Part shown: positions 1-64,000 of the stretch, piece after piece
How the letters are laid out: each line of letters starts with the position of its first letter
How positions within the stretch are numbered: position 1 is the first letter of the stretch
DNA from: Escherichia phage P896
Direction: 5' to 3' (one strand)
DNA length: 64,000 bases
Sequence record: OL451225.1
Program-made: the position numbers and the translations under genes
The notes under the pieces: model-generated
Database searches by the model: none
Told to the model about the DNA's origin: nothing
Seen by the model: the letters and a program-made list of their open reading frames with translations, nothing else

Positions 1-1151
1 TAACCGAAAAAGGATTTAAGGCATCGGTTTCTGTTGCTGACCGAATCTCCGGGATGTTGTTCAAATATACAATTACGGCAGCAGCCGAAGCAGCCAAGCT
101 TATTGGTGGATTATTGTTGTTGGTATTCGGTATCGATGCGATACGAGTTTACTTCCAATATTTCATGAAGCAATTCGAAAAAGGATGGGCCGAATTTAAT
201 GATAAGTTCAAAGAATGGGGACCGTTGCTCGAAGGACTAATGACTTGGGCTAAGAACGCCCAGGCGATGTTTAGTGAAAAGAATTGGTTGGGATTAGCTG
301 AAGCTATTATCCGTGGGATGGTCAACTTAACGAAGAACATGGCTCAACTTCTTATGCTTGGTATTTCGAAACTGATTTCAGCTATCTTAAGCAAAATCCC
401 TGGGATGGGCGATTTAGCAGATAATGTGGAAGCCTCAGCTTTGATGTCTTATCAGCAAAATACAGGGGCAACTCTGGATGATGAAGACCAAACCAAGATA
501 GCAAAATATCATGACAAACGTTCGGCTGAAGCAATGGAAGCTGCAGAGAAGATGAATAAGAAGTATAAGGATAAACCTGAACTAATTAATCAAGCCGAAA
601 AATATGGTAACCTTACCAAGGAACAAGCTGACCAGCTTCGCGCGGGTGGTATTGACACAAGCTTCAGAGACCTTCCGGAAGAAGAACGTCTGGACTATTT
701 CAAGAAGCGTGACAAAGCACAGGCTGATATTATTCGTTTGACCCAAACTGCGGATAACTTAATGAAGCCAGACGCAACCGATAAAAAGAATGCGATGGAA
801 ATGAGAGCTAACATTGAAAAACAATTAGCTGACCCAGCTATGGCAAAAGGTGGAGCTCCGAAAGACCTGAATATGCGCGCCCTGTTGGAAAAACTTGATA
901 AGTCTCTTGAGAAGTTCAAAGACGAACCGAAAGTTAAACCGCCGGATGTTAAGACTTCTCCGGATGCACAACAAGCTGCGAAGGTAGACGAAGGCATGAA
1001 GGCCAAAGAAAATAAATACAAGGATGCACCGGCTCAGGCACAAATTAACACGGTCAATAATATTCAGAAGACTTCCAGGACGCAATACAATATGCCTCCT
1101 CAAAGTTCAACCCCTGCCCCTGGCATGAGACAGGCCACGAGAATTAACTAA
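1..1151 (+). CDS. 29: Baseplate hub / tail-length determinator, C-terminal part (5' end lies outside window)
   Basis: Reading frame is open to position 1; Lys/Glu-rich coiled-coil-like tail; sits immediately upstream of 48 and 54 as in T4. Confidence 0.55.
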   Translation, partial: TEKGFKASVSVADRISGMLFKYTITAAAEAAKLIGGLLLLVFGIDAIRVYFQYFMKQFEKGWAEFNDKFKEWGPLLEGLMTWAKNAQAMFSEKNWLGLAEAIIRGMVNLTKNMAQLLMLGISKLISAILSKIPGMGDLADNVEASALMSYQQNTGATLDDEDQTKIAKYHDKRSAEAMEAAEKMNKKYKDKPELINQAEKYGNLTKEQADQLRAGGIDTSFRDLPEEERLDYFKKRDKAQADIIRLTQTADNLMKPDATDKKNAMEMRANIEKQLADPAMAKGGAPKDLNMRALLEKLDKSLEKFKDEPKVKPPDVKTSPDAQQAAKVDEGMKAKENKYKDAPAQAQINTVNNIQKTSRTQYNMPPQSSTPAPGMRQATRIN

Positions 1152-1159
1152 GGAATAAC

Positions 1160-2254
1160 ATGAAAGTAAAAGAACTCGATATTGATATTGCGAGTTTATT
1201 TAACGGAGGTTCTAAGACCTCCGCTGGGCAGTCAAAAGCTGCCCAGACTCAAGCTACTATTGTGGCGCAATATCCAGCAGAACGAGCTTCCGGTAATGAT
1301 TCTTCAGATGATATGCGAGTTAATGACCTTTATAAAAATGGTCTGTTATTCACGGCATACAATTTCAGTTCAAGAACATCTCCGGAATTACGCTCAGACA
1401 GGTCAAGCCAATTGACTTCATTAAAGAAAGTTTCCAATGGTGCTTCATTTAACCCGGTTAAAAGTTTAACATCTTTTACTAAATCGAAATTAACCGGCGC
1501 TGGCTCAACAGGTAAAAGTTTTGATTCGAACGCTGTTGCAAATATCCTATTGCCTCGTTCGAAGTCTGATGTAGAATCCGTGTCGCATCGATTCAATGAT
1601 GTTGGTGAGTCTCTTATTACGAAAGGCGGTGGCTCAGCTACTGGCATTCTTAGTAACATCGCATCGACTGCAGTTTTCGGCGCACTCGAATCAGTTACAA
1701 ACGGTGTAATGGCCGACCATGGCGAACAGATTTACACAACGGCAAGAAGCATGTATGCTGGTCCAGATAACCGGACAAAAGTTTACACATGGGAAATGAC
1801 TCCACGTTCGGCCCAGGACTTAATCCAGATAGTGAAGATATATGAGATTTTTAACTATTACTCCTATGGGGAAACCGGTAAAAGTTCGTTTGCTTCCGAG
1901 CTGAAAGAAAAAATCGATACATGGTATAAATCCACCTTCAAAAAAGAAGCAATCGATAACTTTGACGGCAAGTTGCTCGGTGAAGAGATAACAAGCTTCC
2001 TAACGAACGTTCTGGTGGTCTCTAACCCTACTATCTGGTATATCCGCAACTTCGGCGATACAAGCTCGTACGATGGTCGTGGGGAGCTATTTGGGCCGTG
2101 TCAGATTCAGAGCATAAGATTCGATAAATCCCCGGATGGTCATTTCGGTGGATTAGCTATTGCTCCTAACCTGCCATCGACTTTTGTACTTGAAATCACT
2201 TTCCGTGAAATCATTACGCTTAACCGTGGCTCATTATATGCGGAAGGTTTCTAA
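1160..2254 (+). CDS. 48: Baseplate tail-tube cap protein gp48
   Basis: 364 aa, same length as T4 gp48; position between 29 and 54; tight coupling to the next gene (stop/start overlap at 2254). Confidence 0.8.
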   Translation: MKVKELDIDIASLFNGGSKTSAGQSKAAQTQATIVAQYPAERASGNDSSDDMRVNDLYKNGLLFTAYNFSSRTSPELRSDRSSQLTSLKKVSNGASFNPVKSLTSFTKSKLTGAGSTGKSFDSNAVANILLPRSKSDVESVSHRFNDVGESLITKGGGSATGILSNIASTAVFGALESVTNGVMADHGEQIYTTARSMYAGPDNRTKVYTWEMTPRSAQDLIQIVKIYEIFNYYSYGETGKSSFASELKEKIDTWYKSTFKKEAIDNFDGKLLGEEITSFLTNVLVVSNPTIWYIRNFGDTSSYDGRGELFGPCQIQSIRFDKSPDGHFGGLAIAPNLPSTFVLEITFREIITLNRGSLYAEGF

Positions 2255-3195
2255 TGTTTACTTTACAAGAATTTCAAACACAAGCGATTAATATCGACTT
2301 GCAGAGGAATAACCTTTTTAGTGTGGTCTTCGCGACCGCACCTTCCTCTAAATCTCAGAATCTTCTGGACCAGTTTGGTGGCGCATTATTCAGCAACCTT
2401 CCTGTTAACTCAGATTGGTTCGGATTAACACAAGGTGACTTAACTCAAGGGATAACAACTCTTGTTACTGCCGGGACACAAAAGCTTATTCGTAAATCAG
2501 GGATAAGCAAATATCTTATCGGGGCAATGAGTAACCGTGTTGTGCAATCATTATTAGGTGAATTTGAGGTTGGTACTTACCTGCTTGATTTCTTTAATAT
2601 GGCTTATCCAACGGCTGGTCTATTAGTTCACTCTGTTAAGCTTCCGGATAACACATTGAACTACGAAATGGACCTTAACCATAATGCGCCAAATATCAAG
2701 ATAACAGGGAGAGAATATTCTCCGTTGGTATTGAGTTTTAGAATGGATTCAGAGGCGGGGAACTTCAGAGCATTTAACGATTGGGTTAACTCTGTACAGG
2801 ACCCAGTTACCCAGCTAAGGGCTTTGCCTGAAGACGTTGAAGCTGATATTCAGGTTAACCTTCATTCGCGTAATGGGTTACCGCATACGGTTGTTATGTT
2901 AACTGGTTGTGTTCCTGTGAGTGTATCAGCGCCTGAATTGAGCTATGAAGGGGATAATCAGATAGCTACATTTGATGTTACTTTTGCTTATCGTGTTATG
3001 TCAACTGGTGCGGTGGGAAGAACTGCAGCATTAGAATGGTTGGAAGATAAGGTTATTAAAGGTGTATCTGGTATTAGTTCAGATAACAACTTGAACTCAG
3101 AAGTTGCCAAATTGAGTCGCTTGTCTGGTGCTCAATCTGGATTAACAAGTCTATACAATACGTTCACTGGTTCTGGGAGTCAACGTATATTATAA
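2254..3195 (+). CDS. 54: Baseplate tail-tube initiator gp54
   Basis: 313 aa versus about 320 aa in T4; follows 48; ends at a strong terminator. Confidence 0.8.
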   Translation: MFTLQEFQTQAINIDLQRNNLFSVVFATAPSSKSQNLLDQFGGALFSNLPVNSDWFGLTQGDLTQGITTLVTAGTQKLIRKSGISKYLIGAMSNRVVQSLLGEFEVGTYLLDFFNMAYPTAGLLVHSVKLPDNTLNYEMDLNHNAPNIKITGREYSPLVLSFRMDSEAGNFRAFNDWVNSVQDPVTQLRALPEDVEADIQVNLHSRNGLPHTVVMLTGCVPVSVSAPELSYEGDNQIATFDVTFAYRVMSTGAVGRTAALEWLEDKVIKGVSGISSDNNLNSEVAKLSRLSGAQSGLTSLYNTFTGSGSQRIL

Positions 3196-3230
3196 AAAGA
3201 AAGGGACCCGAAGGTCCCTTTTTTATTTGC
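3196..3230. terminator. Bidirectional intrinsic terminator between convergent genes 54 (+) and the alt.-1-like gene (-)
   Basis: GGGACC-CGAA-GGTCCC hairpin (3203-3218) flanked by an A-run upstream and a T-run downstream, so it reads as a terminator on both strands. Confidence 0.7.
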
Positions 3231-3513
3231 GGAATGAAATGAAACCTGCTGCAGTCATGACAACTTCTTTCTTAGCAAAGACTGTAATTGCAATTGGTGC
3301 TTCGGACTCAAGTTGCCCAGTTACTACACCATTAAAAATATTTTCTGTTTGTTCAGAATTTACAAAGTTTTCAACAGGGCGAAGGTCAAACTTCTTATCT
3401 TCGCCAAACACGCGCCGCAGTTCATTACCCACCGCGCTGTCAAACTCTTCTGAAGCCGGGATAACATTCTCAACTACCAGTTCCTGACCATTAAAGCGAA
3501 AAGATGATTTCAT
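3223..3513 (-). CDS. Hypothetical protein (alt.-1-like position)
   Basis: ORF with GAGGAAAA Shine-Dalgarno before the internal ATG at 3513; the track ORF 3223..3546 is probably an N-terminal over-extension. Confidence 0.5.
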   Translation of the reverse strand: MKSSFRFNGQELVVENVIPASEEFDSAVGNELRRVFGEDKKFDLRPVENFVNSEQTENIFNGVVTGQLESEAPIAITVFAKKEVVMTAAGFISFRK

Positions 3514-3576
3514 TTTGTTTTCCTCATGTGCAATTGATATGAACATTGTATCGCACTTCCTTGTGCTTGTAAACCC

Positions 3577-5637
3577 CTACGAAAGGAATTTAGGAGGAAT
3601 AGCTTCCAAATTAATACAACTAGCAAGAATACCAAGACCTTGATTGACTTTCTTCGTTACCCCAGAGGATGCAAACGATGCAAAGTCAACAGATTCTGCT
3701 GGCTCTTCTGTTTCCTCGCCCTGATAAACGACAAGCTCACCAGTTTCCATCAACACATCACCATCATAGATAACTGCATTTTCATCCAGTTGGTCCGTAG
3801 TCTGGATATCAGCTTCCAGCATTTTGACGTTCGCGTTTCCTTGATACGAAGCATCAGTAATTTTGGTAATCTTAACTACAGTCCCACGAGGAAGAATAAC
3901 TTCCTGCTCGGACGGGTTGCTTGACAATTCCCCAGGAACAATTACGTTAATTAAGTCCGCCCCAGAAATTTTCCAACCAACATGCATCATTACGTGGTCG
4001 CGGCGTGCATCCGGCATATCTGGTAAAACAATTTCGTCATCAGCCTGGAAAGATGTCCCATCACGATAGTCCTGATGAACTGCAGCCATAGCAACGTTCG
4101 CCACCCAGCCACCAAAGATAATCGGTTTAAACGACGTTGATACATAGTTCCTGAAATAAAATAATTTAGATTTCTTAATTTTATCAAATGTAGGAACGTT
4201 TAAATATTGACCACGCCAAAGAGTTGTATTAGGCGGCAACTTATGTCCAATTTCAAAGGCCGAATCCAATTCCTTAATTGTTTCGACAACTCTGTCTAGA
4301 TTTAGGAATTCAGCTTCTTCTTCATAATATTTGCCCATCAAATAATTATTAATATCGGCATAGTTTGCTCCACAATAATCTGCAATTGCTTCTCGCTGGC
4401 CATAATGGAAACGGTTGTCAGTATACCCTGCTGTGAAATTAAGAGTATTTTCTGATGCTTCTTCGGCAAAGTCTTTAACTGCAACACGAATGGCGCTTGT
4501 GTATTCTTTTTCCCAGAGCGAGGCTGCATAAGTGGCTGCATCCAGGTTAGGAGGAGCATCATTCATTTTTCTTTCGATAAATGCGGCTTTGCGAAGGTTA
4601 AGAATCTCTGCGCATGATTCGGCAAAAATCTGCATCTGCTTCATACTACCAACCGGAGCACGTTTAAGTTCACGATGCATACGGTTAAAAATTGGGTCAG
4701 AGTCTTCAACACGAATTTCTTCTTTCCAAACACCATTTGCTCGCATAGCCTCATCTGCTGCACGCATACGAGCCATAGTATTCGTTTCAGAAGGTCGAAC
4801 AAAAATTTCCAGTTCTTCATAATCATCGATAAGTTCTGCCGTAGCCGGTCGACTAAACTTAGCAGCTTCTGCATCAATTTCGTCCCAACCGTCTGGTACG
4901 GAATCACTTGGAGCGTACTGGGCTTGTGCAATAGCTCGGCGACTGATTTTAGTTTTCTGGGCAACAGCAGCATCGGTCTTTTTGTTTGCTGCGTCAATCA
5001 GAACTTCGGCTGCGATTTCTTGTTTGGAGACTTGTGCGCCTGTATCTTTATTAGTGAATACATCGCCGACTTTAGTTTCAACTTTTTGATATTTCTCAGG
5101 GACCGGTGGCATACCATCAACCGAAAGCAGGTCAACACCCTTTTTGTACATAATTACATAAGCGTTCTTTTTACCGAGGCCGGAAGCATTCGGAAGAACA
5201 TGATAACGCCCGCTGGTTTTCATTTGAATCAGTCGATTCATAATACGAATAACAGCTTGGTCTTGTCCTTTCATCTTTTTGGATGGGAAACGGAACAAGA
5301 CTACATCAGGTTTGCCTAGTTTAATGCTTTCCCAGACTGTAACAAAAATCAGGTTAATCGCATCAAGAGGTTTTTCACCTAGACCACCCTTCAGAGGAAT
5401 AGCATGGCCATGTGAAGTCCCGGATAACAGGAATACCTCGGCAATTGCATCGCCACGTTTATATTGTTTAACTGTTTCTTTGCCCGTGAATTGCATCAAA
5501 CGGGCCATAAGAGAATTGGTCCCAGGAACACCGAATTGCCAAACCTGCGGGACCTTGTATTTTGGATTCATATTAATGACAGGATAACCGAAGGCTTCGA
5601 TATATTTGTCAAAGAGTTCATTTAATTGTTCAGACAT
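3577..5637 (-). CDS. alt: Alt-family mono-ADP-ribosyltransferase (head-packaged), copy 1
   Basis: 686 aa (T4 Alt is 682 aa); R/STS/E-x-E motifs (WRGQ..., YVSTSF, EQEVILPRGT); conserved N-terminal region shared with the adjacent paralog. Confidence 0.8.
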   Translation of the reverse strand: MSEQLNELFDKYIEAFGYPVINMNPKYKVPQVWQFGVPGTNSLMARLMQFTGKETVKQYKRGDAIAEVFLLSGTSHGHAIPLKGGLGEKPLDAINLIFVTVWESIKLGKPDVVLFRFPSKKMKGQDQAVIRIMNRLIQMKTSGRYHVLPNASGLGKKNAYVIMYKKGVDLLSVDGMPPVPEKYQKVETKVGDVFTNKDTGAQVSKQEIAAEVLIDAANKKTDAAVAQKTKISRRAIAQAQYAPSDSVPDGWDEIDAEAAKFSRPATAELIDDYEELEIFVRPSETNTMARMRAADEAMRANGVWKEEIRVEDSDPIFNRMHRELKRAPVGSMKQMQIFAESCAEILNLRKAAFIERKMNDAPPNLDAATYAASLWEKEYTSAIRVAVKDFAEEASENTLNFTAGYTDNRFHYGQREAIADYCGANYADINNYLMGKYYEEEAEFLNLDRVVETIKELDSAFEIGHKLPPNTTLWRGQYLNVPTFDKIKKSKLFYFRNYVSTSFKPIIFGGWVANVAMAAVHQDYRDGTSFQADDEIVLPDMPDARRDHVMMHVGWKISGADLINVIVPGELSSNPSEQEVILPRGTVVKITKITDASYQGNANVKMLEADIQTTDQLDENAVIYDGDVLMETGELVVYQGEETEEPAESVDFASFASSGVTKKVNQGLGILASCINLEAIPPKFLS

Positions 5638-5646
5638 TTTTAACCC

Positions 5647-7521
5647 TTAATTGAGAAGGTGTACAAGTTTTTCCATAGACAAATCATAAGAGATTCTGTC
5701 ATATTTTTTCAAAAGCGAATTTGATTCGTCTATCTGGTCATTTTCTAAGATAGAGCATTCAACGAGAATGTATTTACCCATCGAACCCATCATGCCAGCT
5801 GTAGCACCATAGACTTTATCAATCTTAAGCATTGTTCCACGTGGAAGAATAACTTCGGTTTCAACGGACCAGTTTGCCAGGTCACCAGGAATAACTACCT
5901 TGATATTTTCTGCACCTTTGATAATCATACCAATCTTGATTGTAGGTTTCGCCGAACCAGTTGCACTTTTAATAGTTGCATCGATTGCCCCATCATCGAT
6001 ATCACTCGATAATGCATTTGGGTCAAGGTTCGCAGCGGTGTGGCCCATACGACCGAAAATATTTGGCGCCAGAGATGTACTCGCAAACATAGGAAGATAC
6101 ATCGTTTTATTTTTGATGGAATTAATTGCCATATCGGTTGGCATGACTTGAGCACGGTAGATGATAGTTCCTTTTGGAAGCTTAACACCGTTTTCAAATA
6201 CTTTATCCATATCGGAAATCATTTTGATTTCGCTTTCTTTTGCGTCAGCTTTCCCTAGCAGGAAATTATTGATTGCAGTATATTTTCCGCGAGTATATGC
6301 CTTAATTGCTTCGGCCTGGTCTTCAGTTATTTCAGGGTTGTCGGAGATATGAAATAATGGTTGGATGGCCTTGGTGTAAATTTCATCTGCGATAATACGA
6401 ATAGCTTCTTTAGTCTTATCTTCGCGCGCCCAGGTCCCCACAATGGAGTCGTCAAGCAACATATCAGCAACTCTGCGCAATGTATCAACAGGATTCTTTG
6501 AGGCCCGCAGGACGTTCGAAAACTCACTTATTTTGTGTTCCATGCCAACTTCTTTAAGAGCATTAAACACATCCATGGCTACACGAGTTTTTGTCTTATC
6601 TTCACCAACACCACCTTGTGCAACTAAATCAAAATAGTCTGCATACTCATCACCCGCACGGTCGATTACTTTTATTGAAGCTTTAGCTATCTGACTTTCT
6701 CTGGCATCATCTGCTGAATGCACTGCGCTACTGGTCGAGAGTTTTGTATAAATCTCTTTGTGCTCTGGTGAGAATTTAGCAAGGCCAGTTGGTTCGTTCC
6801 CCGAATACAATGCGTTAATAGCTGCGCGTTTAGAAAACTTGGTTTTAACAACAACTGCCTGGTCTGTACGTTTTTCTTCAACCTTTGCAATAGAGGCCGC
6901 AATAGCTTCATTCTTGGTAACAGTTTCGCCGGTGGCTTTGTCTACATAAACATCACCGACTTTCGATTCCACTTTTGTGTACAATTCGGTATTGATGCCA
7001 GGAATTCCGGCGATAGATTCAATTGGTTTGGATTTACGATAAATCAATACGTAAGTATGTTTACCCGTGTACTGATACATATCATCCAGAACTTTGAACT
7101 GACCGCCGGCACGGGCCATAATAAGCCGAGCAAGAACACGCTGAATAGTTCGTTCTTGTCCCTTCATTTTGCGGGTCGGGAAGCGGAACATAATTGCATC
7201 CATTTTCATCAGTTTTACTTGTTCGTAAACTACATCAAAAATGGATTTAATTGCTCCAATCGGGTTATCACCAAGACCACCTTTAAGAATAGCTGGAGTA
7301 CCGTTTGAATTTAATGACATCAAAATAACGTGTGCATACTTATCGCCAGTTTTGACCTGTTTAATAGCATCGCCTTCGGATGCGTAAGACACCATACGAG
7401 CAATAAGATTATCATTCCCCGGGACCTGGATATTCCAAATCTGTGGAACTTTTGACTTTGAAAGGTTAATGGCCGGGATATTAGATTCCCCTTCAAAAAC
7501 CTCTGACAATAATTCGGTCAT
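5647..7521 (-). CDS. Alt-family mono-ADP-ribosyltransferase paralog, copy 2
   Basis: 624 aa; N-terminal region homologous to copy 1 (KVPQ.W..VPG, LKGGLG, FRFP..KMKGQ, KVE.KVGDV); R/STS/E motifs (YRAQ, FASTSL, ETEVILPRGT). Confidence 0.8.
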   Translation of the reverse strand: MTELLSEVFEGESNIPAINLSKSKVPQIWNIQVPGNDNLIARMVSYASEGDAIKQVKTGDKYAHVILMSLNSNGTPAILKGGLGDNPIGAIKSIFDVVYEQVKLMKMDAIMFRFPTRKMKGQERTIQRVLARLIMARAGGQFKVLDDMYQYTGKHTYVLIYRKSKPIESIAGIPGINTELYTKVESKVGDVYVDKATGETVTKNEAIAASIAKVEEKRTDQAVVVKTKFSKRAAINALYSGNEPTGLAKFSPEHKEIYTKLSTSSAVHSADDARESQIAKASIKVIDRAGDEYADYFDLVAQGGVGEDKTKTRVAMDVFNALKEVGMEHKISEFSNVLRASKNPVDTLRRVADMLLDDSIVGTWAREDKTKEAIRIIADEIYTKAIQPLFHISDNPEITEDQAEAIKAYTRGKYTAINNFLLGKADAKESEIKMISDMDKVFENGVKLPKGTIIYRAQVMPTDMAINSIKNKTMYLPMFASTSLAPNIFGRMGHTAANLDPNALSSDIDDGAIDATIKSATGSAKPTIKIGMIIKGAENIKVVIPGDLANWSVETEVILPRGTMLKIDKVYGATAGMMGSMGKYILVECSILENDQIDESNSLLKKYDRISYDLSMEKLVHLLN

Positions 7522-7546
7522 ATTGTTTTCCTTATAAAATATGATG

Positions 7547-7554
7547 TATTTATA
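7547..7554 (-). promoter_or_regulatory. T4-type late promoter (TATAAATA) upstream of the alt paralogs
   Basis: Exact TATAAATA on the minus strand about 26 nt upstream of the ATG at 7521. Confidence 0.55.
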
Positions 7555-7580
7555 CGAAAAAAGGACCGAAGCCCTTTTGT
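7555..7580 (-). terminator. Intrinsic terminator after DNA ligase
   Basis: Minus-strand RNA AAAAGGGC-UUCG-GUCCUUUU (one G.U pair) followed by a U-run; abuts the ligase stop codon. Confidence 0.55.
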
Positions 7581-9121
7581 TATTTTAATCCAGTCTTTGA
7601 CCAGTCGCCAAATACATCTTCGAATGTGTCTGCATGGTCTTTATCGAAACGGAACCCTTTGATAATCGGCAGGAACAATGCAACCGTATTATCTTTACGA
7701 GTCTCGGAAGTCAACCAACCATTACATTCACAGTCGGCAATCATTCCAACCAATTCGCCTTTACGGGCTTTAACCATCAAGGCTTCACGGTCCATTTCAT
7801 GACGCTCCTCAATCGGAATAGTAACCCATTTTTTGGTTTTCTTATCTTTAACTTGAGTTGTGTCTTTAAAACCAGAACCACAGTTATTTGTAATCTTACC
7901 ACAAGAAGAACGAAGCACAACACCACCAATCTTATTCGGGTCTTTATCGTGCTCGTAATATCCAATGATTTCCATTGCGATGTCAATTACTTCTTTGAAC
8001 TTGTACAAGTTCTTTGAGCGCTTGTTTTCCCAAATCGATGCCATGTTCTTAAGGATAATACCTTCAAGACCTTCATCCACATATTTCTTATAGATAACCT
8101 TCGCTTCATCGAGATTGTTAACAACATGGTTTTCAATCAGAATCATGCGGTCAAAACCATGCAGCACCACGTTATCTGCAATCATCTTTTCCAGAACAGC
8201 AAAACGCACATCGTATTTTAACGGATTGAGTATCTTAACATCAGAATAGACTTCAATCAATGGAACATAATCCCAAACCTGGAATTTCATGCAAGAAGCT
8301 TCTGCTGCAGAAATAGTTCCTTTCAATGATTTGTTTGCCAGACCATTTGAAAAGGTTCTTGATTCCGCGAATTCTGCGAATTCTTTTGCCTTACTAAGCT
8401 CAGGCATATCGTCAAAAAGGAAGCTCAAACCATCATTCTGGGGAGCTATTTTCTGTTCATGATATACTAACTCGCCGTCAATCAAAACGCCCTCAGGATG
8501 TCTCTCACGCGCTTCACGGGTAGCTTCAATCAATTCCTTTTTAAGGAGGTCAAGCTTGAGGTATTCGTTGCCAGCTCGGGATAACAATCGAACATCATCC
8601 AACTCATCGCCACGAACTTCTGCAAAACACCGAGCGCCGTCGGCTTTCAATTGTGCAAAGGCCGGGAACTTAATGTTCTTGGCAATACCGGCTTCATCAT
8701 AGGAAGAAGCGAGCATCTGCGGTTGTTCAGGAATTAAACCTTTCCAAACCTTATTTGCAATTGATACGGATGCCCCGCATTCCAGGTCACGCATCATAAC
8801 ACGCCGCAGGACTTCAACATCTGCTTTTTTACCATCAGCAATATAGCCAGATAATTCCTCGATTGCAGCATTACCTGTTAATTTACGAGAGGCTAATGTG
8901 AATTCAATAAAGTCAAGCATATCATCGATATTCAGCATACCAAAGCTTTGAGTCGTTGTCCCAGGTTTTGGCCATTTCTTAATATAGAACTGGATGCCTT
9001 TGGAATATGTCAAACGATACACACGTTTGAGGGTTTCATTGTCAGAATACGATTCCAGAATAGCTTGTTTCTCTTTAGTAGAATCGGTTGCAGCAATTTC
9101 ATTTAAAATATCTAAAATCAT
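7580..9121 (-). CDS. 30: ATP-dependent DNA ligase gp30
   Basis: 513 aa; N-terminus and body closely resemble T4 DNA ligase (ILNEIA...KRVYRLTYS, KADGARC adenylation motif, ...FEDVFGD). Confidence 0.95.
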   Translation of the reverse strand: MILDILNEIAATDSTKEKQAILESYSDNETLKRVYRLTYSKGIQFYIKKWPKPGTTTQSFGMLNIDDMLDFIEFTLASRKLTGNAAIEELSGYIADGKKADVEVLRRVMMRDLECGASVSIANKVWKGLIPEQPQMLASSYDEAGIAKNIKFPAFAQLKADGARCFAEVRGDELDDVRLLSRAGNEYLKLDLLKKELIEATREARERHPEGVLIDGELVYHEQKIAPQNDGLSFLFDDMPELSKAKEFAEFAESRTFSNGLANKSLKGTISAAEASCMKFQVWDYVPLIEVYSDVKILNPLKYDVRFAVLEKMIADNVVLHGFDRMILIENHVVNNLDEAKVIYKKYVDEGLEGIILKNMASIWENKRSKNLYKFKEVIDIAMEIIGYYEHDKDPNKIGGVVLRSSCGKITNNCGSGFKDTTQVKDKKTKKWVTIPIEERHEMDREALMVKARKGELVGMIADCECNGWLTSETRKDNTVALFLPIIKGFRFDKDHADTFEDVFGDWSKTGLK

Positions 9122-9396
9122 TTAATATCTCTTCTGGTCATAAAGATTCTATTATAAGCTACTTCATCTTGAAGCTCATTTAAAGTCTTTTGATATGTAT
9201 TAATCCAACGTCTACCACGAGAGGTTGTTACAAAATACTCGGAGATGTAAATAAATCCTTGTTCAACACATTCCATGAATATTTTTTCATATCTAGCTTG
9301 GTTGTATAAAGGCTTTGCTCGTAAGAACTGTGTCACATTCCCGTAATCATGGGTAGAACATCTTCCGTCTGAAATATCATGAACGACAAACATCAA
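9118..9396 (-). CDS. Hypothetical protein (30.1-like position)
   Basis: 92-aa ORF translationally coupled to its neighbours. Confidence 0.5.
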   Translation of the reverse strand: MMFVVHDISDGRCSTHDYGNVTQFLRAKPLYNQARYEKIFMECVEQGFIYISEYFVTTSRGRRWINTYQKTLNELQDEVAYNRIFMTRRDIK

Positions 9397-10217
9397 TTAC
9401 CCCCTTGGCCACCGGTCGGTTGGTTGTACCAATATTCAATGCCAGTACCTACGCGTGGACCATATTGATATGGATATGCTGGATTATAACCAGGAGTCCA
9501 TGGTTGACCTGGTTGCCAGCCTTGTTGCATTTGTTGTTGAAGACGGCGAGTTTCACGAAACAGCTCTTCCAGTTTACGGAGTTCATCAGGGGTGAATTCT
9601 GGTTTGACTGGTTCATCTTTGTGTTTCAGTTTAAGCTGCCCAGCTACATCGTCCCAATTAAAAACTTTGGAAGCTGTTTTAGGAATAGCATCACGTTCAC
9701 CACGAGCCATCCAATAAACCGGAATCTCAAGGATTTCACTCGCATGGTCGCAATGGTGTGCAAGGTCATCAATATAACAAACGACATTATATTTGGTCTT
9801 CGCCTTCTGGAATAACTCTTCTTTAGAAGCTGTATGGCCGCACATCATCACTTCTTTAAATGCACCAGGGAACAAAGCATTCAGGTTGAATTGACGATTC
9901 AGACGGGCGTCAATGGAATCACCCAGAGCCGTAACAGCCACAAAATCATATTGCTCTTTGAGGTTATTAATAACCCTTAACGCATCTGCGTAAGGAGACA
10001 AATAGCGAATAAAATCTGAACAGTTATATTTCTCAATCAACTGTGCTCCCAACTCTTCATCACAATTGAACAGTTTACCAGGGGTCACAAATTTTTCATC
10101 CTGAATCATCTTAAGGATATGTTCCAGGGGTAAATTATATTTTTGGGCGAAATAAGGCAAGCCAGACTGCCATGACAAACATACGCCATCAATATCTGTT
10201 AAAATAACGGGTTTCAT
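9393..10217 (-). CDS. HAD-like (DxDG) putative nucleotidase/phosphatase with Q/P/G/Y-rich C-terminal tail
   Basis: N-terminal ILTDIDGV motif typical of HAD phosphatases and 5'(3')-deoxyribonucleotidases; C-terminal about 60 aa are low complexity (QQQMQQGWQPGQPWTPGYNPAYPYQYGP...GGQGGN). Confidence 0.55.
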   Translation of the reverse strand: MKPVILTDIDGVCLSWQSGLPYFAQKYNLPLEHILKMIQDEKFVTPGKLFNCDEELGAQLIEKYNCSDFIRYLSPYADALRVINNLKEQYDFVAVTALGDSIDARLNRQFNLNALFPGAFKEVMMCGHTASKEELFQKAKTKYNVVCYIDDLAHHCDHASEILEIPVYWMARGERDAIPKTASKVFNWDDVAGQLKLKHKDEPVKPEFTPDELRKLEELFRETRRLQQQMQQGWQPGQPWTPGYNPAYPYQYGPRVGTGIEYWYNQPTGGQGGN

Positions 10218-10699
10218 AATGCATCTCTCAATTGGTTAAGTATGTCAATAAATTCTTGTTCAGTCAATATTGTATCATGAACAGTAAGGTGACTCGCCAT
10301 CGAATGCTTTAAAACTTTGCCCTTTGTAGCTTGTAATGCGTCGCGGAATCCTTTGTTTTGGAGCGCTGCTTCAAAATAAGCATTTGTATACAACTCTTTC
10401 CATGATGTAGAGTATCTTGAAAAGGGAATTCCAAGCCAGAAAAGCGTCCCACGGTCCGCAGCTCTCGCATAAGCTCTTCCACTTTGCTGGGCGGCCAGGC
10501 CGGACATCCCAAATATACGTTTTTGTTGTTCATGATTTCTCACCTTACACCCTTGCAGGAAGCCTTCAAGACCTCCAAACTGGATGCCCTCCATAACAAA
10601 AGGCCATTTAGCAAAGTTACTTAATGCACATGATGGCCATGGGAAATTGCTTCTGATTTCTAACTCAGACATCTTTGACACTGATAATCTTGGTTGCAT
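10214..10699 (-). CDS. Hypothetical protein (30.3-like position)
   Basis: 161-aa ORF in the conserved gene-30 downstream block. Confidence 0.5.
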   Translation of the reverse strand: MQPRLSVSKMSELEIRSNFPWPSCALSNFAKWPFVMEGIQFGGLEGFLQGCKVRNHEQQKRIFGMSGLAAQQSGRAYARAADRGTLFWLGIPFSRYSTSWKELYTNAYFEAALQNKGFRDALQATKGKVLKHSMASHLTVHDTILTEQEFIDILNQLRDAL

Positions 10700-10877
10700 A
10701 CCACATACCGTGGTCCGGTAATCTGGATTTAATTGACCGCCCGCGATATGTTTTTCGCATTACAACAGTCTTAATAGCATCTTCATCACAAGCATATGGA
10801 GGTGATAAATCAATAACACGATAAGTAACTTCAACCATTTCCAAGCCAAACAGCTTTTTAAATAATTTCTTAATCAT
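10665..10877 (-). CDS. Small hypothetical protein, tandem paralog A
   Basis: 70 aa; clearly homologous to the adjacent 70-aa ORF (shared EMVEVTYRV.D.SP ... SIK.RLP..G.W ... IISVKD). Confidence 0.5.
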   Translation of the reverse strand: MIKKLFKKLFGLEMVEVTYRVIDLSPPYACDEDAIKTVVMRKTYRGRSIKSRLPDHGMWYATKIISVKDV

Positions 10878-10886
10878 GAAGGTTCC

Positions 10887-11099
10887 TTAAATATCTTTGA
10901 CGCTGATAATATATACATCAGCCCAATGACCATAACCAGGTAGACGGTCTTTAATAGATAATCCACCGTCAGATTTCAGCATTTTAATTGTTTTAGTATA
11001 TGGTTCAATATTTCGGGCCCATGGACTCACGTCAGTTACGCGATAAGTAACTTCAACCATTTCTGTTCCCAAAATTTTCTGAATCAGTTTCTTAAACAT
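10887..11099 (-). CDS. Small hypothetical protein, tandem paralog B
   Basis: 70 aa; paralog of 10665..10877. Confidence 0.5.
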   Translation of the reverse strand: MFKKLIQKILGTEMVEVTYRVTDVSPWARNIEPYTKTIKMLKSDGGLSIKDRLPGYGHWADVYIISVKDI

Positions 11100-11100
11100 A

Positions 11101-11295
11101 TTATCCTCGCCTTAAACATTTGATTACAGACAGTTCACCGTCCATGCGAACGTCTTCTGTTCCGTCAACCCACAGGACTAGATACGCTTCTTTAATTACA
11201 ATACCACCGAATTTAAAAGCAGGCAAGACCTTAGAAATCATTCCAGGAATACCTACGCCTTTTAACTGGACAGTTTGCGATAGAAATAGTTTCAT
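11101..11295 (-). CDS. Hypothetical protein
   Basis: 64-aa ORF, coupled to flanking genes. Confidence 0.4.
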   Translation of the reverse strand: MKLFLSQTVQLKGVGIPGMISKVLPAFKFGGIVIKEAYLVLWVDGTEDVRMDGELSVIKCLRRG

Positions 11296-11612
11296 TAGAA
11301 CCTCATCTGGAAACCGTGTGATTTAACATTACCGCCATTAATATCAGACGAATTGACTTCACGTGCTGCAATTGGGTCAATATCAATGTCGCGGCTAAGC
11401 TTGGTGATTGCCAGCGTATCACGTCCATTAACAGTCCTGAATTCAACTGGGCAAACTATATCCACATAGTTTTTAATGGATTCTTTAGTTGGTTCACACC
11501 CAGCAGGAACATTAGGGCCTTTTTTAGAGAAAACAACTTCACAGAAATTTTTGCGTGTATCAAAGTAAGTAGTCATAAACATAGTATTTTCCTCAAGGGG
11601 CTTTCGCCCCAT
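11295..11612 (-). CDS. Hypothetical protein
   Basis: 105-aa ORF. Confidence 0.5.
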   Translation of the reverse strand: MGRKPLEENTMFMTTYFDTRKNFCEVVFSKKGPNVPAGCEPTKESIKNYVDIVCPVEFRTVNGRDTLAITKLSRDIDIDPIAAREVNSSDINGGNVKSHGFQMRF

Positions 11613-11618
11613 TTAAGA

Positions 11619-11984
11619 TTAGATATCAAATTCATTAAGAACTACATCAAAGATTGCTTCCAGGTGTTCAGGTTTTGCTTTGTTACCCAGGATATGACGA
11701 ATCCAAGTTTTAACCAACAGCTTGCGATTAACACCATTCCAACAAGGATGAGTACCTAAATCACGCTCGCGGAAATCATCATCTAAAGCAATTTTAAAGG
11801 TTGAACCAGTCATAGTGATTGAAAGAGTGATACCATTTTCAAATCGCATATAAACGTAGTTAGGAGTCATATACTGTTCAATTTCGCACACTGAACCATT
11901 TTTATGTTTCCACAGGCAAATAACTTCAGAAGAACCTGGGATGCAGTTAGAAACATATTTGCGTTCAAAGTTGATGTAGTTCAT
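11619..11984 (-). CDS. Hypothetical protein
   Basis: 121-aa ORF preceded by the conserved leader module ...TGGAGAATAAAATG. Confidence 0.5.
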   Translation of the reverse strand: MNYINFERKYVSNCIPGSSEVICLWKHKNGSVCEIEQYMTPNYVYMRFENGITLSITMTGSTFKIALDDDFRERDLGTHPCWNGVNRKLLVKTWIRHILGNKAKPEHLEAIFDVVLNEFDI

Positions 11985-12011
11985 TTTATTCTCCAGTTGT
12001 TTTCATTTGTT

Positions 12012-12052
12012 GGTACAGGTCTATAATATCATAACCTGTACCAAAGTAAACT
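12012..12052 (-). promoter_or_regulatory. Early-type promoter with an inverted repeat flanking the -10 region
   Basis: Minus strand GTTTAC (-35-like) then GGTACAGG-N15-CCTGTACC palindrome enclosing an AT-rich -10-like segment. Confidence 0.4.
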
Positions 12053-12055
12053 GTT

Positions 12056-12424
12056 TTATGCGACTTTAATCCAATTATCTAAATTTAATTCACCCTTAGC
12101 TTTCATTTTTTCAATCAAATCATCAGCAGTAGTGCGACCATTTTGATACCATGTAACATCTTCAGAATAACCAGTTTCTTCATCTTCATAGGTCTTACAG
12201 CGAATCTTACCAAGAATCAAAGTTTTCAGTTCGTAGGTATCACCAGTAAAAAAGTTTGTTACCATAATTTTCCAGGAGAAGTCATCAGAAGGACCTTCTG
12301 GAGTCATGCAAGAAACGAATTCAAATTGTTCTTTATACAAGTGCCATTGCATTTCTTTAGTTTCAATGGCTTTGTAACCGTCGTGGTCTTTACCTTTGAT
12401 GTATGAGTTAAGATTGATTTTCAT
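12056..12424 (-). CDS. Hypothetical protein
   Basis: 122-aa ORF with TGGAGAATAAAATG leader. Confidence 0.5.
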   Translation of the reverse strand: MKINLNSYIKGKDHDGYKAIETKEMQWHLYKEQFEFVSCMTPEGPSDDFSWKIMVTNFFTGDTYELKTLILGKIRCKTYEDEETGYSEDVTWYQNGRTTADDLIEKMKAKGELNLDNWIKVA

Positions 12425-12465
12425 TTTATTCTCCAGTGTTTTATTGTGTAACTCAGTATGGAATC

Positions 12466-12497
12466 ATTATGCACTGGACCAACCCTGTTGTAAACCC
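12466..12497 (-). promoter_or_regulatory. T4 early-type promoter (GTTTAC -35, CATAAT -10)
   Basis: Minus strand GTTTACAA-N-CATAATGATTCCATACTGAG; member of a repeated promoter-leader cassette family in this window. Confidence 0.5.
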
Positions 12498-12504
12498 CTT
12501 TATG

Positions 12505-12536
12505 GAAAATAAAAAAGGGACTCCGAAGAGTCCCTG
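12505..12536 (-). terminator. Intrinsic terminator
   Basis: Minus-strand GGGACUC-UUCG-GAGUCCC hairpin followed by UUUUUUAUUUU. Confidence 0.6.
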
Positions 12537-12539
12537 AAC

Positions 12540-12701
12540 TTATGCTTTCGGCTTACCAAAGCAAGCTGCATCGGCACGCAATACCGCACGAGCACGAGCC
12601 TGAAGTTTATCAGTTACCTGATTGATTCGCTTGTTGGACGCACGCTTGTAACCAGCGCGTTTGGAGGAGCCATCAACAACTTTAACTTCTTTCTTAGCCA
12701 T
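12540..12701 (-). CDS. Small basic protein (53 aa), hypothetical
   Basis: ORF below the track's 60-aa cutoff, MAKKEVKVVDGSSKRAGYKRASNKRINQ...; Lys/Arg-rich; followed directly by a terminator. Confidence 0.4.
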   Translation of the reverse strand: MAKKEVKVVDGSSKRAGYKRASNKRINQVTDKLQARARAVLRADAACFGKPKA

Positions 12702-12996
12702 ATTAAATTCTCTTTAAAATAGAATGCAGGACTTATTGACATTGCCTGCGCAAGCCCTCGAAGGGAACATTAGGTTTCGGATATTTAACGACAGGATAAC
12801 CATAAACCTCGTCATCATACCAACCACGACTTAGACAGATAACCTTTTTCTGACGCGTGATAGTACAAAATACATTCAAGAGGTACACCACAAAATTATC
12901 GGGGTCTAAAACTATAATGATTCGCAAATCATTAATCAGATAATTCGGTGGCTCCTCGATTTTCTAGCCGCACTAAGGTAGCGAATCACCTACAGC

Positions 12997-13251
12997 TTAC
13001 TTCAGGGTTACGACAAAATGGCGAACAGCTTTACGCGCAGCAGATGCCAGCGGCTTAGCAAATTTCAGTTCATCTTTTGCTTCGAGCACTGCGCGAAGGT
13101 CGGTTTGAATCGGGTTAAGATGTTTGAAATACTGCAGAATTTCCAGTGCTTCGGCTTCAACATCAATAGATGCGCCGTAGTTTTCGTGACCGTTATTCCA
13201 TGCAGTGCGTTGCAGTTCGAGAGCGTGTTGTAATTGTTTGTTTAAAGACAT
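12997..13251 (-). CDS. rIII: rIII-like lysis-inhibition accessory protein (start probably the internal ATG)
   Basis: About 84 aa from the internal Met (MSLNKQ...WNNGHENYGASIDVEAEALEILQYF...), matching T4 rIII in size and in position between the gene-30 block and gene 31. Confidence 0.45.
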   Translation of the reverse strand: MSLNKQLQHALELQRTAWNNGHENYGASIDVEAEALEILQYFKHLNPIQTDLRAVLEAKDELKFAKPLASAARKAVRHFVVTLK

Positions 13252-13405
13252 TTTAGAAGCCTCAATATGAGGTGAATATTTGGTGGACACGTTCTTCTGA
13301 ATTTCACTTCCTTTCGGCAAGTCTCTCAGTTGTAGTCCACCGTTTAGGATTAGCTAACCCAATACACCAGCAAAGCTCTGTATGACATCAACCAATCCAT
13401 ATTAT

Positions 13406-13413
13406 TATTTATA
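13406..13413 (-). promoter_or_regulatory. T4-type late promoter (TATAAATA) upstream of the rIII-like gene
   Basis: Exact TATAAATA on the minus strand between the gene-31 stop and the rIII-like start. Confidence 0.4.
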
Positions 13414-13422
13414 ACGCTAATT

Positions 13423-13770
13423 TTACTTATAAAGACAAGGAACAGCTTTATAATGACAGGTCACAAATTTCTGCTTAACTTCTTTAGCCTGCTTAAGTCC
13501 CAGAGCAACCAGAGGATGCGGAACGTTTGCAATCTTGCCAACCGGAAGAGGAGTCAAATCACCTACTTCACAGAAACCTTCAGGAACATCCGGACCAACC
13601 GAAAATACTTCACACATCTCCGGGATTTCACCCTGATGGAGTTTTCCGATAACGATACCTGATGCCGTAGTTTCTTCATCACCAGCTTGCTTTGGCTCAG
13701 AAACCAAAATAATATATTCACCTACTGCTTTAATTGGTAATTCCATATTTAATCCATGTTGTTTGGTCAT
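13423..13770 (-). CDS. 31: Co-chaperonin gp31 (GroES analogue)
   Basis: Strong similarity to T4 gp31 (...AVGEY.ILVSEP.QAGDEE...[20 protein letters not shown]...VPHP.VALGLKQ...[16 protein letters not shown]); exact start codon uncertain. Confidence 0.85.
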
Positions 13771-13801
13771 GTATTAATAATAACACGCATTGTTTGAAGC
13801 A

Positions 13802-14101
13802 TTAAAGGACAAGCAGTGTCTCGGTCTGCAGTCCATTCACGGAAATCAATTTATTGAAACAGAATGAACGCCATTCATTAAGCTTGGTATCAAATACCCG
13901 GATATAGCTAACTGGTTCTTTATGAGCTTCTGGCCCAGGGACCTGGATTTCTTTATACGGCAGCAGGTCCAGGTCGCGAGTACAAGTCATACGGCGGATG
14001 CTACCATCTGCTTTTTCAAACAGAACTTCGTGAAAACCAACAGACAAAATAGTCTTGACTTTTTCACGGAGACGAATTGTTTCTTGTTCAGTTAAAATCA
14101 T
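13802..14101 (-). CDS. Hypothetical protein (31.1-like position)
   Basis: 99-aa ORF. Confidence 0.5.
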   Translation of the reverse strand: MILTEQETIRLREKVKTILSVGFHEVLFEKADGSIRRMTCTRDLDLLPYKEIQVPGPEAHKEPVSYIRVFDTKLNEWRSFCFNKLISVNGLQTETLLVL

Positions 14102-14103
14102 AA

Positions 14104-14337
14104 TTATTCCAAAACAGTTTTAATGGTTGTTGCATTACGCTCTTTTAGAGCTCTTAATAGGCTATGGCAATTTTCAAGAATAGGCACCGTTTTATAGTTC
14201 ATTTCGGCGCGAGCCCACTCGGATTTATAGTACGATTTCCAACGAGAGAAAAAGTACTTTTTGTATTCTACTGAATAGGCTACCAGGTTTTCACCTTTTG
14301 AGTTCAGACCTGAAAACTTAACTAGACGAAATTTCAT
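14104..14337 (-). CDS. Hypothetical protein (31.2-like position)
   Basis: 77-aa ORF. Confidence 0.5.
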   Translation of the reverse strand: MKFRLVKFSGLNSKGENLVAYSVEYKKYFFSRWKSYYKSEWARAEMNYKTVPILENCHSLLRALKERNATTIKTVLE

Positions 14338-14918
14338 TATTCACCACAAAATTCGTTAATGTTTTCCCAGTTCAATTTGTCTAGACTGCGCTTAGGCACA
14401 TTGAACACCTCAATTCCCGCGTTCTTCAGGATATCATCCCAACCAGGAATATTCTTATCATACGTTTCACAGTAAACCAATTTCTTGATTCCTGATTGAG
14501 AAATTGCCTTTGCACAATCAGGACAAGGAGAAAGCGTCACATACATAGTAGCGCCTTCAATTGACGAACCCATTCTGGCTGCGAACAGAATCGCATTAAG
14601 CTCGGCATGAATTTCGTTGTTCTTTGACCATGCAGAATGTTCTTCGCGATGGGCTTTCGCCAATACAAAACGGTCAACCTTACTGAATCTCACACATTCT
14701 GGCTTATGACCAGGGACGAGAACAGGTTTAGGTTTATTCAGTAACCAACCTTGCTCTTCCGCATGCTCGCAACAGTTAACCCCACCTGCAGGGGAACCAT
14801 TATACCCTGTAGAAATAATGCGGCCATTCTTTTCAATAACAGCCCCCACTTTCCAGGAGCAACATTTGGATTCTTGAGATACAAGGTATGCGATTTGCAG
14901 AACAGTAGTTGGTTTCAT
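14337..14918 (-). CDS. cd: dCMP deaminase
   Basis: 193 aa; zinc-binding deaminase motifs (CAEHAE and PCPDCAKAI); T4 position and size. Confidence 0.9.
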   Translation of the reverse strand: MKPTTVLQIAYLVSQESKCCSWKVGAVIEKNGRIISTGYNGSPAGGVNCCEHAEEQGWLLNKPKPVLVPGHKPECVRFSKVDRFVLAKAHREEHSAWSKNNEIHAELNAILFAARMGSSIEGATMYVTLSPCPDCAKAISQSGIKKLVYCETYDKNIPGWDDILKNAGIEVFNVPKRSLDKLNWENINEFCGE

Positions 14919-15254
14919 TTACATCACCACGAGATAATTGGTTTTAATAGTTTCAACACGATATAATTCATGTCGCAATTTAGTAATGCTCTTAACATGT
15001 GTTGTAATTATACTATCACCGTCGCTGAAGCGTTTTTTCTTATCGCCAAAAATCACCCCAAACATTCGCTCACCAATTTCTACAGGAGCTTCTGTAATAA
15101 CAACCGCATCATAATTACTTGGGTGAATACTTTTAAACAGAGCATCATTCGCAAGCGTTACTTTGATAAATGCAGCTGTCTCCGGGTCCAACTTACGATG
15201 GTCACCCAAATCATTTTTAAGGGCTTCCTGGAAAATATCCATTAAATTCATCAT
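14919..15254 (-). CDS. Hypothetical protein (cd.x block)
   Basis: 111-aa ORF. Confidence 0.5.
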   Translation of the reverse strand: MMNLMDIFQEALKNDLGDHRKLDPETAAFIKVTLANDALFKSIHPSNYDAVVITEAPVEIGERMFGVIFGDKKKRFSDGDSIITTHVKSITKLRHELYRVETIKTNYLVVM

Positions 15255-15496
15255 TGAATATACACTCGCTGCGCTTCAACCAGACCATCAGAACCCAATT
15301 TCAGTTGGGTCAACTGGTCACCACCTTTTAGAGTAATTTTCGGATTAATGACAATCATAAAACTGCGTGCGGATTCCTGAATAACTTGCAAAGTCGCATT
15401 AGGGAATCGCTCTGATACGCGATTAATCATCGCTTGAGCGAATGCTTTCACTTTTTCGTGGAACTCTTCAACAGTAATTGGTGTTTCGCTAAGCAT
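15251..15496 (-). CDS. Hypothetical protein (cd.x block)
   Basis: 81-aa ORF. Confidence 0.5.
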   Translation of the reverse strand: MLSETPITVEEFHEKVKAFAQAMINRVSERFPNATLQVIQESARSFMIVINPKITLKGGDQLTQLKLGSDGLVEAQRVYIQ

Positions 15497-16038
15497 CAGA
15501 TTGTCTCCTGTTTTACTTGTTTAACGATAGAAGCTTTTGTGATATCGCCTTTGATAATATAGCAATCTTCTGCAGTACCACGGTTTAACAGACGCTCTGC
15601 CTCGCCTTCCGCATATTCTTTTGACACATGACGAGAGTTAATCTCAATCTTGCCATTTTTAACCACAAGCAATTTCCAAACTGATGCAAGTTTCACTGGC
15701 ACAGGTTCAACTTCTGGCTTAACGCCAACTTCCGCTTGGATGAAATAATCAAATTCATCAGACAATGGACCAGCAGAAACAAACATTGCCCCATGATGCC
15801 TGTTTTCTGCACCAGATATTTTTGCCAAATCCACAAAATTCTTTTCATCAATCAAACGAATCTCACAAACTTTTCTTCCACCGCTAGCAGTATCAGGGAC
15901 AATCTTAACTTCAAACGGAGTCATACCGATGTATTTGGCAATTTGGTAATTAGCTGCCCAGCCTCCGGCAATAAACTGTTTTTTGGCATTTTCAGATGCG
16001 AACTTGTAAAACTTGCCTTCTTCAAAGAAATTACTCAT
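15496..16038 (-). CDS. Hypothetical protein (cd.x block)
   Basis: 180-aa ORF. Confidence 0.5.
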   Translation of the reverse strand: MSNFFEEGKFYKFASENAKKQFIAGGWAANYQIAKYIGMTPFEVKIVPDTASGGRKVCEIRLIDEKNFVDLAKISGAENRHHGAMFVSAGPLSDEFDYFIQAEVGVKPEVEPVPVKLASVWKLLVVKNGKIEINSRHVSKEYAEGEAERLLNRGTAEDCYIIKGDITKASIVKQVKQETI

Positions 16039-16098
16039 TTTGTTTTCCTCATGTGTTGATGAAATTCATTATACACCATCCGTGGTGAAAGTAAACAC

Positions 16099-16377
16099 TT
16101 AAATTGCTTCGACAACTACCGTTTGTTTCTGGAAGTCCATTTTGCATGAAATAGCCAAAATGTGGTTATCAATTTTAAACGGAACAATTGCAAATGCTGC
16201 ACCAGGCGTGAGTTGAACAGTGATTGCATCAACTGCATCCGGGAACATGATTTCCAGAATAGCAGACAAACGACCATGCACTTTTAGTTCAGTCGACACG
16301 TCGACGCTTTCGTATAGATAATCAGATACAATCTGACTAAAAACTACTTTAACAATTTCAGAATACGTAGGAAACAT
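16099..16377 (-). CDS. Hypothetical protein (cd.x block)
   Basis: 92-aa ORF. Confidence 0.5.
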   Translation of the reverse strand: MFPTYSEIVKVVFSQIVSDYLYESVDVSTELKVHGRLSAILEIMFPDAVDAITVQLTPGAAFAIVPFKIDNHILAISCKMDFQKQTVVVEAI

Positions 16378-16425
16378 TTTCTTTTCTCGCTTAGTTATTT
16401 GGGGTATCCAAAGGACCTAGACCCC

Positions 16426-16449
16426 ATTATAACATAAAATTTTTAAAGC
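16426..16449 (-). promoter_or_regulatory. Candidate MotA-dependent middle promoter
   Basis: Minus strand cGCTTTA (MotA-box-like), then about 11 nt, then TATAAT. Confidence 0.3.
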
Positions 16450-16450
16450 G

Positions 16451-16666
16451 TTAATGAACGGTATGCACCTTGACATTAACGATAAATCGGTCAATGACTT
16501 CAGTCAGCGGAACGAATTCAACATAATATTCGCCCTTGTATCGTTCGTTGATATCATTGCGCAGTGCAGCCAGGTTGTTGATAAGAGCAGGAGACATATT
16601 CTGCCCTACCAGTTTCTGAAGCTCTTTATAAGCTTCTTCTTCAACTTCATGGTGTTTGTTATACAT
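16451..16666 (-). CDS. Hypothetical protein
   Basis: 71-aa ORF. Confidence 0.45.
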   Translation of the reverse strand: MYNKHHEVEEEAYKELQKLVGQNMSPALINNLAALRNDINERYKGEYYVEFVPLTEVIDRFIVNVKVHTVH

Positions 16667-16868
16667 AATGTTCTTCCAAGAAGGCTAAGAGTTCTGGAGC
16701 GGATTTAAAGATACCGCCATCAACCTTGTCTTCACTATCATAATCCATTACATCCAGGCCAATACGTCCATCAGTTAAAGGCCATACGCCGAAGAAAAAG
16801 CATTTACGTTTTTCAATTTCTTCGATTGTACGAAAAATCTTTTCGATATTATTCATAGGGGTTTCCAT
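16659..16868 (-). CDS. Hypothetical protein
   Basis: 69-aa ORF. Confidence 0.45.
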   Translation of the reverse strand: METPMNNIEKIFRTIEEIEKRKCFFFGVWPLTDGRIGLDVMDYDSEDKVDGGIFKSAPELLAFLEEHYV

Positions 16869-17572
16869 TTTCTACCTAGTTGCCAATCGGGGTGGCTCAA
16901 TCTAGGGTCATTTTCATCGGTGGTAGAAGATTTCTTGCCTGAAATATGGATAAGCCATTTTCTAGACTTAGCTACTCTTGAATAATTGGCTTTTGCCTCA
17001 TCTGAACGAATCTTACCTTTGTTCGATTCAGATATTTTATTGCCCCATTCAATAATAGCTTCTTCACTCATAAAATCTTTTACATTTTTACCGTACACTG
17101 GATTATTTTCGCCTTTAAATGAATTACCATTTTTAAGGCGGCTTTTTTTGGATTTAAGCCCACTACCAGGCAATCTCTTGCCTTTATTCCATGGTATAAC
17201 ACCGTTTTTGTATCTTTGCTTTTGTGATTCTGAAATTTTTAACGAAGTTTCGGGACTCGAGTTAACATTAATACGATTTTCATTAATGTACTCCCAACCT
17301 CCTTCTCCACCGGGCTTCAAATTGTAATTAGTATCCAATTTTATAAATTCTTTAGTTACTAATTCGGCTTCTAAATCATATGCTTCTTGTTTAGTTTCAA
17401 ATATTTTTATGATTTCTTTAATAAAAGAATCTTTACCATATTTTGATTCAGCATTTTTAAAAGCTGTACCGGAACCTAAATAAGAATCGTTTTCTTCCAA
17501 GGTCTTATGAACCCCTATATAAATTTTATTATTAACCAAACATGTAGTTTTATATACAGTATATTTTTCCAT
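16853..17572 (-). CDS. GIY-YIG homing endonuclease (Seg-like), free-standing
   Basis: N-terminal GIY-YIG module (YTVYK...NNKIYIGV); C-terminal basic repeats (IPWNKGK, NPVYGKN) typical of Seg-type DNA-binding regions; likely start is the second ATG (MEKYTVYK), preceded by GGAGGUGA. Confidence 0.75.
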   Translation of the reverse strand: MEKYTVYKTTCLVNNKIYIGVHKTLEENDSYLGSGTAFKNAESKYGKDSFIKEIIKIFETKQEAYDLEAELVTKEFIKLDTNYNLKPGGEGGWEYINENRINVNSSPETSLKISESQKQRYKNGVIPWNKGKRLPGSGLKSKKSRLKNGNSFKGENNPVYGKNVKDFMSEEAIIEWGNKISESNKGKIRSDEAKANYSRVAKSRKWLIHISGKKSSTTDENDPRLSHPDWQLGRKWKPL

Positions 17573-17581
17573 TAGAATCAC

Positions 17582-17611
17582 CTCCATAGATATTTATACT
17601 TATCTATGGAG
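17582..17611 (-). promoter_or_regulatory. Hairpin sequestering the endonuclease RBS, with an embedded late promoter (TATAAATA at 17591-17598)
   Basis: CTCCATAGATA-N8-TATCTATGGAG perfect inverted repeat; the 3' arm contains GGAG and the first AUG; TATAAATA lies across the loop and the start of the 3' arm. Confidence 0.55.
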
Positions 17612-17619
17612 ATTTCTAA

Positions 17620-18838
<1,219 letters not shown>

Positions 18839-18842
<4 letters not shown>

Positions 18843-19321
18843 ACACCAAGCTCCTTATAAAGTTCTTCGCGACAGGTTTTAAGGATTTTACCAGTTTCAT
18901 AAGCTGCACTTTCAGAAACATCACCAAGTGCAGCGGCAGATTGCATTTGTCCATGGCGTTTAGCTGCATATTCAAAACTTTTCACCAATTCACGAATACG
19001 TTCTTTTTCATTGTACTCTTCAATGAATTCAGGGTATTCCCAAACAGGTCGCATCATACGATACCAATGCTGAATAGTAATATAATTACTTCCATCCAGA
19101 TTAATAATTTGCGAAGGCTTAATAGACCCTGGGGCATAAAAAGTTACCTGTCTTACTACATCAATACCGTCCACCATAGCCCAAGCAAAATCGAAAGTTG
19201 CCTTCTTTTCAATTGGTGTGCTTGCACAGGACCCTAATTTTAAGAGCTTTTGTAATACAGGAGATTTAACACCTGAAATGTATTCAGGATTAGCTACAAA
19301 AGAATTGTCACGTAAAGTCAT
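18839..19321 (-). CDS. Hypothetical early protein (about 160 aa)
   Basis: ORF with GAGGAAA Shine-Dalgarno and its own early promoter; the track ORF 18839..19438 is an upstream over-extension. Confidence 0.5.
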
Positions 19322-19357
19322 AGTCATTTCCTCAAATATTTTATAATCCGTAGGAGC

Positions 19358-19390
19358 ATTATACTCTGCTCCCATGAGTTTGTACACTAC
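19358..19390 (-). promoter_or_regulatory. T4 early-type promoter with an inverted repeat around the -10
   Basis: Minus strand GTGTACAAA-N-GGAGCAGAGTATAATGCTCC; the palindrome GGAGCA/TGCTCC encloses TATAAT. Confidence 0.5.
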
Positions 19391-19490
19391 TTTCCAAAAA
19401 GACCCTGAACACATAAAGTGGCCGCAATTCCAAAACAAAAACAGAATGCACCAAATCTAACAATATCCCAACCAAGGCTACAGGTCTCAA

Positions 19491-19781
19491 TCATTTGCAA
19501 CGTTCCTCTTTTAGTTCAGAACGATAATAACATAACATACCTTTTTGGTCACGTACATATCTTTTTACATCATTCATCCAAATCCTGAATTCTTGCGATG
19601 CTTCAAAAGGCATACCAACCCAGGCTTGACCATCAATTACCTTCACTTCCCATTGCTGCTTATAATCAGCCAATGCAACAGGCCAATTAGGATGAACTTG
19701 GATTGTGGGCTCCACAACGGGCTTCTGGGCGCATGAAACGAGTCCAATAGCCAAACATACTGCCATGATAGATTTCATCAT
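19491..19781 (-). CDS. Outer-membrane lipoprotein spanin (o-spanin; pseT.2-like)
   Basis: 96 aa; signal peptide with lipobox LVSC; followed directly by the i-spanin candidate, as in T4 pseT.3/pseT.2. Confidence 0.55.
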   Translation of the reverse strand: MMKSIMAVCLAIGLVSCAQKPVVEPTIQVHPNWPVALADYKQQWEVKVIDGQAWVGMPFEASQEFRIWMNDVKRYVRDQKGMLCYYRSELKEERCK

Positions 19782-20131
19782 TTGGTGAGCTCCTGGAAGT
19801 CCTGGGCGAACTTATCAAAAGACTGATTAATCTGTTTTTCAACTAATTTAGGCTTCGCTGCCACAACCTTAGTACGTTTTGCATCTGCGCGAAGTTTATC
19901 ATTTTCCTTCTGCAGGTGTTCAACATATTCCTGGCGCTGTTGGTCAAGGAGATTAATTTGATTAACCTGGTCTTTTATTGATTGCAGATTTTTCGCATTA
20001 TCTTCTGCGACTTTGGTGACTTCCGCCACCGCTGTCTTGAGATTATCCACTTTTGCTTTTAGATAGAAACCACTACCAGCAGTTACTACCAGGGCGAGCA
20101 TAAGCCCTGTGGTGAGATTACTTATTTGCAT
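19778..20131 (-). CDS. Inner-membrane spanin (i-spanin; pseT.3-like)
   Basis: 117 aa; N-terminal transmembrane helix followed by a long charged coiled-coil region. Confidence 0.55.
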   Translation of the reverse strand: MQISNLTTGLMLALVVTAGSGFYLKAKVDNLKTAVAEVTKVAEDNAKNLQSIKDQVNQINLLDQQRQEYVEHLQKENDKLRADAKRTKVVAAKPKLVEKQINQSFDKFAQDFQELTK

Positions 20132-20625
20132 AACTTGATGATTACCTCAACAATATCATCCTGGGATAAACCATTCAGGAGGATGTGATTTGTACTGTCA
20201 GATGCTGAAATGCGGAACTGATTACCAACTTCATCCGCCATATCATCCTGGGTTAACACTGGGTGTTTAATTCCCAGGCGGTGTTGAAGTGTCAGGGGTT
20301 CAACCACAACATAACAAACACATCCATTGATATGCACATTAGGTTGGGTCTGATTGATGAACACTTCTGCATCATATTTAACCAAATGGTTCTTTAAGAA
20401 GTCAACCATTTCAGGAACAGATTCATGCAGTGCTTCTTTCCGCTCTTCTGATTTCTTATCACGATATTCTTTTTGTTTCGCCTTCAACTTATTATCAGAC
20501 GCCAGTTTCTTTCTTAAGTCAGTAAGGAACCCAACATTTTTGGAACCTTTATAAACATAGATTCCGTCATGGCGGTCACCATATACATCAACAATCATTT
20601 CATTTGAAATCAGTTGCATATTCAT
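20122..20625 (-). CDS. Hypothetical protein at the position of T4 alc (167 aa from the internal ATG)
   Basis: GAGGAAAA Shine-Dalgarno before MNMQLISNEM; 167 aa equals T4 Alc length and the position between rnlA and the spanins matches; identity not verified. Confidence 0.35.
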   Translation of the reverse strand: MNMQLISNEMIVDVYGDRHDGIYVYKGSKNVGFLTDLRKKLASDNKLKAKQKEYRDKKSEERKEALHESVPEMVDFLKNHLVKYDAEVFINQTQPNVHINGCVCYVVVEPLTLQHRLGIKHPVLTQDDMADEVGNQFRISASDSTNHILLNGLSQDDIVEVIIKLCK

Positions 20626-20638
20626 AATATTTTCCTCA

Positions 20639-20872
20639 TTAGTAGCGGTTGTAACCTCTAGGACCAAAAGAGTTGGCACCCAGGCGTTCATCTTTCTTTT
20701 TGGCTCTTGCTCTAAACCCAGAATCACCTGTTTGAGCTTTCAGTTCTTTTAACAATTTGGCCTTCAGGTCAGTAATGAAACCAATCCGGCGGTCTCCCTT
20801 GTAGACATAGATTCCGTCATTACTGTCACCATATGCCTGTGTAACTCTTTCATTTGTAATTAAGTTTAACAT
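20639..20872 (-). CDS. Hypothetical protein, paralog of the N-terminal region of the downstream ORF
   Basis: 77 aa; shares L(I/T).NE.V...YGD..DGIYVYKG....GF.TDL..KL with 20122..20625; own promoter and Shine-Dalgarno. Confidence 0.45.
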   Translation of the reverse strand: MLNLITNERVTQAYGDSNDGIYVYKGDRRIGFITDLKAKLLKELKAQTGDSGFRARAKKKDERLGANSFGPRGYNRY

Positions 20873-20903
20873 GTTTTAGTCCTCATCAGTAGTTGATGGA
20901 ACC

Positions 20904-20935
20904 ATTATGTATAGAAAGAAGGGGCTTGTACACCC
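20904..20935 (-). promoter_or_regulatory. T4 early-type promoter
   Basis: Minus strand GTGTACAAG-N-CATAATGGTTCCATC; overlaps the AAGGGG/CCCCTT hairpin. Confidence 0.45.
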
Positions 20936-20942
20936 CTTTTTA

Positions 20943-22079
20943 TTATTCAGGAAGGATTACTTCCGCTTGGTAGTCCGACGGAATGTAAAGTTTATGATTT
21001 TTAAGGAAAACTTTATTGATTTGAGCAATCGTTTGTTCGGTTTCCTGGGGGCGTTGATAGGTGTTCATTAATACGGAGAACAATCCCGGGTACGGTTTAC
21101 ACAACTCTTGACCTTTAATCGCAAACTCGCGACGGTCTTTTCCTGCCAGTTGTTTCTGGGCGTCAAGCAACAATCCCAGCGTATTGGACAGATAATCCAG
21201 ATGTACAATGGTAAAGGCATTAACTTTTTCGCGAGCATAATCATCACCAGTAAACATGGCAATAACATCATCAGCCCCGCCGGCAACAACAACTTCAAAC
21301 AAACGCTCATTATTATTAATGGAGTCTTTAGTATGGTGCAGAGCACAATACCATTCTGTTTTCAGCTTGAACTTCTGACCACTTGCCAGCTCGTAGACGA
21401 AGCCTTCAATCTCTTTCATACCACGAACATTCTCAATGCTCACCAGGTCATATGCTTCAACCAGGAAAGGACGGAGTGCAGCATCTTTGAACAGTTCCTG
21501 GTATGGGATATATTCGCCAGTTTCATTATGACGAACGTTCAGTAAAATCAGGTCACGTTCCTGGTAAGGCAAAACAATGCGGTTGGTTGGTGCAACATAT
21601 TCCATATTGCATGCATAACCAGCTTCAGTGATTTCAGTCACACGAGCCCTGAACGCTTCACGGTGCGGTTGTTTAAACACCTGCAGAGATTCAGCAGCTT
21701 GGGAACTTTTAATCGACCCTTTGGATTTAAAAGCAATATTAGTCTGGTCCATATAAGTAGAAACCAAGCTACCATCAGCTTTTGCAGTAACCAGGACAAC
21801 TTCATCAAGGTTAAGGTCCATGGTCATTGGGTTCTCACCCAGATTAAAGAATTTTTCCATAGGACGGGCAGCAATGCGAACTGGACCATTGTCATCCATT
21901 TCAAACATAATGCCGCGGCACTCCAGTGCGTCATCAAGAAGCCAATCACTATAGGAAGCATAGTTATAGCTAAAGATGCGGAACTTAGTTTCAAATGGAG
22001 AAACAAAATCCGTATAGAAAAACTTACCTTTATCGGATTCGGCGCAAAGCTTCATTAAGTTATCATATAATTCAATCAT
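20943..22079 (-). CDS. rnlA: RNA ligase 1
   Basis: 378 aa (T4 Rnl1 is 374 aa); ligase motif I KADGSL; conserved N-terminal ...FRIFSYNYASYSDWLL.DALECRGIMFEMD... Confidence 0.85.
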   Translation of the reverse strand: MIELYDNLMKLCAESDKGKFFYTDFVSPFETKFRIFSYNYASYSDWLLDDALECRGIMFEMDDNGPVRIAARPMEKFFNLGENPMTMDLNLDEVVLVTAKADGSLVSTYMDQTNIAFKSKGSIKSSQAAESLQVFKQPHREAFRARVTEITEAGYACNMEYVAPTNRIVLPYQERDLILLNVRHNETGEYIPYQELFKDAALRPFLVEAYDLVSIENVRGMKEIEGFVYELASGQKFKLKTEWYCALHHTKDSINNNERLFEVVVAGGADDVIAMFTGDDYAREKVNAFTIVHLDYLSNTLGLLLDAQKQLAGKDRREFAIKGQELCKPYPGLFSVLMNTYQRPQETEQTIAQINKVFLKNHKLYIPSDYQAEVILPE

Positions 22080-22492
22080 TTCTTCACCTTATGTTGGTAA
22101 TTCCACGGGGGATTAAAAAGCTTGATGAACATCGGCTCTTCCAGAGACATCGTTTCGACTGACATCGTACCAAGTTCATTGGTCATTGACAGATTGAAAC
22201 ATTGTCGTGCATAGAATACCACCTTTTTACCTTCTTGTAAAGCTTCATGTATCATCCGGGATTTGTTTGAATCACTCGTCTGTTCGATTCGGTTAATTGC
22301 AGTCCGGTAATAGTTGATACGCTTCTTAAGGTTGTTCGTCTTACCAATATACACTAGTTCATCATCAACCGAAATAGCATAGATAACATTTTTCTTATTT
22401 GCGAGAGTAAGGATAGGGATTTTACCATCGACTAACTCCAACTCCGCGTATTTTATAAAACTGTATTCATCAGCGATTTGTTTCATGGGCAA
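22076..22492 (-). CDS. denA: Endonuclease II (GIY-YIG family)
   Basis: 138 aa (T4 EndoII is 136 aa); GIY-YIG motif VIYAISVDDELVYIGKT; position between nrdB and rnlA. Confidence 0.8.
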   Translation of the reverse strand: MPMKQIADEYSFIKYAELELVDGKIPILTLANKKNVIYAISVDDELVYIGKTNNLKKRINYYRTAINRIEQTSDSNKSRMIHEALQEGKKVVFYARQCFNLSMTNELGTMSVETMSLEEPMFIKLFNPPWNYQHKVKK

Positions 22493-22512
22493 AAAGGGCC
22501 GAAGCCCTTTCC
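22493..22512 (-). terminator. Intrinsic terminator after nrdB
   Basis: Minus-strand GGGC-UUCG-GCCC hairpin followed by UUUUUG, between the nrdB stop and the denA start. Confidence 0.5.
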
Positions 22513-23691
22513 TTATAGATATTTACGGAAACCAGCAAGAACATTCTCATCGACGTCATTGTCAATCTGGGCTACCAGGTAAGCAGACAACTCAACTTCT
22601 TGCGGTGCAGATTGCACATTATCAGAGTTAAGATATTCACGAATCCATGGAATCGGGTGCTTAGTAGATTCTAACACGATTTCACAAGGGAGACCGCATT
22701 GCTTCATACGAGAAACTGTCAGGTAATCGATGAAGCAGTTAAGAATCTCGACGCTCAACCCAGGGAGTCCACCATCTTTAAACAGATGTACGGCCCATTC
22801 TTTTTCCTGGCGATTAACTTCCATGAAAATAGCTGCGGCTTCTGCTTCGCATTCGTGAGCGATTTTAACCCATTCGTCACCGTCAACACCAGTCTGCAGC
22901 TGACGAAGAATATATTGGGTCCCCTTAAGGTGGAGCTGTTCATCACGGGCGATGAACTTCATTATCTTCGCATTACCTTCCATGATTTCCATGTTCTTAT
23001 GGAAGTTGAAAGTACATGCGAAAGATACATAAAAACGAATAGCTTCCAGGGCGTTAATAACATGCAGGCAGAGATAAAGAGACTTCATCAATGCTCGTTT
23101 GGCGATAGCTTCTTGTTTGATAGCTCGTTCCAAACGTTCGTCCGCTTCGGGAGTTTCTTTGGCCAGTTCAACAAAAGCAATCTGGTTTTGCCATTGACGA
23201 GTTTTATTCAGAACATCATCATAGTAATGACCAATGGATTCTGCGCGCTTCATGATTGCATCATCTAACAGGATTTCGTCGAATACCTTCGCCGGGTCCG
23301 TATAGAGATTTCGCATGATGTGCGTATAAGAACGAGAGTGAATTGTCTCGCTGAATGTCCAGGTCTGAATCCATGTATCAAGGCTCGGGTCAGAAACTAA
23401 TGCGGCTAATGCTGCAGCTGGAGCACGCCCCTGGATACTATCCAGAAGTGATTGGTATTTCAGGTTGTTGGTAAAAATATTTTGTTGATGTTCAGGAAGC
23501 TTATTAAATTGGGCTCCATCCATCATCAGGTTTACTTCCTCTGGTCGCCAGAAGAATGATAATTGCTTTTCTGTTAATTCTTCGAAAACTTTATGGCGCT
23601 GGATATCATAACGGGCGATGCCCAATCCTGAGCCAAAAAACATAGGCTCGGCTAAAACATCCACTGGAGTGGTATTAAAAACTGTACTCAT
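22513..23691 (-). CDS. nrdB: Ribonucleotide reductase small subunit (uninterrupted)
   Basis: 392 aa continuous ORF with class Ia R2 features; no intron. Confidence 0.95.
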   Translation of the reverse strand: MSTVFNTTPVDVLAEPMFFGSGLGIARYDIQRHKVFEELTEKQLSFFWRPEEVNLMMDGAQFNKLPEHQQNIFTNNLKYQSLLDSIQGRAPAAALAALVSDPSLDTWIQTWTFSETIHSRSYTHIMRNLYTDPAKVFDEILLDDAIMKRAESIGHYYDDVLNKTRQWQNQIAFVELAKETPEADERLERAIKQEAIAKRALMKSLYLCLHVINALEAIRFYVSFACTFNFHKNMEIMEGNAKIMKFIARDEQLHLKGTQYILRQLQTGVDGDEWVKIAHECEAEAAAIFMEVNRQEKEWAVHLFKDGGLPGLSVEILNCFIDYLTVSRMKQCGLPCEIVLESTKHPIPWIREYLNSDNVQSAPQEVELSAYLVAQIDNDVDENVLAGFRKYL

Positions 23692-23729
23692 TTTATTTCC
23701 TCAATAGCTCATCCATGAGCATAATTATA

Positions 23730-25985
23730 TCAAAGTTTGCAGGCGGAGCAGTCTTCTGCTTTAGGAGCTTCGATTTCGTAATCGTCTGTTCCGGAACCAT
23801 CTCTAGTGTTATGATAATAAAGGTTTTTTCCACCAAAATACCAGAAGTACATCAAGTCGTCAAGCATAACTGACATTGGAACTTTTCCTTTCGGATAATT
23901 CTGCGGGTCATAATACGTATTTGCCGATGCTGACTGACAAATCCATTTCAACATAATCGCGACTTGGGTCAGATAAGGTTTGTTACCCTGCTTAGCTAGC
24001 ACCCATGCGTAATCGTACAATCCTTTATTGTGCTCAATATTGGGCACGACTTGATTAAAGGAACCCTCTTTTGACTCTTTAATAGAGACTGGTCCACGCG
24101 GAGGTTCGATACCGTTTGTACTGTTAGAAACTTGGGAAGATGACTCACAAGGCATAAGTGCTGATAATGTGCTATTACGGATGCCATGTTCAACCAGGTC
24201 TTCCCGCAACTGCGCCCAGTCACAAACGTAGTTTGGAGCTGCGATTTGGTCAATCTTTTTATTGTACCAGTCGATAGGTAATTCGCCTCGAGCCCAACGA
24301 GTGTCTGAATAATATTCGCAAGGTCCTTTTTCTTTGGCGAGCTTGATTGATGCTCGGATAAGGCCATATTGTAATCTCTCGAACAGTTCATGTGTTAAAT
24401 CATTTGCATCAGCATAGGAAGCGAAATTGCTTGCCAGCCATGCAGCATAGTTAGTAACCCCAACACCCAGGTTGCGGCGTTTTTTGGCTTTCAGAGCTTC
24501 TTTAACCGGATAACCCTGATAGTCCAACAGGTTATCAAGAGCACGAACTTGAACTTCAGCCAGCTCGTTAATCTTATCTTGGTCCTGCCAGTCAAAACTA
24601 TCCAGAACAAATGCCGACAATGTGCACAATCCGATTTCAGCGTCTTCGCTGTTCACATCAGTAGTCGGGATTGCAATTTCGCAGCAAAGGTTTGATTGAC
24701 GAATCGGAGCCTTATCACGGATGAACGGAGTGTAGTCATTCACGTTATCGACGAACTGCGGATAAACCCTGGCTGTACCGGAACGTTCAGTCATGAATAA
24801 TTCGAATACATCTTTTGCTTTGATACGTTTCTTGCGAACTGTCGGGTCTTTTTCTAAGGCTTCATATAACTCGCGGAATTTATCCGGGTTATCAAAATAT
24901 GAATAATACAATTCACCGCCAGCTTCGTGCGGACTAAACAGAGTGATGTAATCATTCTTAGCCAGTCGTTCCATCATCAGGTTATTCAGCTGGACGCCAT
25001 AGTCCATATGTCTGATGCGGTTTTCTTCAACGCCCTTGTTGTTCTTCAGAACGAGTAAATTTTCAACTTCCAAATGCCAAATAGGATAATAAGCAGTAGC
25101 AGCGCCGCCACGGATTCCACCTTGTGAACATGATTTAACAGCCGTTTGGAAATGTTTCCAGAACGGAATAACACCAGTATGCTTAACTTCGCCCATACCG
25201 ATTTTCGAACCTTCGGCACGAATCATGCCAACGTTGATACCAATACCTGCGCGCTTACTGATATATTCGATGATTGAATTAGCAGTCTTATTAATTGACT
25301 TCAGGGAGTCAGCCGCTTCGATAACCACGCATGAACTGAACTGCCTGGTAGGTGTTCTGGCGCCCGCCATGATTGGCGTGGGCAACGAAACCTGTCGAGT
25401 GGATACTGCATCATAAAAACGGCAAACGTGCTTCAGACGGTCCGTTGGTTCATCCTGGTGCAGTGCCATGCCGATAGCCATGATTGCGAATTGCGGAGTC
25501 TCGTAGATTTTCCCAGTGGTTTTATCTTTAACCAGGTATTTTTCTTTAAGCTGCATCGCGCCTGCATAAGTCAAGTCAAAATCACGTTCGTGTTTGATAC
25601 GAGATTCCAGATAAGTAATCTCTTCGGCCGAGTAGCTTGACAACAGTTCCGGGTCGTATTTGCCTTCATTGACACAATAAGAAATCTGGTCAATAAAAGA
25701 ACGCGGTTCGAACTGGCCATAAACATCTTTACGCAGAGCAAACATCGTAGCCTTCGCTGCAACGTATTGGTAATCTGGTTCTTCAACCGAGATAAGCCCA
25801 GCAGACACTTTGATGATAACCGTCTGAATATCGCGAGTAGTCATACCATCGCGCAGGTGTGGTTTGATTGTTTCGTATAATTCATACGGGTCGATATTGG
25901 TTCCTTCACATGACCAGGAAAGAACTTTAATAATTTTCTGGCCATCAAAATCTTGAGATACGCCACTACTTTTTTGTACTTGCAT
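23730..25985 (-). CDS. nrdA: Ribonucleotide reductase large subunit
   Basis: 751 aa; class Ia R1 (ATP-cone N-terminus, C-terminal CxxC tail ...CSACKL). Confidence 0.95.
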   Translation of the reverse strand: MQVQKSSGVSQDFDGQKIIKVLSWSCEGTNIDPYELYETIKPHLRDGMTTRDIQTVIIKVSAGLISVEEPDYQYVAAKATMFALRKDVYGQFEPRSFIDQISYCVNEGKYDPELLSSYSAEEITYLESRIKHERDFDLTYAGAMQLKEKYLVKDKTTGKIYETPQFAIMAIGMALHQDEPTDRLKHVCRFYDAVSTRQVSLPTPIMAGARTPTRQFSSCVVIEAADSLKSINKTANSIIEYISKRAGIGINVGMIRAEGSKIGMGEVKHTGVIPFWKHFQTAVKSCSQGGIRGGAATAYYPIWHLEVENLLVLKNNKGVEENRIRHMDYGVQLNNLMMERLAKNDYITLFSPHEAGGELYYSYFDNPDKFRELYEALEKDPTVRKKRIKAKDVFELFMTERSGTARVYPQFVDNVNDYTPFIRDKAPIRQSNLCCEIAIPTTDVNSEDAEIGLCTLSAFVLDSFDWQDQDKINELAEVQVRALDNLLDYQGYPVKEALKAKKRRNLGVGVTNYAAWLASNFASYADANDLTHELFERLQYGLIRASIKLAKEKGPCEYYSDTRWARGELPIDWYNKKIDQIAAPNYVCDWAQLREDLVEHGIRNSTLSALMPCESSSQVSNSTNGIEPPRGPVSIKESKEGSFNQVVPNIEHNKGLYDYAWVLAKQGNKPYLTQVAIMLKWICQSASANTYYDPQNYPKGKVPMSVMLDDLMYFWYFGGKNLYYHNTRDGSGTDDYEIEAPKAEDCSACKL

Positions 25986-26006
25986 GTTTTCCTCTGTTAT
26001 AAAATG

Positions 26007-26055
26007 GGGTCATGCTTATAATAACGCATGACCCTGAAGCGGAATCGTATTTATA
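26007..26055 (-). promoter_or_regulatory. Late promoter (TATAAATA at 26048-26055) plus a 9-bp-stem hairpin in the nrdA leader
   Basis: Exact TATAAATA on the minus strand; GGGTCATGC-N10-GCATGACCC hairpin at 26007-26034, just upstream of the nrdA Shine-Dalgarno. Confidence 0.4.
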
Positions 26056-26115
26056 GAAGGAAGTTAAGCCCAACCATTACGACCAAAAATAAAATGCCAG
26101 CAATTTGAATATTCA

Positions 26116-27892
<1,777 letters not shown>

Positions 27893-27902
27893 TATATTTT
27901 CC

Positions 27903-28142
27903 TCACGCTTTCTTAGCAACTTTCCAGTCAGCTTTAAATTGGTCAACGTCAGAGTGATGAATCCAGAAACCAGATGAGCTACCATCTTCATAAAGAGGAC
28001 AACCATCACACTCATCTTTCCAACCCATCGCGCATAAAGTTTCTTCAGCTTTTTCCAGAGCTTCTGGATTGTTACCCTGGATTGTGAAGTACCATTTGCC
28101 TTTAACTTCTGAATCTTTGATGCTCTCACGTTGTAATTTCAT
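27903..28142 (-). CDS. Hypothetical protein (cysteine-containing, 79 aa)
   Basis: ORF with TGGAGAATAAAATG leader; CDGC motif. Confidence 0.5.
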   Translation of the reverse strand: MKLQRESIKDSEVKGKWYFTIQGNNPEALEKAEETLCAMGWKDECDGCPLYEDGSSSGFWIHHSDVDQFKADWKVAKKA

Positions 28143-28184
28143 TTTATTCTCCAGGGTTTTAGTTGTTAACTCAGTATGGGACCA

Positions 28185-28220
28185 TTATGTCATAGCCCCA
28201 TTTGGTTGTACACTACTTTT
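28185..28220 (-). promoter_or_regulatory. T4 early-type promoter
   Basis: Minus strand AAAAAGTAGTGTACAAC-N-CATAATGGTCCCATACTGAG. Confidence 0.5.
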
Positions 28221-28486
28221 TAAATTTTATCAAGCCATTTGCCAAGTTTAATCATTTCCTTGGTGGCTTTTTCCATACTTCTGAACTTAACTAATAAAGG
28301 ATGAGTATCAACACCCATAACAAGATTGGTTGCAAGACTGTGCTCACCCACAAGCCACAATGAGTATGTTTGAACATCGAGACCATAATTTCTGTCTTTA
28401 TGAACTCGTACACCCATTACTTCAAATTGCTTGCTTGCTTTTTCTACTGCATCCAGGAAATCATCTTTAGTCATATTAGACCCCAA
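28220..28486 (-). CDS. Hypothetical protein
   Basis: 88-aa ORF. Confidence 0.5.
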   Translation of the reverse strand: MGSNMTKDDFLDAVEKASKQFEVMGVRVHKDRNYGLDVQTYSLWLVGEHSLATNLVMGVDTHPLLVKFRSMEKATKEMIKLGKWLDKI

Positions 28487-28889
28487 AAGTTGCTTTAATC
28501 AGGGCAATAACTTCCGCGGCATTTTTATGATTTACCTGCACATGAATGGTTTGGGTATCAACATCAGGAGCATCGCCATCAACTTCCAGGAAGTGACAGA
28601 ATTCCCATTCAGCGAGTTCAAAGTACTCATCAACATCACCCATACTATTCAGGATGGTGCCATCTTTCATTTCAACTTTTTCAACAAAATAATCACCTTC
28701 AATATAACACATATCCAGGACTTTGAAGGAATTGCCATGCTGTTCCATTAACTTGACCATGCACGAATTATCATCAGGACTACCAGCGATGAATTGTTTT
28801 TTAGCAGCAGGGTCTAATACGTAAAATTTACCAGTTTCCATCATTTTAATTTCCTCATGTAGTTGATGGGTCCATAATAACATAATCAT
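28476..28889 (-). CDS. Hypothetical protein, paralog pair member 1
   Basis: 137 aa; shares ...DEYFELAEWEFCHF... with the next ORF. Confidence 0.5.
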   Translation of the reverse strand: MIMLLWTHQLHEEIKMMETGKFYVLDPAAKKQFIAGSPDDNSCMVKLMEQHGNSFKVLDMCYIEGDYFVEKVEMKDGTILNSMGDVDEYFELAEWEFCHFLEVDGDAPDVDTQTIHVQVNHKNAAEVIALIKATFGV

Positions 28890-28906
28890 AGACCCGTTGT
28901 AAACTG
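28872..28906 (-). promoter_or_regulatory. T4 early-type promoter
   Basis: Minus strand GTTTACAAC-N18-TTATTATGGACCCATCAACTAC. Confidence 0.45.
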
Positions 28907-29269
28907 CTATTTGAAAGCTTTTTGTAGAAGTTCAATGATTTGGTCGACGTTATTAGCATCCACAACACAATTAATAGAAACCGCCCCCGAAGGTGTTTTT
29001 GTATAATTGGAGTATTCACGGAAGCAATAAAACTCTTCTTCACTAAGTTCAAAATAATCGTCACCCATGCCATCATCATTATAGATTGCACCATTAGCAC
29101 AAATGATTTCGGTTACATAATCATAGCCGTCTGCACTTGATATTGATTTAACTTCAAACCAACCGCCATTTTCTTGGATGATGTCGACCATACTAGCATT
29201 CGATGAACTAATATCAATGAAAGATTTAATACGATGTGGATTGAACTCATATTTTTTGCCGATTTCCAT
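28907..29269 (-). CDS. Hypothetical protein, paralog pair member 2
   Basis: 120 aa; ...DDYFELSEEEFYCF... homologous to 28476..28889. Confidence 0.5.
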   Translation of the reverse strand: MEIGKKYEFNPHRIKSFIDISSSNASMVDIIQENGGWFEVKSISSADGYDYVTEIICANGAIYNDDGMGDDYFELSEEEFYCFREYSNYTKTPSGAVSINCVVDANNVDQIIELLQKAFK

Positions 29270-29307
29270 TTTTATTTCCTCAGTTGTTATCAGTAGTTGA
29301 TGGAATC

Positions 29308-29340
29308 ATTATGCCTTAGCTCAAAGGACTTGTACACTAC
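29308..29340 (-). promoter_or_regulatory. T4 early-type promoter
   Basis: Minus strand AAAAAGTAGTGTACAAG-N-CATAATGATTCCATCAACTAC. Confidence 0.5.
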
Positions 29341-29349
29341 TTTTTGAAA

Positions 29350-29376
29350 ATAAAAAAGGGACCCGAAGGTCCCCTT
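29350..29376 (-). terminator. Intrinsic terminator after gene 32
   Basis: Minus-strand GGGACC-UUCG-GGUCCC followed by UUUUUUAUUUU, directly after the gp32 stop codon. Confidence 0.7.
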
Positions 29377-29379
29377 ATA

Positions 29380-30291
29380 TTAAAGGCCAGCCAGAAGGTC
29401 GTCAAGACCATCATCAGAAGGCTCTGGAGTGCTTGGAGCAGTCGCAGTGCGTTCAGACTTAGCAGGTTTGCTGGAAGTGAAGTCTTCCATATCTTTATCG
29501 AAATCGTCCAGGTCAGCGCCCAGTTTATCAGCTTGTGCAGCGGCTTTAGAAGCAGCCCCGCCAAGAGCAGCCGTACCCATTACTTTAGAGAATTTCTTCT
29601 GATTCTCTTCAAGGGATTTAAATACCAGCAATTCATTCAGGTCAGACATTTCGTCCCAAAGTTTTTTCTGGAATGCTTCATCATTGATACCAGCGATTTC
29701 AGACTGGTTCATGAATTTGGAATCATCGTAGTTTTTATAACCGGAAACCAGTTTGGATTTCAGTACAAAGTTTGCACCTTCAAAAGGACAAGTTACATCA
29801 ATAGCTGTTTCGCCCATGTCAACATCGACTTCAACCATCTGGTTAATTTTGTCCATGATTTTCTTGCCGAAGCGATATTTGAATACTTGACCTTCGTTAG
29901 ACGGAACAGCAGGGTCTTTAATGACCAGGATGTTAGCCCAGTAAGAAGTATTACGCTTCAGTTTACGATATTCGGATTCGTTTGTGTTGTACAGGTCATT
30001 CTTGTTCATGTACGCACACACAGGGCAGTTTTCATAATCGCCGTGGGTAGAAGTACAGTTTTCAATATACCATTGACCGCCATTTTTAAAGCCGTGGTTA
30101 ACGAGCTTGATGAACGGAGATGGATTTTCTTCATTCTTGGAAGGCAGGAAACGAATAACCGCAGAACCGACGCCATCAGTATCTTTCAGTTTCCATTCTT
30201 TTTTATCGTCAGAAGAGAAACCAGAACCACCTTTCAGAGCATTAAGGGAAGCAGCCAGGTCAGCAGGGTTTTTACGTTTAAACATAGACAT
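29380..30291 (-). CDS. 32: Single-stranded DNA-binding protein gp32
   Basis: 303 aa; strong similarity to T4 gp32 (MFKRK...VIRFLPSK, zinc-site region ...HGDY..CPVCAY..., acidic C-terminus). Confidence 0.95.
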
Positions 30292-30372
30292 ATGATTTTC
30301 CTTAGATTATTTGATTTTTAGCAGTTGTTTTGATTACATATTAATTATACTTCAAAGTGCTTGAAGCGTTAT
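30292..30372 (-). promoter_or_regulatory. Gene 32 5' leader: hairpin plus AU-rich unstructured region (candidate autogenous translational operator)
   Basis: CTTCAA-N5-TTGAAG hairpin, then a long A/U-rich stretch ending in AAGGAAAAUCAUAUG. Confidence 0.3.
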
Positions 30373-31020
30373 TTGACAGTTTTTAACGGTCTCGATGAAC
30401 AATTTACGAGCTTCAAGAGAATCGATATTTAAGATTTTCTTATAGGCATTTAGTTTGGTTGAATACTTTTCCCAAACCAAGTCGTTAGTCTGTTCATCAT
30501 GTTTATTTATAATATCTAAAAATGAATCAAGCAAACAAAACGTTTCAAATGAGATAACATTCGATTGGAGAAGTTTGAAAATATAACTTGTGTTTACTTT
30601 AGTATTATACTCGAAAATCTCTTGAAGCGATTTGACTTCGACTTTCTTACTGAAGTAATAGATATTCTTTATATCATCTTCGTATACTTGTCTAATTCTT
30701 TTAAGTCTGCCAATGTATTCTCTATAAAATATCAGAGCATCGGCATCACTTATATCGCCTATCCATGCATCCTGGTTTGCAACCAGGTTTGACATGAATA
30801 TTAACGTTAATTCTTTAAGAGTGTACTTATCACTAAGCTTTTCGAAAAAATACTTATCGCGGCGTTTTTGATAAGCACTATCGGAGATTCGCATGGTCCA
30901 GTTATATTTGATAATATCATAACGACCCGAAAAATGCTGTTTGATGGATAAGTACAGTTGATATACTGATTTACCATTTATATATCGGTTGTTATTTGGA
31001 GGCATGCGAATCGTAATCAT
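30352..31020 (-). CDS. 59: Helicase loader gp59
   Basis: 222 aa; closely matches T4 gp59 (...YKLYL.IKQH..G.YD.IKYNW.MR.SD.AYQKRRDKYFF.KLS.KY.LKEL...). Confidence 0.9.
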   Translation of the reverse strand: MITIRMPPNNNRYINGKSVYQLYLSIKQHFSGRYDIIKYNWTMRISDSAYQKRRDKYFFEKLSDKYTLKELTLIFMSNLVANQDAWIGDISDADALIFYREYIGRLKRIRQVYEDDIKNIYYFSKKVEVKSLQEIFEYNTKVNTSYIFKLLQSNVISFETFCLLDSFLDIINKHDEQTNDLVWEKYSTKLNAYKKILNIDSLEARKLFIETVKNCQITLQAL

Positions 31021-31310
31021 AACAAAAAGTCCAGCGTATTAGTTTTCTGTGTACGAGACATACTCGGACGAAGCAGGTTATCATCATATGCTTCATTCAT
31101 AATCTTATCGACGATTCCCGCAGGGATATATCGAGCAAAATTACCTTCGGGAATTCCACGTTCTTCCAACCAGGCAGTCGCAGCTTCCAGATAAGACATT
31201 TCAGTTGTCTCGACCATGGCTTCAATATCAAGCCCGTTTTGCTGCTTACTAATCGCCCCGGAAGGCGATTCAGTTTTCTGTGTATCAAAATTAACTAAAG
31301 AGGACATCAT
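31017..31310 (-). CDS. 33: Late transcription co-activator gp33 (start at internal ATG)
   Basis: Conserved C-terminal region (...MSYLEA.TA.LEE..IPE..FA..IP.GI..KI..EA.D.NLLRPS......NTLDFLL); GGAG Shine-Dalgarno before the ATG at 31310; the track ORF is over-extended. Confidence 0.75.
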   Translation of the reverse strand: MMSSLVNFDTQKTESPSGAISKQQNGLDIEAMVETTEMSYLEAATAWLEERGIPEGNFARYIPAGIVDKIMNEAYDDNLLRPSMSRTQKTNTLDFLL

Positions 31311-31560
31311 AGAGCTCCACAGCTTCGGTTTTTTCATCTTCAAAACGCTCACGAGTACCTTTATGATACAGACCGAGCTGTGTATTGAACATCTTACCGT
31401 CAACGCCTAATTCAGTTTTTGCCTTATCTTTAAGGTCTTTAATTTCGTCTGCATATGCTTCCATTTTTAATTTGGTATCGGAAGCAGCTTTAATCAGCTT
31501 GGCCAGTTCAGCACCATGAGTATCAGGACAAAATTCAACTTTCACTTTTTTCTCTTTCAT
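31291..31560 (-). CDS. dsbA: dsDNA-binding protein DsbA
   Basis: 89 aa, same as T4 DsbA; position between rnh and 33. Confidence 0.7.
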   Translation of the reverse strand: MKEKKVKVEFCPDTHGAELAKLIKAASDTKLKMEAYADEIKDLKDKAKTELGVDGKMFNTQLGLYHKGTRERFEDEKTEAVELYDVLFS

Positions 31561-31568
31561 AATATACC

Positions 31569-32513
31569 TTAATAAAATTCGGCAATGTTTGCAGTTAGTT
31601 TAGACAGACCAGACTTAACAAAGTAAGGATAAACTTTACTTTTGGCTGGGATAACGTAGTTATTATATCGTTCTAAGATTGAAGCGGATATTTCCGTTGG
31701 GATAAAGTCCATATCAATCAGCAATTGGTTTTCACAGAATCTATTATATTGCTCTTCTGTTAAAAGCGTTTTCAGCACGTCATGGTCGTAATAGTTGAGC
31801 GCAATTTGTTCAAGTTCAGCAGCGCGGGTCGGTGGAGTGCGTTCACCTTCTTCGTGAGTGTAATAAAAATCACCACGAACCTTGATGCTTGACACGTTAT
31901 CTTTTTTGTCACCTTTAACAACCTTTGTCACGCAATCCATAAGGGCATCGCCTGATTTAGTTTTGACATATTTTTTCTGCATCGGGGACCATTGTTTCAC
32001 CCCAGGGAATTTATGCAACTGGGTAAAGTCGCCATCTGAAGAAACAACCATAATCGGATGGCCGAGACCAGTGAGCAATTTTGTTAATACTGCAATATGG
32101 TCATCAGCCTCGACTTTATCTATATTCATCACGATGTAAGGCATATGTTTTTCCATTTCATCGATGATGATGTGCATAGCAGCATGTAGACCTTCCCAAT
32201 CAAATTGAGACTCTTCACGAGCTTTCGCACGGTTTTTCTTATAATAATAAGATTTTGTGCGGCGCCAATAGCCATTCTTCGAGTTATCAACACAAATAAT
32301 TGGAATTGTATAACCAAGCTTCTTGAACTGCACAATATTTTTTCGGATAGAGTTCAGAACCAGATGTCTAGTCATTGCAGTTGTTACCTTCGGAAAGCCT
32401 GCGTCTTTGCCGAATTCCTGGAAGGCGGCTGCCATAATAAGCTGGCTAAAATCGAGTAACAGAAAACCATCTTTTTGACGGTCTTCTTCGGGGAGTAAAA
32501 AATCTAAATTCAT
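31569..32513 (-). CDS. rnh: RNase H (FEN-1 family 5'-3' exonuclease)
   Basis: 314 aa; conserved blocks shared with T4 RNase H (...LNSI..N.....LGYT......DN...GYWRR...YYYKKNR.KAREES..DWEG..., ...ADDHIAVL..., ...SSDGDFTQLHK.P.VKQWSPM.KK.VK.KSG...). Confidence 0.9.
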   Translation of the reverse strand: MNLDFLLPEEDRQKDGFLLLDFSQLIMAAAFQEFGKDAGFPKVTTAMTRHLVLNSIRKNIVQFKKLGYTIPIICVDNSKNGYWRRTKSYYYKKNRAKAREESQFDWEGLHAAMHIIIDEMEKHMPYIVMNIDKVEADDHIAVLTKLLTGLGHPIMVVSSDGDFTQLHKFPGVKQWSPMQKKYVKTKSGDALMDCVTKVVKGDKKDNVSSIKVRGDFYYTHEEGERTPPTRAAELEQIALNYYDHDVLKTLLTEEQYNRFCENQLLIDMDFIPTEISASILERYNNYVIPAKSKVYPYFVKSGLSKLTANIAEFY

Positions 32514-32569
32514 ATGAACCTCTGTTCAATTAGTTGACTCGATTATATTAGCATAAAATTTTTAAAGCA

Positions 32570-32577
32570 ATATAAAT
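32570..32577 (+). promoter_or_regulatory. T4 late promoter (TATAAATA) for gene 34
   Basis: Exact TATAAATA 31 nt upstream of the gene 34 ATG, in the divergent rnh/34 intergenic region. Confidence 0.7.
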
Positions 32578-32608
32578 ACACGTATACCAATCAATAAGGA
32601 TAAAGCAC

Positions 32609-35600
32609 ATGGCCGATATTTTAAAACCAGCATTCAGAGCAACATCCGGTCTCGATGCTGCTGGTGAGAAAGTCATTAATGTCGCGAAAGCTGATTACTC
32701 AGTTTTATCAGACGGCGTTAACGTAGATTTCTTTATAGAAGAAAACACAGTTCAACAATATGATGCGACACGAGGATACAAAAAGAACTTTGCAGTTATT
32801 AACGATAACCGTATTTGGGTTGCTCAACGTGATATCGCGGCTCCGGCAGGGACATTTACCCCTCAGTATTGGTTAGCAACCCGTACTGACCCGAAATGGG
32901 AAACTGTTGCATCTCCAACTCGTCAGCTTAGCTCGGGTGAATTTATCGCGGTCGACTCAGCTGCAAGCTTTACCACATTTACATTGCCTCCGAACCCGAC
33001 TGATGGTGATACCATCGTTATTAAAGATATCGGTGGCAATACCGGTTATAATGAAATCAAAGTTCAATCGAGCAATGTACCTGGTCAAGGTAACCAAAAG
33101 ATTGTTCGTTTCGGTAACCAATTTACTGAAATATTAATCAGTAAGCCGTTCTCTTACAACATGCTTATTTTCTCCAACCGCTTATGGCAGTTCTGGGAAG
33201 CAGGTAACGAAGAACGCGGAATAAGAATTGAACCAAGCTCTGGCAAATATCGAACTCAAGCATCAGATTTTATTATGCGTCATTATACGACTGCAGAAAA
33301 AATTACATTTATTCTTCCTAAGTATGCTAACCAAGGTGATATTATTAAATCTGTTGATATAGATGGATTAGGCCCATTATATCACCTGGATGTTGAAACG
33401 TTTGACGAGTCAAGTTCTCTGGGTAAACAAGGCCAACACAGTATGGAATTCCGTACTACTGGTGATGGTTTCTTCGTTTATAATGCCACCGAAAAATTGT
33501 GGGTGACCTGGGACGGTGATAATAAAACTCGTTTGCGTGTAATTCGTGACAATGTGAAATTGTTACCAAACGAAAGTATCATCGTGTTCGGTAATGATAA
33601 CAACACTGCGCAGACAATTAACATCGACCTTCCGACGGGTGTTCGTCCAGGTGATGTTGTTAAGATTGCTCTGAACTATCTCCGTAAGGCACAGACTGTT
33701 AATATTAAAGCTTCGGGTACTGATAAAATTGCATCTTCTGTTCAGTTGCTTCAGTTCCCGAAACGTTCGGAATATCCGCCGGATACTGAATGGGTACTGG
33801 TTGACTCTTTGACTTTCAATGGTAACATAAGTTATACTCCGGTTATTGAATTAAGTTACATGGAAGATACAGATAAAGGAATTAACTATTGGGTTGTTGC
33901 TCAGAACGTTCCGACTGTTGAGCGTGTTGACTCGAAGGATGATTTGACCCGTGCTCGCCTGGGTGTTATTGCATTGGCTAACCAGGCTCAGGCTAACGTT
34001 GACCATGAAAATAACCCTGAAAAAGAATTAGCAATTACTCCGCAGACTTTAGCTAACCGTGTGGCTACTGAATCACGTCGTGGTATTGCACGAATTGCTA
34101 ACACTGCCCAGGTAAACCAGGATACGACTTTTGCTTTCCAGGATGATATTATTATCTCTCCGAAAAAGTTAAACGAACGTACAGCTACTGAAACAAGACG
34201 TGGGCTTGCAGAAATCGCCACACAGCAAGAAACTGATGCAGGCACAGATGATACTACCATCATCACTCCACGTAAGCTACAAGCTCGTCAGGGCTCAGAA
34301 AGCCTATCTGGTATCGTTAAGTATGTTCCTACTACCGGGACTACTCCAGCAGCAAGCCGTATAACTGTTGGGACCAACGTTTATAATAAAAATACAACTA
34401 CTCTGGTAATTTCTCCGAAAGCTTTGGACCAATATAAAGCTGACCAGAACAACCAAGGTGCTGTATATTTGGCCACACAGTCAGAAGTTAACGCGGGGGC
34501 AACAAATACAGGATTCAGTAACTCGGTCGTGACTCCGGAAACATTAGGTGCACGCAGAGCAACAGATTCAAACCATGGTTTAATCGAGATTGCAACTCAG
34601 GCTGAAACTAATGCCGGAACCGATTATACCAGAGCTGTGACTCCTAAAACGTTGAATGACCGTAAAGCATCAGAATCATTATCCGGCATAGCCGAGATTG
34701 CTACGCAATCAGAATTTGATACTGGCACGGATGATACTCGTATCGCAACGCCATTAAAAATTAAAACTAGACTTAATAATACTGCTCGTACTTCTGTTAT
34801 TGCAGCAAGTGGTTTAGTAGAAACAGGGACGCTCTGGGACCATTATACGCTGAATATTCTTGAAGCAAATGAGACTCAACGTGGCACTGCAAGACTGGCT
34901 ACTCAACTTGAAGTTAATACCGGTACTGACGATAAAACAATCGTTACTCCGCTTAAGTTGATGTCGAAAAAAGCCACAGAAAGTACAGAAGGTATTGTTC
35001 GCATCGCTACTCGTGCAGAAACTATCACAGGAACAAGTTCGATTCTTGCTGTTTCTCCGGTTAGTCTGAAATGGATTGCACAGTCCGAACCAACATGGGC
35101 AGCAACCACGACGACCCGCGGTTTTGCTAAGATGTCCGAAGGCGCAATTACTTTTGTCGGTAATGCAACTGCAGGTTCGACCCAGGCTCTTGACCTGTAC
35201 GAGAAAAATAGCTATGCTATCTCTCCGTACGAGTTAAACAAAACTCTTGGTAACTTCCTGCCGCGGCTGGCTAAAGCAGCAGACTCGGATAAACTGGATA
35301 ACCTGGATAGCACGCAGTTTATTCGTCGTGATGTAGCACAAGATATTAATGCTAATATGACATTCAAACAGCCTGTTAGAATTGAAAGTACTTTAACAGT
35401 TACCGGCGTAGTTAATTTGAGTGGTTCTGTTACTTCAAATAATACTACATTAACCGGTGCTACTGCAATCAATAGCAATTCTACTGTAGGTGCTTTGAAT
35501 TACATTGAGTTCACTTCAGAATCTCAAGGTGCGGGTACTTGGAACTCTCAACATGATAGTAATGTTAAAGCTCCTGTATTTTTAAATATAACTACTCCGT

Positions 35601-36484
35601 CTGGCTCATCTAAATACGTTCCTTTAATTAAGCAACGTTATAAAGATGGGACATTTACCTTTGGTACATTGATAAATGAACCTACCTCAAATGATGAAGG
35701 TGCTTTTGTTCTTCATTATATAGATGCAGTAAAAACCCAGCGTAAATGGACCTTTAGACGGAATGGTGATTTAGAAATAACTGCAGGTAATTTCGTTATT
35801 GGTAATGGGTCTGCTGTAATTAATGGTGGTCTTAATGTTACTAAAGCTTCTGGTATTACAACCACTGGGCTAGTTGCCAATAGTGAATCCAGATTCGAAG
35901 GTGCTGTTGCTATTAACAACTTCCTTACGGTAAGCAACAAAGCTACACTTAACAACGGCTTAGCTGTTCAGAAATATGCAAGGGTTACAGGCGATAAGAC
36001 TTCTGACATCTATAACAGAAAACCTACAATGGATACTGTCGGCTTCTGGTCCGTTGATATCGATGACCCTGCTACATATAATCAGTTCCCGGGCTATTTC
36101 AAAATGGTCGAAAAGACTAACGAAGTAACTGGTCTGCCTTATTTGGAGCGTGGTGAAGAAGTTAAATCACCTGGCACATTGACTCAGTTTGGCAACACGC
36201 TGAATTCACTCTATCAAGACTGGATTACTTATCCGAATACTGCTAATGCCAGCACCACTCGTTGGACTCGTACATGGCAGCAGAACAAAAACGCGTGGTC
36301 TGGTTTTGTTCAGGTCTTTGATGGAGGTAACCCACCTCAGCCGTCGGATATTGGTGCATTGCCTGCTGATAACGCTTCGATGAGTAACCTGACTATCAGG
36401 GATTGGTTAAGAATCGGTAACGTACGTATTGTTCCGGACCCAGTAACCAAATCCGTTAAATTCGAATGGATTGATACACCATAA
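32609..36484 (+). CDS. 34: Long tail fiber proximal subunit gp34
   Basis: 1291 aa (T4 is 1289 aa); repeated ...ATQ.E.N.GTD.T...TP..L... fiber repeats; first gene of the 34-35-36-37-38 cluster. Confidence 0.9.
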   Translation: MADILKPAFRATSGLDAAGEKVINVAKADYSVLSDGVNVDFFIEENTVQQYDATRGYKKNFAVINDNRIWVAQRDIAAPAGTFTPQYWLATRTDPKWETVASPTRQLSSGEFIAVDSAASFTTFTLPPNPTDGDTIVIKDIGGNTGYNEIKVQSSNVPGQGNQKIVRFGNQFTEILISKPFSYNMLIFSNRLWQFWEAGNEERGIRIEPSSGKYRTQASDFIMRHYTTAEKITFILPKYANQGDIIKSVDIDGLGPLYHLDVETFDESSSLGKQGQHSMEFRTTGDGFFVYNATEKLWVTWDGDNKTRLRVIRDNVKLLPNESIIVFGNDNNTAQTINIDLPTGVRPGDVVKIALNYLRKAQTVNIKASGTDKIASSVQLLQFPKRSEYPPDTEWVLVDSLTFNGNISYTPVIELSYMEDTDKGINYWVVAQNVPTVERVDSKDDLTRARLGVIALANQAQANVDHENNPEKELAITPQTLANRVATESRRGIARIANTAQVNQDTTFAFQDDIIISPKKLNERTATETRRGLAEIATQQETDAGTDDTTIITPRKLQARQGSESLSGIVKYVPTTGTTPAASRITVGTNVYNKNTTTLVISPKALDQYKADQNNQGAVYLATQSEVNAGATNTGFSNSVVTPETLGARRATDSNHGLIEIATQAETNAGTDYTRAVTPKTLNDRKASESLSGIAEIATQSEFDTGTDDTRIATPLKIKTRLNNTARTSVIAASGLVETGTLWDHYTLNILEANETQRGTARLATQLEVNTGTDDKTIVTPLKLMSKKATESTEGIVRIATRAETITGTSSILAVSPVSLKWIAQSEPTWAATTTTRGFAKMSEGAITFVGNATAGSTQALDLYEKNSYAISPYELNKTLGNFLPRLAKAADSDKLDNLDSTQFIRRDVAQDINANMTFKQPVRIESTLTVTGVVNLSGSVTSNNTTLTGATAINSNSTVGALNYIEFTSESQGAGTWNSQHDSNVKAPVFLNITTPSGSSKYVPLIKQRYKDGTFTFGTLINEPTSNDEGAFVLHYIDAVKTQRKWTFRRNGDLEITAGNFVIGNGSAVINGGLNVTKASGITTTGLVANSESRFEGAVAINNFLTVSNKATLNNGLAVQKYARVTGDKTSDIYNRKPTMDTVGFWSVDIDDPATYNQFPGYFKMVEKTNEVTGLPYLERGEEVKSPGTLTQFGNTLNSLYQDWITYPNTANASTTRWTRTWQQNKNAWSGFVQVFDGGNPPQPSDIGALPADNASMSNLTIRDWLRIGNVRIVPDPVTKSVKFEWIDTP

Positions 36485-36492
36485 GAGGTATT

Positions 36493-37629
36493 ATGGAAAG
36501 ATTTATGGCTGAATTTGGACAGGGATATGTCCAAGTTCCCGTGCTTTCTGAAAATAACGCAGTAAGATATAAATTGTCGATTGCTGGGACTTGTACCAAA
36601 TCGCCAAACTATCCCTACGTTAAGTTTCAAGATGAGGCCTTCGGGCCTCAGAACTTCCAGAATGGATTAAACCTTATTGAGATTGACCCTGTAACAAATA
36701 CAATCACTGCAACCAAAAGTTATGGCTTCACAAAAGACTACGATGTTATTTCGCAGGCTTTTGTGGCTTATATTAATTCCATCCCGGCGGGTAGGATTGT
36801 TTGTTTGATATCACAGGGGAAATTGAATGCTTCTCAAACTTTAATTGATTGGTTCAGAACACACGGCTCGACTGCATTCCCGGATAAGTGGCTGATTGAC
36901 CAAGTTGATACTTCATATTCGGCATTTTATATAACTGGTCGAAATGCAATCGTTAAAGAGCATGTGTTGTATAATGACGGGAAAACTGTTGAGGATGTAT
37001 TGACTCCATTGGAAATGGTGTATGACAACTTTGCTGATGTGGGCGGCACAGGGTTCCCTCTGCGCATCGTGGAAGACGAAAACACATATTACAGTAATAG
37101 TACACAAGAAATAAAACGTTTCCCCACAGACTCTCCTATCACTCCTGCGGCCGATTATAATATGGCCCCTGGTGATACTTTTTACCTGAAGTTTCAGCTG
37201 ACATATGACCAGGCACTTAAAGACCTTGGAACAACTCAGATGTCTGTTCGATTCTTTAATGGTCAGACGATGATTCAGTCAAACGATTATGATATCCCAT
37301 CTTCAGGACAAGCAAGCCCACCGGCTGGTGCATGGATGACGTTTGAACGTTATGTAGTTGTTCCACCGAATGCTGATGGATTTACACTGTACGCAAGGAA
37401 GACTGTTACTGCTGGACAAGGTGGAGTAAGGAATATTTTCTTTACAGAAATCGCGCGACAAGAAACACAAGCTAAATCCGCGGAAATCGGTGTCAACGGT
37501 ATAAGAATGGTTGTAGCTGGAGAACCAGGAAATCTTGGTAATGTCATTGCACAATTGAATGATAAAAATGCAACTAAAGCAAGTCAGTCTGGATTTGTAT
37601 TTGCCGCAGAATTCCGTGAAAAAGAATAA
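36493..37629 (+). CDS. 35: Long tail fiber hinge connector gp35
   Basis: 378 aa (T4 is 372 aa); position between 34 and 36. Confidence 0.85.
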   Translation: MERFMAEFGQGYVQVPVLSENNAVRYKLSIAGTCTKSPNYPYVKFQDEAFGPQNFQNGLNLIEIDPVTNTITATKSYGFTKDYDVISQAFVAYINSIPAGRIVCLISQGKLNASQTLIDWFRTHGSTAFPDKWLIDQVDTSYSAFYITGRNAIVKEHVLYNDGKTVEDVLTPLEMVYDNFADVGGTGFPLRIVEDENTYYSNSTQEIKRFPTDSPITPAADYNMAPGDTFYLKFQLTYDQALKDLGTTQMSVRFFNGQTMIQSNDYDIPSSGQASPPAGAWMTFERYVVVPPNADGFTLYARKTVTAGQGGVRNIFFTEIARQETQAKSAEIGVNGIRMVVAGEPGNLGNVIAQLNDKNATKASQSGFVFAAEFREKE

Positions 37630-37650
37630 GGACCTTCGGGTCCTTTTTTC
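37629..37650 (+). terminator. Intrinsic terminator after gene 35
   Basis: AGGACC-TTCG-GGTCCT hairpin followed by TTTTTTCATT. Confidence 0.65.
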
Positions 37651-37652
37651 AT

Positions 37653-37660
37653 TATAAATA
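37653..37660 (+). promoter_or_regulatory. T4 late promoter (TATAAATA) for gene 36
   Basis: Exact TATAAATA about 25 nt upstream of the gene 36 ATG. Confidence 0.7.
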
Positions 37661-37685
37661 CTCTTATCTAATAAAGGGGAATAAT

Positions 37686-38333
37686 ATGGCCGATTTAAGA
37701 GTAGGCTCAACGACTGGAGGCTCAGTTATCTGGCACCAGGGTAACTTTCCGTTGACGCCAGTAAGCAATGATTTATTTTACAAAACATATAAAGTATATA
37801 CAGAATTCAATAAACCACAGGCAGCAGATAACGACTTTGTTTCAAAGGCTCTTGGTGGTAATTATAAAGCAAACGTATATTTCGAGCAAGGTCTGACCTT
37901 TAACGATACAAATGGTTATGGCATTAAACTCGGAGCAAGAACTGGTGGTGCACCATTTACGGCTTCATTCCGTATAAAAGGTCCGTTTGGTTTCGAAACC
38001 GAAACAGGCACGCCATTTATTATTTTTGACCCTGATACTACAACCGGAGCCAAAAGATTCACGGTTATGGGTGATACGCTGGCTCGTCAAGTTTATGATG
38101 ATTCGGGTCGTGTATTTTCCCCAGGGAATACTCCGTCAAAAGCACAAGTTGGATTAAGTGATGTGGATAACGCAAAACAGGTCCAAATAAATAATAGTAA
38201 CATACAATCTATGGCTGGCGTTCTTTCAGCCCCCAATTTTATATCTAGGAGCCCAGGTACATTGAACGAACACGTTCCTCGTATTGACCAGGTTGTTCTT
38301 AGAGGTACATCTGAAGATTTTGGATATTATTAA
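37686..38333 (+). CDS. 36: Long tail fiber distal connector gp36
   Basis: 215 aa (T4 is 221 aa); position between 35 and 37. Confidence 0.85.
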
Positions 38334-38341
38334 GAGGCATT

Positions 38342-41300
38342 ATGGCTACTTTAAAATCGATACAATTTAAAAGAAGTAAAACACCAGGAGCCAAGCCTAC
38401 TGCAGCTCAGTTAGATGAAGGCGAACTGGCTATTAACTTGCGTGACCGTACTATTTTTACCAAGTCAGACCAGGGACAGATTATTGATTTAGGCTTTGCT
38501 AAAGGTGGTACTATTGATGGTGATGTGACTATTAATGGTAAATTTACTTTAAATGGTGCGCATGTTCAGACATTAGGTGGTATTAATACTACTGGCGGAA
38601 TTTATTCCGGCGCGGATGTGAGTGCATTGATTTATCGTGCTCGAAATGGTTCGTTTTATTCTAGAGCGTCGAATGATACTTCTAATGCTCATTTGTGGTT
38701 TGAAAATACCAACGGTTCTGAACGCGGTGTTTTATATGCCAAACCCCAGCTTGAAAATGAAGGCGTAATTACCATGCGCGTTCGCCAGGGTACTGCTGCC
38801 GGTGCGCAAAATTCAGAGTTCCATTTTATTTCTAATGATGGTGGTATTTTCCAGGCACGCAAATTAACTGCTTTAACTTCTATTAGTACACCAACTATTA
38901 GTGTTAATTTAATTAATCATGATTCAAAAACATTTGGACAATACGACAGTCAATCTTTAGTTAACTACGTATATCCAGGCACCGGCGAAACAAATGGTGT
39001 AAACTATCTTCGTAAAGTTCGAGCTAAATCAGGCGGAACCATTTATCATGAAATTTGTACGGCTCAAACAGATCAGGCAGATGAGGTTTCTTGGTGGTCC
39101 GGTAATACACCATCATTTAAATTATATGGTATTCGTAATGACGGCCGAATGATCGTCCGCAATAGCGTAGCCATCGGGACCGTGACTGCAGGATACCCGT
39201 CAAGCGACTATGGTAATGGTGCCGCTTTAGGATTCGGTGTTTATTTAGCTCTAGGCGATAACGGGACGGGGCTGTCATACAAAAAAACCGGTGTATTTGA
39301 TTTAGTTGGTTCAGGGAATTCTGTCGCATCTATTACTCCAGATAGTTTCCGTAGTACTCGTAAAGGTATATTTGGTTGTTCAGAAGACCAAGGCACCACA
39401 TGGATTATGCCTGGCACTAATGCCGCTTTCTTGTCTGTTCAAACACAAGCTGATAATAACAATGCTGGAGACGGACAAACTCATATTGGATACAATGCTG
39501 GCGGTAAAATGAGTCATTATTTCCGCGGTAAAGGCAAAACTAATATTAATACTCAGGAAGGTGTAGACGTTAACCCTGGTATATTGAAGTTAACCACCGG
39601 CAGTGAAAGTATTAGCTTTAATGCCGCAACTGGAAGTATTAATTCTACATTAGCTTTTCGTCTTAATAAAGGCATAATTATTGACGGACCTGATAATCAG
39701 GGATTCCAGTTTAACGCCCCGACGGCCGCAGATGGTACTAGAAGTATATACTGGAATAGTGGTACTCTCGCAGGTCAAAACAAAAACCCTGTTACAGTTA
39801 AAGTGTGGGGTAATTCATTTAACGCATCTGGTGATCGTAATCGTGAAACCGTTTTTGAAGTAGCTGATGGGCAAGGTTATTATTTTTACGCTCAACGTAC
39901 TAATCCTGCATCAGGTCAAACGGTAGGTCCGGTCAACTTTAAATTTAACGGAACTGTCGAAACAGGTCATATCATAGGCCTTGGAAATATAAGTGCCTCC
40001 GGTACAGGTTCTTTCGGTGGCAATGTTACCATGTCTAATGGTTTGTTTGTCCAAGGTGGTTCTTCTATTACTGGACAAGTTAAAATCGGCGGAACAGCAG
40101 ATGCATTAAGAATTTGGAATGCTGAATATGGCGCTATTTTCCGTCGTTCAGAAAGTAACTTTTATATTCTTCCAACCAATCAAAATGAAGGCGAAAGTGG
40201 AGACATTCACAGCTCTTTGAGACCTGTGAGAATAGGATTAAACGATGGCATGGTTGGGTTAGGAAGAGATTCTTTTATAGTAGATCAAAATAACGCTTTA
40301 ACTACAATAAACAGTAACTCTCGCATTAATGCCAACTTTAAAATGCAATTGGGACAGTCGACATACATTTATGCAGAATGTACTGATGCTGTTCGTCCAG
40401 CAGGGTGTGGTTCCTTTGCATCACAGAATAATGAAAACGTCCGTGCTCCGATTTATATGAATATAGAGCGTACTGCTACTTCTGAATATATTCCTATTGT
40501 TAAACAGCGGTATGTTAAGGGTAACGGTTGCTATTCATTAGGGACTTTAATTAATAATGGTAACTTTAGAGTTCATTATCATGGTGGCGGAGATAATGGT
40601 TCAACAGGACCACAGACAGCTGATTTTGGATGGGAATTTATTAAAAACGGTGATTTTATTTCTCCTGGTAGAATTATTGCCGGTGCTGCTATTCTTGGCA
40701 CTGATGGTAATATCACCGGTGGCTCTGGTAACTTTGCTAACTTAAACAGTACAATTGAATCACTTAAAACTGATATTGTTTCAAGTTATCCTATTGGAGC
40801 CCCAATTCCATGGCCAACGGATACTCCTCCTAATGGTTATGCTTTGATGGAAGGTCAGACCTTTGATACTGCAGCTTATCCTAAGCTCGCTATCGCATAT
40901 CCTACAGGTACTATTCCGGATATGCGTGGACAAACTATCAAGGGTAAGCCAAGTGGGCGTGCTGTGTTGAGTGCAGAAGCTGATGGTATTAAGTCCCATA
41001 CCCATGGTGCATCTGCTTCGAGTACTGACTTGGGCACTAAAACCACATCAAGCTTTGATTATGGCACTAAAACATCTTCAAGCTTTGATTATGGTACTAA
41101 AACTACCAACACCACAGGTAACCATAACCATAGTGTTAGTGGTAATACCAACACCACAGGTAACCATAGCCATAGAGATGGACGTCGATTTAACCCCAGT
41201 ATTTTTAAAGATACTTATCAATATGGTTATACAAGCTCAGGTCAAAATAACTGGGGTGTACAAGGCTCAGTAGGTATGTCTATGGGGTGGTTAGCGAATA

Positions 41301-41530
41301 CCAGTACAGATGGTAATCATAGCCACTCGTTCTCGGCTACTACTAACACAACAGGTAACCACGCTCATACTGTTGGTATCGGTGCCCATACTCACACTGT
41401 AGGTATCGGCGCTCACACTCACACGGTAGCGATTGGTTCACATGGACACTCTGTTACCATTAACAGCACCGGTAATACAGAAAACACGGTTAAAAACATT
41501 GCTTTTAACTATATCGTTCGTTTAGCATAA
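38342..41530 (+). CDS. 37: Long tail fiber distal subunit / receptor-binding protein gp37 (T4-type tip)
   Basis: 1062 aa; C-terminal His-x-His box repeats ([42 protein letters not shown]) and terminal ...[12 protein letters not shown] as in T4 gp37. Confidence 0.9.
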
Positions 41531-41534
41531 GGAG

Positions 41535-41550
41535 AGGGGCTTAGGCCCCT
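41535..41550 (+). promoter_or_regulatory. Hairpin between genes 37 and 38 (weak terminator or structure)
   Basis: AGGGGC-TTAG-GCCCCT stem-loop with a poor downstream T-run. Confidence 0.3.
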
Positions 41551-41557
41551 TCTGAAT

Positions 41558-42103
41558 ATGAAAATTTATCATTTTTATTTTGACACAAAAGAATTTTACA
41601 AAGAAGAAAATTATAAACCAGTTAAAGGCCTTGGTCTCCCGGCCCATTCAACAGCTAAAAAGCCTTTAGAACCTAAAGAAGGATATGCAGTTGTATTTGA
41701 TGAACGCATTCAAGATTGGATTTATGAAGAAGACCATCGAGGCAAACGTGCATGGACTTTTAATAAAGAAGAAATCTTAATAAATGACATAGGAAGCCCA
41801 GTCGGTATAACTTTCGATAAACCTGGCGAGTTTGATATATGGACAGATGATGGCTGGAAAGAAGATGAAACATATAAACGAGTGATGATTCGCAATCGAA
41901 AAATTGACGATTTGTATAAAGAATTCCAGGTATTAAGTAATATGGTTGAAGCCTCAGTCGCCGATAAGAAAGAAAAATTCTATCACCAGAATCTTAAACG
42001 TTTCTTTGCTCTTTTAGAAAAACACGAACACCTCGGTGGTGAATTCCCGGCTTGGCCAGAAAAAGAGAAAAAATCATTCTTCAAAAGATGGTTTAAAAAA
42101 TAG
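41558..42103 (+). CDS. 38: Tail fiber assembly chaperone gp38 (T4-type, not an adhesin)
   Basis: 181 aa; near-identical pattern to T4 gp38 (MKIYH.YFDTKEFYKEENYKPVKGLGLPAHST.KKPLEPKEGYAVVFDER.QDWIYEEDHRGKRAWTFNKEEI...). Confidence 0.9.
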   Translation: MKIYHFYFDTKEFYKEENYKPVKGLGLPAHSTAKKPLEPKEGYAVVFDERIQDWIYEEDHRGKRAWTFNKEEILINDIGSPVGITFDKPGEFDIWTDDGWKEDETYKRVMIRNRKIDDLYKEFQVLSNMVEASVADKKEKFYHQNLKRFFALLEKHEHLGGEFPAWPEKEKKSFFKRWFKK

Positions 42104-42117
42104 TAGCACAAAAGCAT

Positions 42118-42125
42118 TATAAATA
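42118..42125 (+). promoter_or_regulatory. T4 late promoter (TATAAATA) for holin t
   Basis: Exact TATAAATA about 18 nt upstream of the t ATG. Confidence 0.65.
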
Positions 42126-42143
42126 TCTTTAAAGGAGAAAAGT

Positions 42144-42797
42144 ATGGAACCAAAAGTAGGATTTTCATTATCAGACCTACTTTTTGGACTTCTTGATAGA
42201 ATTTTTAAAGATAATGCGACCGGGAAAGTTGTTTTTTCCCGGGTACTAGTTATTGTTCTATTATTTTTAATGGCGGTAATCTGGTATAAAGGTGATGCAA
42301 TTTTAGATGCGTACAGGGATGCTTCATATGCCTCGTACACAGAAATGATAAGGCAAGACCAGGATAACAGATTTAAAATTGCAGCTATCGAGCAAATCCA
42401 GATAGTTCACTCATCAAGCGGGGCTGACTTCACGGCGATATATTCTTTTAGACCAACTAACCTTAACTACTTTGTGGATATGGTAGGGTACGAGGGGATA
42501 TTACCTGAATCAGTTGATGAAAAAAATTTGGGTGGGTTTCCAATAGATAAGACTTCAGCAGAATATTTGGCGGGGGTTAATGGTAATTATTTTGAATCCA
42601 GTACGGAATCTGTATTCTTACCAACAAAGAAAAAAAGCAGCTTCGCATATATGTTTAGCTGCCCATTCTTTAATTTGGAAAACGTTTATGCAGGTACAGT
42701 CTCGCTGTACTGGTATAAGCAAAAACCTATCCTTGGTTTTGATAGGCTTTCTGCTATGTGTGGACAAGCAGGTCGTACGCTTGGGCGTACACGTTAG
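42144..42797 (+). CDS. t: Holin T
   Basis: 217 aa; T4 holin pattern (...SDLLFG.LDR.FKDNATGKV..SRV.V..LLF.MA..WY.GD..., ...LGGFP.DKT..EY...NG..., ...YMFSCPFFNL.N.YAGT...YWY...). Confidence 0.9.
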   Translation: MEPKVGFSLSDLLFGLLDRIFKDNATGKVVFSRVLVIVLLFLMAVIWYKGDAILDAYRDASYASYTEMIRQDQDNRFKIAAIEQIQIVHSSSGADFTAIYSFRPTNLNYFVDMVGYEGILPESVDEKNLGGFPIDKTSAEYLAGVNGNYFESSTESVFLPTKKKSSFAYMFSCPFFNLENVYAGTVSLYWYKQKPILGFDRLSAMCGQAGRTLGRTR

Positions 42798-43069
42798 AAT
42801 CCGGAGGTATACATCATAAGATAACGGTGTATATCTTCGAATCCTTCGTTAAATTGTTCAATGATTTGTTCAATTTCATCTTCAGATAAACTTTTAAACA
42901 ACTTGTTAAACGATACATTGTTTAACTCATTACCATTCTCATTCCTCAATCCCAACTCATTCAAAAACGCGATAAACACATCACGCTTCATCGTAATATC
43001 TTCCCGGTCGGTTTTAATCAAAATTGAAGTTACAGTAACAATTTCAGAAACGATTTCAAATTTAGTCAT
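42794..43069 (-). CDS. asiA: Anti-sigma70 factor AsiA
   Basis: 91 aa; T4 AsiA-like (...EI.TV.SILIK..REDI...R..FIAFLNE.G......LN..SF.K.......E....I..FNEGFE...RYL.MYT..); converges on t with overlapping stop codons. Confidence 0.75.
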   Translation of the reverse strand: MTKFEIVSEIVTVTSILIKTDREDITMKRDVFIAFLNELGLRNENGNELNNVSFNKLFKSLSEDEIEQIIEQFNEGFEDIHRYLMMYTSGF

Positions 43070-43118
43070 TTTAATTTACTCAAGTATTCAATAAGACATT
43101 CAATTATTCAGTAAGGAT

Positions 43119-43150
43119 ATTGTACTATTATTCCTCTGGGTTGTACACAT
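43119..43150 (-). promoter_or_regulatory. T4 early-type promoter upstream of asiA
   Basis: Minus strand GTGTACAAC-N17-TACAAT. Confidence 0.45.
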
Positions 43151-43292
43151 GATTTTCCATCTGTACAACATATTCCTGATACATCTGTTCAACTGGTTCC
43201 TGGAACTTAAAATCAGCTCCAAGGAATTCCTCAAAGCAAGACTGTTCGTGTGTACGTTGGCCAGTGATGGTGTTCTCTAAGTTATGACTCAT
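43128..43292 (-). CDS. Small hypothetical protein (54 aa)
   Basis: ORF below the track cutoff, MSHNLENTITGQRTHEQSCFEEFLGADFKFQEPVEQMYQEYVVQMENHVYNPEE, with GAGGA Shine-Dalgarno; acidic. Confidence 0.35.
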   Translation of the reverse strand: MSHNLENTITGQRTHEQSCFEEFLGADFKFQEPVEQMYQEYVVQMENHVYNPEE

Positions 43293-43301
43293 AACGATTC
43301 C

Positions 43302-43583
43302 TCAATCAATATAATATTCTAGACCAAAATCATCAATTTCTTCTTGAATTTCTCTTAATACTTGTTCTTCATCTAGACCAGACCCAAAAGTTACTTTAGC
43401 ATAACCTGGACGTTCACAAGAGAACCGAATTGTGTATTCCGGTTGGATATATCCAAAACTACTATCCAAATCACAAAGAATTTCTGCATAGATTTCGTCG
43501 CCGACAGCAGCATGAATTTTAAAAAGTTCATCAATGAGAATAACTAGTTCAGTTGCTTCGTACGTATGGAGTTTAGTAATCAT
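43302..43583 (-). CDS. arn: Small acidic protein, Arn-like (anti-restriction DNA mimic) by size, charge and position
   Basis: 93 aa (T4 Arn is 92 aa); strongly acidic; next to asiA as in T4. Not verified by alignment. Confidence 0.35.
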   Translation of the reverse strand: MITKLHTYEATELVILIDELFKIHAAVGDEIYAEILCDLDSSFGYIQPEYTIRFSCERPGYAKVTFGSGLDEEQVLREIQEEIDDFGLEYYID

Positions 43584-43672
43584 AACCTTTACCCTTATGT
43601 TTCTGTTTACGATTAGATTCTTTAAAGTTTTTCTTCTTATCCTTATGGACAGACGCCTTATTGAAATCGTGT

Positions 43673-43951
43673 TTAGCTACCAGGTTGTTCATGTAATTTC
43701 CTTAATTGGTATTCAAGAGAGCTAATAATTTCTTTATTAGTCGCAATATACATATCACGCAGGAAGGGCTTCAGACCTTCTCTAACTCTATATGTGTTAT
43801 CACTAATATCCTTTATATATTCATGGTCTAGGGCATCCCAACCTGGCTGGTTAACATAAGTTCCCCAGTTGTCTTCCATCATGGTATTCAGATGTTTGAT
43901 ATGATTAATATGGTTTTCAATCGCATCAATTTGGAGTTGTTTAAGGTTCAT
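43673..43951 (-). CDS. Hypothetical protein
   Basis: 92-aa ORF. Confidence 0.5.
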   Translation of the reverse strand: MNLKQLQIDAIENHINHIKHLNTMMEDNWGTYVNQPGWDALDHEYIKDISDNTYRVREGLKPFLRDMYIATNKEIISSLEYQLRKLHEQPGS

Positions 43952-44421
43952 TAGTAAAGGTCCTCTGAATAAAGTTCTTTCTCACTGCCGCCACGTTCAA
44001 TGTGCACCTGATTTGCATAAGTCGCAATAATCATTGCTTCTTCGCGGGTCCAGTAATTGCTGTATTGGTCAATAAATCCTTGATTATCACCACAAACATG
44101 GTCTGACACAAGTTTATCACTTACCTGGTCAAGCACTTCTGCCATATCCTTGGAATAATGTCTGGCGCCGGGAATAACCAGAGTCCCGCCATCTTTCAAC
44201 TTAAAGCGGTTGGCTGCACACACAATCCTGCGCTGATATTTTTCATTGTTGTTCCAATGAGCAATCTGCCAACAGATTTCAGGAACTTCCTTTAGAATAT
44301 CTTCTTCTGTGCATTTATAACCATGTGCTTTAAATTTTTCAGCAAGACTTTCTGGAGTCTCACGAGATAAAGGAACATTCAGCATTTTTAAACGATTAAT
44401 AAATGGATTCATTTGAACCAA
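43951..44421 (-). CDS. Hypothetical protein
   Basis: 156-aa ORF. Confidence 0.5.
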
Positions 44422-44741
44422 CCTTTAACACGTTGCCACAGACTTTTCTGTTGAGCTTTATTAACACCAATTGAGCGAATAACTGGTTGTGATTCCTGGT
44501 ATTCTTTGTAGTCAGCTTTATATACTTCATATGCTGCTGGAACAAAGGCACCAATCGCTGCCATGAAGTTCTTGCGTGCACCAAACGGAGCTACTGCATC
44601 ATCCTGACGATGGATAAGATACTGGCCAGCTTTGACCTTGACAATAGTTCCAAGGTAAGCGCCATGATACCAAACATCCCAACCTTCTTGAGTAGGTTCC
44701 ACACAAGCGCGTAATTCATTAACAATATTCAGCTTATTCAT
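44409..44741 (-). CDS. Hypothetical protein
   Basis: 110-aa ORF. Confidence 0.5.
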
Positions 44742-44748
44742 AATTTCC

Positions 44749-45357
44749 TCACTTTAAGATGTTAATAACATGTTGAATGTTTTCAGTTGACATAACGTTG
44801 TCAATGTAGGTATTCAATCCACCTACTTTAACGCTAAATCCCACGTCTGTAAACTGTTTTACTATCTTTTGTTCAGTATTATACGCATGCACACGAATCT
44901 GACCATCACGACGTACATCAATCTGTTTTAATGTCTTGATACGTTTGAACTTCACAATCAGATTGCTGCGGTCTTCTGAAATGCTCTTAAAGTCAATACC
45001 AATAGACAACAATTGCTCTTTGATATATTCTGCAGTCGCTTCCATTTCATCAGTCACACCGCGTTTTGTTCTTGTCTTTTTCACTTCCAGAAGGTCAGGA
45101 TTATTTTCATTCGCCCAAAGTTCAGCTGCATCCAGAATAAGGTCAACGCCTTTTTCTGTAACCATCAAACCATCACCAGAAGCTTCAACATAGTTGTTAT
45201 TCAACAAGGTCTGTACGCTATCAATTGATGTGTTCTGCTGGTCTAAAACAACCTCTGGACTCACGAAGTTGTTTTTGTATACAAACACCAGAGCATTGAC
45301 ATCAGTCTCATGCAGCGCGTTCTGGGAGCATTTAACGATATAATTTAACTTGTTCAC
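44749..45357 (-). CDS. motA: MotA-like middle-transcription activator (tentative)
   Basis: 202 aa (T4 MotA is 211 aa); position between the arn block and gene 52 matches T4; similarity not verified. Confidence 0.4.
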   Translation of the reverse strand: MNKLNYIVKCSQNALHETDVNALVFVYKNNFVSPEVVLDQQNTSIDSVQTLLNNNYVEASGDGLMVTEKGVDLILDAAELWANENNPDLLEVKKTRTKRGVTDEMEATAEYIKEQLLSIGIDFKSISEDRSNLIVKFKRIKTLKQIDVRRDGQIRVHAYNTEQKIVKQFTDVGFSVKVGGLNTYIDNVMSTENIQHVINILK

Positions 45358-45359
45358 AA

Positions 45360-45587
45360 TTATCCCTTAATAGATTTCATGTAATTTGATGCATATGATT
45401 GTACCACAGTACGTTTCATATGGGAAGTAGAAACAATCACATCAATCGCTTGTTTACGTTCTTCTTTAGAATTCGCCAGTTTGAACATGTCAAAGTAATA
45501 ATAGCAAGCTTCTTTGTTAGATTTGAATTTAGCGTTGATGTATTCTTGACCTTCATTCTGTTGTGCAGTAAACATTTTATTCTCCAA
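45360..45587 (-). CDS. Hypothetical protein
   Basis: 75-aa ORF with TGGAGAATAAAATG leader and its own early promoter. Confidence 0.5.
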   Translation of the reverse strand: MENKMFTAQQNEGQEYINAKFKSNKEACYYYFDMFKLANSKEERKQAIDVIVSTSHMKRTVVQSYASNYMKSIKG

Positions 45588-45624
45588 AGTTTTTGTGATT
45601 CAGTGTGTAACTCAGTATGGAATC

Positions 45625-45660
45625 ATTATGCCTCATGACCATCTGGTTGTACACTACTTT
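45625..45660 (-). promoter_or_regulatory. T4 early-type promoter
   Basis: Minus strand AAAAAAGTAGTGTACAACC-N-CATAATGATTCCATACTGAGTTAC. Confidence 0.5.
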
Positions 45661-45667
45661 TTTAAAA

Positions 45668-45692
45668 TAAAAAAGGACCCCGAAGGGTCCTA
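45668..45692 (-). terminator. Intrinsic terminator
   Basis: Minus-strand GGACCC-UUCG-GGGUCC followed by UUUUUUAUUUU. Confidence 0.65.
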
Positions 45693-45788
45693 GTCTTTAT
45701 CTATCTTATTACCAATAAACATACCAACAATCACACCTGCGATTGCCGCAAAAATACAAAGCAATGCAAACTCAACTCCAAAACTCAT
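45690..45788 (-). CDS. Small hydrophobic protein (32 aa), coupled to gene 52
   Basis: MSFGVEFALLCIFAAIAGVIVGMFIGNKIDKD; its ATG overlaps the gene 52 stop (ATGA). Confidence 0.4.
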   Translation of the reverse strand: MSFGVEFALLCIFAAIAGVIVGMFIGNKIDKD

Positions 45789-47164
45789 AGAGCCTCCAAA
45801 TCATTAAGGTATTCAGTTTTAACATCAGTTGTCTTCCAGTACTCATGCTCAGCTTTCTTAGCCTTTGCTTCGTCTGCAAGCTTCTTGGCTTCATCAGAGG
45901 TCATATGGTAGATGTTCATCGCCACTAACTTCTCTGCATAATCGCCATATATTTCACTCGCCTGGAGTTCCTCAATCAACTTCTTACGAGGTTTCCCCTG
46001 GATAACAACCTTACCATCAATCACTTCTTTAATAAAGAAGACTTTCGCGCGGGCCAGTTTAAATGCCGCTTCAGTTTCTTTAATCTTACTGTCAATTCGC
46101 ACTTGAACATAAGTCTTACGGACATCAACGAAATCGCGAATCAGGTCAAGCGTGTTGGTGTATTCAGCCAGCTTGCCTTTGTGATTAAGCACCGTTAAGT
46201 TCTGGGAGAGCTTCTCAATCAGACCGAAGTCTTTCATGATTTTCTCATGATTCTCTTCTTCAGTACCATCCAGCTTGTATTCTTTGCGGAATTTAATCTT
46301 AAACCCGAAACCATGCTCGCCGCAGTTATCTTTCCAGGTGATAAAACCTTTCTCTTCCAGTGGGTCCAGAATTTTACTTATATACTTTTCCAGGTTCCAT
46401 TGGACCGGGATTTCAGTAATTTCCATTTGAGTCCTGGAGGTCATTTTGTATGTGCCATGAAGCTCATACTTGCCAGGCTCTTCCAATTCAACAACTTTGC
46501 CACGGAATTCTGGATATTTTACTTTCGGAGCAACCGGCTCACGACCTTCCACGATAGCTTTAACAGCTTCCTTGACGTCCTGGAACGAATGAGGAAGAAT
46601 ATCAGTAGCGAAGCCAACAGCAATCCCAGAAGTGGCGTTAAGTAATACAGTAGGAATAACAGGAAGATAAAAAGCAGGAGGCTTATGTTCTTCATCAGGA
46701 TGGACCGGAGCATATTCTGTATCCTTAAACAAGTTATAAAAGTTCTTTGAAACCCTTGCGAATACATAACGAGCTGATGATGCTTCTGGCACCATTCTGG
46801 AACCAAAGTTACCTTGCCCATCAAACATGGGGTATTCATTTTTATATGTTGCAACCAGACCAGAAGTTGCTTCTTCCGCTGATGCTTCGCCATGGTGATA
46901 ACCATAATCAGCTACGCCACCTGCAATGGATGCAACCTTATGGAATTTATTCTTATCACCGCGCGCCAGGTCTAATGCTCTCGCCATAACAAATCTGTGA
47001 ACTGGTTTAAAACCATCAATCATGTTTGGGATGGCACGACCTTCCACAGTGTATATAGCATATGACAATGCTTCCACATCAATAATGTCTTTTAGACTGC
47101 GTGGGTTAAGGGTCCCCATGGAATCACTGAACTGTTTGGACATCATACTTAAAACGTCAGACAT
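45785..47164 (-). CDS. 52: DNA topoisomerase II medium subunit gp52 (GyrA-like cleavage core)
   Basis: 459 aa (T4 is 442 aa); GyrA N-terminal features (...AIPNMIDGFKPVHRFV..., active-site region ...SSARYVFARVS...). Confidence 0.9.
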   Translation of the reverse strand: MSDVLSMMSKQFSDSMGTLNPRSLKDIIDVEALSYAIYTVEGRAIPNMIDGFKPVHRFVMARALDLARGDKNKFHKVASIAGGVADYGYHHGEASAEEATSGLVATYKNEYPMFDGQGNFGSRMVPEASSARYVFARVSKNFYNLFKDTEYAPVHPDEEHKPPAFYLPVIPTVLLNATSGIAVGFATDILPHSFQDVKEAVKAIVEGREPVAPKVKYPEFRGKVVELEEPGKYELHGTYKMTSRTQMEITEIPVQWNLEKYISKILDPLEEKGFITWKDNCGEHGFGFKIKFRKEYKLDGTEEENHEKIMKDFGLIEKLSQNLTVLNHKGKLAEYTNTLDLIRDFVDVRKTYVQVRIDSKIKETEAAFKLARAKVFFIKEVIDGKVVIQGKPRKKLIEELQASEIYGDYAEKLVAMNIYHMTSDEAKKLADEAKAKKAEHEYWKTTDVKTEYLNDLEAL

Positions 47165-47172
47165 ATATCACC

Positions 47173-47313
47173 TTACCAGATTAACGAATGTACTGCCATT
47201 ATAGCATCAGAAATAAAAAGCACAACCTGCACTAATGCAAATACAACTCCATAATACAGCGCTACCAATAATGCAGCAAGGGCTAACGAGTAGCCCAGGA
47301 TTTTCTTAATCAT
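47173..47313 (-). CDS. Small membrane protein (46 aa)
   Basis: MIKKILGYSLALAALLVALYYGVVFALVQVVLFISDAIMAVHSLIW; overlaps the next gene by ATGA. Confidence 0.4.
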   Translation of the reverse strand: MIKKILGYSLALAALLVALYYGVVFALVQVVLFISDAIMAVHSLIW

Positions 47314-47474
47314 CTATTAACCACAGAAATCATAAATTTAACAAAAGCGTCAGTTACAAACCATCCACATAAGAAATAAACAAACCCCATAGGCGGAACA
47401 AAGACACCTGCAAGAAAAAGCGTTACCAAAACAACTACTGCTATCATATAAATGAACGAAAAGACCGTTGACAT
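47310..47474 (-). CDS. Small membrane protein (54 aa; ac-like position)
   Basis: MSTVFSFIYMIAVVVLVTLFLAGVFVPP...; GAGGAAAAT Shine-Dalgarno; the track start at 47495 is a TTG upstream extension. Confidence 0.45.
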   Translation of the reverse strand: MSTVFSFIYMIAVVVLVTLFLAGVFVPPMGFVYFLCGWFVTDAFVKFMISVVNR

Positions 47475-47481
47475 ATTTTCC

Positions 47482-47562
47482 TCAGGGGCGTCCAAAGACG
47501 CCAGTTAATTTCAGATTATGACGATGCCATTGCATCACATGTTCATTATGGAAATTACTCAT
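47482..47562 (-). CDS. stp: Stp peptide (26 aa; inhibitor of type I restriction / activator of the PrrC anticodon nuclease)
   Basis: Hand-translated 26-aa [29 protein letters not shown]; size, sequence and position next to ndd match T4 stp. Confidence 0.65.
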
Positions 47563-47563
47563 A

Positions 47564-48013
47564 TTAATAGCTCTGCAAAATGAATTTAAAGTTATCAGCA
47601 AGCATGCGATTCATTTCTGAAAGGGTCTGACAATCAGAACTATGTGAGCGAGTGAACGCCATCGCAATTTGACCTTTACCATAACCAGTTGTCAGAGATT
47701 TCATTTTAGAAACTGGGACAAACAGGACTTCATAGATAACACCATTGTTCGCCATTGTGCGAGACAGTTGAGAACGCTGTTTGCGGATGTGACTTAACAC
47801 AGTGTCAAACCCTTGTTGTGAACGTTGGTTACCAACATAAAAACGTGCCGCAACAATACGTGATTCACCTTCACCTTTAACCACGAAATAAAAACCTGGC
47901 TGGGCGATAGCTTCTTTAGTTGGACGCCCTGCAACATAATTACCATTATGGATGTAAGCAACAGTGGTAGCGCCGGCATTCAGTACGTCACGACGGGTCA
48001 TGTAAGTAGTCAT
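47564..48013 (-). CDS. ndd: Nucleoid disruption protein Ndd
   Basis: 149 aa (T4 Ndd is 151 aa); position after stp. Confidence 0.7.
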
Positions 48014-48057
48014 ATTAATTTCCTCAGTAAGTTAAAGTTTTGTGCTCCAGTGGGGTC

Positions 48058-48090
48058 ATTATACTCTGACCCCAAGAGTATGTACACTAT
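48058..48090 (-). promoter_or_regulatory. T4 early-type promoter with a palindrome around the -10
   Basis: Minus strand GTGTACATA-N-GGGGTCAGAGTATAATGACCCC (GGGGTCA/TGACCCC inverted repeat). Confidence 0.5.
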
Positions 48091-48431
48091 TTTTGAAGTT
48101 GTTCTAAAATAAATCCGCTGGTGTAAAGGCTTGCATTATACAGGCGGTCAAGAGACAACGAATCCAATCCATAAGCTTCGCGAATTGCATTGATAGCACT
48201 CTCATAACTTGTATAATAAACATCGCGATAATCGCGGTCCATAGTCATGCGGAACTTAATAAATTTGTAGAAACCAGTTTCAGGGTCCTGATAGAATGCA
48301 AATTCTGCAGACATCAAATTTTTAAGGTTAACAGCTTTTGTACCACCTGAATAACTTAAATCAAATGCTTCTGATATGCTAATCTGTTTAAAGAACATAA
48401 TGTTGCGATTACCAAAAAAGATTTTAGACAT
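48087..48431 (-). CDS. Hypothetical protein
   Basis: 114-aa ORF. Confidence 0.5.
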   Translation of the reverse strand: MSKIFFGNRNIMFFKQISISEAFDLSYSGGTKAVNLKNLMSAEFAFYQDPETGFYKFIKFRMTMDRDYRDVYYTSYESAINAIREAYGLDSLSLDRLYNASLYTSGFILEQLQK

Positions 48432-48470
48432 AATGATTTCCTCAGTTAAATTTTATTATCCACTGGGAAC

Positions 48471-48503
48471 ATTATACTCTGCTCCCAAGAGTTTGTACAC
48501 TAT
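48471..48503 (-). promoter_or_regulatory. T4 early-type promoter with a palindrome around the -10
   Basis: Minus strand GTGTACAAAC-N-GGGAGCAGAGTATAATGTTCCC. Confidence 0.5.
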
Positions 48504-48745
48504 TCTACATCAACTGCGTCATCCCACAAGTCAACTTCTTCTGATGATTCCATCAGTTCATCAACTGTGAAGCACTCAGTATTATTTTCAATTGCAAAAC
48601 GCTTCTGATAAAAAGGATAATCCAAACAGTTTTCAGTGCGCACGGGGCGTTCACTGTTATCCATTAAAGGCGAAATGCGAATCAGTTGTTGACCATTACC
48701 CAGGACAAATTTTTCACCAACTGCAATGTCTTTAAAAAGTTTCAT
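48500..48745 (-). CDS. Hypothetical protein
   Basis: 81-aa acidic ORF. Confidence 0.5.
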   Translation of the reverse strand: MKLFKDIAVGEKFVLGNGQQLIRISPLMDNSERPVRTENCLDYPFYQKRFAIENNTECFTVDELMESSEEVDLWDDAVDVE

Positions 48746-48948
48746 TGCTTAGCTCCATTCCAAATTACATCAACAACAGACTTCAAACCATTATCCTGGA
48801 TTTGTGTGAATACTTCAGCAGCAATCCAGACCTGGAAACCAATCATTGCAATGGCACCAATGAAAATCAGGATAATCATCGCCACAATAAACTTGAACAT
48901 AAAGTCAAAGCGACGATTGGATTTCTGAAAGTGTGAATTGTAATTCAT
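48742..48948 (-). CDS. Small membrane protein (68 aa from internal ATG)
   Basis: GAGGA Shine-Dalgarno before MNYNSHF...; one clear transmembrane helix. Confidence 0.45.
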   Translation of the reverse strand: MNYNSHFQKSNRRFDFMFKFIVAMIILIFIGAIAMIGFQVWIAAEVFTQIQDNGLKSVVDVIWNGAKQ

Positions 48949-48958
48949 AATATTATCC

Positions 48959-49075
48959 TCAAAAGAAATAGTTAAAGTAAACACGCACATGGTCAATCAT
49001 AAAAACAATTGGGAAAATGCTCAGGACAACAAACAGTACAAACATGTTCCAAATGGCTTTAAGTAACTTTTTCAT
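48959..49075 (-). CDS. Small membrane protein (38 aa)
   Basis: MKKLLKAIWNMFVLFVVLSIFPIVFMIDHVRVYFNYFF; GGAGA Shine-Dalgarno. Confidence 0.35.
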   Translation of the reverse strand: MKKLLKAIWNMFVLFVVLSIFPIVFMIDHVRVYFNYFF

Positions 49076-49100
49076 AATCATCTCCAGTAGTTGATAGGTT

Positions 49101-49132
49101 CATTATACTACAACCACCGGAGATGTACACTT
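49101..49132 (-). promoter_or_regulatory. T4 early-type promoter
   Basis: Minus strand GTGTACATC-N16-TATAATGAACCTATCAACTAC. Confidence 0.45.
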
Positions 49133-49220
49133 TTTTATGCAAGTTTCATTAATAATAAACTAAAACAAACGCAAATTACTGGGATACACAACATCCAGAT
49201 AAGACACCAGGTTTTGCTGC

Positions 49221-49487
49221 TCAAAATATCACCTCTTTGATTTCAATCAGACCCCTGTGCAATGCGGTGCGAAGGTCATAAAGAATATCTATGCCATCAA
49301 CATTATCCAGTTTTCCATCAATAAGCTTTTTTAAATCATGCTTTGATGCAACTAGCGGGCGAAGAAATTTACATTCAGAAAGAGACAATTCTGTAGTAAT
49401 ATCATCACCATCACCTGACGCATCATACATGGCAGCAACAACCATACCTGTAACTTTGTGCTTGGCGTAATATAATTTGATATCCAT
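49221..49487 (-). CDS. Hypothetical protein (start at internal ATG)
   Basis: GAGGAAAA Shine-Dalgarno before MDIKLYYAK...; 88 aa. Confidence 0.45.
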   Translation of the reverse strand: MDIKLYYAKHKVTGMVVAAMYDASGDGDDITTELSLSECKFLRPLVASKHDLKKLIDGKLDNVDGIDILYDLRTALHRGLIEIKEVIF

Positions 49488-49497
49488 TTTGTTTTCC

Positions 49498-49704
49498 TCA
49501 ATAATCAGCAAGCAAATCAACAATACAATCGCGAAGACATTTGTTTGCAATACGTTTAAGAGCAATTTCAGTTTCTGGAGCATTTTGAATAATCAAGGAA
49601 TTCAATTCAGCTTCAGCAAATTGCAATTCTTTAACCAGTTCAGCTTTATGCTTGCCTTCGCCTTGTTTTGCTTTAGCACGTTTTAATTCAGCAGTAGTCG
49701 ACAT
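49498..49704 (-). CDS. Hypothetical protein
   Basis: 68-aa ORF with TGGAGAATAAAATG leader. Confidence 0.5.
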   Translation of the reverse strand: MSTTAELKRAKAKQGEGKHKAELVKELQFAEAELNSLIIQNAPETEIALKRIANKCLRDCIVDLLADY

Positions 49705-49738
49705 TTTATTCTCCAGTTTGGTAACTCAGTATGGAATC

Positions 49739-49770
49739 ATTATGCACTGACTCCATACTGATGTACACTA
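49739..49770 (-). promoter_or_regulatory. T4 early-type promoter
   Basis: Minus strand AAAAAGTAGTGTACATC-N-CATAATGATTCCATACTGAGTTAC. Confidence 0.5.
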
Positions 49771-49778
49771 CTTTTTAA

Positions 49779-50144
49779 TTAATTGTGCATTTGTTCTTTA
49801 ACTTCTTTATATGCGCCAACTGCATTCACGACCCCAGTAAAATCTGCAGTCCCACGATAGAGATAGAAAGCAATTTCAGTCAGGTGGTAGACTTCAAATT
49901 CTGAAAGATAAACGATAACGTCATAATATGCAACTTGGCCCTGGACTTCGTTGAATACCACATCAAAAATTTCATGGGTTGGAAAATTGATGTTGTTGTT
50001 TTTGAGTGCTTGAATAAGAATTTGTTTGATGTTGTGAGTAGTAACGTGTTCCATGATAATGTCCTCATTTGTTGGTGTGAGGACATTATTCCATAGTTGG
50101 TTCAGCTTGTAAACCGGTGATAGGGAAATTTTTCTTCTGAACAA
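49779..50144 (-). CDS. Hypothetical protein
   Basis: 121-aa ORF. Confidence 0.5.
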   Translation of the reverse strand: MFRRKISLSPVYKLNQLWNNVLTPTNEDIIMEHVTTHNIKQILIQALKNNNINFPTHEIFDVVFNEVQGQVAYYDVIVYLSEFEVYHLTEIAFYLYRGTADFTGVVNAVGAYKEVKEQMHN

Positions 50145-50695
50145 GAACGGAGGTACCAGCCATCCCCTTGTGACTTCTGCACAAGACCAGACTCAGGAAC
50201 GAAAGCACCAGGTCCAGCAAGGAATTTTGGTTTAAATCTATAACCTTTGAGAGTCTCTTTTACATCGAGCATAATCATAAGGTCAGCAAGCTTGTGTTGC
50301 ATAAAAGGACCAAGATTGACCCCGTAACCATGCGGATAATCGCCCTGGTGACCAGTATGCACGGATATCCATTTGGAACCGGACTGATGAGTCTTGACTT
50401 CAATTCTTACGCCTTCTTTCGAAACTACATCAAATGCAAAGGAATAAGGATTATCGTAATCTTCATCACCGCCGCATAAAAAACCGGAGGTCCATTTGGC
50501 AATAGCTTGTTCAGCCATTGTGGCCACCATACATCTTTGCATGACTTGCTCACGGTCCTGACCTGGGTCTTTACGCAATGAATACCTGGCCGTGTCTACA
50601 ATCTTCTGCAGGGATTCAGGGGTTAAGTCTTCCTTCGTATAAAGAAAGGAGGGCATCTTTTTCAGATGCTCCCATGTTTTACTCTTCTGAATCAT
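50102..50695 (-). CDS. Hypothetical protein (possible denB / endonuclease IV position)
   Basis: 197 aa; lies in the ndd-rIIB interval where T4 carries denB; identity not verified. Confidence 0.3.
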   Translation of the reverse strand: MIQKSKTWEHLKKMPSFLYTKEDLTPESLQKIVDTARYSLRKDPGQDREQVMQRCMVATMAEQAIAKWTSGFLCGGDEDYDNPYSFAFDVVSKEGVRIEVKTHQSGSKWISVHTGHQGDYPHGYGVNLGPFMQHKLADLMIMLDVKETLKGYRFKPKFLAGPGAFVPESGLVQKSQGDGWYLRSCSEEKFPYHRFTS

Positions 50696-50948
50696 TTACG
50701 ACCTCATCGATGCCGACGATTCCCCGGATATGAAGCTCGCCATAGTACAAACGGTCATTAGCATCAAATGTATCAGAATCCGGGTCAGGGAATTCCCCAA
50801 CAACTACTTCATCACATTCCAACCAGCCATAGTGAACATCACCTTCATGCTTGATGAGCTTACCGCAGTAAACTATTCCTGCGTAATGGTGACCCCGGAG
50901 ATTTGAAACTTTGATGTCACGGTCTGACACATTGAAATGCTTAATCAT
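50679..50948 (-). CDS. Hypothetical protein
   Basis: 89-aa ORF. Confidence 0.45.
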   Translation of the reverse strand: MIKHFNVSDRDIKVSNLRGHHYAGIVYCGKLIKHEGDVHYGWLECDEVVVGEFPDPDSDTFDANDRLYYGELHIRGIVGIDEVVNDSEE

Positions 50949-50951
50949 AAT

Positions 50952-51149
50952 TTATTCACCAAAATAAGAGATACGAGTTGCCAGTACATGAGCATATGCG
51001 CCCATCGCGTCAAGTTGTGAAATCAAAAAACCTTGTTGACGAGCATCGAGAGTTTCAAAAACACCGCCCTTAATAAATTCTTCAAGAGCATTAATTTTCA
51101 AAACCAGCTGGTCATGTTCTTCAACTACACGTGCTTGGAAACCTAACAT
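50952..51149 (-). CDS. Hypothetical protein
   Basis: 65-aa ORF. Confidence 0.45.
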   Translation of the reverse strand: MLGFQARVVEEHDQLVLKINALEEFIKGGVFETLDARQQGFLISQLDAMGAYAHVLATRISYFGE

Positions 51150-51182
51150 AAAGCCTCATTAGGGGCCGAAGCCCCGATTAAT

Positions 51183-52157
51183 TTAGAATTGTTCAGTTAC
51201 ATCATCAAGGACTAAGTAACCACACACCCTCATTTTTGCATTATTATAATCCACCGGGATACTTACAACATCACGCGGGTGAACTTTACAGGATACGATG
51301 CGTCCATCACCATGACCAAAACCACTTCCGATATAACCTTTAGAGCAAACATGCAACCCAGTCGAACAAGTCTGTTCGTCATTGTCATTCACACGAGAGC
51401 GCGGCATTTTAACATATTGACCAGGGCTGTTGTCAAATGTGTTTGAGTGGCAATCTTTGTAAGTTGCACGAACCATTTTCCATGCGATGAAATGACCGTC
51501 TTCGGTGATTTCGATATCGTTCGCAACCAGGAAGTCAAACAAACGCTGTACAGCTTTCTCACTCGGGTTCTCAAGGAGATTCTCGAGGAATGGCAGATAG
51601 AATTCAAAGTCTTCGCCATTTTGCATTGAATCAATGATACGAGTAACCAGGCCAGAGCGCAGTTCAATTCCCTGATAGAACAGGCTACCACCTTCAATAC
51701 GCACATCGCCTTTCACATATTTTTGTACTGCAGCTTTGATTGAGATAAACTCGATAGCATCATCAAAACGAGATTCAATCAATGCCTGAATAATATCATT
51801 AAAGTGTTTATGGTCTTTTGTTGCGTTCCAAACCGTACGACCTTCGGTGATGGAAACGAATTTGCTTGATGCATTCCATACGATTTCTGGGCGGCTACCG
51901 CCGATTGTATCTTCAACAACCGGAACTTCAACCGTTACTGCCACTGGAGCATTAATCGCCACCCCGACATCGGCTTTCAATGATGCAGAAATGGTTTTAG
52001 CTAATTTTGATTCTTTATCATTTTTCAAAACACGGCGAATGGTGTCAACCGATACACCGAAATTATCTGCTAGTTCCTGTTGGGTATAATTACCAGTTTT
52101 ATAAAGAGAAACTACCTGATTTTGGTCAAATTTGGATAAAGCTTTAATATTAAACAT
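51183..52157 (-). CDS. rIIB: Rapid-lysis protein rIIB
   Basis: 324 aa (T4 is 312 aa); strong match to T4 rIIB (...GNYTQQELAD..GVSVDTIRRVLKN..., ...GDVRIEGGSLFYQ.IELRSGLV.RI.DSM..GE.FEFY.PFLENLLENPS.KAV.RLFDFLVANDIEITEDG...). Confidence 0.9.
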   Translation of the reverse strand: MFNIKALSKFDQNQVVSLYKTGNYTQQELADNFGVSVDTIRRVLKNDKESKLAKTISASLKADVGVAINAPVAVTVEVPVVEDTIGGSRPEIVWNASSKFVSITEGRTVWNATKDHKHFNDIIQALIESRFDDAIEFISIKAAVQKYVKGDVRIEGGSLFYQGIELRSGLVTRIIDSMQNGEDFEFYLPFLENLLENPSEKAVQRLFDFLVANDIEITEDGHFIAWKMVRATYKDCHSNTFDNSPGQYVKMPRSRVNDNDEQTCSTGLHVCSKGYIGSGFGHGDGRIVSCKVHPRDVVSIPVDYNNAKMRVCGYLVLDDVTEQF

Positions 52158-52158
52158 A

Positions 52159-54393
52159 TTATTCCTTATTGGTCGCTTCCACGGCCTTCATGATTTGAGC
52201 AACGTTCTGCACTTGTTCAGTTGACATGGCGTTACGGTTATATAAAAAGTGTGAAACAATCGGGTGATTCTTTTCAAATTCAAAAACCATTTTATCGCTT
52301 GTTACCGAAGCGTTTTTGGTCAGGTCGTCATAAATCTTATTACAAAGGACCAGCGTTTCCTGCATGGTCTTATCAACCGTTCCACTGTTATATGCGTTAT
52401 AGGCAAAGAACTTATTGAACTGCATTAGTTCGGCATAGTCAGTATTCACATCTTTCTGAACATCTTTCGCATAAAAATACTTGAACATAAAATTCAGTTC
52501 TGCATATTCAGACAGGATAGGAATATAATAACGCGAACGGCTTGAAGCGGCAATGTACTGGTCCGCATCAACCGCATCAATCAATTCCACATAACGATTG
52601 ACTGCAGCTTCAATCAAACAATCACACTGTGCCAGCTTGGTAACCTTTTTCTGAAGCTGTGGACGAATAACACAGAATTCATTGATTTCCAACAGGTTTG
52701 CCAGTTTACACAATGTCTGGGTCCCGAAGGTCGTGGTGCCATATTCTTGATTCAACGGGGAAATGCTACTGCGGTTAATGAATACAGCATAACCATCGAT
52801 TTCCTCTGCATCAGCTGCACATGTAAATTCTTCAACAGACTGCCATTTGCCGTTGGTTTTAGTCCAACGAATCAATGATGGAGTCTTTGACTTAACGCGC
52901 GCTTTCGGGTCGGCAACCGGAATCCAGTCTTTTACAAGGGCAATCAGTTCAGACGTACGATAGATATTAACCGTATCGCCTTCAAATCGTTCCTGGAGTT
53001 GAACCATCAACCGTGTTTGAATTTCGCTGGTTGGGTCAACGAACAATAGACTACTACCTTGTACAGTCGGAACTTTACCAGATGCTTTGAGCTTTTTGGC
53101 TTTCGCGCTGGTGTCATACAGCATTGAACTGATACCACGAATCATCGCAATTCGCCCTTTAGCATCGTCAATAACAATATTCAAGGTATCATTATGAATA
53201 CCAAACATGCTTGTCAGGCTTGCAGTATTCGTGTTCGAGCTTGAGTTGCGCAGACGTTTCAGACGAGTAGTGCTATAGATATCATAGACAACCCCGGCAT
53301 TAACAAGGTCTTTGTCCAGCTCGAACATTTCGTACATCTGGTTAAAAGTCAATTGTGATTTTGTAAATTTCGTTTCAGCATTACGAGCTTTCAGAAAATT
53401 ACGAGCTTCATAATTCAAACTCTGCAATTCGCGATACGTATGGCGGATGCATTCTGATTCCTGCCATTTCTTACAATCATCTTCCATGACCTTCTTATCA
53501 AGGGATTCAATACGTTCAACGATATTTGCGACCGTACGTTTGTCCAGTGATAATGCTTCGCGAGAAGGTGCAATATCCAACGAACCCATCGGGAACTTAA
53601 TAAAGACAACATCATTTTTGGCAGTCATCCAGGTTTTCTTTGTATAACCGTCACCAATCGGATAAACAATACCACCGTAAATTGCATAAAGTCCATAACG
53701 TTCTGGACTGCTATAATTAATACGCGCTGGAGCATAATAATCATCAAATTCCGGGAAGTATTCAATTTCGCCAGCGCCTTGCACTTCAGCCAGCCCGGCA
53801 AATGGACGCATGATATATGCAATCTCGTGGCGGAACTTACCGAAATCATTACTATCAACCGGGACAACAACTTCAATCCCTGTGCGGTCACCAGGTTTCA
53901 TTGGTTCGCTAAAGGTTGGCTTAATCTGTGGACCATCGCCATCCATATAAGCGACATAACCATTAACTTGTCCATCATGATATGAAATCAGGCTAAACGT
54001 CTCTGTATAACTGAACGGAGATTTAGAACCCAGGCCAAAGCCACCAATAAAATCGTTGGATTCAGCCTTGGATGATGCAAAGAAACTGTTATACAGACCT
54101 GGAGTATTTTCATCACCACGAATCTGGAAATCACTCATACCCGGACCAAAGTCACGACATACAAAACGTGGGTCCAGTTCACCAGGAGCTTGCACAATGA
54201 ATTTATCCTGACAGCCATTGAGCATATGAGCATCAATCATATTGGTAATCAGCTCACGAACAACTGCGCGCACCTTATTTGTGTAAAGGTCGCTGGTCAG
54301 AATCTTAAACACCTTTGGAGATGCCTGGATTGTGAATGCTGACGCCTTGGCACCATTACCAAGGATTGTTTCCTTTTCAGTTTCTAAAATCAT
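52159..54393 (-). CDS. rIIA: Rapid-lysis protein rIIA (GHKL-type ATPase fold)
   Basis: 744 aa (T4 is 725 aa); N-terminus ...EKETILGNG.K..AF.I.ASPKVFKIL.SDLYTNK.RAVVRELITNMIDAH.LNG...RFVCRDFGPGMSDF...GGFGLGSKSPFSYT as in T4 rIIA. Confidence 0.9.
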   Translation of the reverse strand: MILETEKETILGNGAKASAFTIQASPKVFKILTSDLYTNKVRAVVRELITNMIDAHMLNGCQDKFIVQAPGELDPRFVCRDFGPGMSDFQIRGDENTPGLYNSFFASSKAESNDFIGGFGLGSKSPFSYTETFSLISYHDGQVNGYVAYMDGDGPQIKPTFSEPMKPGDRTGIEVVVPVDSNDFGKFRHEIAYIMRPFAGLAEVQGAGEIEYFPEFDDYYAPARINYSSPERYGLYAIYGGIVYPIGDGYTKKTWMTAKNDVVFIKFPMGSLDIAPSREALSLDKRTVANIVERIESLDKKVMEDDCKKWQESECIRHTYRELQSLNYEARNFLKARNAETKFTKSQLTFNQMYEMFELDKDLVNAGVVYDIYSTTRLKRLRNSSSNTNTASLTSMFGIHNDTLNIVIDDAKGRIAMIRGISSMLYDTSAKAKKLKASGKVPTVQGSSLLFVDPTSEIQTRLMVQLQERFEGDTVNIYRTSELIALVKDWIPVADPKARVKSKTPSLIRWTKTNGKWQSVEEFTCAADAEEIDGYAVFINRSSISPLNQEYGTTTFGTQTLCKLANLLEINEFCVIRPQLQKKVTKLAQCDCLIEAAVNRYVELIDAVDADQYIAASSRSRYYIPILSEYAELNFMFKYFYAKDVQKDVNTDYAELMQFNKFFAYNAYNSGTVDKTMQETLVLCNKIYDDLTKNASVTSDKMVFEFEKNHPIVSHFLYNRNAMSTEQVQNVAQIMKAVEATNKE

Positions 54394-54400
54394 GTTTTTC

Positions 54401-54610
54401 TCACTTTATGTTACGTTTGATTAATTCTGCAACTTCAAGAAGTTCATCCTTTGTTGCGGTGTCTGAAGCTATTTTATTACGGATTTCTTTGAAGCGTTCT
54501 TTAAACTCTTCGGCTTCTCTTATATCAAAAAATCGTTGGATAACGCGGTATTCTTTATGAACAGCTTTATCAAACAGCTCCATATTAACTTTGAAGTTCG
54601 TCATTTCCAA
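54401..54610 (-). CDS. Hypothetical protein (rIIA.1-like position)
   Basis: 69-aa ORF. Confidence 0.45.
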   Translation of the reverse strand: MEMTNFKVNMELFDKAVHKEYRVIQRFFDIREAEEFKERFKEIRNKIASDTATKDELLEVAELIKRNIK

Positions 54611-54869
54611 TCTCCTGTAATATTTTTCTCATACTACGCATGGTAGCTTTATGTTCTTGGTCATGGTATATCAATGCAAGGAGTGCTTCAATTCGCTCCT
54701 CAGGGACCTTCTGGCCAGCCTTAATACTCATGGCTGTTGTTCTTACAGCTAATAAGTAACTTCGCTTCCTGTCGCTGTCTGGGAGCTCCTGCACCTTCCT
54801 CAGACCAGCTTCCATAATACAACGAGCAACATTTTGCAGATTAACTAAACTTCCGTCAGACATAATCAT
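54585..54869 (-). CDS. Hypothetical protein
   Basis: 94-aa ORF with GAGGTGA Shine-Dalgarno. Confidence 0.45.
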   Translation of the reverse strand: MIMSDGSLVNLQNVARCIMEAGLRKVQELPDSDRKRSYLLAVRTTAMSIKAGQKVPEERIEALLALIYHDQEHKATMRSMRKILQEIGNDELQS

Positions 54870-54886
54870 ATTTTCACCTCAAAGAC

Positions 54887-54918
54887 ATCTTAACACACTT
54901 TTTGTGGCTTGTACATAA
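54887..54918 (-). promoter_or_regulatory. Early-type promoter variant (TGTACA -35, TAAGAT -10)
   Basis: Minus strand TGTACAAGCC-N-GTTAAGATG; same architecture as the promoter at 63849-63880. Confidence 0.35.
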
Positions 54919-54944
54919 TAAAAAGGTCTCCCGAAGGAGACCAA
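54918..54944 (-). terminator. Intrinsic terminator
   Basis: Minus-strand GGUCUCC-UUCG-GGAGACC followed by UUUUUAUUAU. Confidence 0.65.
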
Positions 54945-54947
54945 ATT

Positions 54948-55100
54948 TTATTCTACTTTATAGACCTGACCATACGCCATGAAAGTTTCACCTTCCCAGG
55001 TTTCGCACGTGATTGTCACAAATTCTGCAAACAAAGGTTTTTTCTCTGCCCAGAGAAAACCATATTCACCGGTAGCGAGTGTAATCCAGTATTTAGTCAT
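54948..55100 (-). CDS. Small hypothetical protein (50 aa) with late promoter
   Basis: AGGAGACAAU Shine-Dalgarno before MTKYWITL...; the track ORF is extended upstream into the promoter and the topoisomerase stop. Confidence 0.4.
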   Translation of the reverse strand: MTKYWITLATGEYGFLWAEKKPLFAEFVTITCETWEGETFMAYGQVYKVE

Positions 55101-55137
55101 ATTGTCTCCTAGTAGCGGGAGAATATTCTCCCACATC

Positions 55138-55145
55138 TATTTATA
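55138..55145 (-). promoter_or_regulatory. T4 late promoter (TATAAATA) overlapping the gene 39 stop codon
   Basis: Exact TATAAATA on the minus strand, about 37 nt upstream of the ATG at 55100. Confidence 0.45.
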
Positions 55146-56973
55146 GCGTCGCATTCATCCAATCTTTACGCTGTTGGGAATCTTTACCGAATAGCATTTC
55201 GAACAGTTCTTTCCAGTTATCAGGCAATTGAACAACTTCGAATACCGGCTCGAGCAATACGCGTTTGTACTCAGAATCTTCCAAAGAACCAAGCCCCTTG
55301 ATATATCGGATGGTGTGCTTCGGAAGTTTATCCTTAGCTTCTTCATAGTCAGGAAGAGAATAGAACCATTCTTGTTTGTCTTTGAGCTGCGCAATAATAA
55401 CAGGAGTTTTCACAAAGCGAATTCGTCCTTCATGGAACAGCTCTGGCCAGTTACTGAAAAACGCCAATAACGATGGATAGATACTACCGACACCATCCAC
55501 ATCCGCATCTGTCATGATAGCAATGTTTCGGTAATTCATATTCTTGGCCGGTTGTCCAATCGTTAACCCAGTAATTGCACACACATCAAAGGCTTCAGCG
55601 TTCTTCATAACTTCAACAGCTTTCAGACCCCATGTGTTTTTAAACTTACCACGTAATGGATAAGCACCTTGCAATTCACGGTCGCGAACCTTAATAAATG
55701 GCCCTGTTGCAGAATCACCTTCGGTCAGGAACAGAGTCGTTTCCAACTTATCATTGCCCCATTCGTTGGCTTTGATATGCTTTTGTACCTTGGCCTTTGA
55801 AGCTTTCTTATTTGCTTTAGTCTCTGCTGCTTTCTCTGCAGCCAATTTACGGGCTAATGCAGCTTCAACAATCGGCATAATCAGCGGTTCATTTTTCAGA
55901 ATAGCTTGTGCGATTTTCTTGGCATCAATCTTGATGTGATTTCGAATTTCACCGGCCGGAGAAGTCAATCGCTCCTTAGTCTGGGAATCAAATCGCATAT
56001 TGCTCATATCGCGGATGAACATAAGCATGGTGAGGCATTCTTTAACTCGTGCCTTGGTCACCTCAATGCCTTTATATTTGCGCTTAATCGCTGGTTGAAG
56101 ATGTTCGCAGATATCATCCATAACACATTCAACGTGGTGCCCGCCATTCTTTGTATGAATGTTGTTGACATAAGTCAACTGACGAAAACCATCCGGGCTA
56201 GTCGTAAAGGCCATCGATACCGTATCAGTTTCCTGGATAACAACTTCGGTTCCAAATTGCTTGGAGAACTTCTTGAAGTTGCCATCAACCTTTTTACCAT
56301 TAAAGGTAAACTGAATATCCGGATAAACAACTGCAAGAGTCTGTAGACGGTCCAATGTAATATCCAGATAAATCTGGGACAGACTATTTTCTTCAAAGTG
56401 ACTAAAGTCTGGAATAAATATAACAGTCGTACCTTTACCCTTTGATTTCTTAGTCGACCAACATTTGTTTTCCATACCGTTGGAGCAGTTAACAGTGATT
56501 TCATTTGCACCATCAGCGGTAATCCCGGTGAACAATACAGAGAAAATATTAGTCAGAGAAGACCCGACGCCATTCATCCCGCCAGTTTTACGTTCAGCAT
56601 CATCGCCAAAGTTGCCACCTGCTTTTGGAATAGTCCATGCTGCAACAGGGCCAGGGATTTGTTCACCGTTTTGGTCTGTAACCATTGCTTGTGGAATACC
56701 ACGGCCATTATCAGAAACCGAAATCTGATTATCTTTAATTTGGACATCAATTTTATTGGCAAATTTAAAACTGGTGCGAATTGCTTCATCAACAGAGTTA
56801 TCGATAATTTCATCAATCAGTTTTACAATACCAGGAACATAGCTTACGGACTTATATTCACCAAACAAGAATCGCTCATGCGCTTCATTTGAACTGGAAC
56901 CAATATACATCCCGGAACGTTTTTTGATATGCTCGACGTCCGAGAGTACTTTAATTTCATTATTAATCATCAT
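55141..56973 (-). CDS. 39: DNA topoisomerase II large subunit (GyrB-like), single uninterrupted ORF covering the gene 39 + gene 60 equivalent
   Basis: 610 aa continuous ORF with GHKL ATPase motifs (...DNGRGIP..., GGMNGVGSS...) and a Toprim region; no separate gene 60 and no mobA between it and rIIA. Confidence 0.85.
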   Translation of the reverse strand: MMINNEIKVLSDVEHIKKRSGMYIGSSSNEAHERFLFGEYKSVSYVPGIVKLIDEIIDNSVDEAIRTSFKFANKIDVQIKDNQISVSDNGRGIPQAMVTDQNGEQIPGPVAAWTIPKAGGNFGDDAERKTGGMNGVGSSLTNIFSVLFTGITADGANEITVNCSNGMENKCWSTKKSKGKGTTVIFIPDFSHFEENSLSQIYLDITLDRLQTLAVVYPDIQFTFNGKKVDGNFKKFSKQFGTEVVIQETDTVSMAFTTSPDGFRQLTYVNNIHTKNGGHHVECVMDDICEHLQPAIKRKYKGIEVTKARVKECLTMLMFIRDMSNMRFDSQTKERLTSPAGEIRNHIKIDAKKIAQAILKNEPLIMPIVEAALARKLAAEKAAETKANKKASKAKVQKHIKANEWGNDKLETTLFLTEGDSATGPFIKVRDRELQGAYPLRGKFKNTWGLKAVEVMKNAEAFDVCAITGLTIGQPAKNMNYRNIAIMTDADVDGVGSIYPSLLAFFSNWPELFHEGRIRFVKTPVIIAQLKDKQEWFYSLPDYEEAKDKLPKHTIRYIKGLGSLEDSEYKRVLLEPVFEVVQLPDNWKELFEMLFGKDSQQRKDWMNATL

Positions 56974-56995
56974 CTTTCCTCTTGTGTATGGAGGT

Positions 56996-57022
56996 ATTAT
57001 AAGTCACATATTTTAAAGCAAA
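56996..57022 (-). promoter_or_regulatory. MotA-dependent middle promoter candidate for gene 39
   Basis: Minus strand tTTGCTTTA (MotA box), 12 nt, then TATAAT, about 25 nt upstream of the gene 39 ATG. Confidence 0.45.
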
Positions 57023-57040
57023 AAGGCCCGAAGGCCTTAT
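57019..57040 (-). terminator. Intrinsic terminator after the lipoprotein gene
   Basis: Minus-strand AAGGCC-UUCG-GGCCUU followed by a U-run; overlaps the upstream stop codon. Confidence 0.5.
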
Positions 57041-57297
57041 TCAAATCGGATGGTACTGTTCTTGAACAATAATCCAGAACAAACAGTTCCTTCAACTTTC
57101 TTACCAGTTGGCCCCACGGCTGTAAAACCTGTGTGTTGAAAATCATCTTTACCACAAGAGAACCAGTTATATCCGGTGATTTGGATTTGCTCATAGCCGT
57201 TTGCATCTAATACCCGAATGGCATTATCTGCATCAGTACAACCTGCCAATGAAACCGCCAGCACCAGCGCGGCAATAGAACGATTAATGTATTTCAT
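57037..57297 (-). CDS. Small secreted lipoprotein (86 aa)
   Basis: Signal peptide with lipobox LAGC (MKYINRSIAALVLAVSLAGCTD...); two further Cys residues in the mature part. Confidence 0.55.
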   Translation of the reverse strand: MKYINRSIAALVLAVSLAGCTDADNAIRVLDANGYEQIQITGYNWFSCGKDDFQHTGFTAVGPTGKKVEGTVCSGLLFKNSTIRFE

Positions 57298-57303
57298 AAT
57301 TTC

Positions 57304-57480
57304 TCACTTAGTCAGCAGGTCATAGAACCCGCCGTTAACATGTTTAGGAGCTGAAACTAACCGAACAGCCAGCCGATGGCAATCAGGACAAACATCATTA
57401 TCTCTTTCAGAGATTTTCTTGATTTTTTCGTATTCTTTCGCGCAGTCTTCGGATTGGCATTTGTAGTCATAAAGTGGCAT
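57304..57480 (-). CDS. Zinc-ribbon protein (58 aa, FmdB-like CxxxxC...CPxC)
   Basis: Hand-translated: MPLYDYKCQSEDCAKEYEKIKKISERDNDVCPDCHRLAVRLVSAPKHVNGGFYDLLTK. Confidence 0.5.
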   Translation of the reverse strand: MPLYDYKCQSEDCAKEYEKIKKISERDNDVCPDCHRLAVRLVSAPKHVNGGFYDLLTK

Positions 57481-57481
57481 G

Positions 57482-57856
57482 TTATTCCTTAAAGTGTGCT
57501 TTCAACATCTGGTAAACGGTCCAGGCTTCAGAGTTATTAGAAATGGTGATTTTAGTCAAAGGGAATTCGCTTGGTTCAAATGCTTCATCAGCGTCTTCGC
57601 ATTCGTCTTCAGTATCGTCATCTTTTTCTTCTTCAAAGAAACGACGCTCATCTTCCTTTATGAATATTCTCTCCATTCCACCGGTCGAAAATTCTATCCG
57701 ATATACATCACCGCCTTCAATTCCGACTGGTCTAAATCCTTCACCATTGATTATAGCATCAGCTATATTATCATTATCAGAGCATAACAAACGAAATCTG
57801 CTTTCAGCAACATTATCTTTAAAATAATACCATTTATCAGTTTCAAATTTCAACAT
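57482..57856 (-). CDS. Hypothetical acidic protein (start at internal ATG)
   Basis: AAGGAG Shine-Dalgarno before MLKFETDKWYY...; acidic C-terminal stretch EEEKDDDTEDECEDADE. Confidence 0.45.
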   Translation of the reverse strand: MLKFETDKWYYFKDNVAESRFRLLCSDNDNIADAIINGEGFRPVGIEGGDVYRIEFSTGGMERIFIKEDERRFFEEEKDDDTEDECEDADEAFEPSEFPLTKITISNNSEAWTVYQMLKAHFKE

Positions 57857-58073
57857 GATAAGTCTCCTTCCAAAAATCTGTACCATCTTCTGATTCTTCG
57901 CGGAACAGTGCATAGCTAGGTAATTCCGCACCTTCATACGCATACACATAAATGATATCAGTGGTGCAAAGAAATTCATTGATGTTTTTCTTCACAATCA
58001 CTTTATCACTTTCAGCGGTTTCCCAGAACTCTTCAGCGGTCAGGGAAGTGGTCACACAATCTTCATTAAACAT
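57843..58073 (-). CDS. Hypothetical protein
   Basis: 76-aa acidic ORF. Confidence 0.45.
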   Translation of the reverse strand: MFNEDCVTTSLTAEEFWETAESDKVIVKKNINEFLCTTDIIYVYAYEGAELPSYALFREESEDGTDFWKETYHVEI

Positions 58074-58120
58074 AATATTCTCCTCATTGATAGGGCAAAT
58101 TACCCTATCATTTTTATAAT

Positions 58121-58612
58121 TTAGGCAAAATGAATATCAGCATACTCAACGATAAAGCTTTCAGGAACAACCTTAAAGGTTCCAAGGAACACAATATTAT
58201 ACAATTTAACCCCTTCTTCAACCCACTGGTCGGTGATGTAACCGGACATACTAGTGGTTTCATAAGTCGGACCATACATGCAATTGTATTCAAACGGTTT
58301 AGGTGAAACAAAAAAGACACCTTTGCCCAATTTCCATTTAAAATCAACCCCAACATGAGACTGGTCAATGGTTTCAACGTCTTCGGCCACAGGAGCGATG
58401 TACCCAGTAAATTCGGTTGATTCCAGGAATTTAGGATGCACATAAGCCAATTGAGTTTCAGTCTGACCATGTTTAGGAATAATACGCACTTTAACTTCTT
58501 TAATTCCGCCTACTAAATTAGTGCGAAGACTCACAACCTCAACAAAACGACCAGCCGCTTTAGAACGAGATTCTTTAGAAACACGTACAATATCACCAGC
58601 TTCAACTTTCAT
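58121..58612 (-). CDS. Hypothetical protein (MotB-sized, 163 aa), paralog of the next gene
   Basis: C-terminus YITDQWVEEGVKLYNIVFLGTFKVVPESFIVE is homologous to the C-terminus of 58689..59444; size and position resemble T4 motB. Confidence 0.45.
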   Translation of the reverse strand: MKVEAGDIVRVSKESRSKAAGRFVEVVSLRTNLVGGIKEVKVRIIPKHGQTETQLAYVHPKFLESTEFTGYIAPVAEDVETIDQSHVGVDFKWKLGKGVFFVSPKPFEYNCMYGPTYETTSMSGYITDQWVEEGVKLYNIVFLGTFKVVPESFIVEYADIHFA

Positions 58613-58654
58613 AATTTTCTCTCTTGGTTAATAAATTTATTCTCCAGTGGGGTC

Positions 58655-58686
58655 ATTATACTCTGACCCCAAGAGTTTGTACACAA
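58655..58686 (-). promoter_or_regulatory. T4 early-type promoter with a palindrome around the -10
   Basis: Minus strand GTGTACAAAC-N-GGGGTCAGAGTATAATGACCCCAC; near-identical to the promoter at 48058-48090. Confidence 0.5.
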
Positions 58687-58688
58687 AT

Positions 58689-59444
58689 TTAATTAAAAAT
58701 TTCAACAACCATGGAACGTGGTACAACAGTAAATTCACCAGCATGGACAACGTTCAGGAGTTCAACACCATCTTCAATCCACTGGTCTGTTACCCAACCA
58801 CAAATGGAACTATTAAATGGACGTTTGATTTGAACTGGTTTGCACAACAAGTCAATAGGGTCACCCAGTTCGCTAACTTCTTTCAGCAGTACAGATTCAC
58901 GCGGATAAAGGATAGCTTCAAGATTGTCACCTGATTCATTGACTGCAGTAAATTCAAAGATGCTTTGGTGATTGTGGTACTTAACTGTTTTAACGGTAAA
59001 TGGAGTAAATCCAAAAATACCTTTTAGTACACGCCAACCAGCATGCATTGCAACGGTCTTTCCAAACTGACTGGCATCTTCAATAAGCTGATAGGTTTTA
59101 CCAACTTTGATAGGAGTTTCTTCAACTTCTTTGAAGAGTTCAATCTCAGCTTCATAAACCATAATTTTTTCTACTTCATTTGTATCAAGGCGACGTGCAT
59201 GTAGAATATATGCTTTATCAAACCAGTTACTTTTTACAAAAGTTTCAACAATAAATTCACCTTCGCCTAAAGCATCAGTCAGAGTATTATACCCAGAAAC
59301 CATAGCTGCATTTTGAATAATAGGTTCAATCAGTTGATAAGTTTTGTTAATTTCAATAGTCATATTTTGTTTCTCAAGTTTTAATGGTTTAATTGGGCGA
59401 ACATACATACTTACAACATCAAAGTCAATAAATTCTGGTTTCAT
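58689..59444 (-). CDS. Hypothetical protein with internal duplication, paralog of 58121..58612
   Basis: 251 aa; two internal KTYQLIE-containing repeats; C-terminus WVTDQWIEDGVELLNVVHAGEFTVVPRSMVVE. Confidence 0.5.
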   Translation of the reverse strand: MKPEFIDFDVVSMYVRPIKPLKLEKQNMTIEINKTYQLIEPIIQNAAMVSGYNTLTDALGEGEFIVETFVKSNWFDKAYILHARRLDTNEVEKIMVYEAEIELFKEVEETPIKVGKTYQLIEDASQFGKTVAMHAGWRVLKGIFGFTPFTVKTVKYHNHQSIFEFTAVNESGDNLEAILYPRESVLLKEVSELGDPIDLLCKPVQIKRPFNSSICGWVTDQWIEDGVELLNVVHAGEFTVVPRSMVVEIFN

Positions 59445-59749
59445 TATGCAACCTTATTGAACATCGCCAGTTGATTAGGTTGTACAACCATAATTTCACG
59501 ACGACCTTTTGTATTTGACACGTTCAGGTAGATGCCTTTGTTCATGTCTGTTTCTTTATCATATACCGCAATTTTATTGACAGTAAAGATTTTACCACGA
59601 ATATTTGCAAATGCACATTCAAACGCTTTAGTCAGACCTGCTTCAGCAGCTTGAAGAGCGGACATTTCATATTGTTGGCCAATTTCAAAAGAAGTAATCA
59701 TTTTGTTGTCCTCATCAGTAGTTGATGAGATGATTATGTCTCTTTCCAT
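59444..59749 (-). CDS. Hypothetical protein
   Basis: 101-aa ORF. Confidence 0.5.
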   Translation of the reverse strand: MERDIIISSTTDEDNKMITSFEIGQQYEMSALQAAEAGLTKAFECAFANIRGKIFTVNKIAVYDKETDMNKGIYLNVSNTKGRREIMVVQPNQLAMFNKVA

Positions 59750-59765
59750 TGGCCTTGTACACTAC
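59733..59765 (-). promoter_or_regulatory. T4 early-type promoter
   Basis: Minus strand AAAAAGTAGTGTACAAGG-N-CATAATCATCTCATCAACTAC. Confidence 0.5.
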
Positions 59766-59768
59766 TTT

Positions 59769-60452
59769 TTATCGTTTTTTCGGCAAAGATAATGGGTCTG
59801 CATCTTCTTCGGAAGGAACTTCATCTAAACCAAGGGCATAGCGCTGGGCATACTTCAACATCAAAATATCTTTCGCGCAGTCATGTACCGAATCGTGCGC
59901 CACGAATCCATCTAAAGTCCCCTTTGGTAATGGAGTTTCACACATTTTACGGACGAGTGACAGGGCTTCGATTGCTGTTCTGATATCTCGCTGGTTCCAG
60001 AATACAACCGGCTCCAGGTTATAGGTATTCAATTCGCGCTCAGGAATCCCCTCATTGCGCTGTAGGTCACGGATAAGGTCAACAAACAACGGGAAGTCAA
60101 AAGACATTCCACGACACCACATAAGGCTTTCGTATTTGTTAATTCCATTACCATTCAGATAATCAATTGCCTGTTGGATACCAGTTAAAGTATCAACATC
60201 TTGCGCAGAAGGGACCAGGTTAACACGTGCTTCTGCTGATTGCTTTTTCCACCAATCCATGGTTGTTGTATCGAACAGACGCTTACCTTTTTGGTATTCA
60301 AGGCTGAACTTGATACGTTTGCCGCGATTAACTAGGGTTTCGAATGATTCCACAATAGCAGGGTCAGATTCGAATGTAATCAGAGCCAGGTCAATAACGG
60401 CTCCCTTCGAGCCGTTTCCCAGAGTTTCAAAGTCAATAATAGCATCAATCAT
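59769..60452 (-). CDS. dexA: Exonuclease A (DEDD 3'-5' exonuclease)
   Basis: 227 aa, same as T4 DexA; N-terminal exo I motif IIDFETLG. Confidence 0.85.
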   Translation of the reverse strand: MIDAIIDFETLGNGSKGAVIDLALITFESDPAIVESFETLVNRGKRIKFSLEYQKGKRLFDTTTMDWWKKQSAEARVNLVPSAQDVDTLTGIQQAIDYLNGNGINKYESLMWCRGMSFDFPLFVDLIRDLQRNEGIPERELNTYNLEPVVFWNQRDIRTAIEALSLVRKMCETPLPKGTLDGFVAHDSVHDCAKDILMLKYAQRYALGLDEVPSEEDADPLSLPKKR

Positions 60453-60720
60453 CGCACATCTCTTTTAATTTCTGAATTTCACCAGCAACATAGTCGGAGA
60501 TAAAAATCCCTGGCTCTTCATTGTTAAAATATTCAATCGCGGCCATACGTTTCCGAATAAGATTCAGTTCCAGTAAAACGTAATTACCCTGCACGACGAT
60601 AGTCGGATTATCTTCGAAAAATTCAACCGCGTCCTGAATACCATAGATGAGATTATCTAAATCTTCTTTATGTACCTTATACATAATATGCGTCGTACCT
60701 CGCTCGTGTGATTCCAACAT
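60445..60720 (-). CDS. Hypothetical protein
   Basis: 91-aa ORF. Confidence 0.45.
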   Translation of the reverse strand: MLESHERGTTHIMYKVHKEDLDNLIYGIQDAVEFFEDNPTIVVQGNYVLLELNLIRKRMAAIEYFNNEEPGIFISDYVAGEIQKLKEMCDD

Positions 60721-62005
60721 AAGCTAACTGGCTCGCTAATGAAGCTTCGGCCATATGGATGCATGGAGTATAGATGAATGCTTTGTCCACTGAAACACCC
60801 TGTGCCTTATGGATTGTACTGACCGGAAGAGCACGAACTTTCAAGAAGGTCCGGCGAGCTTTCCAGAAGTCTTTCCATTCTGGACGTTTACCAGCGGCTT
60901 TCATCTGTTTGTATGTGTCAGCAACTTTAGCCAGGTATGCCTGGAATTTTGGTTGCTGGTCTTCTGGTAAAACTTTGATGCGGTCAACCTGATATTCTTC
61001 ATCTTCATCAATTGACTCAACTTCCAGGTCCCAGTAATTAATCACCAACTGGTGCGATTCGCCTTTACAACGGAGAATTGTGGAAGTGTATTTGCAATCC
61101 TTGATGCGAACCAACTGACCATTATTAAAAATGGTTTCGCTGAATTTCTTGCCTTCAAATTCCAGCTCTTTCATGTGTGGCTCTTGCATAACCAGGACTT
61201 CATACGGTAAAAATGCTTTATCTGTTTCATAGAGCTTGCGACGAATAATATTGTTCAGTTTTTCAACTGATTTATTCGTGTACGCATACATCCTGTTTTC
61301 CATCAACATATCAGCATCTTTTACAATACCGAAATAGTTTATCATGAAATCCTTTAAAGCGGTTTGTGAGGTAAAACCCTGCACACCATGACCATCATAC
61401 ATACAGTCGCGGAACCAACCACCATTGCGAATTTCTGTCGCCACTTCAATGATAGGAGCATTGCTTCGCATGACTTCAGTCAGATGAATCTGTTTGAACT
61501 TAGGATGCGTAAAGAATGGGCTTATCTTTTGTTGTGTGCTTCCTGGGTCAACTGGCTGCAGCTGGTGCATATCACCAATCCCAAGAATAGTACACCATTC
61601 AGGAACAGAGTTAAGAATAATCTTAAACAGAGACCCGTCATACATACTCGCTTCATCACAAACCAGAACATTACATTTTGACATATCAGGCATTTCGCGC
61701 TGTTCAAAAACGTTTTGGTCTTCATATGTGGTCGGGTTAATCTTCAAGATACTATGGATTGTATTCGCTGTTTGACCAGACAATTTAGATAAAACTTTTT
61801 TCGCCTGGTGAGTTGGTGCAGCAAGCACAATTCCCATAACTCCATTACGCACTAAATGGTCAATGACAAATTTTGTCAGAGTAGTTTTACCTGTACCAGC
61901 TGGACCATTCAGAGTGATACATTCCCCTGAACGTCGCTGAATAGCTTCAGTGATATAATCAAAAGCTTCTTTTTGTCCTGTGTTCAAGTCTTCAAATTTA
62001 ATCAT
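60677..62005 (-). CDS. dda: Dda DNA helicase (SF1B)
   Basis: 442 aa (T4 is 439 aa); Walker A LNGPAGTGKTT, Walker B VLVCDEASM, SF1 motifs. Confidence 0.9.
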   Translation of the reverse strand: MIKFEDLNTGQKEAFDYITEAIQRRSGECITLNGPAGTGKTTLTKFVIDHLVRNGVMGIVLAAPTHQAKKVLSKLSGQTANTIHSILKINPTTYEDQNVFEQREMPDMSKCNVLVCDEASMYDGSLFKIILNSVPEWCTILGIGDMHQLQPVDPGSTQQKISPFFTHPKFKQIHLTEVMRSNAPIIEVATEIRNGGWFRDCMYDGHGVQGFTSQTALKDFMINYFGIVKDADMLMENRMYAYTNKSVEKLNNIIRRKLYETDKAFLPYEVLVMQEPHMKELEFEGKKFSETIFNNGQLVRIKDCKYTSTILRCKGESHQLVINYWDLEVESIDEDEEYQVDRIKVLPEDQQPKFQAYLAKVADTYKQMKAAGKRPEWKDFWKARRTFLKVRALPVSTIHKAQGVSVDKAFIYTPCIHMAEASLASQLAYVGITRARYDAYYV

Positions 62006-62301
62006 GCCAATTTTACTCGCTTAACATATAAAGTATCTAAAACTAATTTCAATTCTCGTGCGTGTTCTTCAGTAGGAAAAACAGTTTTTGTTTCCCGCTT
62101 ATCAAACCACCATTTTCTGGGAGTACACCGTGTTTCTATACGTCCCATACTTAAATATCTTTTTGTATTATATAAATAGCCAGCCATTTCATAATCTGCG
62201 ACAGCTTTTGTGGCGTATAAGGTCACCTTTCCATCATACTCCAATGGGCGTTCAAAACCATCTTTATCTTTGTGGACCAGCACATATGCGTAGTACATCA
62301 C
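62002..62301 (-). CDS. Hypothetical protein (dda.1-like position)
   Basis: 99-aa ORF. Confidence 0.5.
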   Translation of the reverse strand: MMYYAYVLVHKDKDGFERPLEYDGKVTLYATKAVADYEMAGYLYNTKRYLSMGRIETRCTPRKWWFDKRETKTVFPTEEHARELKLVLDTLYVKRVKLA

Positions 62302-62302
62302 A

Positions 62303-63046
62303 TTAACCTCTAATCAGTTTAAAAATTGACGCGTTCAAAGGTAGACCTTTTTTCAGTTTAAGGCGGTCAATGAATGACAACTTATCTAAACGCTCCAGAC
62401 CTTGAATAATTTTATCATACATATCGTAACGCGTTTCAGCGTCAGATGATTTCATTTTCAGACGCCAGTCAGGACCGCCCATAACCATTTTCAGTCCACG
62501 TTGACTAGTTCCGATGGAAGCCATTTGTCCATGGATACGAGCCTTGACTGCAATCACAGAAGGGGTGGTATCTTTAGCGCCACTTTTATAAAGCTCTTTT
62601 AAATGTTTTTGACGCTTCTTGATTCCACGTTCGGTATCTTTAATATTTTTAACAATTTTGCGAATTTTATAATAGTCAGCAGGAGTTACTTTAAAACTAT
62701 TGGGCATCTTAGAACCACCATTAATACGCACCGCCAAACGAGTCTGTGCACGTTTAAGTTCATCAAGAGATAAATCAGCACGTAAACCGTTGTACTTAGT
62801 TTTGACAGGGATAACATTGCCTTCAATATAACCTATATCATTGTTAAAGCGTTCAAAGGAAACTTTATCTTGAGTTGAATTTTCATCAAAACGTTCACCA
62901 GAATACGCACAGAATTCTTGTTTCAAAAGATTGGCGATATACTTACTAGACAGATTGAAATCCTTGTTACGACGTTTTGCAGACGTTTTGGTATGCTCGC
63001 GACGTTTGTAAACTTTTAATTCAAACTCTTCTTTTGACATATTCAT
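62303..63046 (-). CDS. srd: Srd-like protein (tentative)
   Basis: 247 aa, the size of T4 Srd, at the T4 position between dda.1 and modA; basic; identity not verified. Confidence 0.4.
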   Translation of the reverse strand: MNMSKEEFELKVYKRREHTKTSAKRRNKDFNLSSKYIANLLKQEFCAYSGERFDENSTQDKVSFERFNNDIGYIEGNVIPVKTKYNGLRADLSLDELKRAQTRLAVRINGGSKMPNSFKVTPADYYKIRKIVKNIKDTERGIKKRQKHLKELYKSGAKDTTPSVIAVKARIHGQMASIGTSQRGLKMVMGGPDWRLKMKSSDAETRYDMYDKIIQGLERLDKLSFIDRLKLKKGLPLNASIFKLIRG

Positions 63047-63092
63047 GATATTTTTCTCATCTTACGGACGATTGAAAACTCAGTATGGATTC

Positions 63093-63124
63093 ATTATACA
63101 CTATTCATCTTTTATGTACACTAC
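63093..63124 (-). promoter_or_regulatory. T4 early-type promoter
   Basis: Minus strand AAAAAGTAGTGTACATAA-N16-TATAATGAATCCATACTGAG. Confidence 0.5.
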
Positions 63125-63202
63125 TTTTTAGCCTTTAACGCTTTTATTTTTACTGTGTATAATGGTTCTAAGGTCTTTGGCCTTTTGTTAACCCAGAATA
63201 CT

Positions 63203-63817
63203 TCAGTAAGAAAGAACGGAAAGATTCCATAATTTATAGTCTTCCCATCTATAAATGCTCTCAATAGAGTCCACGCGTAGCGTAGTTCCCGCAGGGAACA
63301 TCATCTCATCTTCATCATTTACTAATTGTAAGTTTGAAGAACGAGTTATTTCAGGATATAGTCCGTTGAACTCTTCAGGAGGTGCCGCACAAATCATTTT
63401 AAAAATCGCTTCCTGATAATCAAATGCGAATGGTGCATCATTAATACAGAAAATATTTTTGGTTCCATAGAAGCTAAAGGAAGCAAAGTTACGCGCAACA
63501 CTGAAATCTTTGGAGAAACTCATTACACGGTCAAACTCAATCGTAGCACCAACACATCCTACGGTTTCAAGATATGCCAAAGTTTTCTTAGAAATCCCGC
63601 GATATAACTTACCAGGCACAACAGAAGTCAAATTCTTACGAATAATTTTGTTCAAAGTTTCCTGGATAGTGTCTGGCTTATTTTCCATGCACTGCCAGAG
63701 TGTACTCTGTTCCAACTCAGAGTAAATTTCATCAATTTCAATCTGGGTATTTTCGCGAAAATATTCACATTTAACTGCATTGATGTACTCTGCTAATTGG
63801 TGACTTGCGTACAGCAT
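63203..63817 (-). CDS. modA: ModA/ModB-family mono-ADP-ribosyltransferase
   Basis: About 204 aa from the internal ATG with GAGGA Shine-Dalgarno; ART motifs (LYRGIS, MSFSKDF, DEDEMMFPAGTTL); T4 position after srd. Confidence 0.65.
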   Translation of the reverse strand: MLYASHQLAEYINAVKCEYFRENTQIEIDEIYSELEQSTLWQCMENKPDTIQETLNKIIRKNLTSVVPGKLYRGISKKTLAYLETVGCVGATIEFDRVMSFSKDFSVARNFASFSFYGTKNIFCINDAPFAFDYQEAIFKMICAAPPEEFNGLYPEITRSSNLQLVNDEDEMMFPAGTTLRVDSIESIYRWEDYKLWNLSVLSY

Positions 63818-63848
63818 TTTATTATCCTCATCAGTAGTTGATAGGAAC

Positions 63849-63880
63849 ATCTTAACATGTCTTATTGTGCTTGTACACAG
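63849..63880 (-). promoter_or_regulatory. Early-type promoter variant (TGTACA -35, TAAGAT -10)
   Basis: Minus strand GTGTACAAGCACAATAAGACATGTTAAGATG. Confidence 0.35.
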
Positions 63881-64000
63881 TCAAGAACATAATAATCACC
63901 AACAAATCCAGCATCAACTATCACGAATTTCTGGTCAACTGGAACAAACCATTCAAGCTCAGAATCAATCATGTCCATGTATTCTTCACGTCTTAACGTT
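63862..64000 (-). CDS. C-terminal part of a gene truncated by the window end (possibly a second Mod-family protein)
   Basis: Open frame to the window edge, ending ...EWFVPVDQKFVIVDAGFVGDYYVLDCVQAQ; position matches T4 modB. Confidence 0.3.
   Translation of the reverse strand, partial: TLRREEYMDMIDSELEWFVPVDQKFVIVDAGFVGDYYVLDCVQAQ

Follow-up and report, generated by a model that had tools for sequence, protein, structure and literature searches.

Introduction

The Alc protein of bacteriophage T4 was shown more than 30 years ago to terminate transcription on unmodified DNA only. T4 Alc acts on dC-DNA, its action is blocked by mutations in dispensable region I of the RNA polymerase β subunit, and binding of Alc to DNA or RNA is not known (PMC2988021). 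The alc gene normally co-occurs with gene 42, which encodes dCMP hydroxymethylase, and has been described as having the 'same distribution as gene 42' (Petrov et al. 2010). The genus Gaprivervirus departs from this association: in a 2025 coliphage survey it was the sole named genus with alc, denA, denB, ndd and dCTPase but without dCMP hydroxymethylase (PMC12115623), and a non-canonical base of unknown kind has been suggested for these phages (PMC12115623, PMC8056088).

In T4, a single alc gene lies directly after rnlA. Here we describe the corresponding locus of Escherichia phage P896 (record OL451225.1), within a window of 64,000 nucleotides (i.e., the whole stretch of DNA that was analysed), in which a 77-aa open reading frame related to the N-terminus of Alc is interposed between rnlA and alc. 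An original prediction, made from the sequence of this window, had interpreted the short frame as a partial duplication of alc that could act as a decoy or regulator of the full-length protein.

Results

The alc locus of a Gaprivervirus

The window is a segment of a Gaprivervirus genome: over bases 19400-22200 it shares 97.8% identity with Shigella phage SP18 and 91-97% with about 30 further members of the genus. Both reading frames were found on the minus strand at the predicted place, with the 167-aa ORF between rnlA and the spanins, and the order along that strand is denA, rnlA, the 77-aa ORF, the 167-aa ORF, the i-spanin gene pseT.3 and the o-spanin gene pseT.2. The genes, which we call by the names used for SP18, are as follows.

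20943-22079, minus strand: rnlA (RNA ligase 1), 378-aa ORF, annotated as rnlA in SP18 and VR7; upstream neighbour
20639-20872, minus strand: alcB, 77 aa, N-terminal Alc paralogue with a distinct tail
20122-20625, minus strand: alcA, 167 aa, identified as a full-length Alc orthologue (inhibitor of host transcription)
19778-20131, minus strand: pseT.3, i-spanin; downstream neighbour, with a 10-nt overlap with alcA
19491-19781, minus strand: pseT.2, o-spanin

Because the pair is annotated in dozens of public genomes and the short protein has a PHROG of its own, the finding is not new at the level of sequence. The SP18 record (GQ981382, NC_014595), public since 2010, names the genes alca and alcb and describes the latter as 'similar to N-terminal region of bacteriophage JS98 Alc inhibitor of host transcription'; in VR7 the full-length gene is named alc and the short gene is VR7ORF243c, with the same product name as in SP18. 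These two phages have the identical two genes in the identical order, and nothing of substance differs from the window. Some other records miscall the start of alcA upstream (giving 188-189 aa), and alcB is labelled 'hypothetical' in some and 'PRC domain-containing protein' in one. The PHROG family (17715, a 77-aa 'inhibitor of host transcription') matches AlcB end to end (all 77 positions, 1-77 of 77; 2.9e-53), and its name is inherited from Alc by similarity. A literature search for alcB found no paper discussing the short gene.

AlcA is the Alc protein of this phage

The assignment of the 167-aa gene as alc is borne out by its match to the Pfam ALC family (PF17527; 1.4e-50, 171.8 bits against a gathering score of 25 bits, with residues 1-166 on profile positions 1-176 of 177) and by its alignment to T4 Alc (56% identity over 166 of 167 residues, E = 1e-56). 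AlcA also matches PHROG 1253 (8.6e-75), is 99.4% identical to SP18 alca, and resembles T4 Alc in its length of 167 aa, its rnlA and pseT.3 neighbours, the position of its promoter and the 10-nt overlap with pseT.3. A mechanical list of open reading frames stretched the gene to a GTG at 20727 (201 aa); in the alignment, the equivalent of the T4 Alc start is the ATG at 20625, which has a GAGGA 7 nt upstream.

A search of the PDB for an Alc structure found none. The AF2 model of AlcA (pLDDT 92.7) consists of a helix (residues 8-15), a β-hairpin (23-33), a long helix (34-80) and an α/β domain (87-166), and the residues invariant among the C-terminal portions of Alc proteins (N91, Q94-P95-N96-V97 and G118-I119) include the NxTQPNV motif. 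The profile match, the alignment and the genomic position mark the protein as a true Alc orthologue. Co-occurrence with gene 42 being a matter of association rather than of structure, we still file AlcA as Alc in a phage that, as described below, lacks gene 42.

AlcB repeats the N-terminal module and adds a tail of its own

AlcB, which is 100% identical to SP18 alcb, resembles AlcA well above the level of chance by BLASTP (19/34 identities, E = 9e-14), and its residues 2-59 match positions 3-62 of the Pfam ALC profile (7.3e-11, 42.5 bits, above the gathering score of 25). The 77-aa ORF had been said to repeat roughly the first 45 residues of Alc, and these matches agree, placing the shared portion at about 45-60 residues; the same first 45-60 residues or so are common to AlcB and T4 Alc. 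The shared module (YGD..DGI.V.KG....G[FY]..DL) comprises a helix and a β-hairpin. When the structures of both proteins were predicted, the AF2 model of AlcB (pLDDT 73.5 overall and about 90 over residues 11-40) contained a helix at 7-14, a hairpin at 22-32 and a second helix at 33-53, and thereby reproduced AlcA elements 1-53, including the first 20 residues of the long helix.

AlcB ends at residue 77, and the rest of the long helix and the C-terminal α/β domain with NxTQPNV are absent. What follows the module is a basic tail rich in glycine and aromatic residues (GFRARAKKK...GANSFGPRGYNRY), which in four lineages features a GF near position 52, a run of basic residues, the motif R.G.N[ST]FGP and, at the C-terminus, N-[KR]-[FY]. 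The tail forms a low-confidence coil in the AF2 model (pLDDT about 54) and is probably disordered. Because AlcB is 77 residues long and no alc reading frame accounts for its tail (see below), we class it as a domain paralogue and not as an Alc protein.

We found no informative fold match for AlcB, and a search for remote relatives among 1.84 billion representatives returned only AlcB itself, the N-termini of Alc proteins and six long proteins (P0036-38, P0041, P0043 and P0044). These six were treated as compositional noise; five of them were scanned, and they gave hits to unrelated Pfam families by the dozen, hardly any stretch being significant by itself.

Expression signals and a probable alcB-alcA operon

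The region between rnlA and alcA contains the following elements.

20919-20938, minus strand: terminator-like hairpin (from a scan) directly 3' of the rnlA stop, overlapping the -35; a 7-bp stem followed by CTTTCT
20904-20932, minus strand: early-type promoter, with -35 TGTACA (20927-20932), a 17-nt spacer and -10 CATAAT (20904-20909)
20880-20903, minus strand: first copy of the 5'UTR, including the Shine-Dalgarno of alcB
20880-20884, minus strand: Shine-Dalgarno GAGGA of alcB, preceding its ATG
20633-20656, minus strand: second copy of the 5'UTR, at the duplication junction; encodes the end of AlcB (RGYNRY-stop) and supplies the Shine-Dalgarno of alcA
20633-20637, minus strand: Shine-Dalgarno GAGGA of alcA, 7 nt before the ATG, abutting the alcB stop (TAA-TGAGGA)

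The promoter was called by a scan with a sigma-70/T4-early-like consensus (9/12 matches) and does not vary among the 14 gapriviruses that were compared. It can be aligned position by position with the rnlA-alc intergenic sequence of T4 (GTTTACAAGTCCCTCGTGTTGTGTTATAGT vs GTGTACAAGCCCCTTCTTTCTATACATAAT), such that GTTTACA-N17-TATAGT in T4 corresponds to GTGTACA-N17-CATAAT in the window, and equivalent GTTTAC-N17-TAnnnT elements are present in Melville, JS98 and p000v and in the lineages L018, L020 and L023. This positional orthology with the T4 alc promoter implies that the promoter before alcB is the ancestral alc early promoter. The 77-aa ORF had been credited with an early promoter of its own: a conserved promoter does lie upstream of it, but as the ancestral alc promoter it would serve alcA too and so is not private to the short gene. 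The candidate -35 sits inside the terminator-like hairpin, which, along with the 9/12 match, we count against the explanation proposed below. The RNA of the rnlA-alcB intergenic region folds at -22.1 kcal/mol (z = -2.9).

A Shine-Dalgarno had likewise been noted before the 77-aa ORF, and the GAGGA found there is kept in 13 of the 14 gapriviruses (EAWsc9 has GCGGA). The gap between alcB and alcA is 13 nt in the window and 10-13 nt across lineages, with the alcB stop inside or adjoining the alcA Shine-Dalgarno; in VR7, L018 and L023 this stop is the TGA of TGAGGA itself. Because so short a gap leaves alcA no room for a promoter of its own, alcB and alcA most likely form one transcription unit (i.e., a single operon), and their translation is probably coupled.

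Origin of alcB by partial tandem duplication

The alcA Shine-Dalgarno closes a 24-nt segment (GGTTACAACCGCTACTAATGAGGA, 20633-20656) that agrees at 19/24 positions with the segment of equal length closed by the alcB Shine-Dalgarno (GGTTCCATCAACTACTGATGAGGA, 20880-20903), a score reached by none of 2000 shuffles. With the 5'UTR thus repeated before both genes, the repeat unit measures about 247 nt, i.e., about 26 nt of 5'UTR and about 73 codons, and alcB closes with a copy of the former 5'UTR that is now translated (R-G-Y-N-R-Y-stop). The pattern recurs, more faintly, in L018 and L023. The partial gene duplication that had been proposed is supported by this repeat, from which we conclude that alcB arose by partial tandem duplication of alc.

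Nucleotide identity between alcB and alcA is about 60% (57-61%) in every genome and is equal for both allele types of AlcA; given this uniformity, gene conversion (i.e., concerted evolution) between the two genes was rejected. As to the tail, a profile of the four tails searched against the three frames of nine alc genes gave no match (best E 0.3), and a frameshifted alc was rejected as its source. The only resemblance is a weak one, in frame (YRD--KKSEERKEAL vs FRARAKKKDERLGAN). Residues ~47-70 of AlcB are without a recognisable counterpart in any alc frame.

Distribution of alcB

When 50,697 phage records were searched by tblastn, full-length matches to AlcB were obtained in 33 Gaprivervirus records (93.5-100% identity), each of which also has alcA. 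EC128 was a further record with at least 80% coverage, merely through a 48% match to its Alc gene, and in all other records with a hit the AlcB query matched just the N-terminus of the one Alc gene that each of them has. The 77-aa gene is absent from T4 and from its relatives Melville (Gelderlandvirus), JS98 (Dhakavirus) and p000v (Mosigvirus), in which alc begins 62-64 nt after rnlA with nothing in between. Gaprivervirus is thus the only named genus with alcB.

In large protein collections, AlcB forms five clusters at 90% identity and two representatives at 50% identity, and three of the clusters are more distant metagenomic lineages. Two of the metagenomic lineages were seen in context (L018/L019 and L023), and their AlcA proteins are 78-79% identical to that of the window; no alcB was found in a sister lineage (L020-L022) whose Alc is 64% identical. 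We also sought analogous genes in other phages. Acinetobacter phage AM101 has a 78-aa ORF in the rnlA-alc gap, which was rejected as an analogue: its product is hydrophobic and unrelated, resembling Alc by neither Pfam nor BLAST. Aeromonas phage avDM4 has no analogous short alc paralogue.

Selection on alcB

Among 12 distinct alcB haplotypes drawn from 14 genomes, pN/pS is 0.11 overall (0.24 in the module and 0.04 in the tail), and the variable sites are distributed 5/2/17 over the first, second and third codon positions. The frame under selection is that of alcB and not an overlapping extension of the alcA ORF. The length of AlcB is constant at 77-78 aa in four lineages, across which the identity of the module is 44-71%; AlcB identity falls to 44-50%, and three of the lineages share 27 invariant columns, G-NSFGP of the tail among them. 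In one metagenomic variant (P0002) the tail is frameshifted, which may mean that the tail is dispensable in at least one genome or that the contig contains an error. This pattern of variation identifies alcB as a real, selected protein-coding gene. We looked among the gapriviruses for co-variation between AlcA and AlcB alleles and saw none, the alleles being shuffled.

Gene 42 is missing

With T4 and Mosigvirus gp42 as tblastn queries, a search for a gp42 homologue in the window and the rest of SP18 recovered only the canonical td (286 aa), the only thymidylate-synthase-family gene in these sequences, and a dCMP hydroxymethylase gene is absent from the SP18 annotation (record 12-142 kb). Whereas alc otherwise travels with gene 42, the phage of the window has alc without it.

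Discussion

The explanation that we favour, with moderate confidence, is that alcB is a duplicated and selected gene that is co-expressed with alc and acts through the partner of the module that the two proteins share. The upstream copy would have retained the ancestral early promoter and ribosome-binding site, alcB would read into the second copy of the 5'UTR and stop at the alcA Shine-Dalgarno, and the two genes would be transcribed together early in infection, with their translation probably coupled. Its product would have kept the N-terminal module (the short helix, the β-hairpin and the first part of the long helix), lost the remainder of the long helix and the C-terminal α/β domain, and gained a basic, glycine-rich and probably disordered tail with a conserved NSFGP. 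Through this module AlcB would contact the partner of the corresponding module in Alc, which may be RNA polymerase, a candidate because the action of Alc depends on β dispensable region I, or Alc itself, and in this way AlcB would either help to shut off transcription from unmodified DNA or adjust that shut-off. Our best guess is a partner or modulator of Alc that works via the shared module, which we prefer to an antagonist or to a protein with a new job. As a natural, selected and stand-alone Alc N-terminal module, AlcB amounts to a ready-made domain dissection, and whatever it binds is likely to be the target of the same module in Alc.

If alcB were a non-functional remnant, i.e., a decaying partial copy picked up by gene callers, its small size, its narrow clade and the one frameshifted variant would be readily understood. 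However, the gene is intact in 14/14 gapriviruses and matched at full length in all 33 Gaprivervirus records, its pN/pS is 0.11 with variation mostly at third codon positions, its Shine-Dalgarno is conserved, and its length of 77-78 aa and its tail motif are retained where AlcB identity has dropped to 45-50%. Because the pattern is a purifying one and both the length and the tail motif are conserved, a remnant is very unlikely, and we give it almost no weight. A different history, which we regard as highly improbable, is gene replacement, whereby alcB would be the 5' stump of a resident alc and alcA a foreign alc recombined downstream of it, with no tandem duplication. Such an event would account for the location of alcB, exactly at the alc start position of other genera and behind the ancestral promoter, and it would suit both the mosaicism seen among the alcA genes of the genus, where one patch of 120 nt has 64% identity, and the finding that over Alc residues 1-46 AlcB is no closer to its own AlcA (51-53%) than to T4-type Alc (56-60%), although a comparison of 46 residues has little resolving power. 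The repeated 5'UTR segment before both genes, on the other hand, fits a head-to-tail duplication. Both routes yield an identical present-day pair, and selection on alcB holds either way.

With respect to function, a special case of the explanation that we favour is a decoy or dominant-negative microprotein, in which AlcB uses the module and the beginning of the long helix to bind AlcA, or competes with AlcA for docking on RNA polymerase, and damps Alc, perhaps to protect the phage's own transcription. We consider this possible, if unlikely. Retention of the module without the C-terminal domain and expression from the same operon as AlcA, probably at a fixed ratio, are what a decoy would call for, and gapriviruses are without dCMP hydroxymethylase (PMC12115623, PMC8056088), so that their DNA may not be shielded from Alc as T4 DNA is. 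But the dimerisation of Alc and the role of the module as an interaction surface are both presumed, the N-terminal alleles of AlcA and the alleles of AlcB are shuffled among gapriviruses without co-variation, and a tail motif as strongly conserved as this one (pN/pS 0.04) would be needless in a pure decoy. The tail is instead the starting point for a doubtful alternative, that AlcB has been neofunctionalised into a nucleic-acid- or nucleoid-binding protein whose basic tail binds DNA or RNA in a job separate from termination. This job may, for example, be a part of the unfolding of the host nucleoid, a function assigned to alc in T4 genetics (alc = unf). The tail is basic and predicted to be disordered, its motif is conserved in four lineages, and it is not recognisably derived from any alc reading frame; yet no family or fold match supports nucleic-acid binding, and this reading would offer no account of the conserved N-terminal module.

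AlcB has parallels among the microProteins and dominant-negative truncated paralogues, of which the Id proteins and LITTLE ZIPPER are examples. Like microProteins, AlcB is the product of duplication and truncation of a larger protein, with one module kept. It differs from them in that its retained module is presumed to be an interaction domain and in that it has a conserved tail of its own, and it is thus more than a truncation.

The genus keeps the whole toolkit for destroying and silencing dC-DNA without the enzyme that makes hydroxymethylcytosine, which makes AlcB a reasonable candidate for a part in that puzzle. It is conceivable, though quite improbable, that a phage with Alc can do without hydroxymethylcytosine thanks to AlcB, which would retune or restrain Alc so that phage DNA that is differently marked stays transcribed. 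AlcB might do so by occupying the docking site of Alc on polymerases engaged on phage DNA, or it might serve as an adaptor for another DNA mark. The presence of alcB and, in the 2025 survey, the absence of gene 42 with alc kept occur in the same single named genus, which counts as one coincidence.

Allelic variation at the start of alcA

Within the genus Gaprivervirus, the full-length Alc orthologue AlcA occurs as two N-terminal alleles (seen among loci L005, L010, L012-L014, L016 and L017 from the genomes compared), and the difference between them is confined to a short patch:

20476-20596, minus strand: mosaic patch of about 120 nt, alcA codons ~10-50, where the alleles differ

Identity falls to 64% in this patch and nine residues differ between the alleles, whereas the remaining ~350 nt of alcA are 100% identical. 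We considered the neighbouring paralogue alcB as the source of the patch and rejected it, since the patch is no copy of alcB.

Predicted hairpins upstream of alcB

RNA folding of the rnlA-alcB spacer (window 20877-20938, minus strand) predicted two hairpins (-22.1 kcal/mol, z = -2.9):

within 20877-20938, minus strand: terminator-like stem, overlapping the -35 element of the early-type promoter
within 20877-20938, minus strand: Shine-Dalgarno hairpin, in which the alcB Shine-Dalgarno sequence pairs with sequence just after the -10 element

RNA initiated at the promoter upstream of alcB would be without most of the 5' arm, and therefore, on this folding model, alcB might be translated poorly from rnlA read-through RNA and well from promoter-proximal RNA. 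A similar 6-bp pairing, read by eye from the T4 sequence, is possible in the T4 spacer.

Acinetobacter phage AM101 resembles the window in having a short ORF between rnlA and alc, but its ORF is unrelated to Alc, encoding a hydrophobic protein with no Pfam or BLAST similarity to it:

L030:1680-1916: 78-aa ORF between rnlA and alc of AM101

Annotation and sequence variants

Several public records (L010, L011, L014 and L017; proteins P0003 and P0004) place the alcA start at an upstream in-frame codon, yielding products of 188-189 aa whose reading frames overlap the 3' end of alcB (window 20626-20727, minus strand). The alignment to T4 Alc and the Shine-Dalgarno sequence show the correct start to be that of the 167-aa protein. 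In one record (EAWsc9), alcB is labelled 'PRC domain-containing protein'. Among the database proteins, P0002, from one ENA contig, is an AlcB variant with its tail frameshifted after residue 55, and P0040 is a truncated T4-type Alc of 63 aa that may come from a mutated alc gene or from faulty assembly.

Genomic setting

Queries with T4 gp42 and the divergent Mosigvirus type recovered no dCMP hydroxymethylase homologue in the whole window or in the loci of Shigella phage SP18 (L024, L026, L027 and L028). The sole thymidylate-synthase-family gene is a canonical td, which lies in the window at:

26116-26976, minus strand: canonical td

This genome type nevertheless carries alc, denA and a gp56-like dCTPase/dUTPase. 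That Gaprivervirus is missing dCMP hydroxymethylase has been published before (PMC12115623, PMC8056088).

Downstream of the o-spanin gene pseT.2, the segment at 18839-19438 (minus strand) varies among relatives: similarity between SP18 and the window is interrupted there, and the small ORFs between pseT.2 and pseT are different in SP18, VR7 and the window. This segment looks like a local hotspot of indels or replacement.

What the first reader, a model, noticed from the sequence alone, without database searches (positions are those of the whole stretch)
42791..42800. Convergent genes t and asiA end on overlapping stop codons with no terminator between them
The + strand late holin gene and the minus-strand early asiA gene share the tetranucleotide TTAG as their stop codons. 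Convergent transcription must collide or read through into the antisense of the partner gene, which could provide antisense regulation between early and late programmes.
Basis: seen in the sequence. Interest (0 to 1): 0.2.

Follow-up and report, generated by a model that had tools for sequence, protein, structure and literature searches.

The report
Holin and asiA genes share stops
In this T4-like phage the late holin gene t and the early anti-sigma gene asiA run into each other and overlap by four bases, a compact arrangement that is already annotated in relatives and is ordinary for this phage family; the RNA-end signals seem to sit inside the neighbouring gene rather than between the genes.

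Summary
Gene t (holin, + strand, 42144-42797) stops at TAG 42795-42797. Gene asiA (- strand, 43069-42794) stops at TAA, the complement of 42794-42796. The coding regions overlap by 4 nt (TTAG) and the two stop codons share 2 nt.

This is not new. The same overlap is annotated in phage JS98 and other Dhakavirus genomes. It recurs in Enterobacter, Citrobacter and Acinetobacter T4-like phages. In T4 itself the two stops abut with no gap.

More distant relatives keep a small spacer that is a hairpin or a textbook bidirectional terminator. The spacer-less state therefore looks like a compaction.

"No terminator between them" is literally true, but the flanks are not featureless. The 160 nt across the junction is the most stable + strand fold in the whole 64 kb window. 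A 14-bp stem-loop (42802-42839) begins 5 nt after the t stop. It is conserved with two compensatory pairs, it is stronger than the AsiA protein sequence requires, it lacks a U-tract, and a C-rich, G-poor stretch follows it. This is the anatomy of a Rho-dependent 3' end.

Antisense regulation between the early and late programmes remains an untested possibility. Interest is low.

The parts
42144..42797 (+). Gene t (holin), 217 aa, stop TAG at 42795-42797
   Evidence: ORF list. Pfam Phage_holin_T, E 5e-68. Annotated as t in JS98, VR7, VR25 and SP18.
42794..43069 (-). Gene asiA (anti-sigma-70 factor and co-activator of middle transcription), 91 aa, stop TAA = complement of 42794-42796
   Evidence: ORF list. 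Pfam AsiA, E 8e-21. 51% identical to T4 AsiA. Six of the eight sigma-70-contacting residues listed in PMC2988021 are identical, one is a conservative change (I to L) and one differs (T4 F21 is Thr here), in alignment A1.
42794..42797 (.). TTAG: the 4-nt overlap of the two coding regions. The two stop codons share TA (42795-42796).
   Evidence: Read directly. The same junction is present in relatives.
42118..42125 (+). TATAAATA, the T4-type late promoter motif, 18 nt upstream of the t start codon
   Evidence: There are only three + strand copies in 30000-50000, each just upstream of a + strand late gene (32571, 37653, 42118).
43119..43147 (-). Early-type promoter-like site TGTACA-17-TACAAT, about 50 nt upstream of the asiA ATG
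   Evidence: The family has 7 sites, all on the - strand, against 0.07 expected.
42802..42839 (+). Stem-loop H5: 14 bp with a 10-nt loop, starting 5 nt after the t stop. It lies in the antisense of the last 14 asiA codons and has no U-tract. It is the candidate 3'-terminal protective hairpin of the late t transcript.
   Evidence: Free energy is -16.1 kcal/mol on the + strand against -7.2 on the - strand, because its G-U pairs become A-C mismatches. 99.4% of cells are paired and two pairs show compensatory changes in 12 distinct sequences. Synonymous recoding of AsiA gives z = -4.2, with 0.2% of recodings as stable. The - strand gives z = -0.9.
42877..42997 (+). C-rich, G-poor tract in the + strand RNA, antisense of the middle of asiA. 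It is a candidate Rho loading (rut) region directly downstream of H5.
   Evidence: C/G ratio about 5 in 80-nt windows. 17-21 C against 3 G per 60 nt at 42900-42989. GC skew is -0.29.
42775..42790 (.). Small palindromic hairpin GTACGC-4 nt-GCGTAC in the last codons of t. It forms on either strand and lies 4 nt beyond the asiA stop on the - strand.
   Evidence: -6.9 kcal/mol on both strands. It is absent from C6-type Dhakavirus, so it is probably incidental.
42720..42746 (-). Weak terminator-like element in the asiA-sense RNA inside the 3' end of t: CCUAUC, 9-nt loop, GAUAGG, then UUUUUG. It ends about 70 nt after the asiA stop.
   Evidence: -11.4 kcal/mol with flanking A/U pairs. The scanner missed it because the loop exceeds 8 nt. 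JS98 has a mismatch in the stem and C6 lacks the element. The recoding test for this segment is only z = -1.7, p = 0.06.
42474..42593 (-). C-rich, G-poor tract in the - strand RNA (antisense of t), 200-320 nt after the asiA stop. It is a candidate Rho loading region for read-through asiA transcripts.
   Evidence: C/G ratio about 3.5.

Best explanation
This is the compacted boundary between two converging transcription units of a JS98-like (Dhakavirus) T-even phage. One unit is the late tail-fibre/lysis unit (genes 34-38 and t, + strand). The other is the early/middle asiA-motA unit (- strand).

The intergenic spacer carries a hairpin or a bidirectional terminator in more distant relatives. In this lineage it is absent, so the two stop codons interlock as TTAG. 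I infer that it was deleted, but the direction of change was not polarised against a phylogeny. The overlap itself does nothing. It is one of several interchangeable packing states.

RNA 3' ends are therefore made inside the partner gene. For the late t transcript, ribosomes leave at 42797 and the untranslated RNA folds into the conserved 14-bp stem-loop at 42802-42839. Rho loads on the C-rich, G-poor tract just downstream (about 42880-43000) and stops RNA polymerase within asiA. Exonucleases then trim back to the stem-loop, which stabilises the t mRNA.

For the asiA transcript, termination is either weak intrinsic termination at the hairpin plus U5 near 42720, or Rho-dependent termination further into the antisense of t.

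Shown here: the anatomy, the conservation, the compensatory changes and the codon-level bias. Inferred: the involvement of Rho, the trimming by exonucleases and the actual positions of the 3' ends.
For: Comparative series over 62 loci:
- -4 nt: Dhakavirus, Enterobacter CIP9, Citrobacter CF1, Acinetobacter Acj61.
- 0 nt: T4, Mosigvirus, Marfavirus, Jiaodavirus, several Acinetobacter phages.
- +8 nt: Karamvirus.
- +12, +17 and +26 nt: the spacer is a GC hairpin with a UUCG loop bracketed by the two stops (Erwinia FBB1, Serratia CHI14, L029).
- +56 nt: a textbook bidirectional terminator (Aeromonas AhFM11). TransTerm also predicts a bidirectional terminator next to asiA in Aeh1.

The same phage uses a textbook bidirectional terminator at its other convergent junction, 3196-3226.

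Structure at the junction:
- The + strand segment 42681-42840 folds at -60.3 kcal/mol. That is rank 1 of 3192 windows in the 64 kb, with z = -5.35.
- H5 is twice as stable on the + strand as on the - strand.
- H5 is conserved, with two compensatory pairs.
- H5 is far more stable than synonymous recodings of AsiA (z = -4.2, 0.2% as stable).

Across 16 lineages, the antisense-of-asiA RNA is more structured than its recodings where the spacer is missing. It is not more structured where a spacer hairpin exists (Mann-Whitney p = 0.009).

T4 has a terminator-like hairpin, AAAACCCUCGUUGA-AUUCG-UCGAUGAGGGUUUU-CUUAUCUUC, 42-75 nt after the t stop, inside asiA.

A stable stem-loop without a U-tract, followed directly by a rut region, is the reported anatomy of Rho-dependent 3' ends in E. 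coli (PMC6061677). T4 depends on host Rho behaviour (PMC2988021).
Against: No RNA data for this phage, or for T4 at this junction, could be found. All 3' ends are therefore predictions.

H5 was singled out after I had looked at the folds, so its p-values are post hoc.

The clade that conserves H5 is shallow (92% mean column identity), and the two covarying pairs represent about two evolutionary events.

Close relatives L016 and L017 show much weaker overall folding of the 160-nt segment (z about -1.8).

No structure is conserved across all lineages (RNAalifold on 45 sequences found none).

The recoding test used this window's codon usage for every lineage.

C>G composition is a general property of antisense RNA in this genome, so it is not specific to this site.

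The - strand element is weak and is not conserved even in JS98.
Confidence: 0.5

Rival explanations
1. Pure packing with no dedicated 3'-end signals. The overlap is a neutral by-product of selection for a compact genome. Both transcripts simply run on into the partner gene until Rho or chance stops them. The hairpins are by-products of conserved peptides and codon usage.
For: The junction spacing varies freely among relatives. No structure is shared by all lineages. The small hairpin at 42775-42790 and the - strand element are not conserved. Several gap-0 lineages (Mosigvirus, Jiaodavirus, Morttis) show no excess + strand structure.
Against: The junction is the best-folding + strand segment of the whole window. 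H5 beats 99.8% of synonymous recodings on the + strand only. H5 keeps pairing through two double changes that alter AsiA residues. Spacer-less lineages show more embedded structure than lineages with a spacer hairpin.
Confidence: 0.3
2. One reading: sense-antisense (excludon-like) regulation. Early asiA read-through makes anti-t RNA that keeps the lethal holin silent early. Late t read-through makes anti-asiA RNA that helps switch off middle-mode transcription. This would act through RNA duplexes (RNase III) or through polymerase collision.
For: Overlapping 3' regions are unavoidable, because any terminator must lie inside the partner gene. On the - strand the next strong canonical terminator is 5 kb away, at 37645-37628. 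From my own memory, not checked with the tools here, early 'anti-late RNA' complementary to late genes was described in T4 in the 1970s. Overlapping-transcription regulation is established in bacteria (review PMC7154746, listed).
Against: There is no expression data. Early and late transcription are largely separated in time in T4, where AsiA RNA and protein appear at the earliest time points (PMC9697503). Relatives that insert a strong bidirectional terminator or an extra ORF at the same junction (Aeromonas phages, Cronus) manage without such coupling, so it cannot be a conserved requirement. The structured, Rho-type anatomy suggests that read-through is curtailed rather than exploited.
Confidence: 0.12
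3. Embedded intrinsic terminators. H5 on the + strand, and the hairpin plus U5 at 42720-42746 on the - strand, act directly as Rho-independent terminators located inside the partner's coding sequence.
For: T4 and several Acinetobacter phages carry textbook hairpin-plus-U-tract elements embedded in the partner gene. Examples are T4 at +42 to +75 on the + strand, and L058 and L061 with GAGCGGCUUGAU...AUCAAGCCGCUUUUUUUG on the - strand. The - strand element in this window has five U residues after the stem.
Against: H5 is followed by GAAUCCUUCGUU, with only 3 U in the first 8 nt. The - strand stem has only 6 core pairs and a 9-nt loop, and it is mismatched in JS98. Neither element passes the consensus scan.
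Confidence: 0.2

Closest known systems
The t/asiA junction of phage T4 and of annotated Dhakavirus genomes (JS98, C6, VR7, SP18)
   Same: The two genes, their convergent orientation and their neighbours (37, 38, t | asiA, arn.2-4, motA) are the same. JS98 and C6 are annotated with exactly the same 4-nt overlap.
   Different: In T4 the stops abut (TAATTA, gap 0) rather than interlock. T4 carries a terminator-like hairpin 42-75 nt into asiA. This phage carries a U-tract-less stem-loop 5-42 nt into asiA.
Bidirectional intrinsic terminators between convergent genes
   Same: They serve the same need at a convergent junction. This window has one at 3196-3226. Aeromonas phages, Erwinia FBB1 and Serratia CHI14 have one at the t/asiA junction itself. 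Nolan et al. 2006 describe conserved ones elsewhere in T4-like genomes (PMC1524935).
   Different: Here there is no spacer at all. No GC-rich hairpin with U-tracts on both sides exists at or near 42794-42797.
Rho-dependent 3' ends with a protective stem-loop (Dar and Sorek 2018, PMC6061677)
   Same: A stable stem-loop that is not followed by U residues lies just after the stop codon. A C-rich, G-poor stretch follows immediately downstream, in RNA that is not translated.
   Different: The element lies inside the coding sequence of the converging gene, so it must coexist with the AsiA reading frame. Rho dependence is untested.
Excludon and overlapping 3'-UTR antisense regulation in bacteria (review PMC7154746)
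   Same: Convergent genes of different programmes whose transcripts must overlap at their 3' ends.
   Different: No evidence of mutual repression exists here. The overlap may be only some tens of nucleotides. The two genes are expressed at different times anyway.

Membership tests
T holin (Pfam PF11031, Phage_holin_T) | Full-length match to the family profile above the curated cut-off | tested here: met
   229.4 bits against a cut-off of 22.2, E 5e-68, residues 6-216. The C-terminal motif RL..(I/M)C.QA.R.LGR is shared with other T holins.
T holin (Pfam PF11031, Phage_holin_T) | Late expression from a T4-type late promoter | tested here: met
   TATAAATA at 42118-42125, 18 nt upstream of the ATG. 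This is a motif only; no expression data exist.
AsiA anti-sigma factor (Pfam PF09010) | Match to the family profile above the cut-off, and conservation of the sigma-70 region 4 contact residues | tested here: met
   74.4 bits against a cut-off of 25. Counterparts of T4 E10, V14, I17, L18, K20 and F36 are identical. I40 is Leu and F21 is Thr (residue list from PMC2988021).
Intrinsic (Rho-independent) terminator between the two genes | GC-rich stem-loop followed by a U-tract, located between the stop codons | tested here: not met
   The stops overlap, so no intergenic base exists. The consensus scan finds nothing at the junction.
Bidirectional terminator | One hairpin flanked by an A-tract upstream and a U-tract downstream, so that it terminates on both strands | tested here: not met
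   Absent at 42794-42797. Present at 3196-3226 in the same window, and at the t/asiA junction of AhFM11, FBB1 and CHI14.
Rho-dependent terminator with protective 3' stem-loop | Stable stem-loop not followed by a U-rich stretch, just downstream of the stop codon | tested here: met
   H5 at 42802-42839, -16.1 kcal/mol, tail GAAUCCUUCG. It is conserved with compensatory pairs and exceeds the synonymous recodings.
Rho-dependent terminator with protective 3' stem-loop | C-rich, G-poor, untranslated rut region directly downstream | tested here: met
   C/G ratio about 5 at 42877-42997. The composition is typical of antisense RNA in this genome, so the feature is not specific.
Rho-dependent terminator with protective 3' stem-loop | Termination abolished by Rho inhibition, with 3' ends mapping to the base of the stem-loop | not testable with these tools
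   This needs Term-seq with and without bicyclomycin in infected cells.
Excludon-like antisense regulation | Transcripts of the two genes overlap | tested here: inconclusive
   Overlap is forced by the geometry, since any stop signal lies inside the partner gene. Its length and its timing are unknown.
Excludon-like antisense regulation | Expression of one gene lowers expression of the other through the overlap | not testable with these tools
   No strand-specific data were found for T4 or relatives at this locus.

The most novel reading that the evidence does not exclude
The interlocked junction is used for timing. Early and middle transcription from the asiA promoter reads through into the antisense of t (and of 38 and 37), and so keeps the lethal holin silent until late. 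Late t transcripts carry the conserved stem-loop and an anti-asiA tail that helps to shut down AsiA-dependent middle transcription. The loss of the spacer terminator in T-even lineages would then be adaptive rather than mere packing.
Probability: 0.08. Interest if true: 0.55.

Novelty: already known. Interest (0 to 1): 0.17.

Why it matters
The overlap itself matters little. It is an annotated and common packing state in T4-like phages.

The modest added value is comparative. The same junction runs from a full bidirectional terminator, through miniature UUCG hairpins bracketed by the two stop codons, to no spacer at all. In the spacer-less lineages the RNA-end structure appears to have moved into the neighbour's coding sequence, where it shapes codon choice and even amino-acid choice in AsiA.

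If confirmed, this would be a tidy example of how phages keep transcript ends defined while removing non-coding DNA. It would also be a caution for anyone recoding or engineering asiA or t.

Tried and rejected
1. Canonical terminator scans of 41000-45000 and 30000-49999 found nothing at the junction.

2. I tested the idea that a hairpin in the antisense of the conserved T C-terminal codons (RL..IC.QAA) is a universal embedded terminator for asiA. RNAalifold on 45 distinct sequences found no consensus structure. The mean folding energies of the two strands were equal (-16.0 against -15.2 kcal/mol). The hairpin is convincing only in Acinetobacter phages (L010, L057-L059, L061), so I dropped it as a general explanation.

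3. The hairpin at 42775-42790 is not conserved in C6-type Dhakavirus. I treat it as incidental.

4. An Rfam search of 41500-44000 gave no meaningful match.

5. I searched the literature for RNA 3'-end or antisense data at the T4 t/asiA junction. Nothing relevant turned up. The T4 genome review (PMC150520) and the original asiA paper (PMC196100) are not held. The late-transcription review does not discuss termination or antisense RNA.

6. I did not use the large protein-database, structure-prediction or genome-contig searches. The gene identities were unambiguous from Pfam and from the annotated relatives.

Full report
**What is there**

The window comes from a JS98-like T-even phage (genus Dhakavirus). 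A 1.4-kb query around the site matches Dhakavirus genomes at about 95-97% identity, with the same genes annotated.

Bases 42790-42799 read cacgTTAGaa. The + strand ORF 42144-42797 is a T holin (Pfam PF11031, E 5e-68). The - strand ORF 43069-42794 is AsiA (PF09010, E 8e-21).

Gene t ends with TAG at 42795-42797. Gene asiA ends with TAA, the complement of 42794-42796. The coding regions overlap by four bases, but the two stop codons share only the central TA.

**Temporal classes**

A T4-type late promoter motif TATAAATA lies 18 nt upstream of the t start codon. It is one of only three + strand copies in 20 kb, and each copy sits just upstream of a late gene.

Upstream of asiA lies TGTACA-17-TACAAT. 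It belongs to a family of seven sites, all on the - strand, against 0.07 expected by chance. In T4, AsiA RNA and protein appear at the earliest time points (PMC9697503). The labels 'late t' and 'early asiA' are thus reasonable.

**Is it known, and is it more than chance?**

The same 4-nt overlap is annotated in JS98 (t 160588-161241; asiA complement 161238-161513) and in phage C6. In T4 the two stops abut with no base between them (t ends at 160877, asiA begins at 160878).

I measured the junction in 62 loci from annotated phage records and IMG/VR contigs:

| Spacing | Junction sequence or content | Lineages |
|---|---|---|
| -4 nt | TTAG or TTAA | Dhakavirus; Enterobacter phage CIP9 group; Citrobacter CF1 / Salmonella KM16; Acinetobacter Acj61 |
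| 0 nt | TAATTA or TGATTA | T4 group, Mosigvirus, Marfavirus, Jiaodavirus, several Acinetobacter phages |
| +8 nt | no hairpin | Karamvirus |
| +12 / +17 / +26 nt | spacer is a GC hairpin with a UUCG loop bracketed by the two stops (TAA-GGGC-TTCG-GCCC-TTA in Erwinia FBB1) | Erwinia FBB1; Serratia CHI14; L029 |
| +56 nt | textbook bidirectional terminator | Aeromonas AhFM11 |
| about 190-310 nt | an extra ORF, plus a terminator right after t | Tulanevirus-type Aeromonas/Stenotrophomonas phages; Erwinia Cronus |

TransTerm predictions published for T4-like phages list a bidirectional terminator next to asiA only for Aeh1 (PMC1524935 supplement).

The convergent t/asiA adjacency is therefore ancient and conserved. 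The exact spacing is free to vary. The spacer-less state looks like a compaction of a junction that once held a hairpin, although I did not polarise the direction of change against a phylogeny. The overlap is inherited rather than a coincidence, but it is not itself a constrained device.

**'No terminator'**

This is literally true. Consensus scans find nothing at the junction. The same phage places a textbook bidirectional terminator, AAAGGGACC-CGAA-GGTCCCTTTTTT, in the 27-nt spacer of its other convergent junction at 3196-3226.

The next hairpin-plus-U-tract elements in the direction of travel are far away:
- About 2.9 kb on the + strand, at 45674-45691, and with a poor tail on that strand.
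- About 5 kb on the - strand, at 37645-37628.

**The flanks are not featureless**

The 160 nt at 42681-42840 fold at -60.3 kcal/mol on the + strand. That is the lowest value of 3192 overlapping windows in the 64 kb, both raw and GC-corrected. Against dinucleotide shuffles z = -5.35. The - strand of the same segment gives -44.7 kcal/mol, z = -4.1.

The most interesting element is a 14-bp stem-loop, H5, at 42802-42839. It starts 5 nt after the t stop and lies in the antisense of the last 14 asiA codons.
- Its free energy is -16.1 kcal/mol on the + strand but only -7.2 on the - strand, because several G-U pairs become A-C mismatches.
- In 12 distinct sequences of the Dhakavirus/CIP9 clade, 99.4% of cells are paired. 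Two pairs change on both sides (U-A to C-G). Some of these changes alter AsiA residues.
- I recoded the last 14 AsiA codons synonymously, using this phage's codon usage. Only 0.2% of recodings gave a + strand hairpin as stable (z = -4.2). The - strand showed no excess (z = -0.9).

H5 has no U-tract; its tail is GAAUCCUUCG. It is followed by a C-rich, G-poor stretch, with 17-21 C against 3 G per 60 nt at 42900-42989.

[quoted passage not shown] T4 development is known to be sensitive to host Rho alleles (PMC2988021).

**Independent lineages**

T4 has a different embedded element in the same role. It is a 14-bp hairpin with a U-rich tail, 42-75 nt after the t stop, inside asiA. It is also more stable than the recodings (z = -3.1).

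I compared 16 representative lineages. The antisense-of-asiA RNA is more structured than its recodings where the spacer is absent (12 lineages, mean z about -1.3). It is not more structured where a spacer hairpin is present (z +0.3 to +1.7). The one-sided Mann-Whitney p is 0.009, uncorrected for phylogeny.

On the other strand, Acinetobacter phages carry a convincing terminator in the antisense of the last T codons (GAGCGGCUUGAU...AUCAAGCCGCUUUUUUUG). This is not general, because RNAalifold on 45 sequences finds nothing shared.

In this window the asiA-sense RNA has only a weak candidate: CCUAUC, 9-nt loop, GAUAGG, UUUUUG, at 42746-42720. It is mismatched in JS98 and absent in C6. Its recoding test gives p = 0.06.

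**Most likely mechanism**

This is genome compaction at a conserved convergent boundary, with 3'-end formation displaced into the partner gene. My confidence is about 0.5.

For the late t mRNA I propose four steps:
- Ribosomes are released at 42797.
- H5 forms in the untranslated RNA.
- Rho loads on the C-rich tract and terminates transcription within asiA.
- Exonucleases trim back to H5.

For asiA mRNA I propose weak intrinsic termination near 42720, or Rho-dependent termination within the antisense of t, where the C/G ratio is about 3.5 at 42474-42593.

The anatomy, the conservation and the codon bias are shown. Rho dependence and the real 3' ends are inferred.

**Rivals**

- Neutral packing with incidental hairpins (confidence 0.3).
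- Embedded Rho-independent terminators (0.2).

The antisense model cannot be excluded, since some 3' overlap of the RNAs is unavoidable. From memory, not checked with the tools here, early 'anti-late' RNA was described in T4 decades ago. Three things argue against a required coupling. The two programmes are largely separated in time. Relatives with a strong terminator or an extra ORF at this junction do without it. And the local anatomy looks designed to end transcripts rather than to extend them.

**Verdict**

The feature itself is already known and ordinary for T4-like phages.

The only mildly new element is the evidence that RNA-end structure has been absorbed into asiA's coding sequence in the spacer-less lineages. 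Interest is low (0.17).

Noticed in passing
window 3196-3226: The other convergent junction of the window lies between the + strand gene ending at 3195 and the - strand gene ending at 3223. Its 27-nt spacer holds a textbook bidirectional terminator, AAAGGGACC-CGAA-GGTCCCTTTTTT (-17.1 and -14.0 kcal/mol on the two strands). This fits the conserved terminator 'upstream of alt' reported for T4-like phages (PMC1524935).
   Followed up: partly
window 42101-42840, + strand: Much of the t mRNA is unusually structured. About a dozen of the 25 best-folding + strand 160-nt windows of the whole 64 kb lie within gene t. One element is a 16-bp hairpin at 42684-42720 (-17.3 kcal/mol), inside the conserved YAGTVSLYWYK codons. 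I did not examine whether this affects holin translation or timing.
   Followed up: partly
window 19358, 43119, 48058, 48471, 49102, 58655, 63093 (all - strand): A promoter-like family TGTACA-N16-18-TAYAAT has seven exact copies, all on the early-gene strand, against 0.07 expected. Several copies share a longer consensus, TGTACAAACTCTTGGGAGCAGAGTATAAT. These are presumably this phage's early promoters.
   Followed up: partly
L004 1474-1491; L028 and L029 junctions (Erwinia FBB1, Serratia CHI14): These junctions hold miniature intergenic hairpins with UUCG tetraloops, in which the two stop codons form the outer A-U pairs of the stem (TAA-GGGC-TTCG-GCCC-TTA; TAA-GGAGAC-TTCG-GTCTCC-TTTA). This is an elegant minimal bidirectional element.
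   Followed up: partly
L058, L061, L010, L057 and L059 (Acinetobacter T4-like phages), 20-60 nt beyond the asiA stop: A strong hairpin plus U-tract lies in the asiA-sense RNA, built from the antisense of the T holin codons RL(D/E)..C.QAA. In L010 several pairs are G-U on that strand and would be A-C on the t-sense strand. The recoding test gives z about -3.1 to -3.2.
   Followed up: partly
window 41558-42103 compared with L001 715-1503: Gene 38 here is the short T4-type tail-fibre assembly chaperone (181 aa). JS98 carries the longer T2/T6-type adhesin (262 aa). For many relatives, similarity to the window starts only at about 42105-42117, right at the t late promoter. This suggests the tail-fibre 37/38 cassette has been exchanged, with a breakpoint just upstream of t.
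   Followed up: no
L014 and L023 (Escherichia phage vB_EcoM_005): In this Dhakavirus record the junction is disturbed. The asiA match comes in two pieces. The holin is annotated as fragments. A copy of the T C-terminus reads on through the usual stop into the asiA antisense (...GQAGQDIRSNTLEIGGIHH*). This is either a local duplication or frameshift, or an assembly problem.
   Followed up: no
window 37628-37645 and 45674-45691: There are two further GC hairpins with UUCG- or GAAG-type loops. One lies between genes 35 and 36 (+ strand, TTTTCATTAT tail), matching the conserved 35/36 terminator of T4-like phages. The other lies between the 459-aa ORF at 45785-47164 (not identified here; by position possibly the topoisomerase medium subunit) and the 202-aa ORF at 44749-45357 (also not identified here; by position possibly motA), and is strong on the - strand.
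   Followed up: no
window about 41150-41450 (C-terminal part of the gene 37 product): The distal tail-fibre protein ends with repeated His-x-His stretches ([44 protein letters not shown]). At the DNA level these produce direct repeats and a spurious terminator-like hit at 41159-41128.
   Followed up: no

Follow-up and report, generated by a model that had tools for sequence, protein, structure and literature searches.

Gene 39 of Escherichia phage P896 is a single, uninterrupted open reading frame of 610 codons specifying an unsplit large subunit of DNA topoisomerase II (GyrB/ParE-like). It occupies positions 55141..56973, on the minus strand, of the 64,000-nt stretch of sequence record OL451225.1 that we analysed as a whole (hereafter, the window). 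This is almost certainly a Gaprivervirus gene 39 in its normal, contiguous state, encoding the subunit with the ATPase and Toprim regions and bearing no trace of the MobA/bypass cassette. The assignment draws on the ORF, BLASTP, Pfam, phrog_543 and the structure 8ylu_C.

The Gene 39 Reading Frame and Its Product

A preliminary description of the locus, made from the sequence alone, had announced one uninterrupted 610-aa ORF, and translation of the interval indeed gives no internal stops; given the base composition of the window, the probability of 610 codons without a stop is about 1e-18. The gene opens with two adjacent ATGs, and the alignment with T4 gp39 starts at the second (position 56970); if that one is used, the product may be 609 rather than 610 aa long.

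BLASTP against the T4 reference proteins (from NC_000866) divides the product into two consecutive parts, for which Pfam and the motifs described below give further support. Residues 1-473 of T4 gp39 align with aa 2-476 of the window protein (55546..56970, minus strand; 73% identity, E=0), and residues 28-159 of T4 gp60 with aa 476-607 (55153..55548, minus strand; 70% identity, E=3e-70). The C-terminal ~150 aa, chosen beforehand as the part on which the description could be refuted, are thus found to align with gp60.

The product was also said to be GyrB-like, with ATPase and Toprim regions, and the domains and motifs found agree with this. The GHKL ATPase (HATPase_c, PF02518) scores 41.5 bits (cut-off 26.4), with the N-box, G1 and G2 motifs at EIIDNSVDE (aa 55-63), DNGRGIP (88-94) and GGMNGVGSS (131-139). 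The transducer domain (DNA_gyraseB, PF00204) scores 56.2 bits (cut-off 27) and includes the QTK loop (QTKERL, 331-336), while TOPRIM_C (PF16898; 35.6 bits, cut-off 29) lies in the gp60-homologous part. The Toprim profile itself (PF01751) remains below its cut-off (17 versus 23.1 bits); because of this, the Toprim assignment rests on the homology with gp39 and gp60 and on the E and DxD motifs, which are nevertheless present: TEGDSA (417-422) in the gp39-like part and DADVDG (489-494) in the gp60-like part share one frame. The match to phrog_543 covers residues 1-609 (E=2e-278). NCBIfam equivalog cut-offs are missed by far (for gyrB, 211 versus 882 bits), and the protein therefore belongs to a phage-specific subfamily.

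A homologue of gp52 (GyrA/ParC-like; 459 aa; 45785..47164, minus strand), recognised by its DNA_topoisoIV domain (PF00521, E=1.4e-77), is the predicted partner of the gene 39 product in a two-subunit type IIA topoisomerase. A 146-aa antisense ORF within gene 39 (55906-56346, plus strand) has no support and was regarded as spurious.

The MobA Site and the Position of the Translational Bypass

In T4 and the phages nearest to it, the MobA/bypass cassette divides this gene into 39 and 60. Several elements of the T4 locus are lacking in the window. The window protein has neither the 43-aa, insert-derived tail of T4 gp39 nor the unique N-terminus of T4 gp60 (~30 aa), and also absent are the GGA-UAG...GGA coding gap and mobA itself, which in laboratory T4 is a pseudogene. 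A search of the whole 64-kb window with tblastn and blastn (word size 7) found no second gp60 copy, MobA, gp60.1, CTE or NTE (best E 0.16), in keeping with the earlier statement that there is no separate gene 60 or mobA. In tblastn searches of the window, gp60.1, a mobA fragment and the T4 insert translated in three frames returned nothing better than E=0.46.

By codon alignment, the equivalent of the T4 gene 60 take-off site is Gly494 (GGT), directly followed by Val495 (GTC), at 55489..55494 on the minus strand. The window codons around this position read GAT GTG GAT GGT GTC GGT AGT in an unbroken frame, and the stretch GAT GGT GTC GGT AGT (55497-55483) is without a stop, a gap or a GGA, whereas T4 reads GAT GGA, TAG plus 50 nt, and then TTA GGT. 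The set of bypass signals (GGA codons matching at take-off and landing, a stop behind the take-off codon, a hairpin at take-off and a 50-nt gap) was not found at the site, as anticipated for a gene without bypass. At the protein level, aa 466-495 contain nothing inserted in comparison with KIT03 or JS98, no CTE- or NTE-like residues were seen at aa 470-495, and an alignment with KIT03, JS98, SP18, RZ, VR7 and T4 contains no relics of a former cassette at the MobA site. Because the cassette has left no trace here, translation of gene 39 needs no recoding. At many codon positions the site departs from the T2/T6-type sequence, so the gene might resist MobA.

Distribution amongst Relatives and Origin of the Contiguous Gene

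The window belongs to a Gaprivervirus close to Shigella phage SP18 and Escherichia phages TH54, VR7 and VR20. Nucleotide identity is 96-97% across the entire 2573-nt region extending from gene 39 to rIIA.1, and the TH54 orthologue of the gene 39 product is 99.5% identical. Gene 39 also specifies 610 aa in SP18 and RZ, where the same three small genes follow it. Upstream of gene 39, SP18 has an extra 132-aa ORF, and VR7 and RZ have an ORF of the Endonuclease_7 family; the window has neither. In 27 related records, one place covers 80% or more of the 2573 nt used as query, and 23 of the 30 listed align with it over the full length as one unbroken piece.

In the literature, a contiguous parental Topo2L gene is described as the target into which the MobA element inserts (PMC2988022, PMC11461880, bioRxiv 10.1101/2022.08.31.505936). 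The wider distribution fits this view and supports the ancestral, uninvaded arrangement that had been proposed: of the 2198 phage records in which a homologue occurs, 1986 have it as one near-full-length match, and only 43 contain the T4-type mobA/bypass insert. The unsplit gene is the usual state in T4 relatives and the split of T4 is the exception. Described since the comparisons with T2 and T6 and already annotated in the closest published genomes, the unsplit gene is also represented by solved T6 structures; being the default in T4-like phages, it carries little weight as a discovery. The use of the P896 gene lies in providing a further parental (MobA-free) sequence for work on the homing sites of the cassette, and in flagging a database name. 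In the records for SP18 (GQ981382), CJ20 and JS98, the orthologue is labelled “large subunit N-terminal region”, a name attached to full-length orthologues because it was carried over from T4 gp39.

Two other origins of a long, contiguous ORF were weighed. That the lineage once had the MobA/bypass cassette and lost it, with contiguity secondarily restored, is very improbable. Such a history has a precedent in a clade of Aeromonas phages in which the gene was re-fused after loss of MobA (Manning and Atkins), and the longer, two-piece match in Aeromonas phage Aszh-1 (1998 nt) is consistent with re-fusion. However, the re-fused Aeromonas-phage genes retain the CTE/NTE insertion, while none is present at the window site in comparison with KIT03 and JS98; similarity to CTE or NTE is absent from the 64-kb window, and gene 39 is contiguous in all sampled Gaprivervirus and Dhakavirus relatives too. 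A perfectly clean restoration through recombination with an uninvaded phage would leave no trace in the sequence. An assembly or annotation artefact masking a split gene is less credible still and can practically be dismissed: the “N-terminal region” names just mentioned could hint at a partial gene, but the same ORF of 605-610 aa occurs in independent genomes of many isolates, and the product aligns colinearly with a full-length subunit of solved structure. An ordinary, unsplit gene 39 is thus by far the best of these accounts.

The Short Unit Downstream of Gene 39

The order downstream of gene 39 is as previously outlined: three small ORFs, of 50, 94 and 67 aa, precede rIIA. The T4-type late-promoter consensus, TATAAATA, is present as an exact motif at 55138..55145 (minus strand) and does overlap the stop codon of the topoisomerase gene (TAA, 55141-55143); it is a candidate promoter of the first small gene, the ATG of which (position 55100) is 37 nt away on the same strand. 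The late-promoter consensus lies at -13 to -6, with A or T at -13 being usual in T4-like phages (PMC1524935); if TATAAATA occupies these positions, transcription would start near 55132. A point against a late promoter at this place is that those detected by Nolan et al. all stood before orthologues of T4 late genes (PMC1524935).

The mechanical ORF of the first small gene has 62 codons, and the ATG at 55100, with AGGAG 7 nt before it, gives a product of 50 aa (54948..55100, minus strand). PHROG 4369 matches this product end to end (1-50 of 50), and homologues occur in 261 phage records. The dN/dS ratio is ~0.02-0.2 against closer relatives, and higher against Kc304, and such values indicate that purifying selection acts on the ORF. 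The protein is predicted to be all-beta (single-sequence AlphaFold model, pLDDT 72.4), and Foldseek against PDB with this model returned no structural relative at E <= 0.001. Similarity to the small barrels of Hfq/Sm-like proteins was considered and is not meaningful (best E=0.63, TM below 0.5, rmsd about 6 Å).

A perfect hairpin, GGGAGAA-UA-UUCUCCC (55117..55132, minus strand; -14.6 kcal/mol, z = -4.25), with no U-run after it, separates the stop of gene 39 from the Shine-Dalgarno sequence that belongs to the 50-aa gene. A hairpin follows the motif in 10 of 11 phages, in other genera at the same place with a different sequence, and seven of the eight sequences folded gave z-scores of -3.5 to -5.4. 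Scanning 54000-57400 against Rfam returned nothing at E up to 1, which places the hairpins outside the described RNA families. After the 50-aa gene comes an intrinsic terminator, GGUCUCC-UUCG-GGAGACC followed by UUUUUAUU (54917..54942, minus strand; stem 54925-54942). Such a terminator is found there in all five phages read that far; the stem sequence differs in RZ and JS98, with the pairing kept.

A candidate late promoter at TATAAATA is plausible from the position and conservation of the motif. In all of 11 phages, representing at least six genera, (A/T)ATAAATA follows the gene 39 stop despite differing C-termini of gene 39, and in Roth66 the motif is wholly 3′ of the stop codon and outside the coding sequence. 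Elsewhere in the window it marks positions just upstream of genes well: of the TATAAATA copies, 8 out of 10 are outside ORFs, most of them shortly upstream of a start on the same strand. What also speaks against a late promoter is that the motif in the window overlaps coding sequence and stop codon. Its 10 copies in the window compare with 4.3 expected, and 10 were reached in 3 of 100 shuffles; a lone TATAAATA is near chance expectation and not significant by itself.

These same points lend some weight to another reading, to which we would give somewhat less than an even chance: TATAAATA is no promoter, and the early/middle transcript of gene 39 has the 50-aa gene as its last cistron, a unit ended by the terminator at 54925-54942, on which the hairpin would stabilise the 3′ end, be a site of processing or cause a partial stop. 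A terminator directly after the 50-aa gene suits one operon with gene 39, and in CIP9, Roth66, Bp7, JS98 and Kc304, a gap of 0-5 nt separates the motif from the stem, which begins upstream of the predicted +1. As the hairpin starts upstream of that position in several genera, the full stem would form only in read-through transcripts. Set against this are the retention of (A/T)ATAAATA across all 11 phages, the Roth66 copy entirely 3′ of the stop, and the placement of the motif elsewhere in the window. Genes of T4 often carry promoters of several classes, so that a late promoter and a place as last cistron are compatible. We tentatively suggest, as a possibility short of probable, that (A/T)ATAAATA, the pairing-conserved hairpin, the Shine-Dalgarno sequence, the 50-aa gene and the terminator form a separately regulated micro-gene in many T4-like phages outside Tequatrovirus. 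It would be transcribed late within an early region, and the hairpin might tune mRNA stability or separate early read-through from late expression. This conserved unit is a minor lead for work on late transcription or small proteins in T4-like phages.

Neighbouring Genes and Predicted Transcription

The second small gene (94 aa; 54585..54869, minus strand) matches DUF7367 and PHROG 5382 and overlaps by 20 nt with rIIA.1 (67 aa; 54401..54604, minus strand; PF24210, T4_RIIA1, with PHROG support). NCBIfam gave no match for the three small proteins, and Pfam gave only DUF7367 and T4_RIIA1. The ORF of rIIA (744 aa; 52159..54393, minus strand) is identified by the annotation of its SP18 orthologue.

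A control region precedes gene 39 (56996..57038, minus strand): gene 39.1 has a terminator (57038-57023) overlapping a MotA-box-like TTTGCTTTA (57022-57014), and TATAAT (57001-56996) follows 12 nt after the latter. This middle-promoter-like arrangement is conserved in SP18, VR7 and JS98. Ahead of the 94-aa gene is a putative early-promoter-like site (TGTACA, 17 nt, TGT-TAAGAT; 54887..54915, minus strand), at the corresponding place of which JS98 has GTTTACA; in KIT03, a predicted GTTTACT / TGTGGTATAAT promoter stands immediately behind gene 39. A generic scan gave fewer sigma-70 promoter-like sites than in shuffled sequence (5 versus 8.1); for this reason, the assignment of early and middle promoters relies on T4-specific motifs and their conservation. 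We infer that a MotA-type middle promoter immediately ahead of gene 39 would drive its transcription, that the downstream unit from the motif through the intrinsic terminator would additionally be transcribed late, and that a new early promoter would then drive the 94-aa gene, rIIA.1 and rIIA.

Comparison with Known Topoisomerase Subunits

Topoisomerases of the T4 type relax DNA and are not known to supercoil it. ATP-dependent relaxation has been demonstrated for the T6 and T4 enzymes (PMC11461880). In the T2/T6-type phages, the unsplit gp39 pairs with gp52, as predicted for the window protein. In KIT03 (a T2/T6-type Tequatrovirus, hence of another genus), gp39 is a single polypeptide of 605 aa with ATPase, transducer and Toprim regions and 74% identity; in KIT03, an early promoter and rIIA.1 come directly after gene 39, without the 50-aa and 94-aa genes. 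The expected colinearity with such fused subunits holds for KIT03 and for the unsplit JS98 product, without an insertion at the MobA site, and likewise for the solved structure of T6 gp39 (8ylu_C), of which aa 1-604 align with window aa 2-607 (E=0). The window protein also matches the artificially fused T4 gp39-gp60 (8yo3_C) over its full length. Domain order and catalytic motifs are shared further with bacterial GyrB/ParE and with the N-terminal half of eukaryotic Topo II.

Gene 39 Is Continuous Across the MobA Site

As the preliminary description had claimed, gene 39 appears in the ORF listing as one uninterrupted ORF of 610 aa (55141–56973, minus strand); at its base composition, 610 codons without a stop would arise at random with a probability of about 1e-18. 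One frame holds every catalytic motif of the protein, that is, those of the ATPase (EIIDNSVDE, DNGRGIP and GGMNGVGSS), the transducer (QTKERL) and the Toprim region (TEGDSA and DADVDG). The Pfam domains HATPase_c, DNA_gyraseB and TOPRIM_C exceed their cut-offs and Toprim stays under its own, and PHROG 543 (“DNA topoisomerase II large subunit”) spans residues 1–609 (E = 2e-278). Among solved structures, the best match is T6 gp39 in its unsplit form (8ylu_C; residues 1–604 versus 2–607, E = 0), followed by 8yo3_C, in which T4 gp39 and gp60 are fused artificially. A homologue of gp52, the GyrA/ParC-like partner subunit (459 aa, with a DNA_topoisoIV domain), is encoded on the same strand some 8 kb away (45785–47164, minus strand); with it and an unsplit gene 39, P896 has a two-subunit topoisomerase of T2/T6 type.

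The T4 proteins used as BLASTP queries were taken from NC_000866, with gene 60 joined over the annotated 50-nt bypass. Window residues 2–476 align with T4 gp39 residues 1–473 (73% identity, E = 0), and the C-terminal residues 476–607 do align with gp60 residues 28–159 (70% identity, E = 3e-70), with both alignments meeting at the same window residue. Neither the C-terminal 43 residues of T4 gp39 nor the N-terminal 27 of gp60 find a counterpart in the window protein; these are the insert-derived C-terminal and N-terminal extensions (CTE and NTE) of Manning and Atkins. At the bypass position, T4 reads ...GAC GCA GAT CAC GAT GGA, then TAGCCTTCGGGCTATC...ATTGGA, then TTA GGT TCT ATT TAT CCT, whereas the window codons are contiguous (...ATG ACA GAT GCG GAT GTG GAT GGT GTC GGT AGT ATC TAT CCA); at codon level there is therefore no GGA take-off codon, stop, gap or landing site. 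In a multiple alignment, the protein also has no insertion at the MobA site relative to its unsplit counterparts from KIT03 (605 aa; a Tequatrovirus of T2/T6 type), JS98 (605 aa), SP18 and RZ (610 aa each) and VR7 (609 aa). The 64-kb window has no match to gp60.1, to the mobA fragment, to the T4 insert translated in three frames or to either extension peptide (CTE or NTE), and gp60 matched only at 55548–55153, the 3′ end of the gene 39 ORF; a separate gene 60 or mobA, already thought missing, is thus not present there.

Gene 39 opens with two adjacent ATGs (56968–56973, minus strand). The protein may be 609 aa long, because the T4 gp39 alignment begins at the second ATG and the 7-nt spacing from the GAGG Shine–Dalgarno sequence favours it. 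An antisense ORF of 146 aa within the gene (55906–56346, plus strand) is without supporting evidence and probably spurious.

A Conserved Motif–Hairpin–Small-Gene Unit Follows Gene 39

The motif TATAAATA (55145–55138, minus strand) overlaps the TAA stop of gene 39 and is followed, on the same strand, by GATGT, a perfect hairpin, GGGAGAATATTCTCCC (55132–55117), AGGAG, and a 50-aa ORF that starts with the ATG at 55100 and ends at 54948. The automatic ORF call starts at an earlier ATG (62 aa); the start at 55100 appears preferable, as PHROG 4369 aligns to residues 1–50 of the shorter form and the gene is annotated with 153 bp in SP18, VR7 and RZ. Next come a textbook intrinsic terminator, GGTCTCC-TTCG-GGAGACC-TTTTTATT (54942–54917, minus strand), an early-promoter-like site (minus strand), a 94-aa DUF7367 gene (54585–54869, minus strand) and, overlapping the latter by 20 nt, rIIA.1 (PF24210; 54401–54604, minus strand), directly before rIIA. 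Both the order of three small ORFs and then rIIA and the overlap of a late-promoter motif with the stop codon had been described correctly. Rfam gave no match in 54000–57400.

We compared this junction in 11 phages: the window, SP18, VR7 and RZ (Gaprivervirus), JS98 and Bp7 (Dhakavirus), CIP9 and KLB31 (Kanagawavirus), Kc304 (Winklervirus), Merlin (Moonvirus) and Klebsiella phage Roth66. All 11, from at least six Tevenvirinae genera, carry (A/T)ATAAATA directly at the gene 39 stop (in Roth66, entirely clear of coding sequence), as well as a Shine–Dalgarno sequence and a small ORF. A hairpin occurs at the equivalent position in 10 of the 11, unrelated in sequence outside Gaprivervirus but with pairing kept; z-scores lie between -3.5 and -5.4 in seven of eight folded sequences, Merlin being weak. 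The terminator 3′ of the small ORF is present in all five phages read that far, its stem altered with pairing kept in RZ and JS98. The unit is missing from KIT03, where a predicted strong early promoter and rIIA.1 directly follow gene 39, and T4 has nothing annotated between gene 60 and rIIA.1.

The 50-aa ORF is clearly coding. Its dN/dS is about 0.02–0.2 against VR7, RZ, JS98, Bp7 and CIP9, and about 0.5 against Kc304, the most distant, for which dS is saturated. Conserved motifs include W(I/V)TL, G.(Y/F)GY(L/M)(W/F), PL, VTI and GQ(V/A). The gene (PHROG 4369) occurs in 261 phage records and lies directly 3′ of gene 39 in all nine other phages checked. A single-sequence structure model (pLDDT 72) is all-beta, and a search with it returned no significant PDB neighbour. 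In the JS98 record (locus L003, EF469154), the 50-aa and 94-aa genes are unannotated, leaving a 590-bp gap (3318–3907).

Whether TATAAATA drives the small gene as a late promoter, as had been proposed, was weighed against the gene being, alternatively or additionally, the final cistron on the gene 39 mRNA. The window holds 10 copies (7547, 13406, 17591, 26048, 30504, 32571, 37653, 42118, 55138 and 62171) versus 4.3 expected, and 10 were reached in 3 of 100 shuffles, so a lone copy proves little. Three further lines favour a late promoter: the placement of the copies, the conservation of (A/T)ATAAATA in all 11 phages and the published late-promoter pattern. Eight of the 10 lie outside ORFs, and six of these eight, the 55138 copy included, lie 3–62 nt upstream of a same-strand start, the distance from 55138 to the ATG at 55100 being 37 nt; where so much of the genome is coding, this placement shows the motif to be meaningful. 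According to Nolan et al. (PMC1524935), the motif occupies -13 to -6, and the late promoters of T4 relatives commonly have A or T at -13. In the window, the predicted +1 falls on the hairpin's opening G. For several other genera, the stem starts upstream of the predicted +1, so that the full hairpin would form there only in read-through transcripts. We therefore consider it plausible, with chances slightly better than even, that a late promoter drives the 50-aa gene. The copies at 32571, 37653 and 42118 (plus strand) each precede a large plus-strand ORF and are likely late promoters.

The Region Upstream of Gene 39

The terminator of gene 39.1 (57038–57023, minus strand) overlaps TTTGCTTTA, which is followed after 12 nt by TATAAT (57001–56996, minus strand), an arrangement that we take to fit the MotA-box middle-promoter pattern of T4; 56996–57038 (minus strand) thus looks like a candidate middle promoter for gene 39. 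The block is kept in SP18, VR7 and JS98, and the slot immediately 5′ of gene 39 varies between phages. In VR7 and RZ, an ORF of 231–235 aa of the Endonuclease_7 family (PF02945; 767–1462 in locus L006 and 229–936 in locus L005), likely a free-standing homing endonuclease, lies between promoter and gene; SP18 has a 132-aa ORF ahead of the terminator (2537–2935 in its locus, L002). The slot is empty in JS98 and in the window (56974–57038, minus strand), which therefore has no such extra ORFs inside or just upstream of gene 39.

Further upstream, the translated MotB and MotB.1 homologues (58121–58612 and 58689–59444, both minus strand) have, by eye, similar C-terminal segments (...TDQWVEEGVKLYNIVFLGTFKVVPESFIVE... 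and ...TDQWIEDGVELLNVVHAGEFTVVPRSMVVE...), which suggests that they are paralogues.

Relatives and Distribution of the Unsplit Form

The 2573-nt region (54401–56973) is 97.0% identical in nucleotide sequence to Escherichia phage TH54, 96.5% to Shigella phage SP18 and 93–95% to VR20, VR25, VR7 and others; SP18, VR7 and RZ are classified in Tevenvirinae, genus Gaprivervirus. SP18 annotates the same stretch as gp39 (“DNA topoisomerase II large subunit”), two hypothetical proteins, rIIA.1 and rIIA. Several records, including SP18 (GQ981382) and EF469154, label the full-length orthologue “topoisomerase II large subunit N-terminal region”, a database issue, the name being inherited from T4 gp39.

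A tblastn search of 50,697 phage records with the 610-aa protein matched 2198, in 1986 of which a single place covered at least 80% of the query. Among 60 evenly spaced rows, only two matches, of about 2850 nt, have a homing endonuclease annotated inside, those of HY03 (T4-like) and Proteus phage PM2. Only 43 records contain the 1021-nt T4 insert with mobA and the bypass, each at least 95% identical; these are T4 and its closest relatives. Edgell et al. describe the gene as split by mobA “as compared to related phage” (PMC2988022), Xin et al. set the three-subunit T4 enzyme against the two-subunit T2/T6 enzymes and solved both (PMC11461880), and Manning and Atkins report at least six clades with independent MobA element insertion into contiguous “parental” Topo2L genes. 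Since record counts and literature agree, the unsplit reading is correct and already established knowledge, gene 39 being an orthologue of annotated genes of a well-described class. The sole mildly new item is the conserved motif–hairpin–small-gene–terminator unit downstream; the ancestral, uninvaded reading of gene 39 is supported and its novelty is nil, the field already regarding the contiguous arrangement as parental.

Follow-up and report, generated by a model that had tools for sequence, protein, structure and literature searches.

Neighbouring genes for an NwgI orthologue and a predicted envelope lipoprotein upstream of gene 39 in a T-even phage

As shown in Table 1, two small genes, 39.2 and 39.1, lie between goF and gene 39 in the window, that is, the whole stretch of 64,000 nucleotides analysed, and the strand, position and length that an earlier note on this DNA had given for both open reading frames agree with the present analysis. 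The genes are tightly packed, with 1 nt between the stop of goF and the start of 39.2 and 6 nt between the stop of 39.2 and the start of 39.1. The 1-kb stretch that carries 39.2 and 39.1 is 92–97% identical to SP18-, JS98- and TH41-type T-even phages, whose records name these two small genes gp39.2 and gp39.1, and the order motB–cef–goF–39.2–39.1–39 is found in SP18, JS98/JS10 and T4-type phages at 85–97% nucleotide identity; the source of the locus is an SP18/JS98-like T-even phage. Gene 39 is present in its unsplit form, spanning T4 gp39 and gp60, and carries neither the mobA/60.1 insertion nor the gene-60 bypass element. A search of the interval with Rfam gave no RNA element. Upstream, the mechanical reading frame of goF is 165 aa long, starts at 57979 (57482–57979, minus strand) and overlaps cef, while relatives annotate the 124-aa form that starts at 57856. 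Further upstream, the C-terminus of MotB.1 resembles that of MotB (about 50% identity over MotB residues 119–156) in several relatives, the window regions concerned being 58689–59444 and 58121–58612 on the minus strand, which points to a domain common to both proteins or to a partial duplication.

Table 1. Position and basis of the features at the 39.2–39.1 locus (window coordinates).
Feature	Position	Strand	Description	Basis
39.2 (nwgI orthologue)	57304..57480	-	58 aa, FmdB-type zinc ribbon	ORF
39.1	57037..57297	-	86 aa, predicted prolipoprotein	ORF
Gene 39, downstream neighbour	55141..56973	-	Topoisomerase II large subunit, 610 aa	ORF
goF, upstream neighbour	57482..57856	-	124 aa	phrog_622, E 1.9e-29, and SP18 annotation
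Shine-Dalgarno AAGGA of 39.2	57490-57486	-	Overlaps goF 3' end	
Predicted signal peptide of Gp39.1	57241-57297	-	Residues 1-19	Lipobox rule
Cys20 codon of Gp39.1	57238-57240	-	Predicted lipidation site	Lipobox LAGC
Intrinsic terminator	57023..57038	-	AAGGCC-UUCG-GGCCUU and U-run	-9.4 kcal/mol
MotA-dependent middle-type promoter of gene 39	56996..57022	-		Motif match

Both genes are already known and annotated, and 39.1 is a widespread phage lipoprotein. The comparison with T4 39.1 and 39.2 that had been suggested earlier identifies the genes of the window as their orthologues. Absence or frameshifting of the two reading frames in relatives had been named as a point against them; across 16–18 T-even relatives, both are intact and free of frameshifts. 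In the same relatives, the median pairwise dN/dS was 0.071 for 39.1 and 0.056 for 39.2, and both genes are under strong purifying selection. The clustered protein database adds 10 homologues of 39.2 and 99 of 39.1, and with tblastn, 970 and 1068 phage records, respectively, are matched. Given these homologue counts, the low dN/dS values and the lack of frameshifts, 39.1 and 39.2 are not chance reading frames.

The terminator and the MotA-type promoter previously pointed out near the two genes are both confirmed, and T4 carries the same pair at the equivalent place. The terminator hairpin begins within the stop codon of 39.1, and the promoter consists of a perfect MotA box, TTTGCTTTA, at 57022–57014, a 12-nt spacer and the -10 element TATAAT at 57001–56996. 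The pattern TGCTTYA-N11-13-TATAAT has 2 matches in the window, where shuffling gives an expectation of 0.03; the sole other perfect MotA box followed by 11–13 nt and TATAAT in the window is at 34842–34867 (minus strand). With this arrangement, 39.2 and 39.1 would share a transcript upstream of the terminator, which in turn lies in front of the gene 39 middle promoter; the position of 39.1 ahead of that promoter points to early or middle expression.

The zinc ribbon that had been recognised in the 58-aa protein is supported by two profiles, as Gp39.2 lies above the curated cut-offs of both Pfam Zn_ribbon_8 (PF09723; 43.9 bits against a gathering score of 34.4, E 2.3e-11) and TIGR02605 (45.4 bits against 31.3). 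Its cysteines C8, C13, C31 and C34 are invariant across 16 relatives. Gp39.2 thus exceeds both thresholds of the FmdB/CxxC_CxxC_SSSS family, but has C-x4-C in place of C-x2-C in its first knuckle. The T4 protein was matched in the protein database (P0104) with an E-value of 3.4e-19, and 54 of the 58 residues (93%) are identical over the full length to Gp39.2 of the resequenced T4 (MT984581). The two proteins share the length of 58 aa, the four cysteines and the position between goF and 39.1/39, and differ by the four substitutions E11K, N28T, T57K and K58G (window to T4).

The function of 39.2 is already known and was published in 2012; T4 Gp39.2 was reportedly given the name NwgI by Ang & Georgopoulos in that year (Genetics 190:989). 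According to two citing papers (PMC4396842, PMC5153855), T4 NwgI shifts host GroEL towards its open, GroES-binding state, and a deletion of T4 39.2 allows normal growth on ordinary K-12 strains and leads to a complete block on specific groEL mutant hosts. In the same literature summaries, T4 39.2 works alone from a plasmid, and the literature on the action of NwgI on GroEL covers T4 and RB69. From the 93% identity to the T4 protein, we infer a GroEL role for Gp39.2 of the window. Its product would be a cytoplasmic 58-aa four-cysteine zinc ribbon acting on GroEL as T4 NwgI does; by pushing GroEL towards an open state that accepts the co-chaperonin, it may keep the folding of GroEL-dependent phage proteins going on suboptimal hosts.

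In the earlier note, the zinc ribbon was instead suggested as a possible regulator binding nucleic acids or RNA polymerase, an idea that does not hold against the T4 protein being reported as a GroEL modulator. An FmdB-like transcriptional or nucleic-acid-binding regulator would be in keeping with the family label found in PHROGs (phrog_1076) and RefSeq, with the frequent binding of nucleic acids or RNA polymerase by zinc ribbons, and with the position of 39.2 among the modulators of transcription and RNA motB, cef and goF. However, the label "FmdB-like transcriptional regulator" comes from the family name and not from experiment: the name implies regulation of gene expression, while the experimental work on T4 Gp39.2, the sole such work on this protein, assigns GroEL modulation. 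Gp39.2 also has, within its 58 aa, no additional domain. A regulator is therefore improbable, and the database label, which is widespread, is misleading for Gp39.2.

Gp39.1 has the features of a bacterial-type prolipoprotein. The criteria used were a basic n-region, an uncharged h-region, a lipobox of the form [LVI][ASTVI][GAS]C, and the cysteine at position 15–35. The N-terminus, MKYINRSIAALVLAVSLAGC, has Lys2 and Arg6 in its n-region and no charge in residues 10–15; read directly, the stretch SIAALVLAVS is followed by L-A-G-C20, giving the motif S-L-A-G-C with Thr at +2, and PROSITE PS00013 is matched. The lipobox LAGC assigned earlier to the 86-aa protein therefore satisfies the PROSITE rule at the level of sequence, and Pfam LPAM_1 gives a sub-threshold match (E 0.05). 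According to these sequence rules, Gp39.1 would leave the cytoplasm through Sec, receive its lipid at Cys20 and lose its signal peptide to signal peptidase II, so that a mature domain of 67 aa with the conserved pair Cys48/Cys73 remains. In Enterobacteria, under the +2 rule, lipoproteins lacking the Asp Lol-avoidance signal are sorted by Lol to the outer membrane, and by this rule Gp39.1 is predicted to be located in the inner leaflet of the outer membrane. The T4 gp39.1 of phrog_902 shares with it the length of 86 aa, about 77% identity, the position of the lipobox, the two cysteines, the C-terminal GTVCSG..FK..TIRF and a place immediately before the terminator and promoter of gene 39, and differs in nothing of substance.

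These features are widely kept in the family, for which the phrog_902 profile gives a full-length match to Gp39.1 (residues 1–86, E 2.3e-36). In the 248-member alignment, the lipobox cysteine is aligned in 230 members and the strict PROSITE core pattern is present in 193; the +2 residue is Thr in 199 and Ser in 28 (227 together), with no Asp among the residues tallied. The remaining 18 of the 248 (7%) have no lipobox cysteine and retain a hydrophobic N-terminus, which argues that the domain is always extracytoplasmic; such members would be located in the inner membrane or be soluble, a poor fit to a strictly outer-membrane target. Cys48 and Cys73 are both present in 241/248 members. Residues 74 and 81 (codons 57078–57076 and 57057–57055) are Cys/Cys in 24/248 members and are never Cys singly, and this covariation indicates a likely second disulfide in a subfamily. 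The covariation of the cysteines argues for disulfides and hence for an oxidising compartment and an extracytoplasmic domain.

The T4 reference sequence gives a different picture of the two genes. In NC_000866/AF158101, a 45-aa 39.2 and a 65-aa 39.1 without a signal peptide are annotated, and about 14 of the 481 positions that it has in 39.2–39.1 disagree with every resequenced T4 compared (MT984581, HM137666, KJ477684-6 and others; stretches compared: 3380–3860 of L002, T4 NC_000866, and 301–800 of L025, T4 MT984581). In the resequenced T4 genomes, Gp39.2 has 58 aa and Gp39.1 has 86 aa, the latter with the lipobox LIGC, and the Georgopoulos essay likewise describes the T4 39.2 product as a 58-amino-acid peptide. 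Since the resequenced genomes disagree with it, the reference carries old sequencing errors at 39.2–39.1; a loss of the lipoprotein in T4 was considered and rejected, the frameshifts being errors of the reference. These errors hide the signal peptide of 39.1 and have spread into annotation and into the guides of a genome-wide screen. In the T4 CRISPRi-ART study (PMC11879866 supplement), 39.1 and 39.2 are both scored "Not Fit", i.e., with no fitness effect in the laboratory. However, the guides for 39.1 were built on the erroneous reference start (T4 coordinates 5565–5615) and contain erroneous bases, as seen in supplementary files 8, 15 and 25 (PMC11879866), which makes the "Not Fit" score weak for this gene. 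In the same table (PMC11879866), T4p007 is entered as a PHROG "singleton" owing to the truncation. In a T2 record (PV648363, L026), an antisense reading frame is annotated across the 39.1 locus at 388–774, and 39.1 itself is omitted.

A deeper view of Gp39.1 is offered by structure prediction, which had been proposed as a check and which yielded a confident model of a folded alpha/beta domain. In the AlphaFold model of the mature domain (pLDDT 89.2, pTM 0.77), one helix is followed by four antiparallel strands; the helix would pack on the four-stranded antiparallel sheet, and the Cys48–Cys73 disulfide would staple the loop C-x-x-D-D-x-x-H-T-G-F. The covariation of Cys74 and Cys81 agrees with the beta3–beta4 pairing of this model. 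In 211 of 230 members, the lipid-bearing cysteine is spaced 10 residues from Leu30, and this constancy implies a tether of 2–3 residues between the lipid anchor and the helix, so that the domain would have to lie against the membrane surface. The C-terminal "TIRF" was considered as a mimic of the outer-membrane beta-signal and rejected, since it does not fit the pattern and, in the model, the strand belongs to the sheet of the domain itself.

Similarity searches connect this domain with uncharacterised proteins only. Against Pfam and NCBIfam, Gp39.1 gave nothing significant beyond weak signal-peptide matches; the PADLOC defence models contain no family for Gp39.1 or Gp39.2 at E ≤ 1; and a profile search of PDB sequences with Gp39.1 returned no match. 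Foldseek searches of the PDB with the full-length and the mature-domain model gave best E-values of 0.91 and 2.3, and in BFVD the family members matched, all uncharacterised, belong to Enterobacter phage PG7, Agrobacterium phage Atu_ph07, Edwardsiella phage pEt-SU and Klebsiella phage N1M2. In the best 150 of about 2300 representatives, no domain fusion of 39.1 was seen, and a single tandem duplicate, P0129. A search of the literature for gp39.1, or for a T-even lipoprotein, brought up no functional study.

The 39.1 family is broad and is apparently restricted to phages, as judged from the sequences searched. The profile search gave about 2300 (~2330) cluster representatives at 50% identity, and homologues are present in phages of Klebsiella, Enterobacter, Serratia, Burkholderia, Stenotrophomonas and Agrobacterium. 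The 39.1 product ranks among the small accessory proteins that are conserved most widely in T4-type and other large phages. No match to 39.1 was found in 5,426 complete E. coli genomes, and in 185,579 species-representative genomes, searched with narrow peptide patterns, only two MAG contigs matched, both with phage-like genes. On one of these contigs (L029), three further small predicted lipoproteins (LVGC, FMGC and STGC) lie a few kb downstream of the homologue, at 6037–7446. Among plasmids, there are only two carriers, both 117-kb non-mobilizable, phage-plasmid-like rhizobial "plasmids", with the homologues at 4950–5207 of L030 (Sinorhizobium pLM21S1) and at 81335–81535 of Shinella NZ_CP132310; the homologue of pLM21S1 adjoins ribonucleotide reductase, glutaredoxin and dut genes, and in view of these neighbours, pLM21S1 is probably a phage-plasmid. 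Guilt by association was uninformative for 39.1, the neighbours of the distant homologues being unrelated small reading frames.

There are several ways in which a protein of this kind could act. Taken as a whole, the locus is best explained as an NwgI orthologue together with an envelope-acting prolipoprotein, encoded by two unrelated genes, an explanation that we regard as probable. From early infection, Gp39.1 may bind the periplasmic face of a broadly conserved component of the outer membrane or envelope, rather than the phage's own variable receptor, and such binding would condition or protect the envelope of the infected cell, for instance, against secondary attack; 39.1 would be dispensable in laboratory culture. 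The receptors of T2, T4 and T6 are FadL/OmpF, OmpC and Tsx, respectively. The mature Gp39.1 proteins of these three phages are identical save for one residue in T6, and because they are nearly identical despite the different receptors, a receptor-specific Gp39.1 is unlikely; together with a host range that reaches Burkholderia, Stenotrophomonas and Agrobacterium, this near-identity favours a conserved envelope target. A conserved target combined with a conditioning or protective role is nevertheless put forward as a possibility only, and the odds are against it. [quoted passage not shown] If this were true, the target would be conserved from Enterobacteria to Burkholderia and Agrobacterium, Gp39.1 would be a generic envelope effector (in exclusion, anti-defence or envelope stabilisation), and its mechanism would be distinct from that of the receptor-specific Llp and Cor.

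The comparison with Llp is instructive, since Gp39.1 could also act in superinfection exclusion, which the earlier note had named among the typical roles of small T-even phage lipoproteins; it would bind the phage's own outer-membrane receptor from the periplasmic side and close it allosterically to further phage. It has been reported that Llp of T5 is a small outer-membrane lipoprotein that faces the periplasm, has one disulfide and is made early, and that the receptor FhuA is closed allosterically once Llp has bound to its periplasmic face (PMC9586334). The general build of Gp39.1 resembles that of Llp: like Llp and Cor of T1/phi80, it is by prediction a small phage-encoded outer-membrane lipoprotein facing the periplasm, and it shares with Llp the predicted single disulfide and early expression; a tether as short as that of Gp39.1 would suit a protein that touches an outer-membrane protein from the periplasmic side. 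However, neither Llp nor Cor is similar to Gp39.1 in sequence, PHROG or fold. The PHROG search at E ≤ 0.01 gives phrog_902 alone, and Foldseek, run with the confident model, finds no match in the PDB, a library in which the published FhuA–Llp structure is presumably contained. In addition, 39.1 is not linked to adhesin genes, lying instead in the early region beside gene 39, it is conserved irrespective of the receptor, as the near-identical T2, T4 and T6 proteins illustrate, and its homologues occur in phages of very different hosts. Exclusion of the Llp/Cor type is thus quite unlikely.

The main rival to an envelope-conditioning role is that Gp39.1 inhibits a periplasmic or envelope enzyme (tail-lysozyme, lytic transglycosylase or protease) through its disulfide-stapled loop, perhaps in the manner of Ivy, MliC/PliC, ecotin and T4 Spackle, by analogy. 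The loop C48-x-x-D-D-x-x-H-T-G-F, which exceeds every other exposed element in conservation and which the near-invariant Cys48–Cys73 pair pins in place, would be well suited to such a role, a soluble or wall-associated target would account for the members without an anchor, and a conserved enzyme as target would agree with the wide range of hosts. However, the resemblance of the loop is an analogy only, no sequence or fold similarity to known inhibitor families was found in Pfam/NCBIfam, the PDB or Foldseek, and, with a tether of 2–3 residues, most members would stay at the surface of the membrane, a long way from the wall. Inhibition of an enzyme is accordingly held to be unlikely, and binding to a conserved envelope component is still preferred.

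A further role open to a small phage-encoded lipoprotein of the outer membrane, as Gp39.1 is predicted to be, is that of a spanin-like protein in lysis. T4-type phages, however, already own a spanin pair, pseT.3/pseT.2, encoded elsewhere, and 39.1 lies in the early region with 39.2 and gene 39 as neighbours and with no overlapping or adjacent gene for an inner-membrane spanin; moreover, its product is modelled as a compact alpha/beta domain and not as a proline-rich extended chain. A lysis function is therefore extremely improbable. T4 Spackle (gp61.3) and Imm are early envelope proteins that shield the infected cell from secondary phage attack, a role of the kind proposed here for Gp39.1. The likeness is one of role only: Spackle and Imm are unrelated to Gp39.1, neither is a lipoprotein, and no similarity was detected. 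The study of Gp39.1 could reveal a new envelope-level interaction between phage and host.

The earlier note had treated the lipoprotein and the zinc ribbon as a pair, and the two genes do adjoin each other, with 6 nt between them and one transcript in common upstream of the terminator, in an arrangement that recurs in many T-even phages. However, one product is cytoplasmic and the other is predicted to be exported, T2 and T6 have an RB69ORF005c-like reading frame between 39.2 and 39.1, the gap between the genes reaches about 390 nt in three loci (L012–L014), and all nine distant 39.1 loci examined have no 39.2, goF or gene 39 nearby; the plasmid-borne activity of T4 39.2 alone, from the literature summaries mentioned above, points in the same direction. 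A single functional module is thus very improbable, and the claimed pair breaks up: 39.1 and 39.2 are unrelated, each conserved in its own right, and as early/middle accessory genes they are neighbours by synteny only. The RB69ORF005c-like reading frame, of 105–132 aa, is also found between 39.1 and gene 39 in SP18 and the closest relatives of the window; the loci recorded for it are 2640–3038 (L001), 26–343 (T2 PV648363, L026) and 24–395 (L027). It is missing from the corresponding interval of the window, 56974–57036, and looks like a small gene that has been gained or lost around 39.1.
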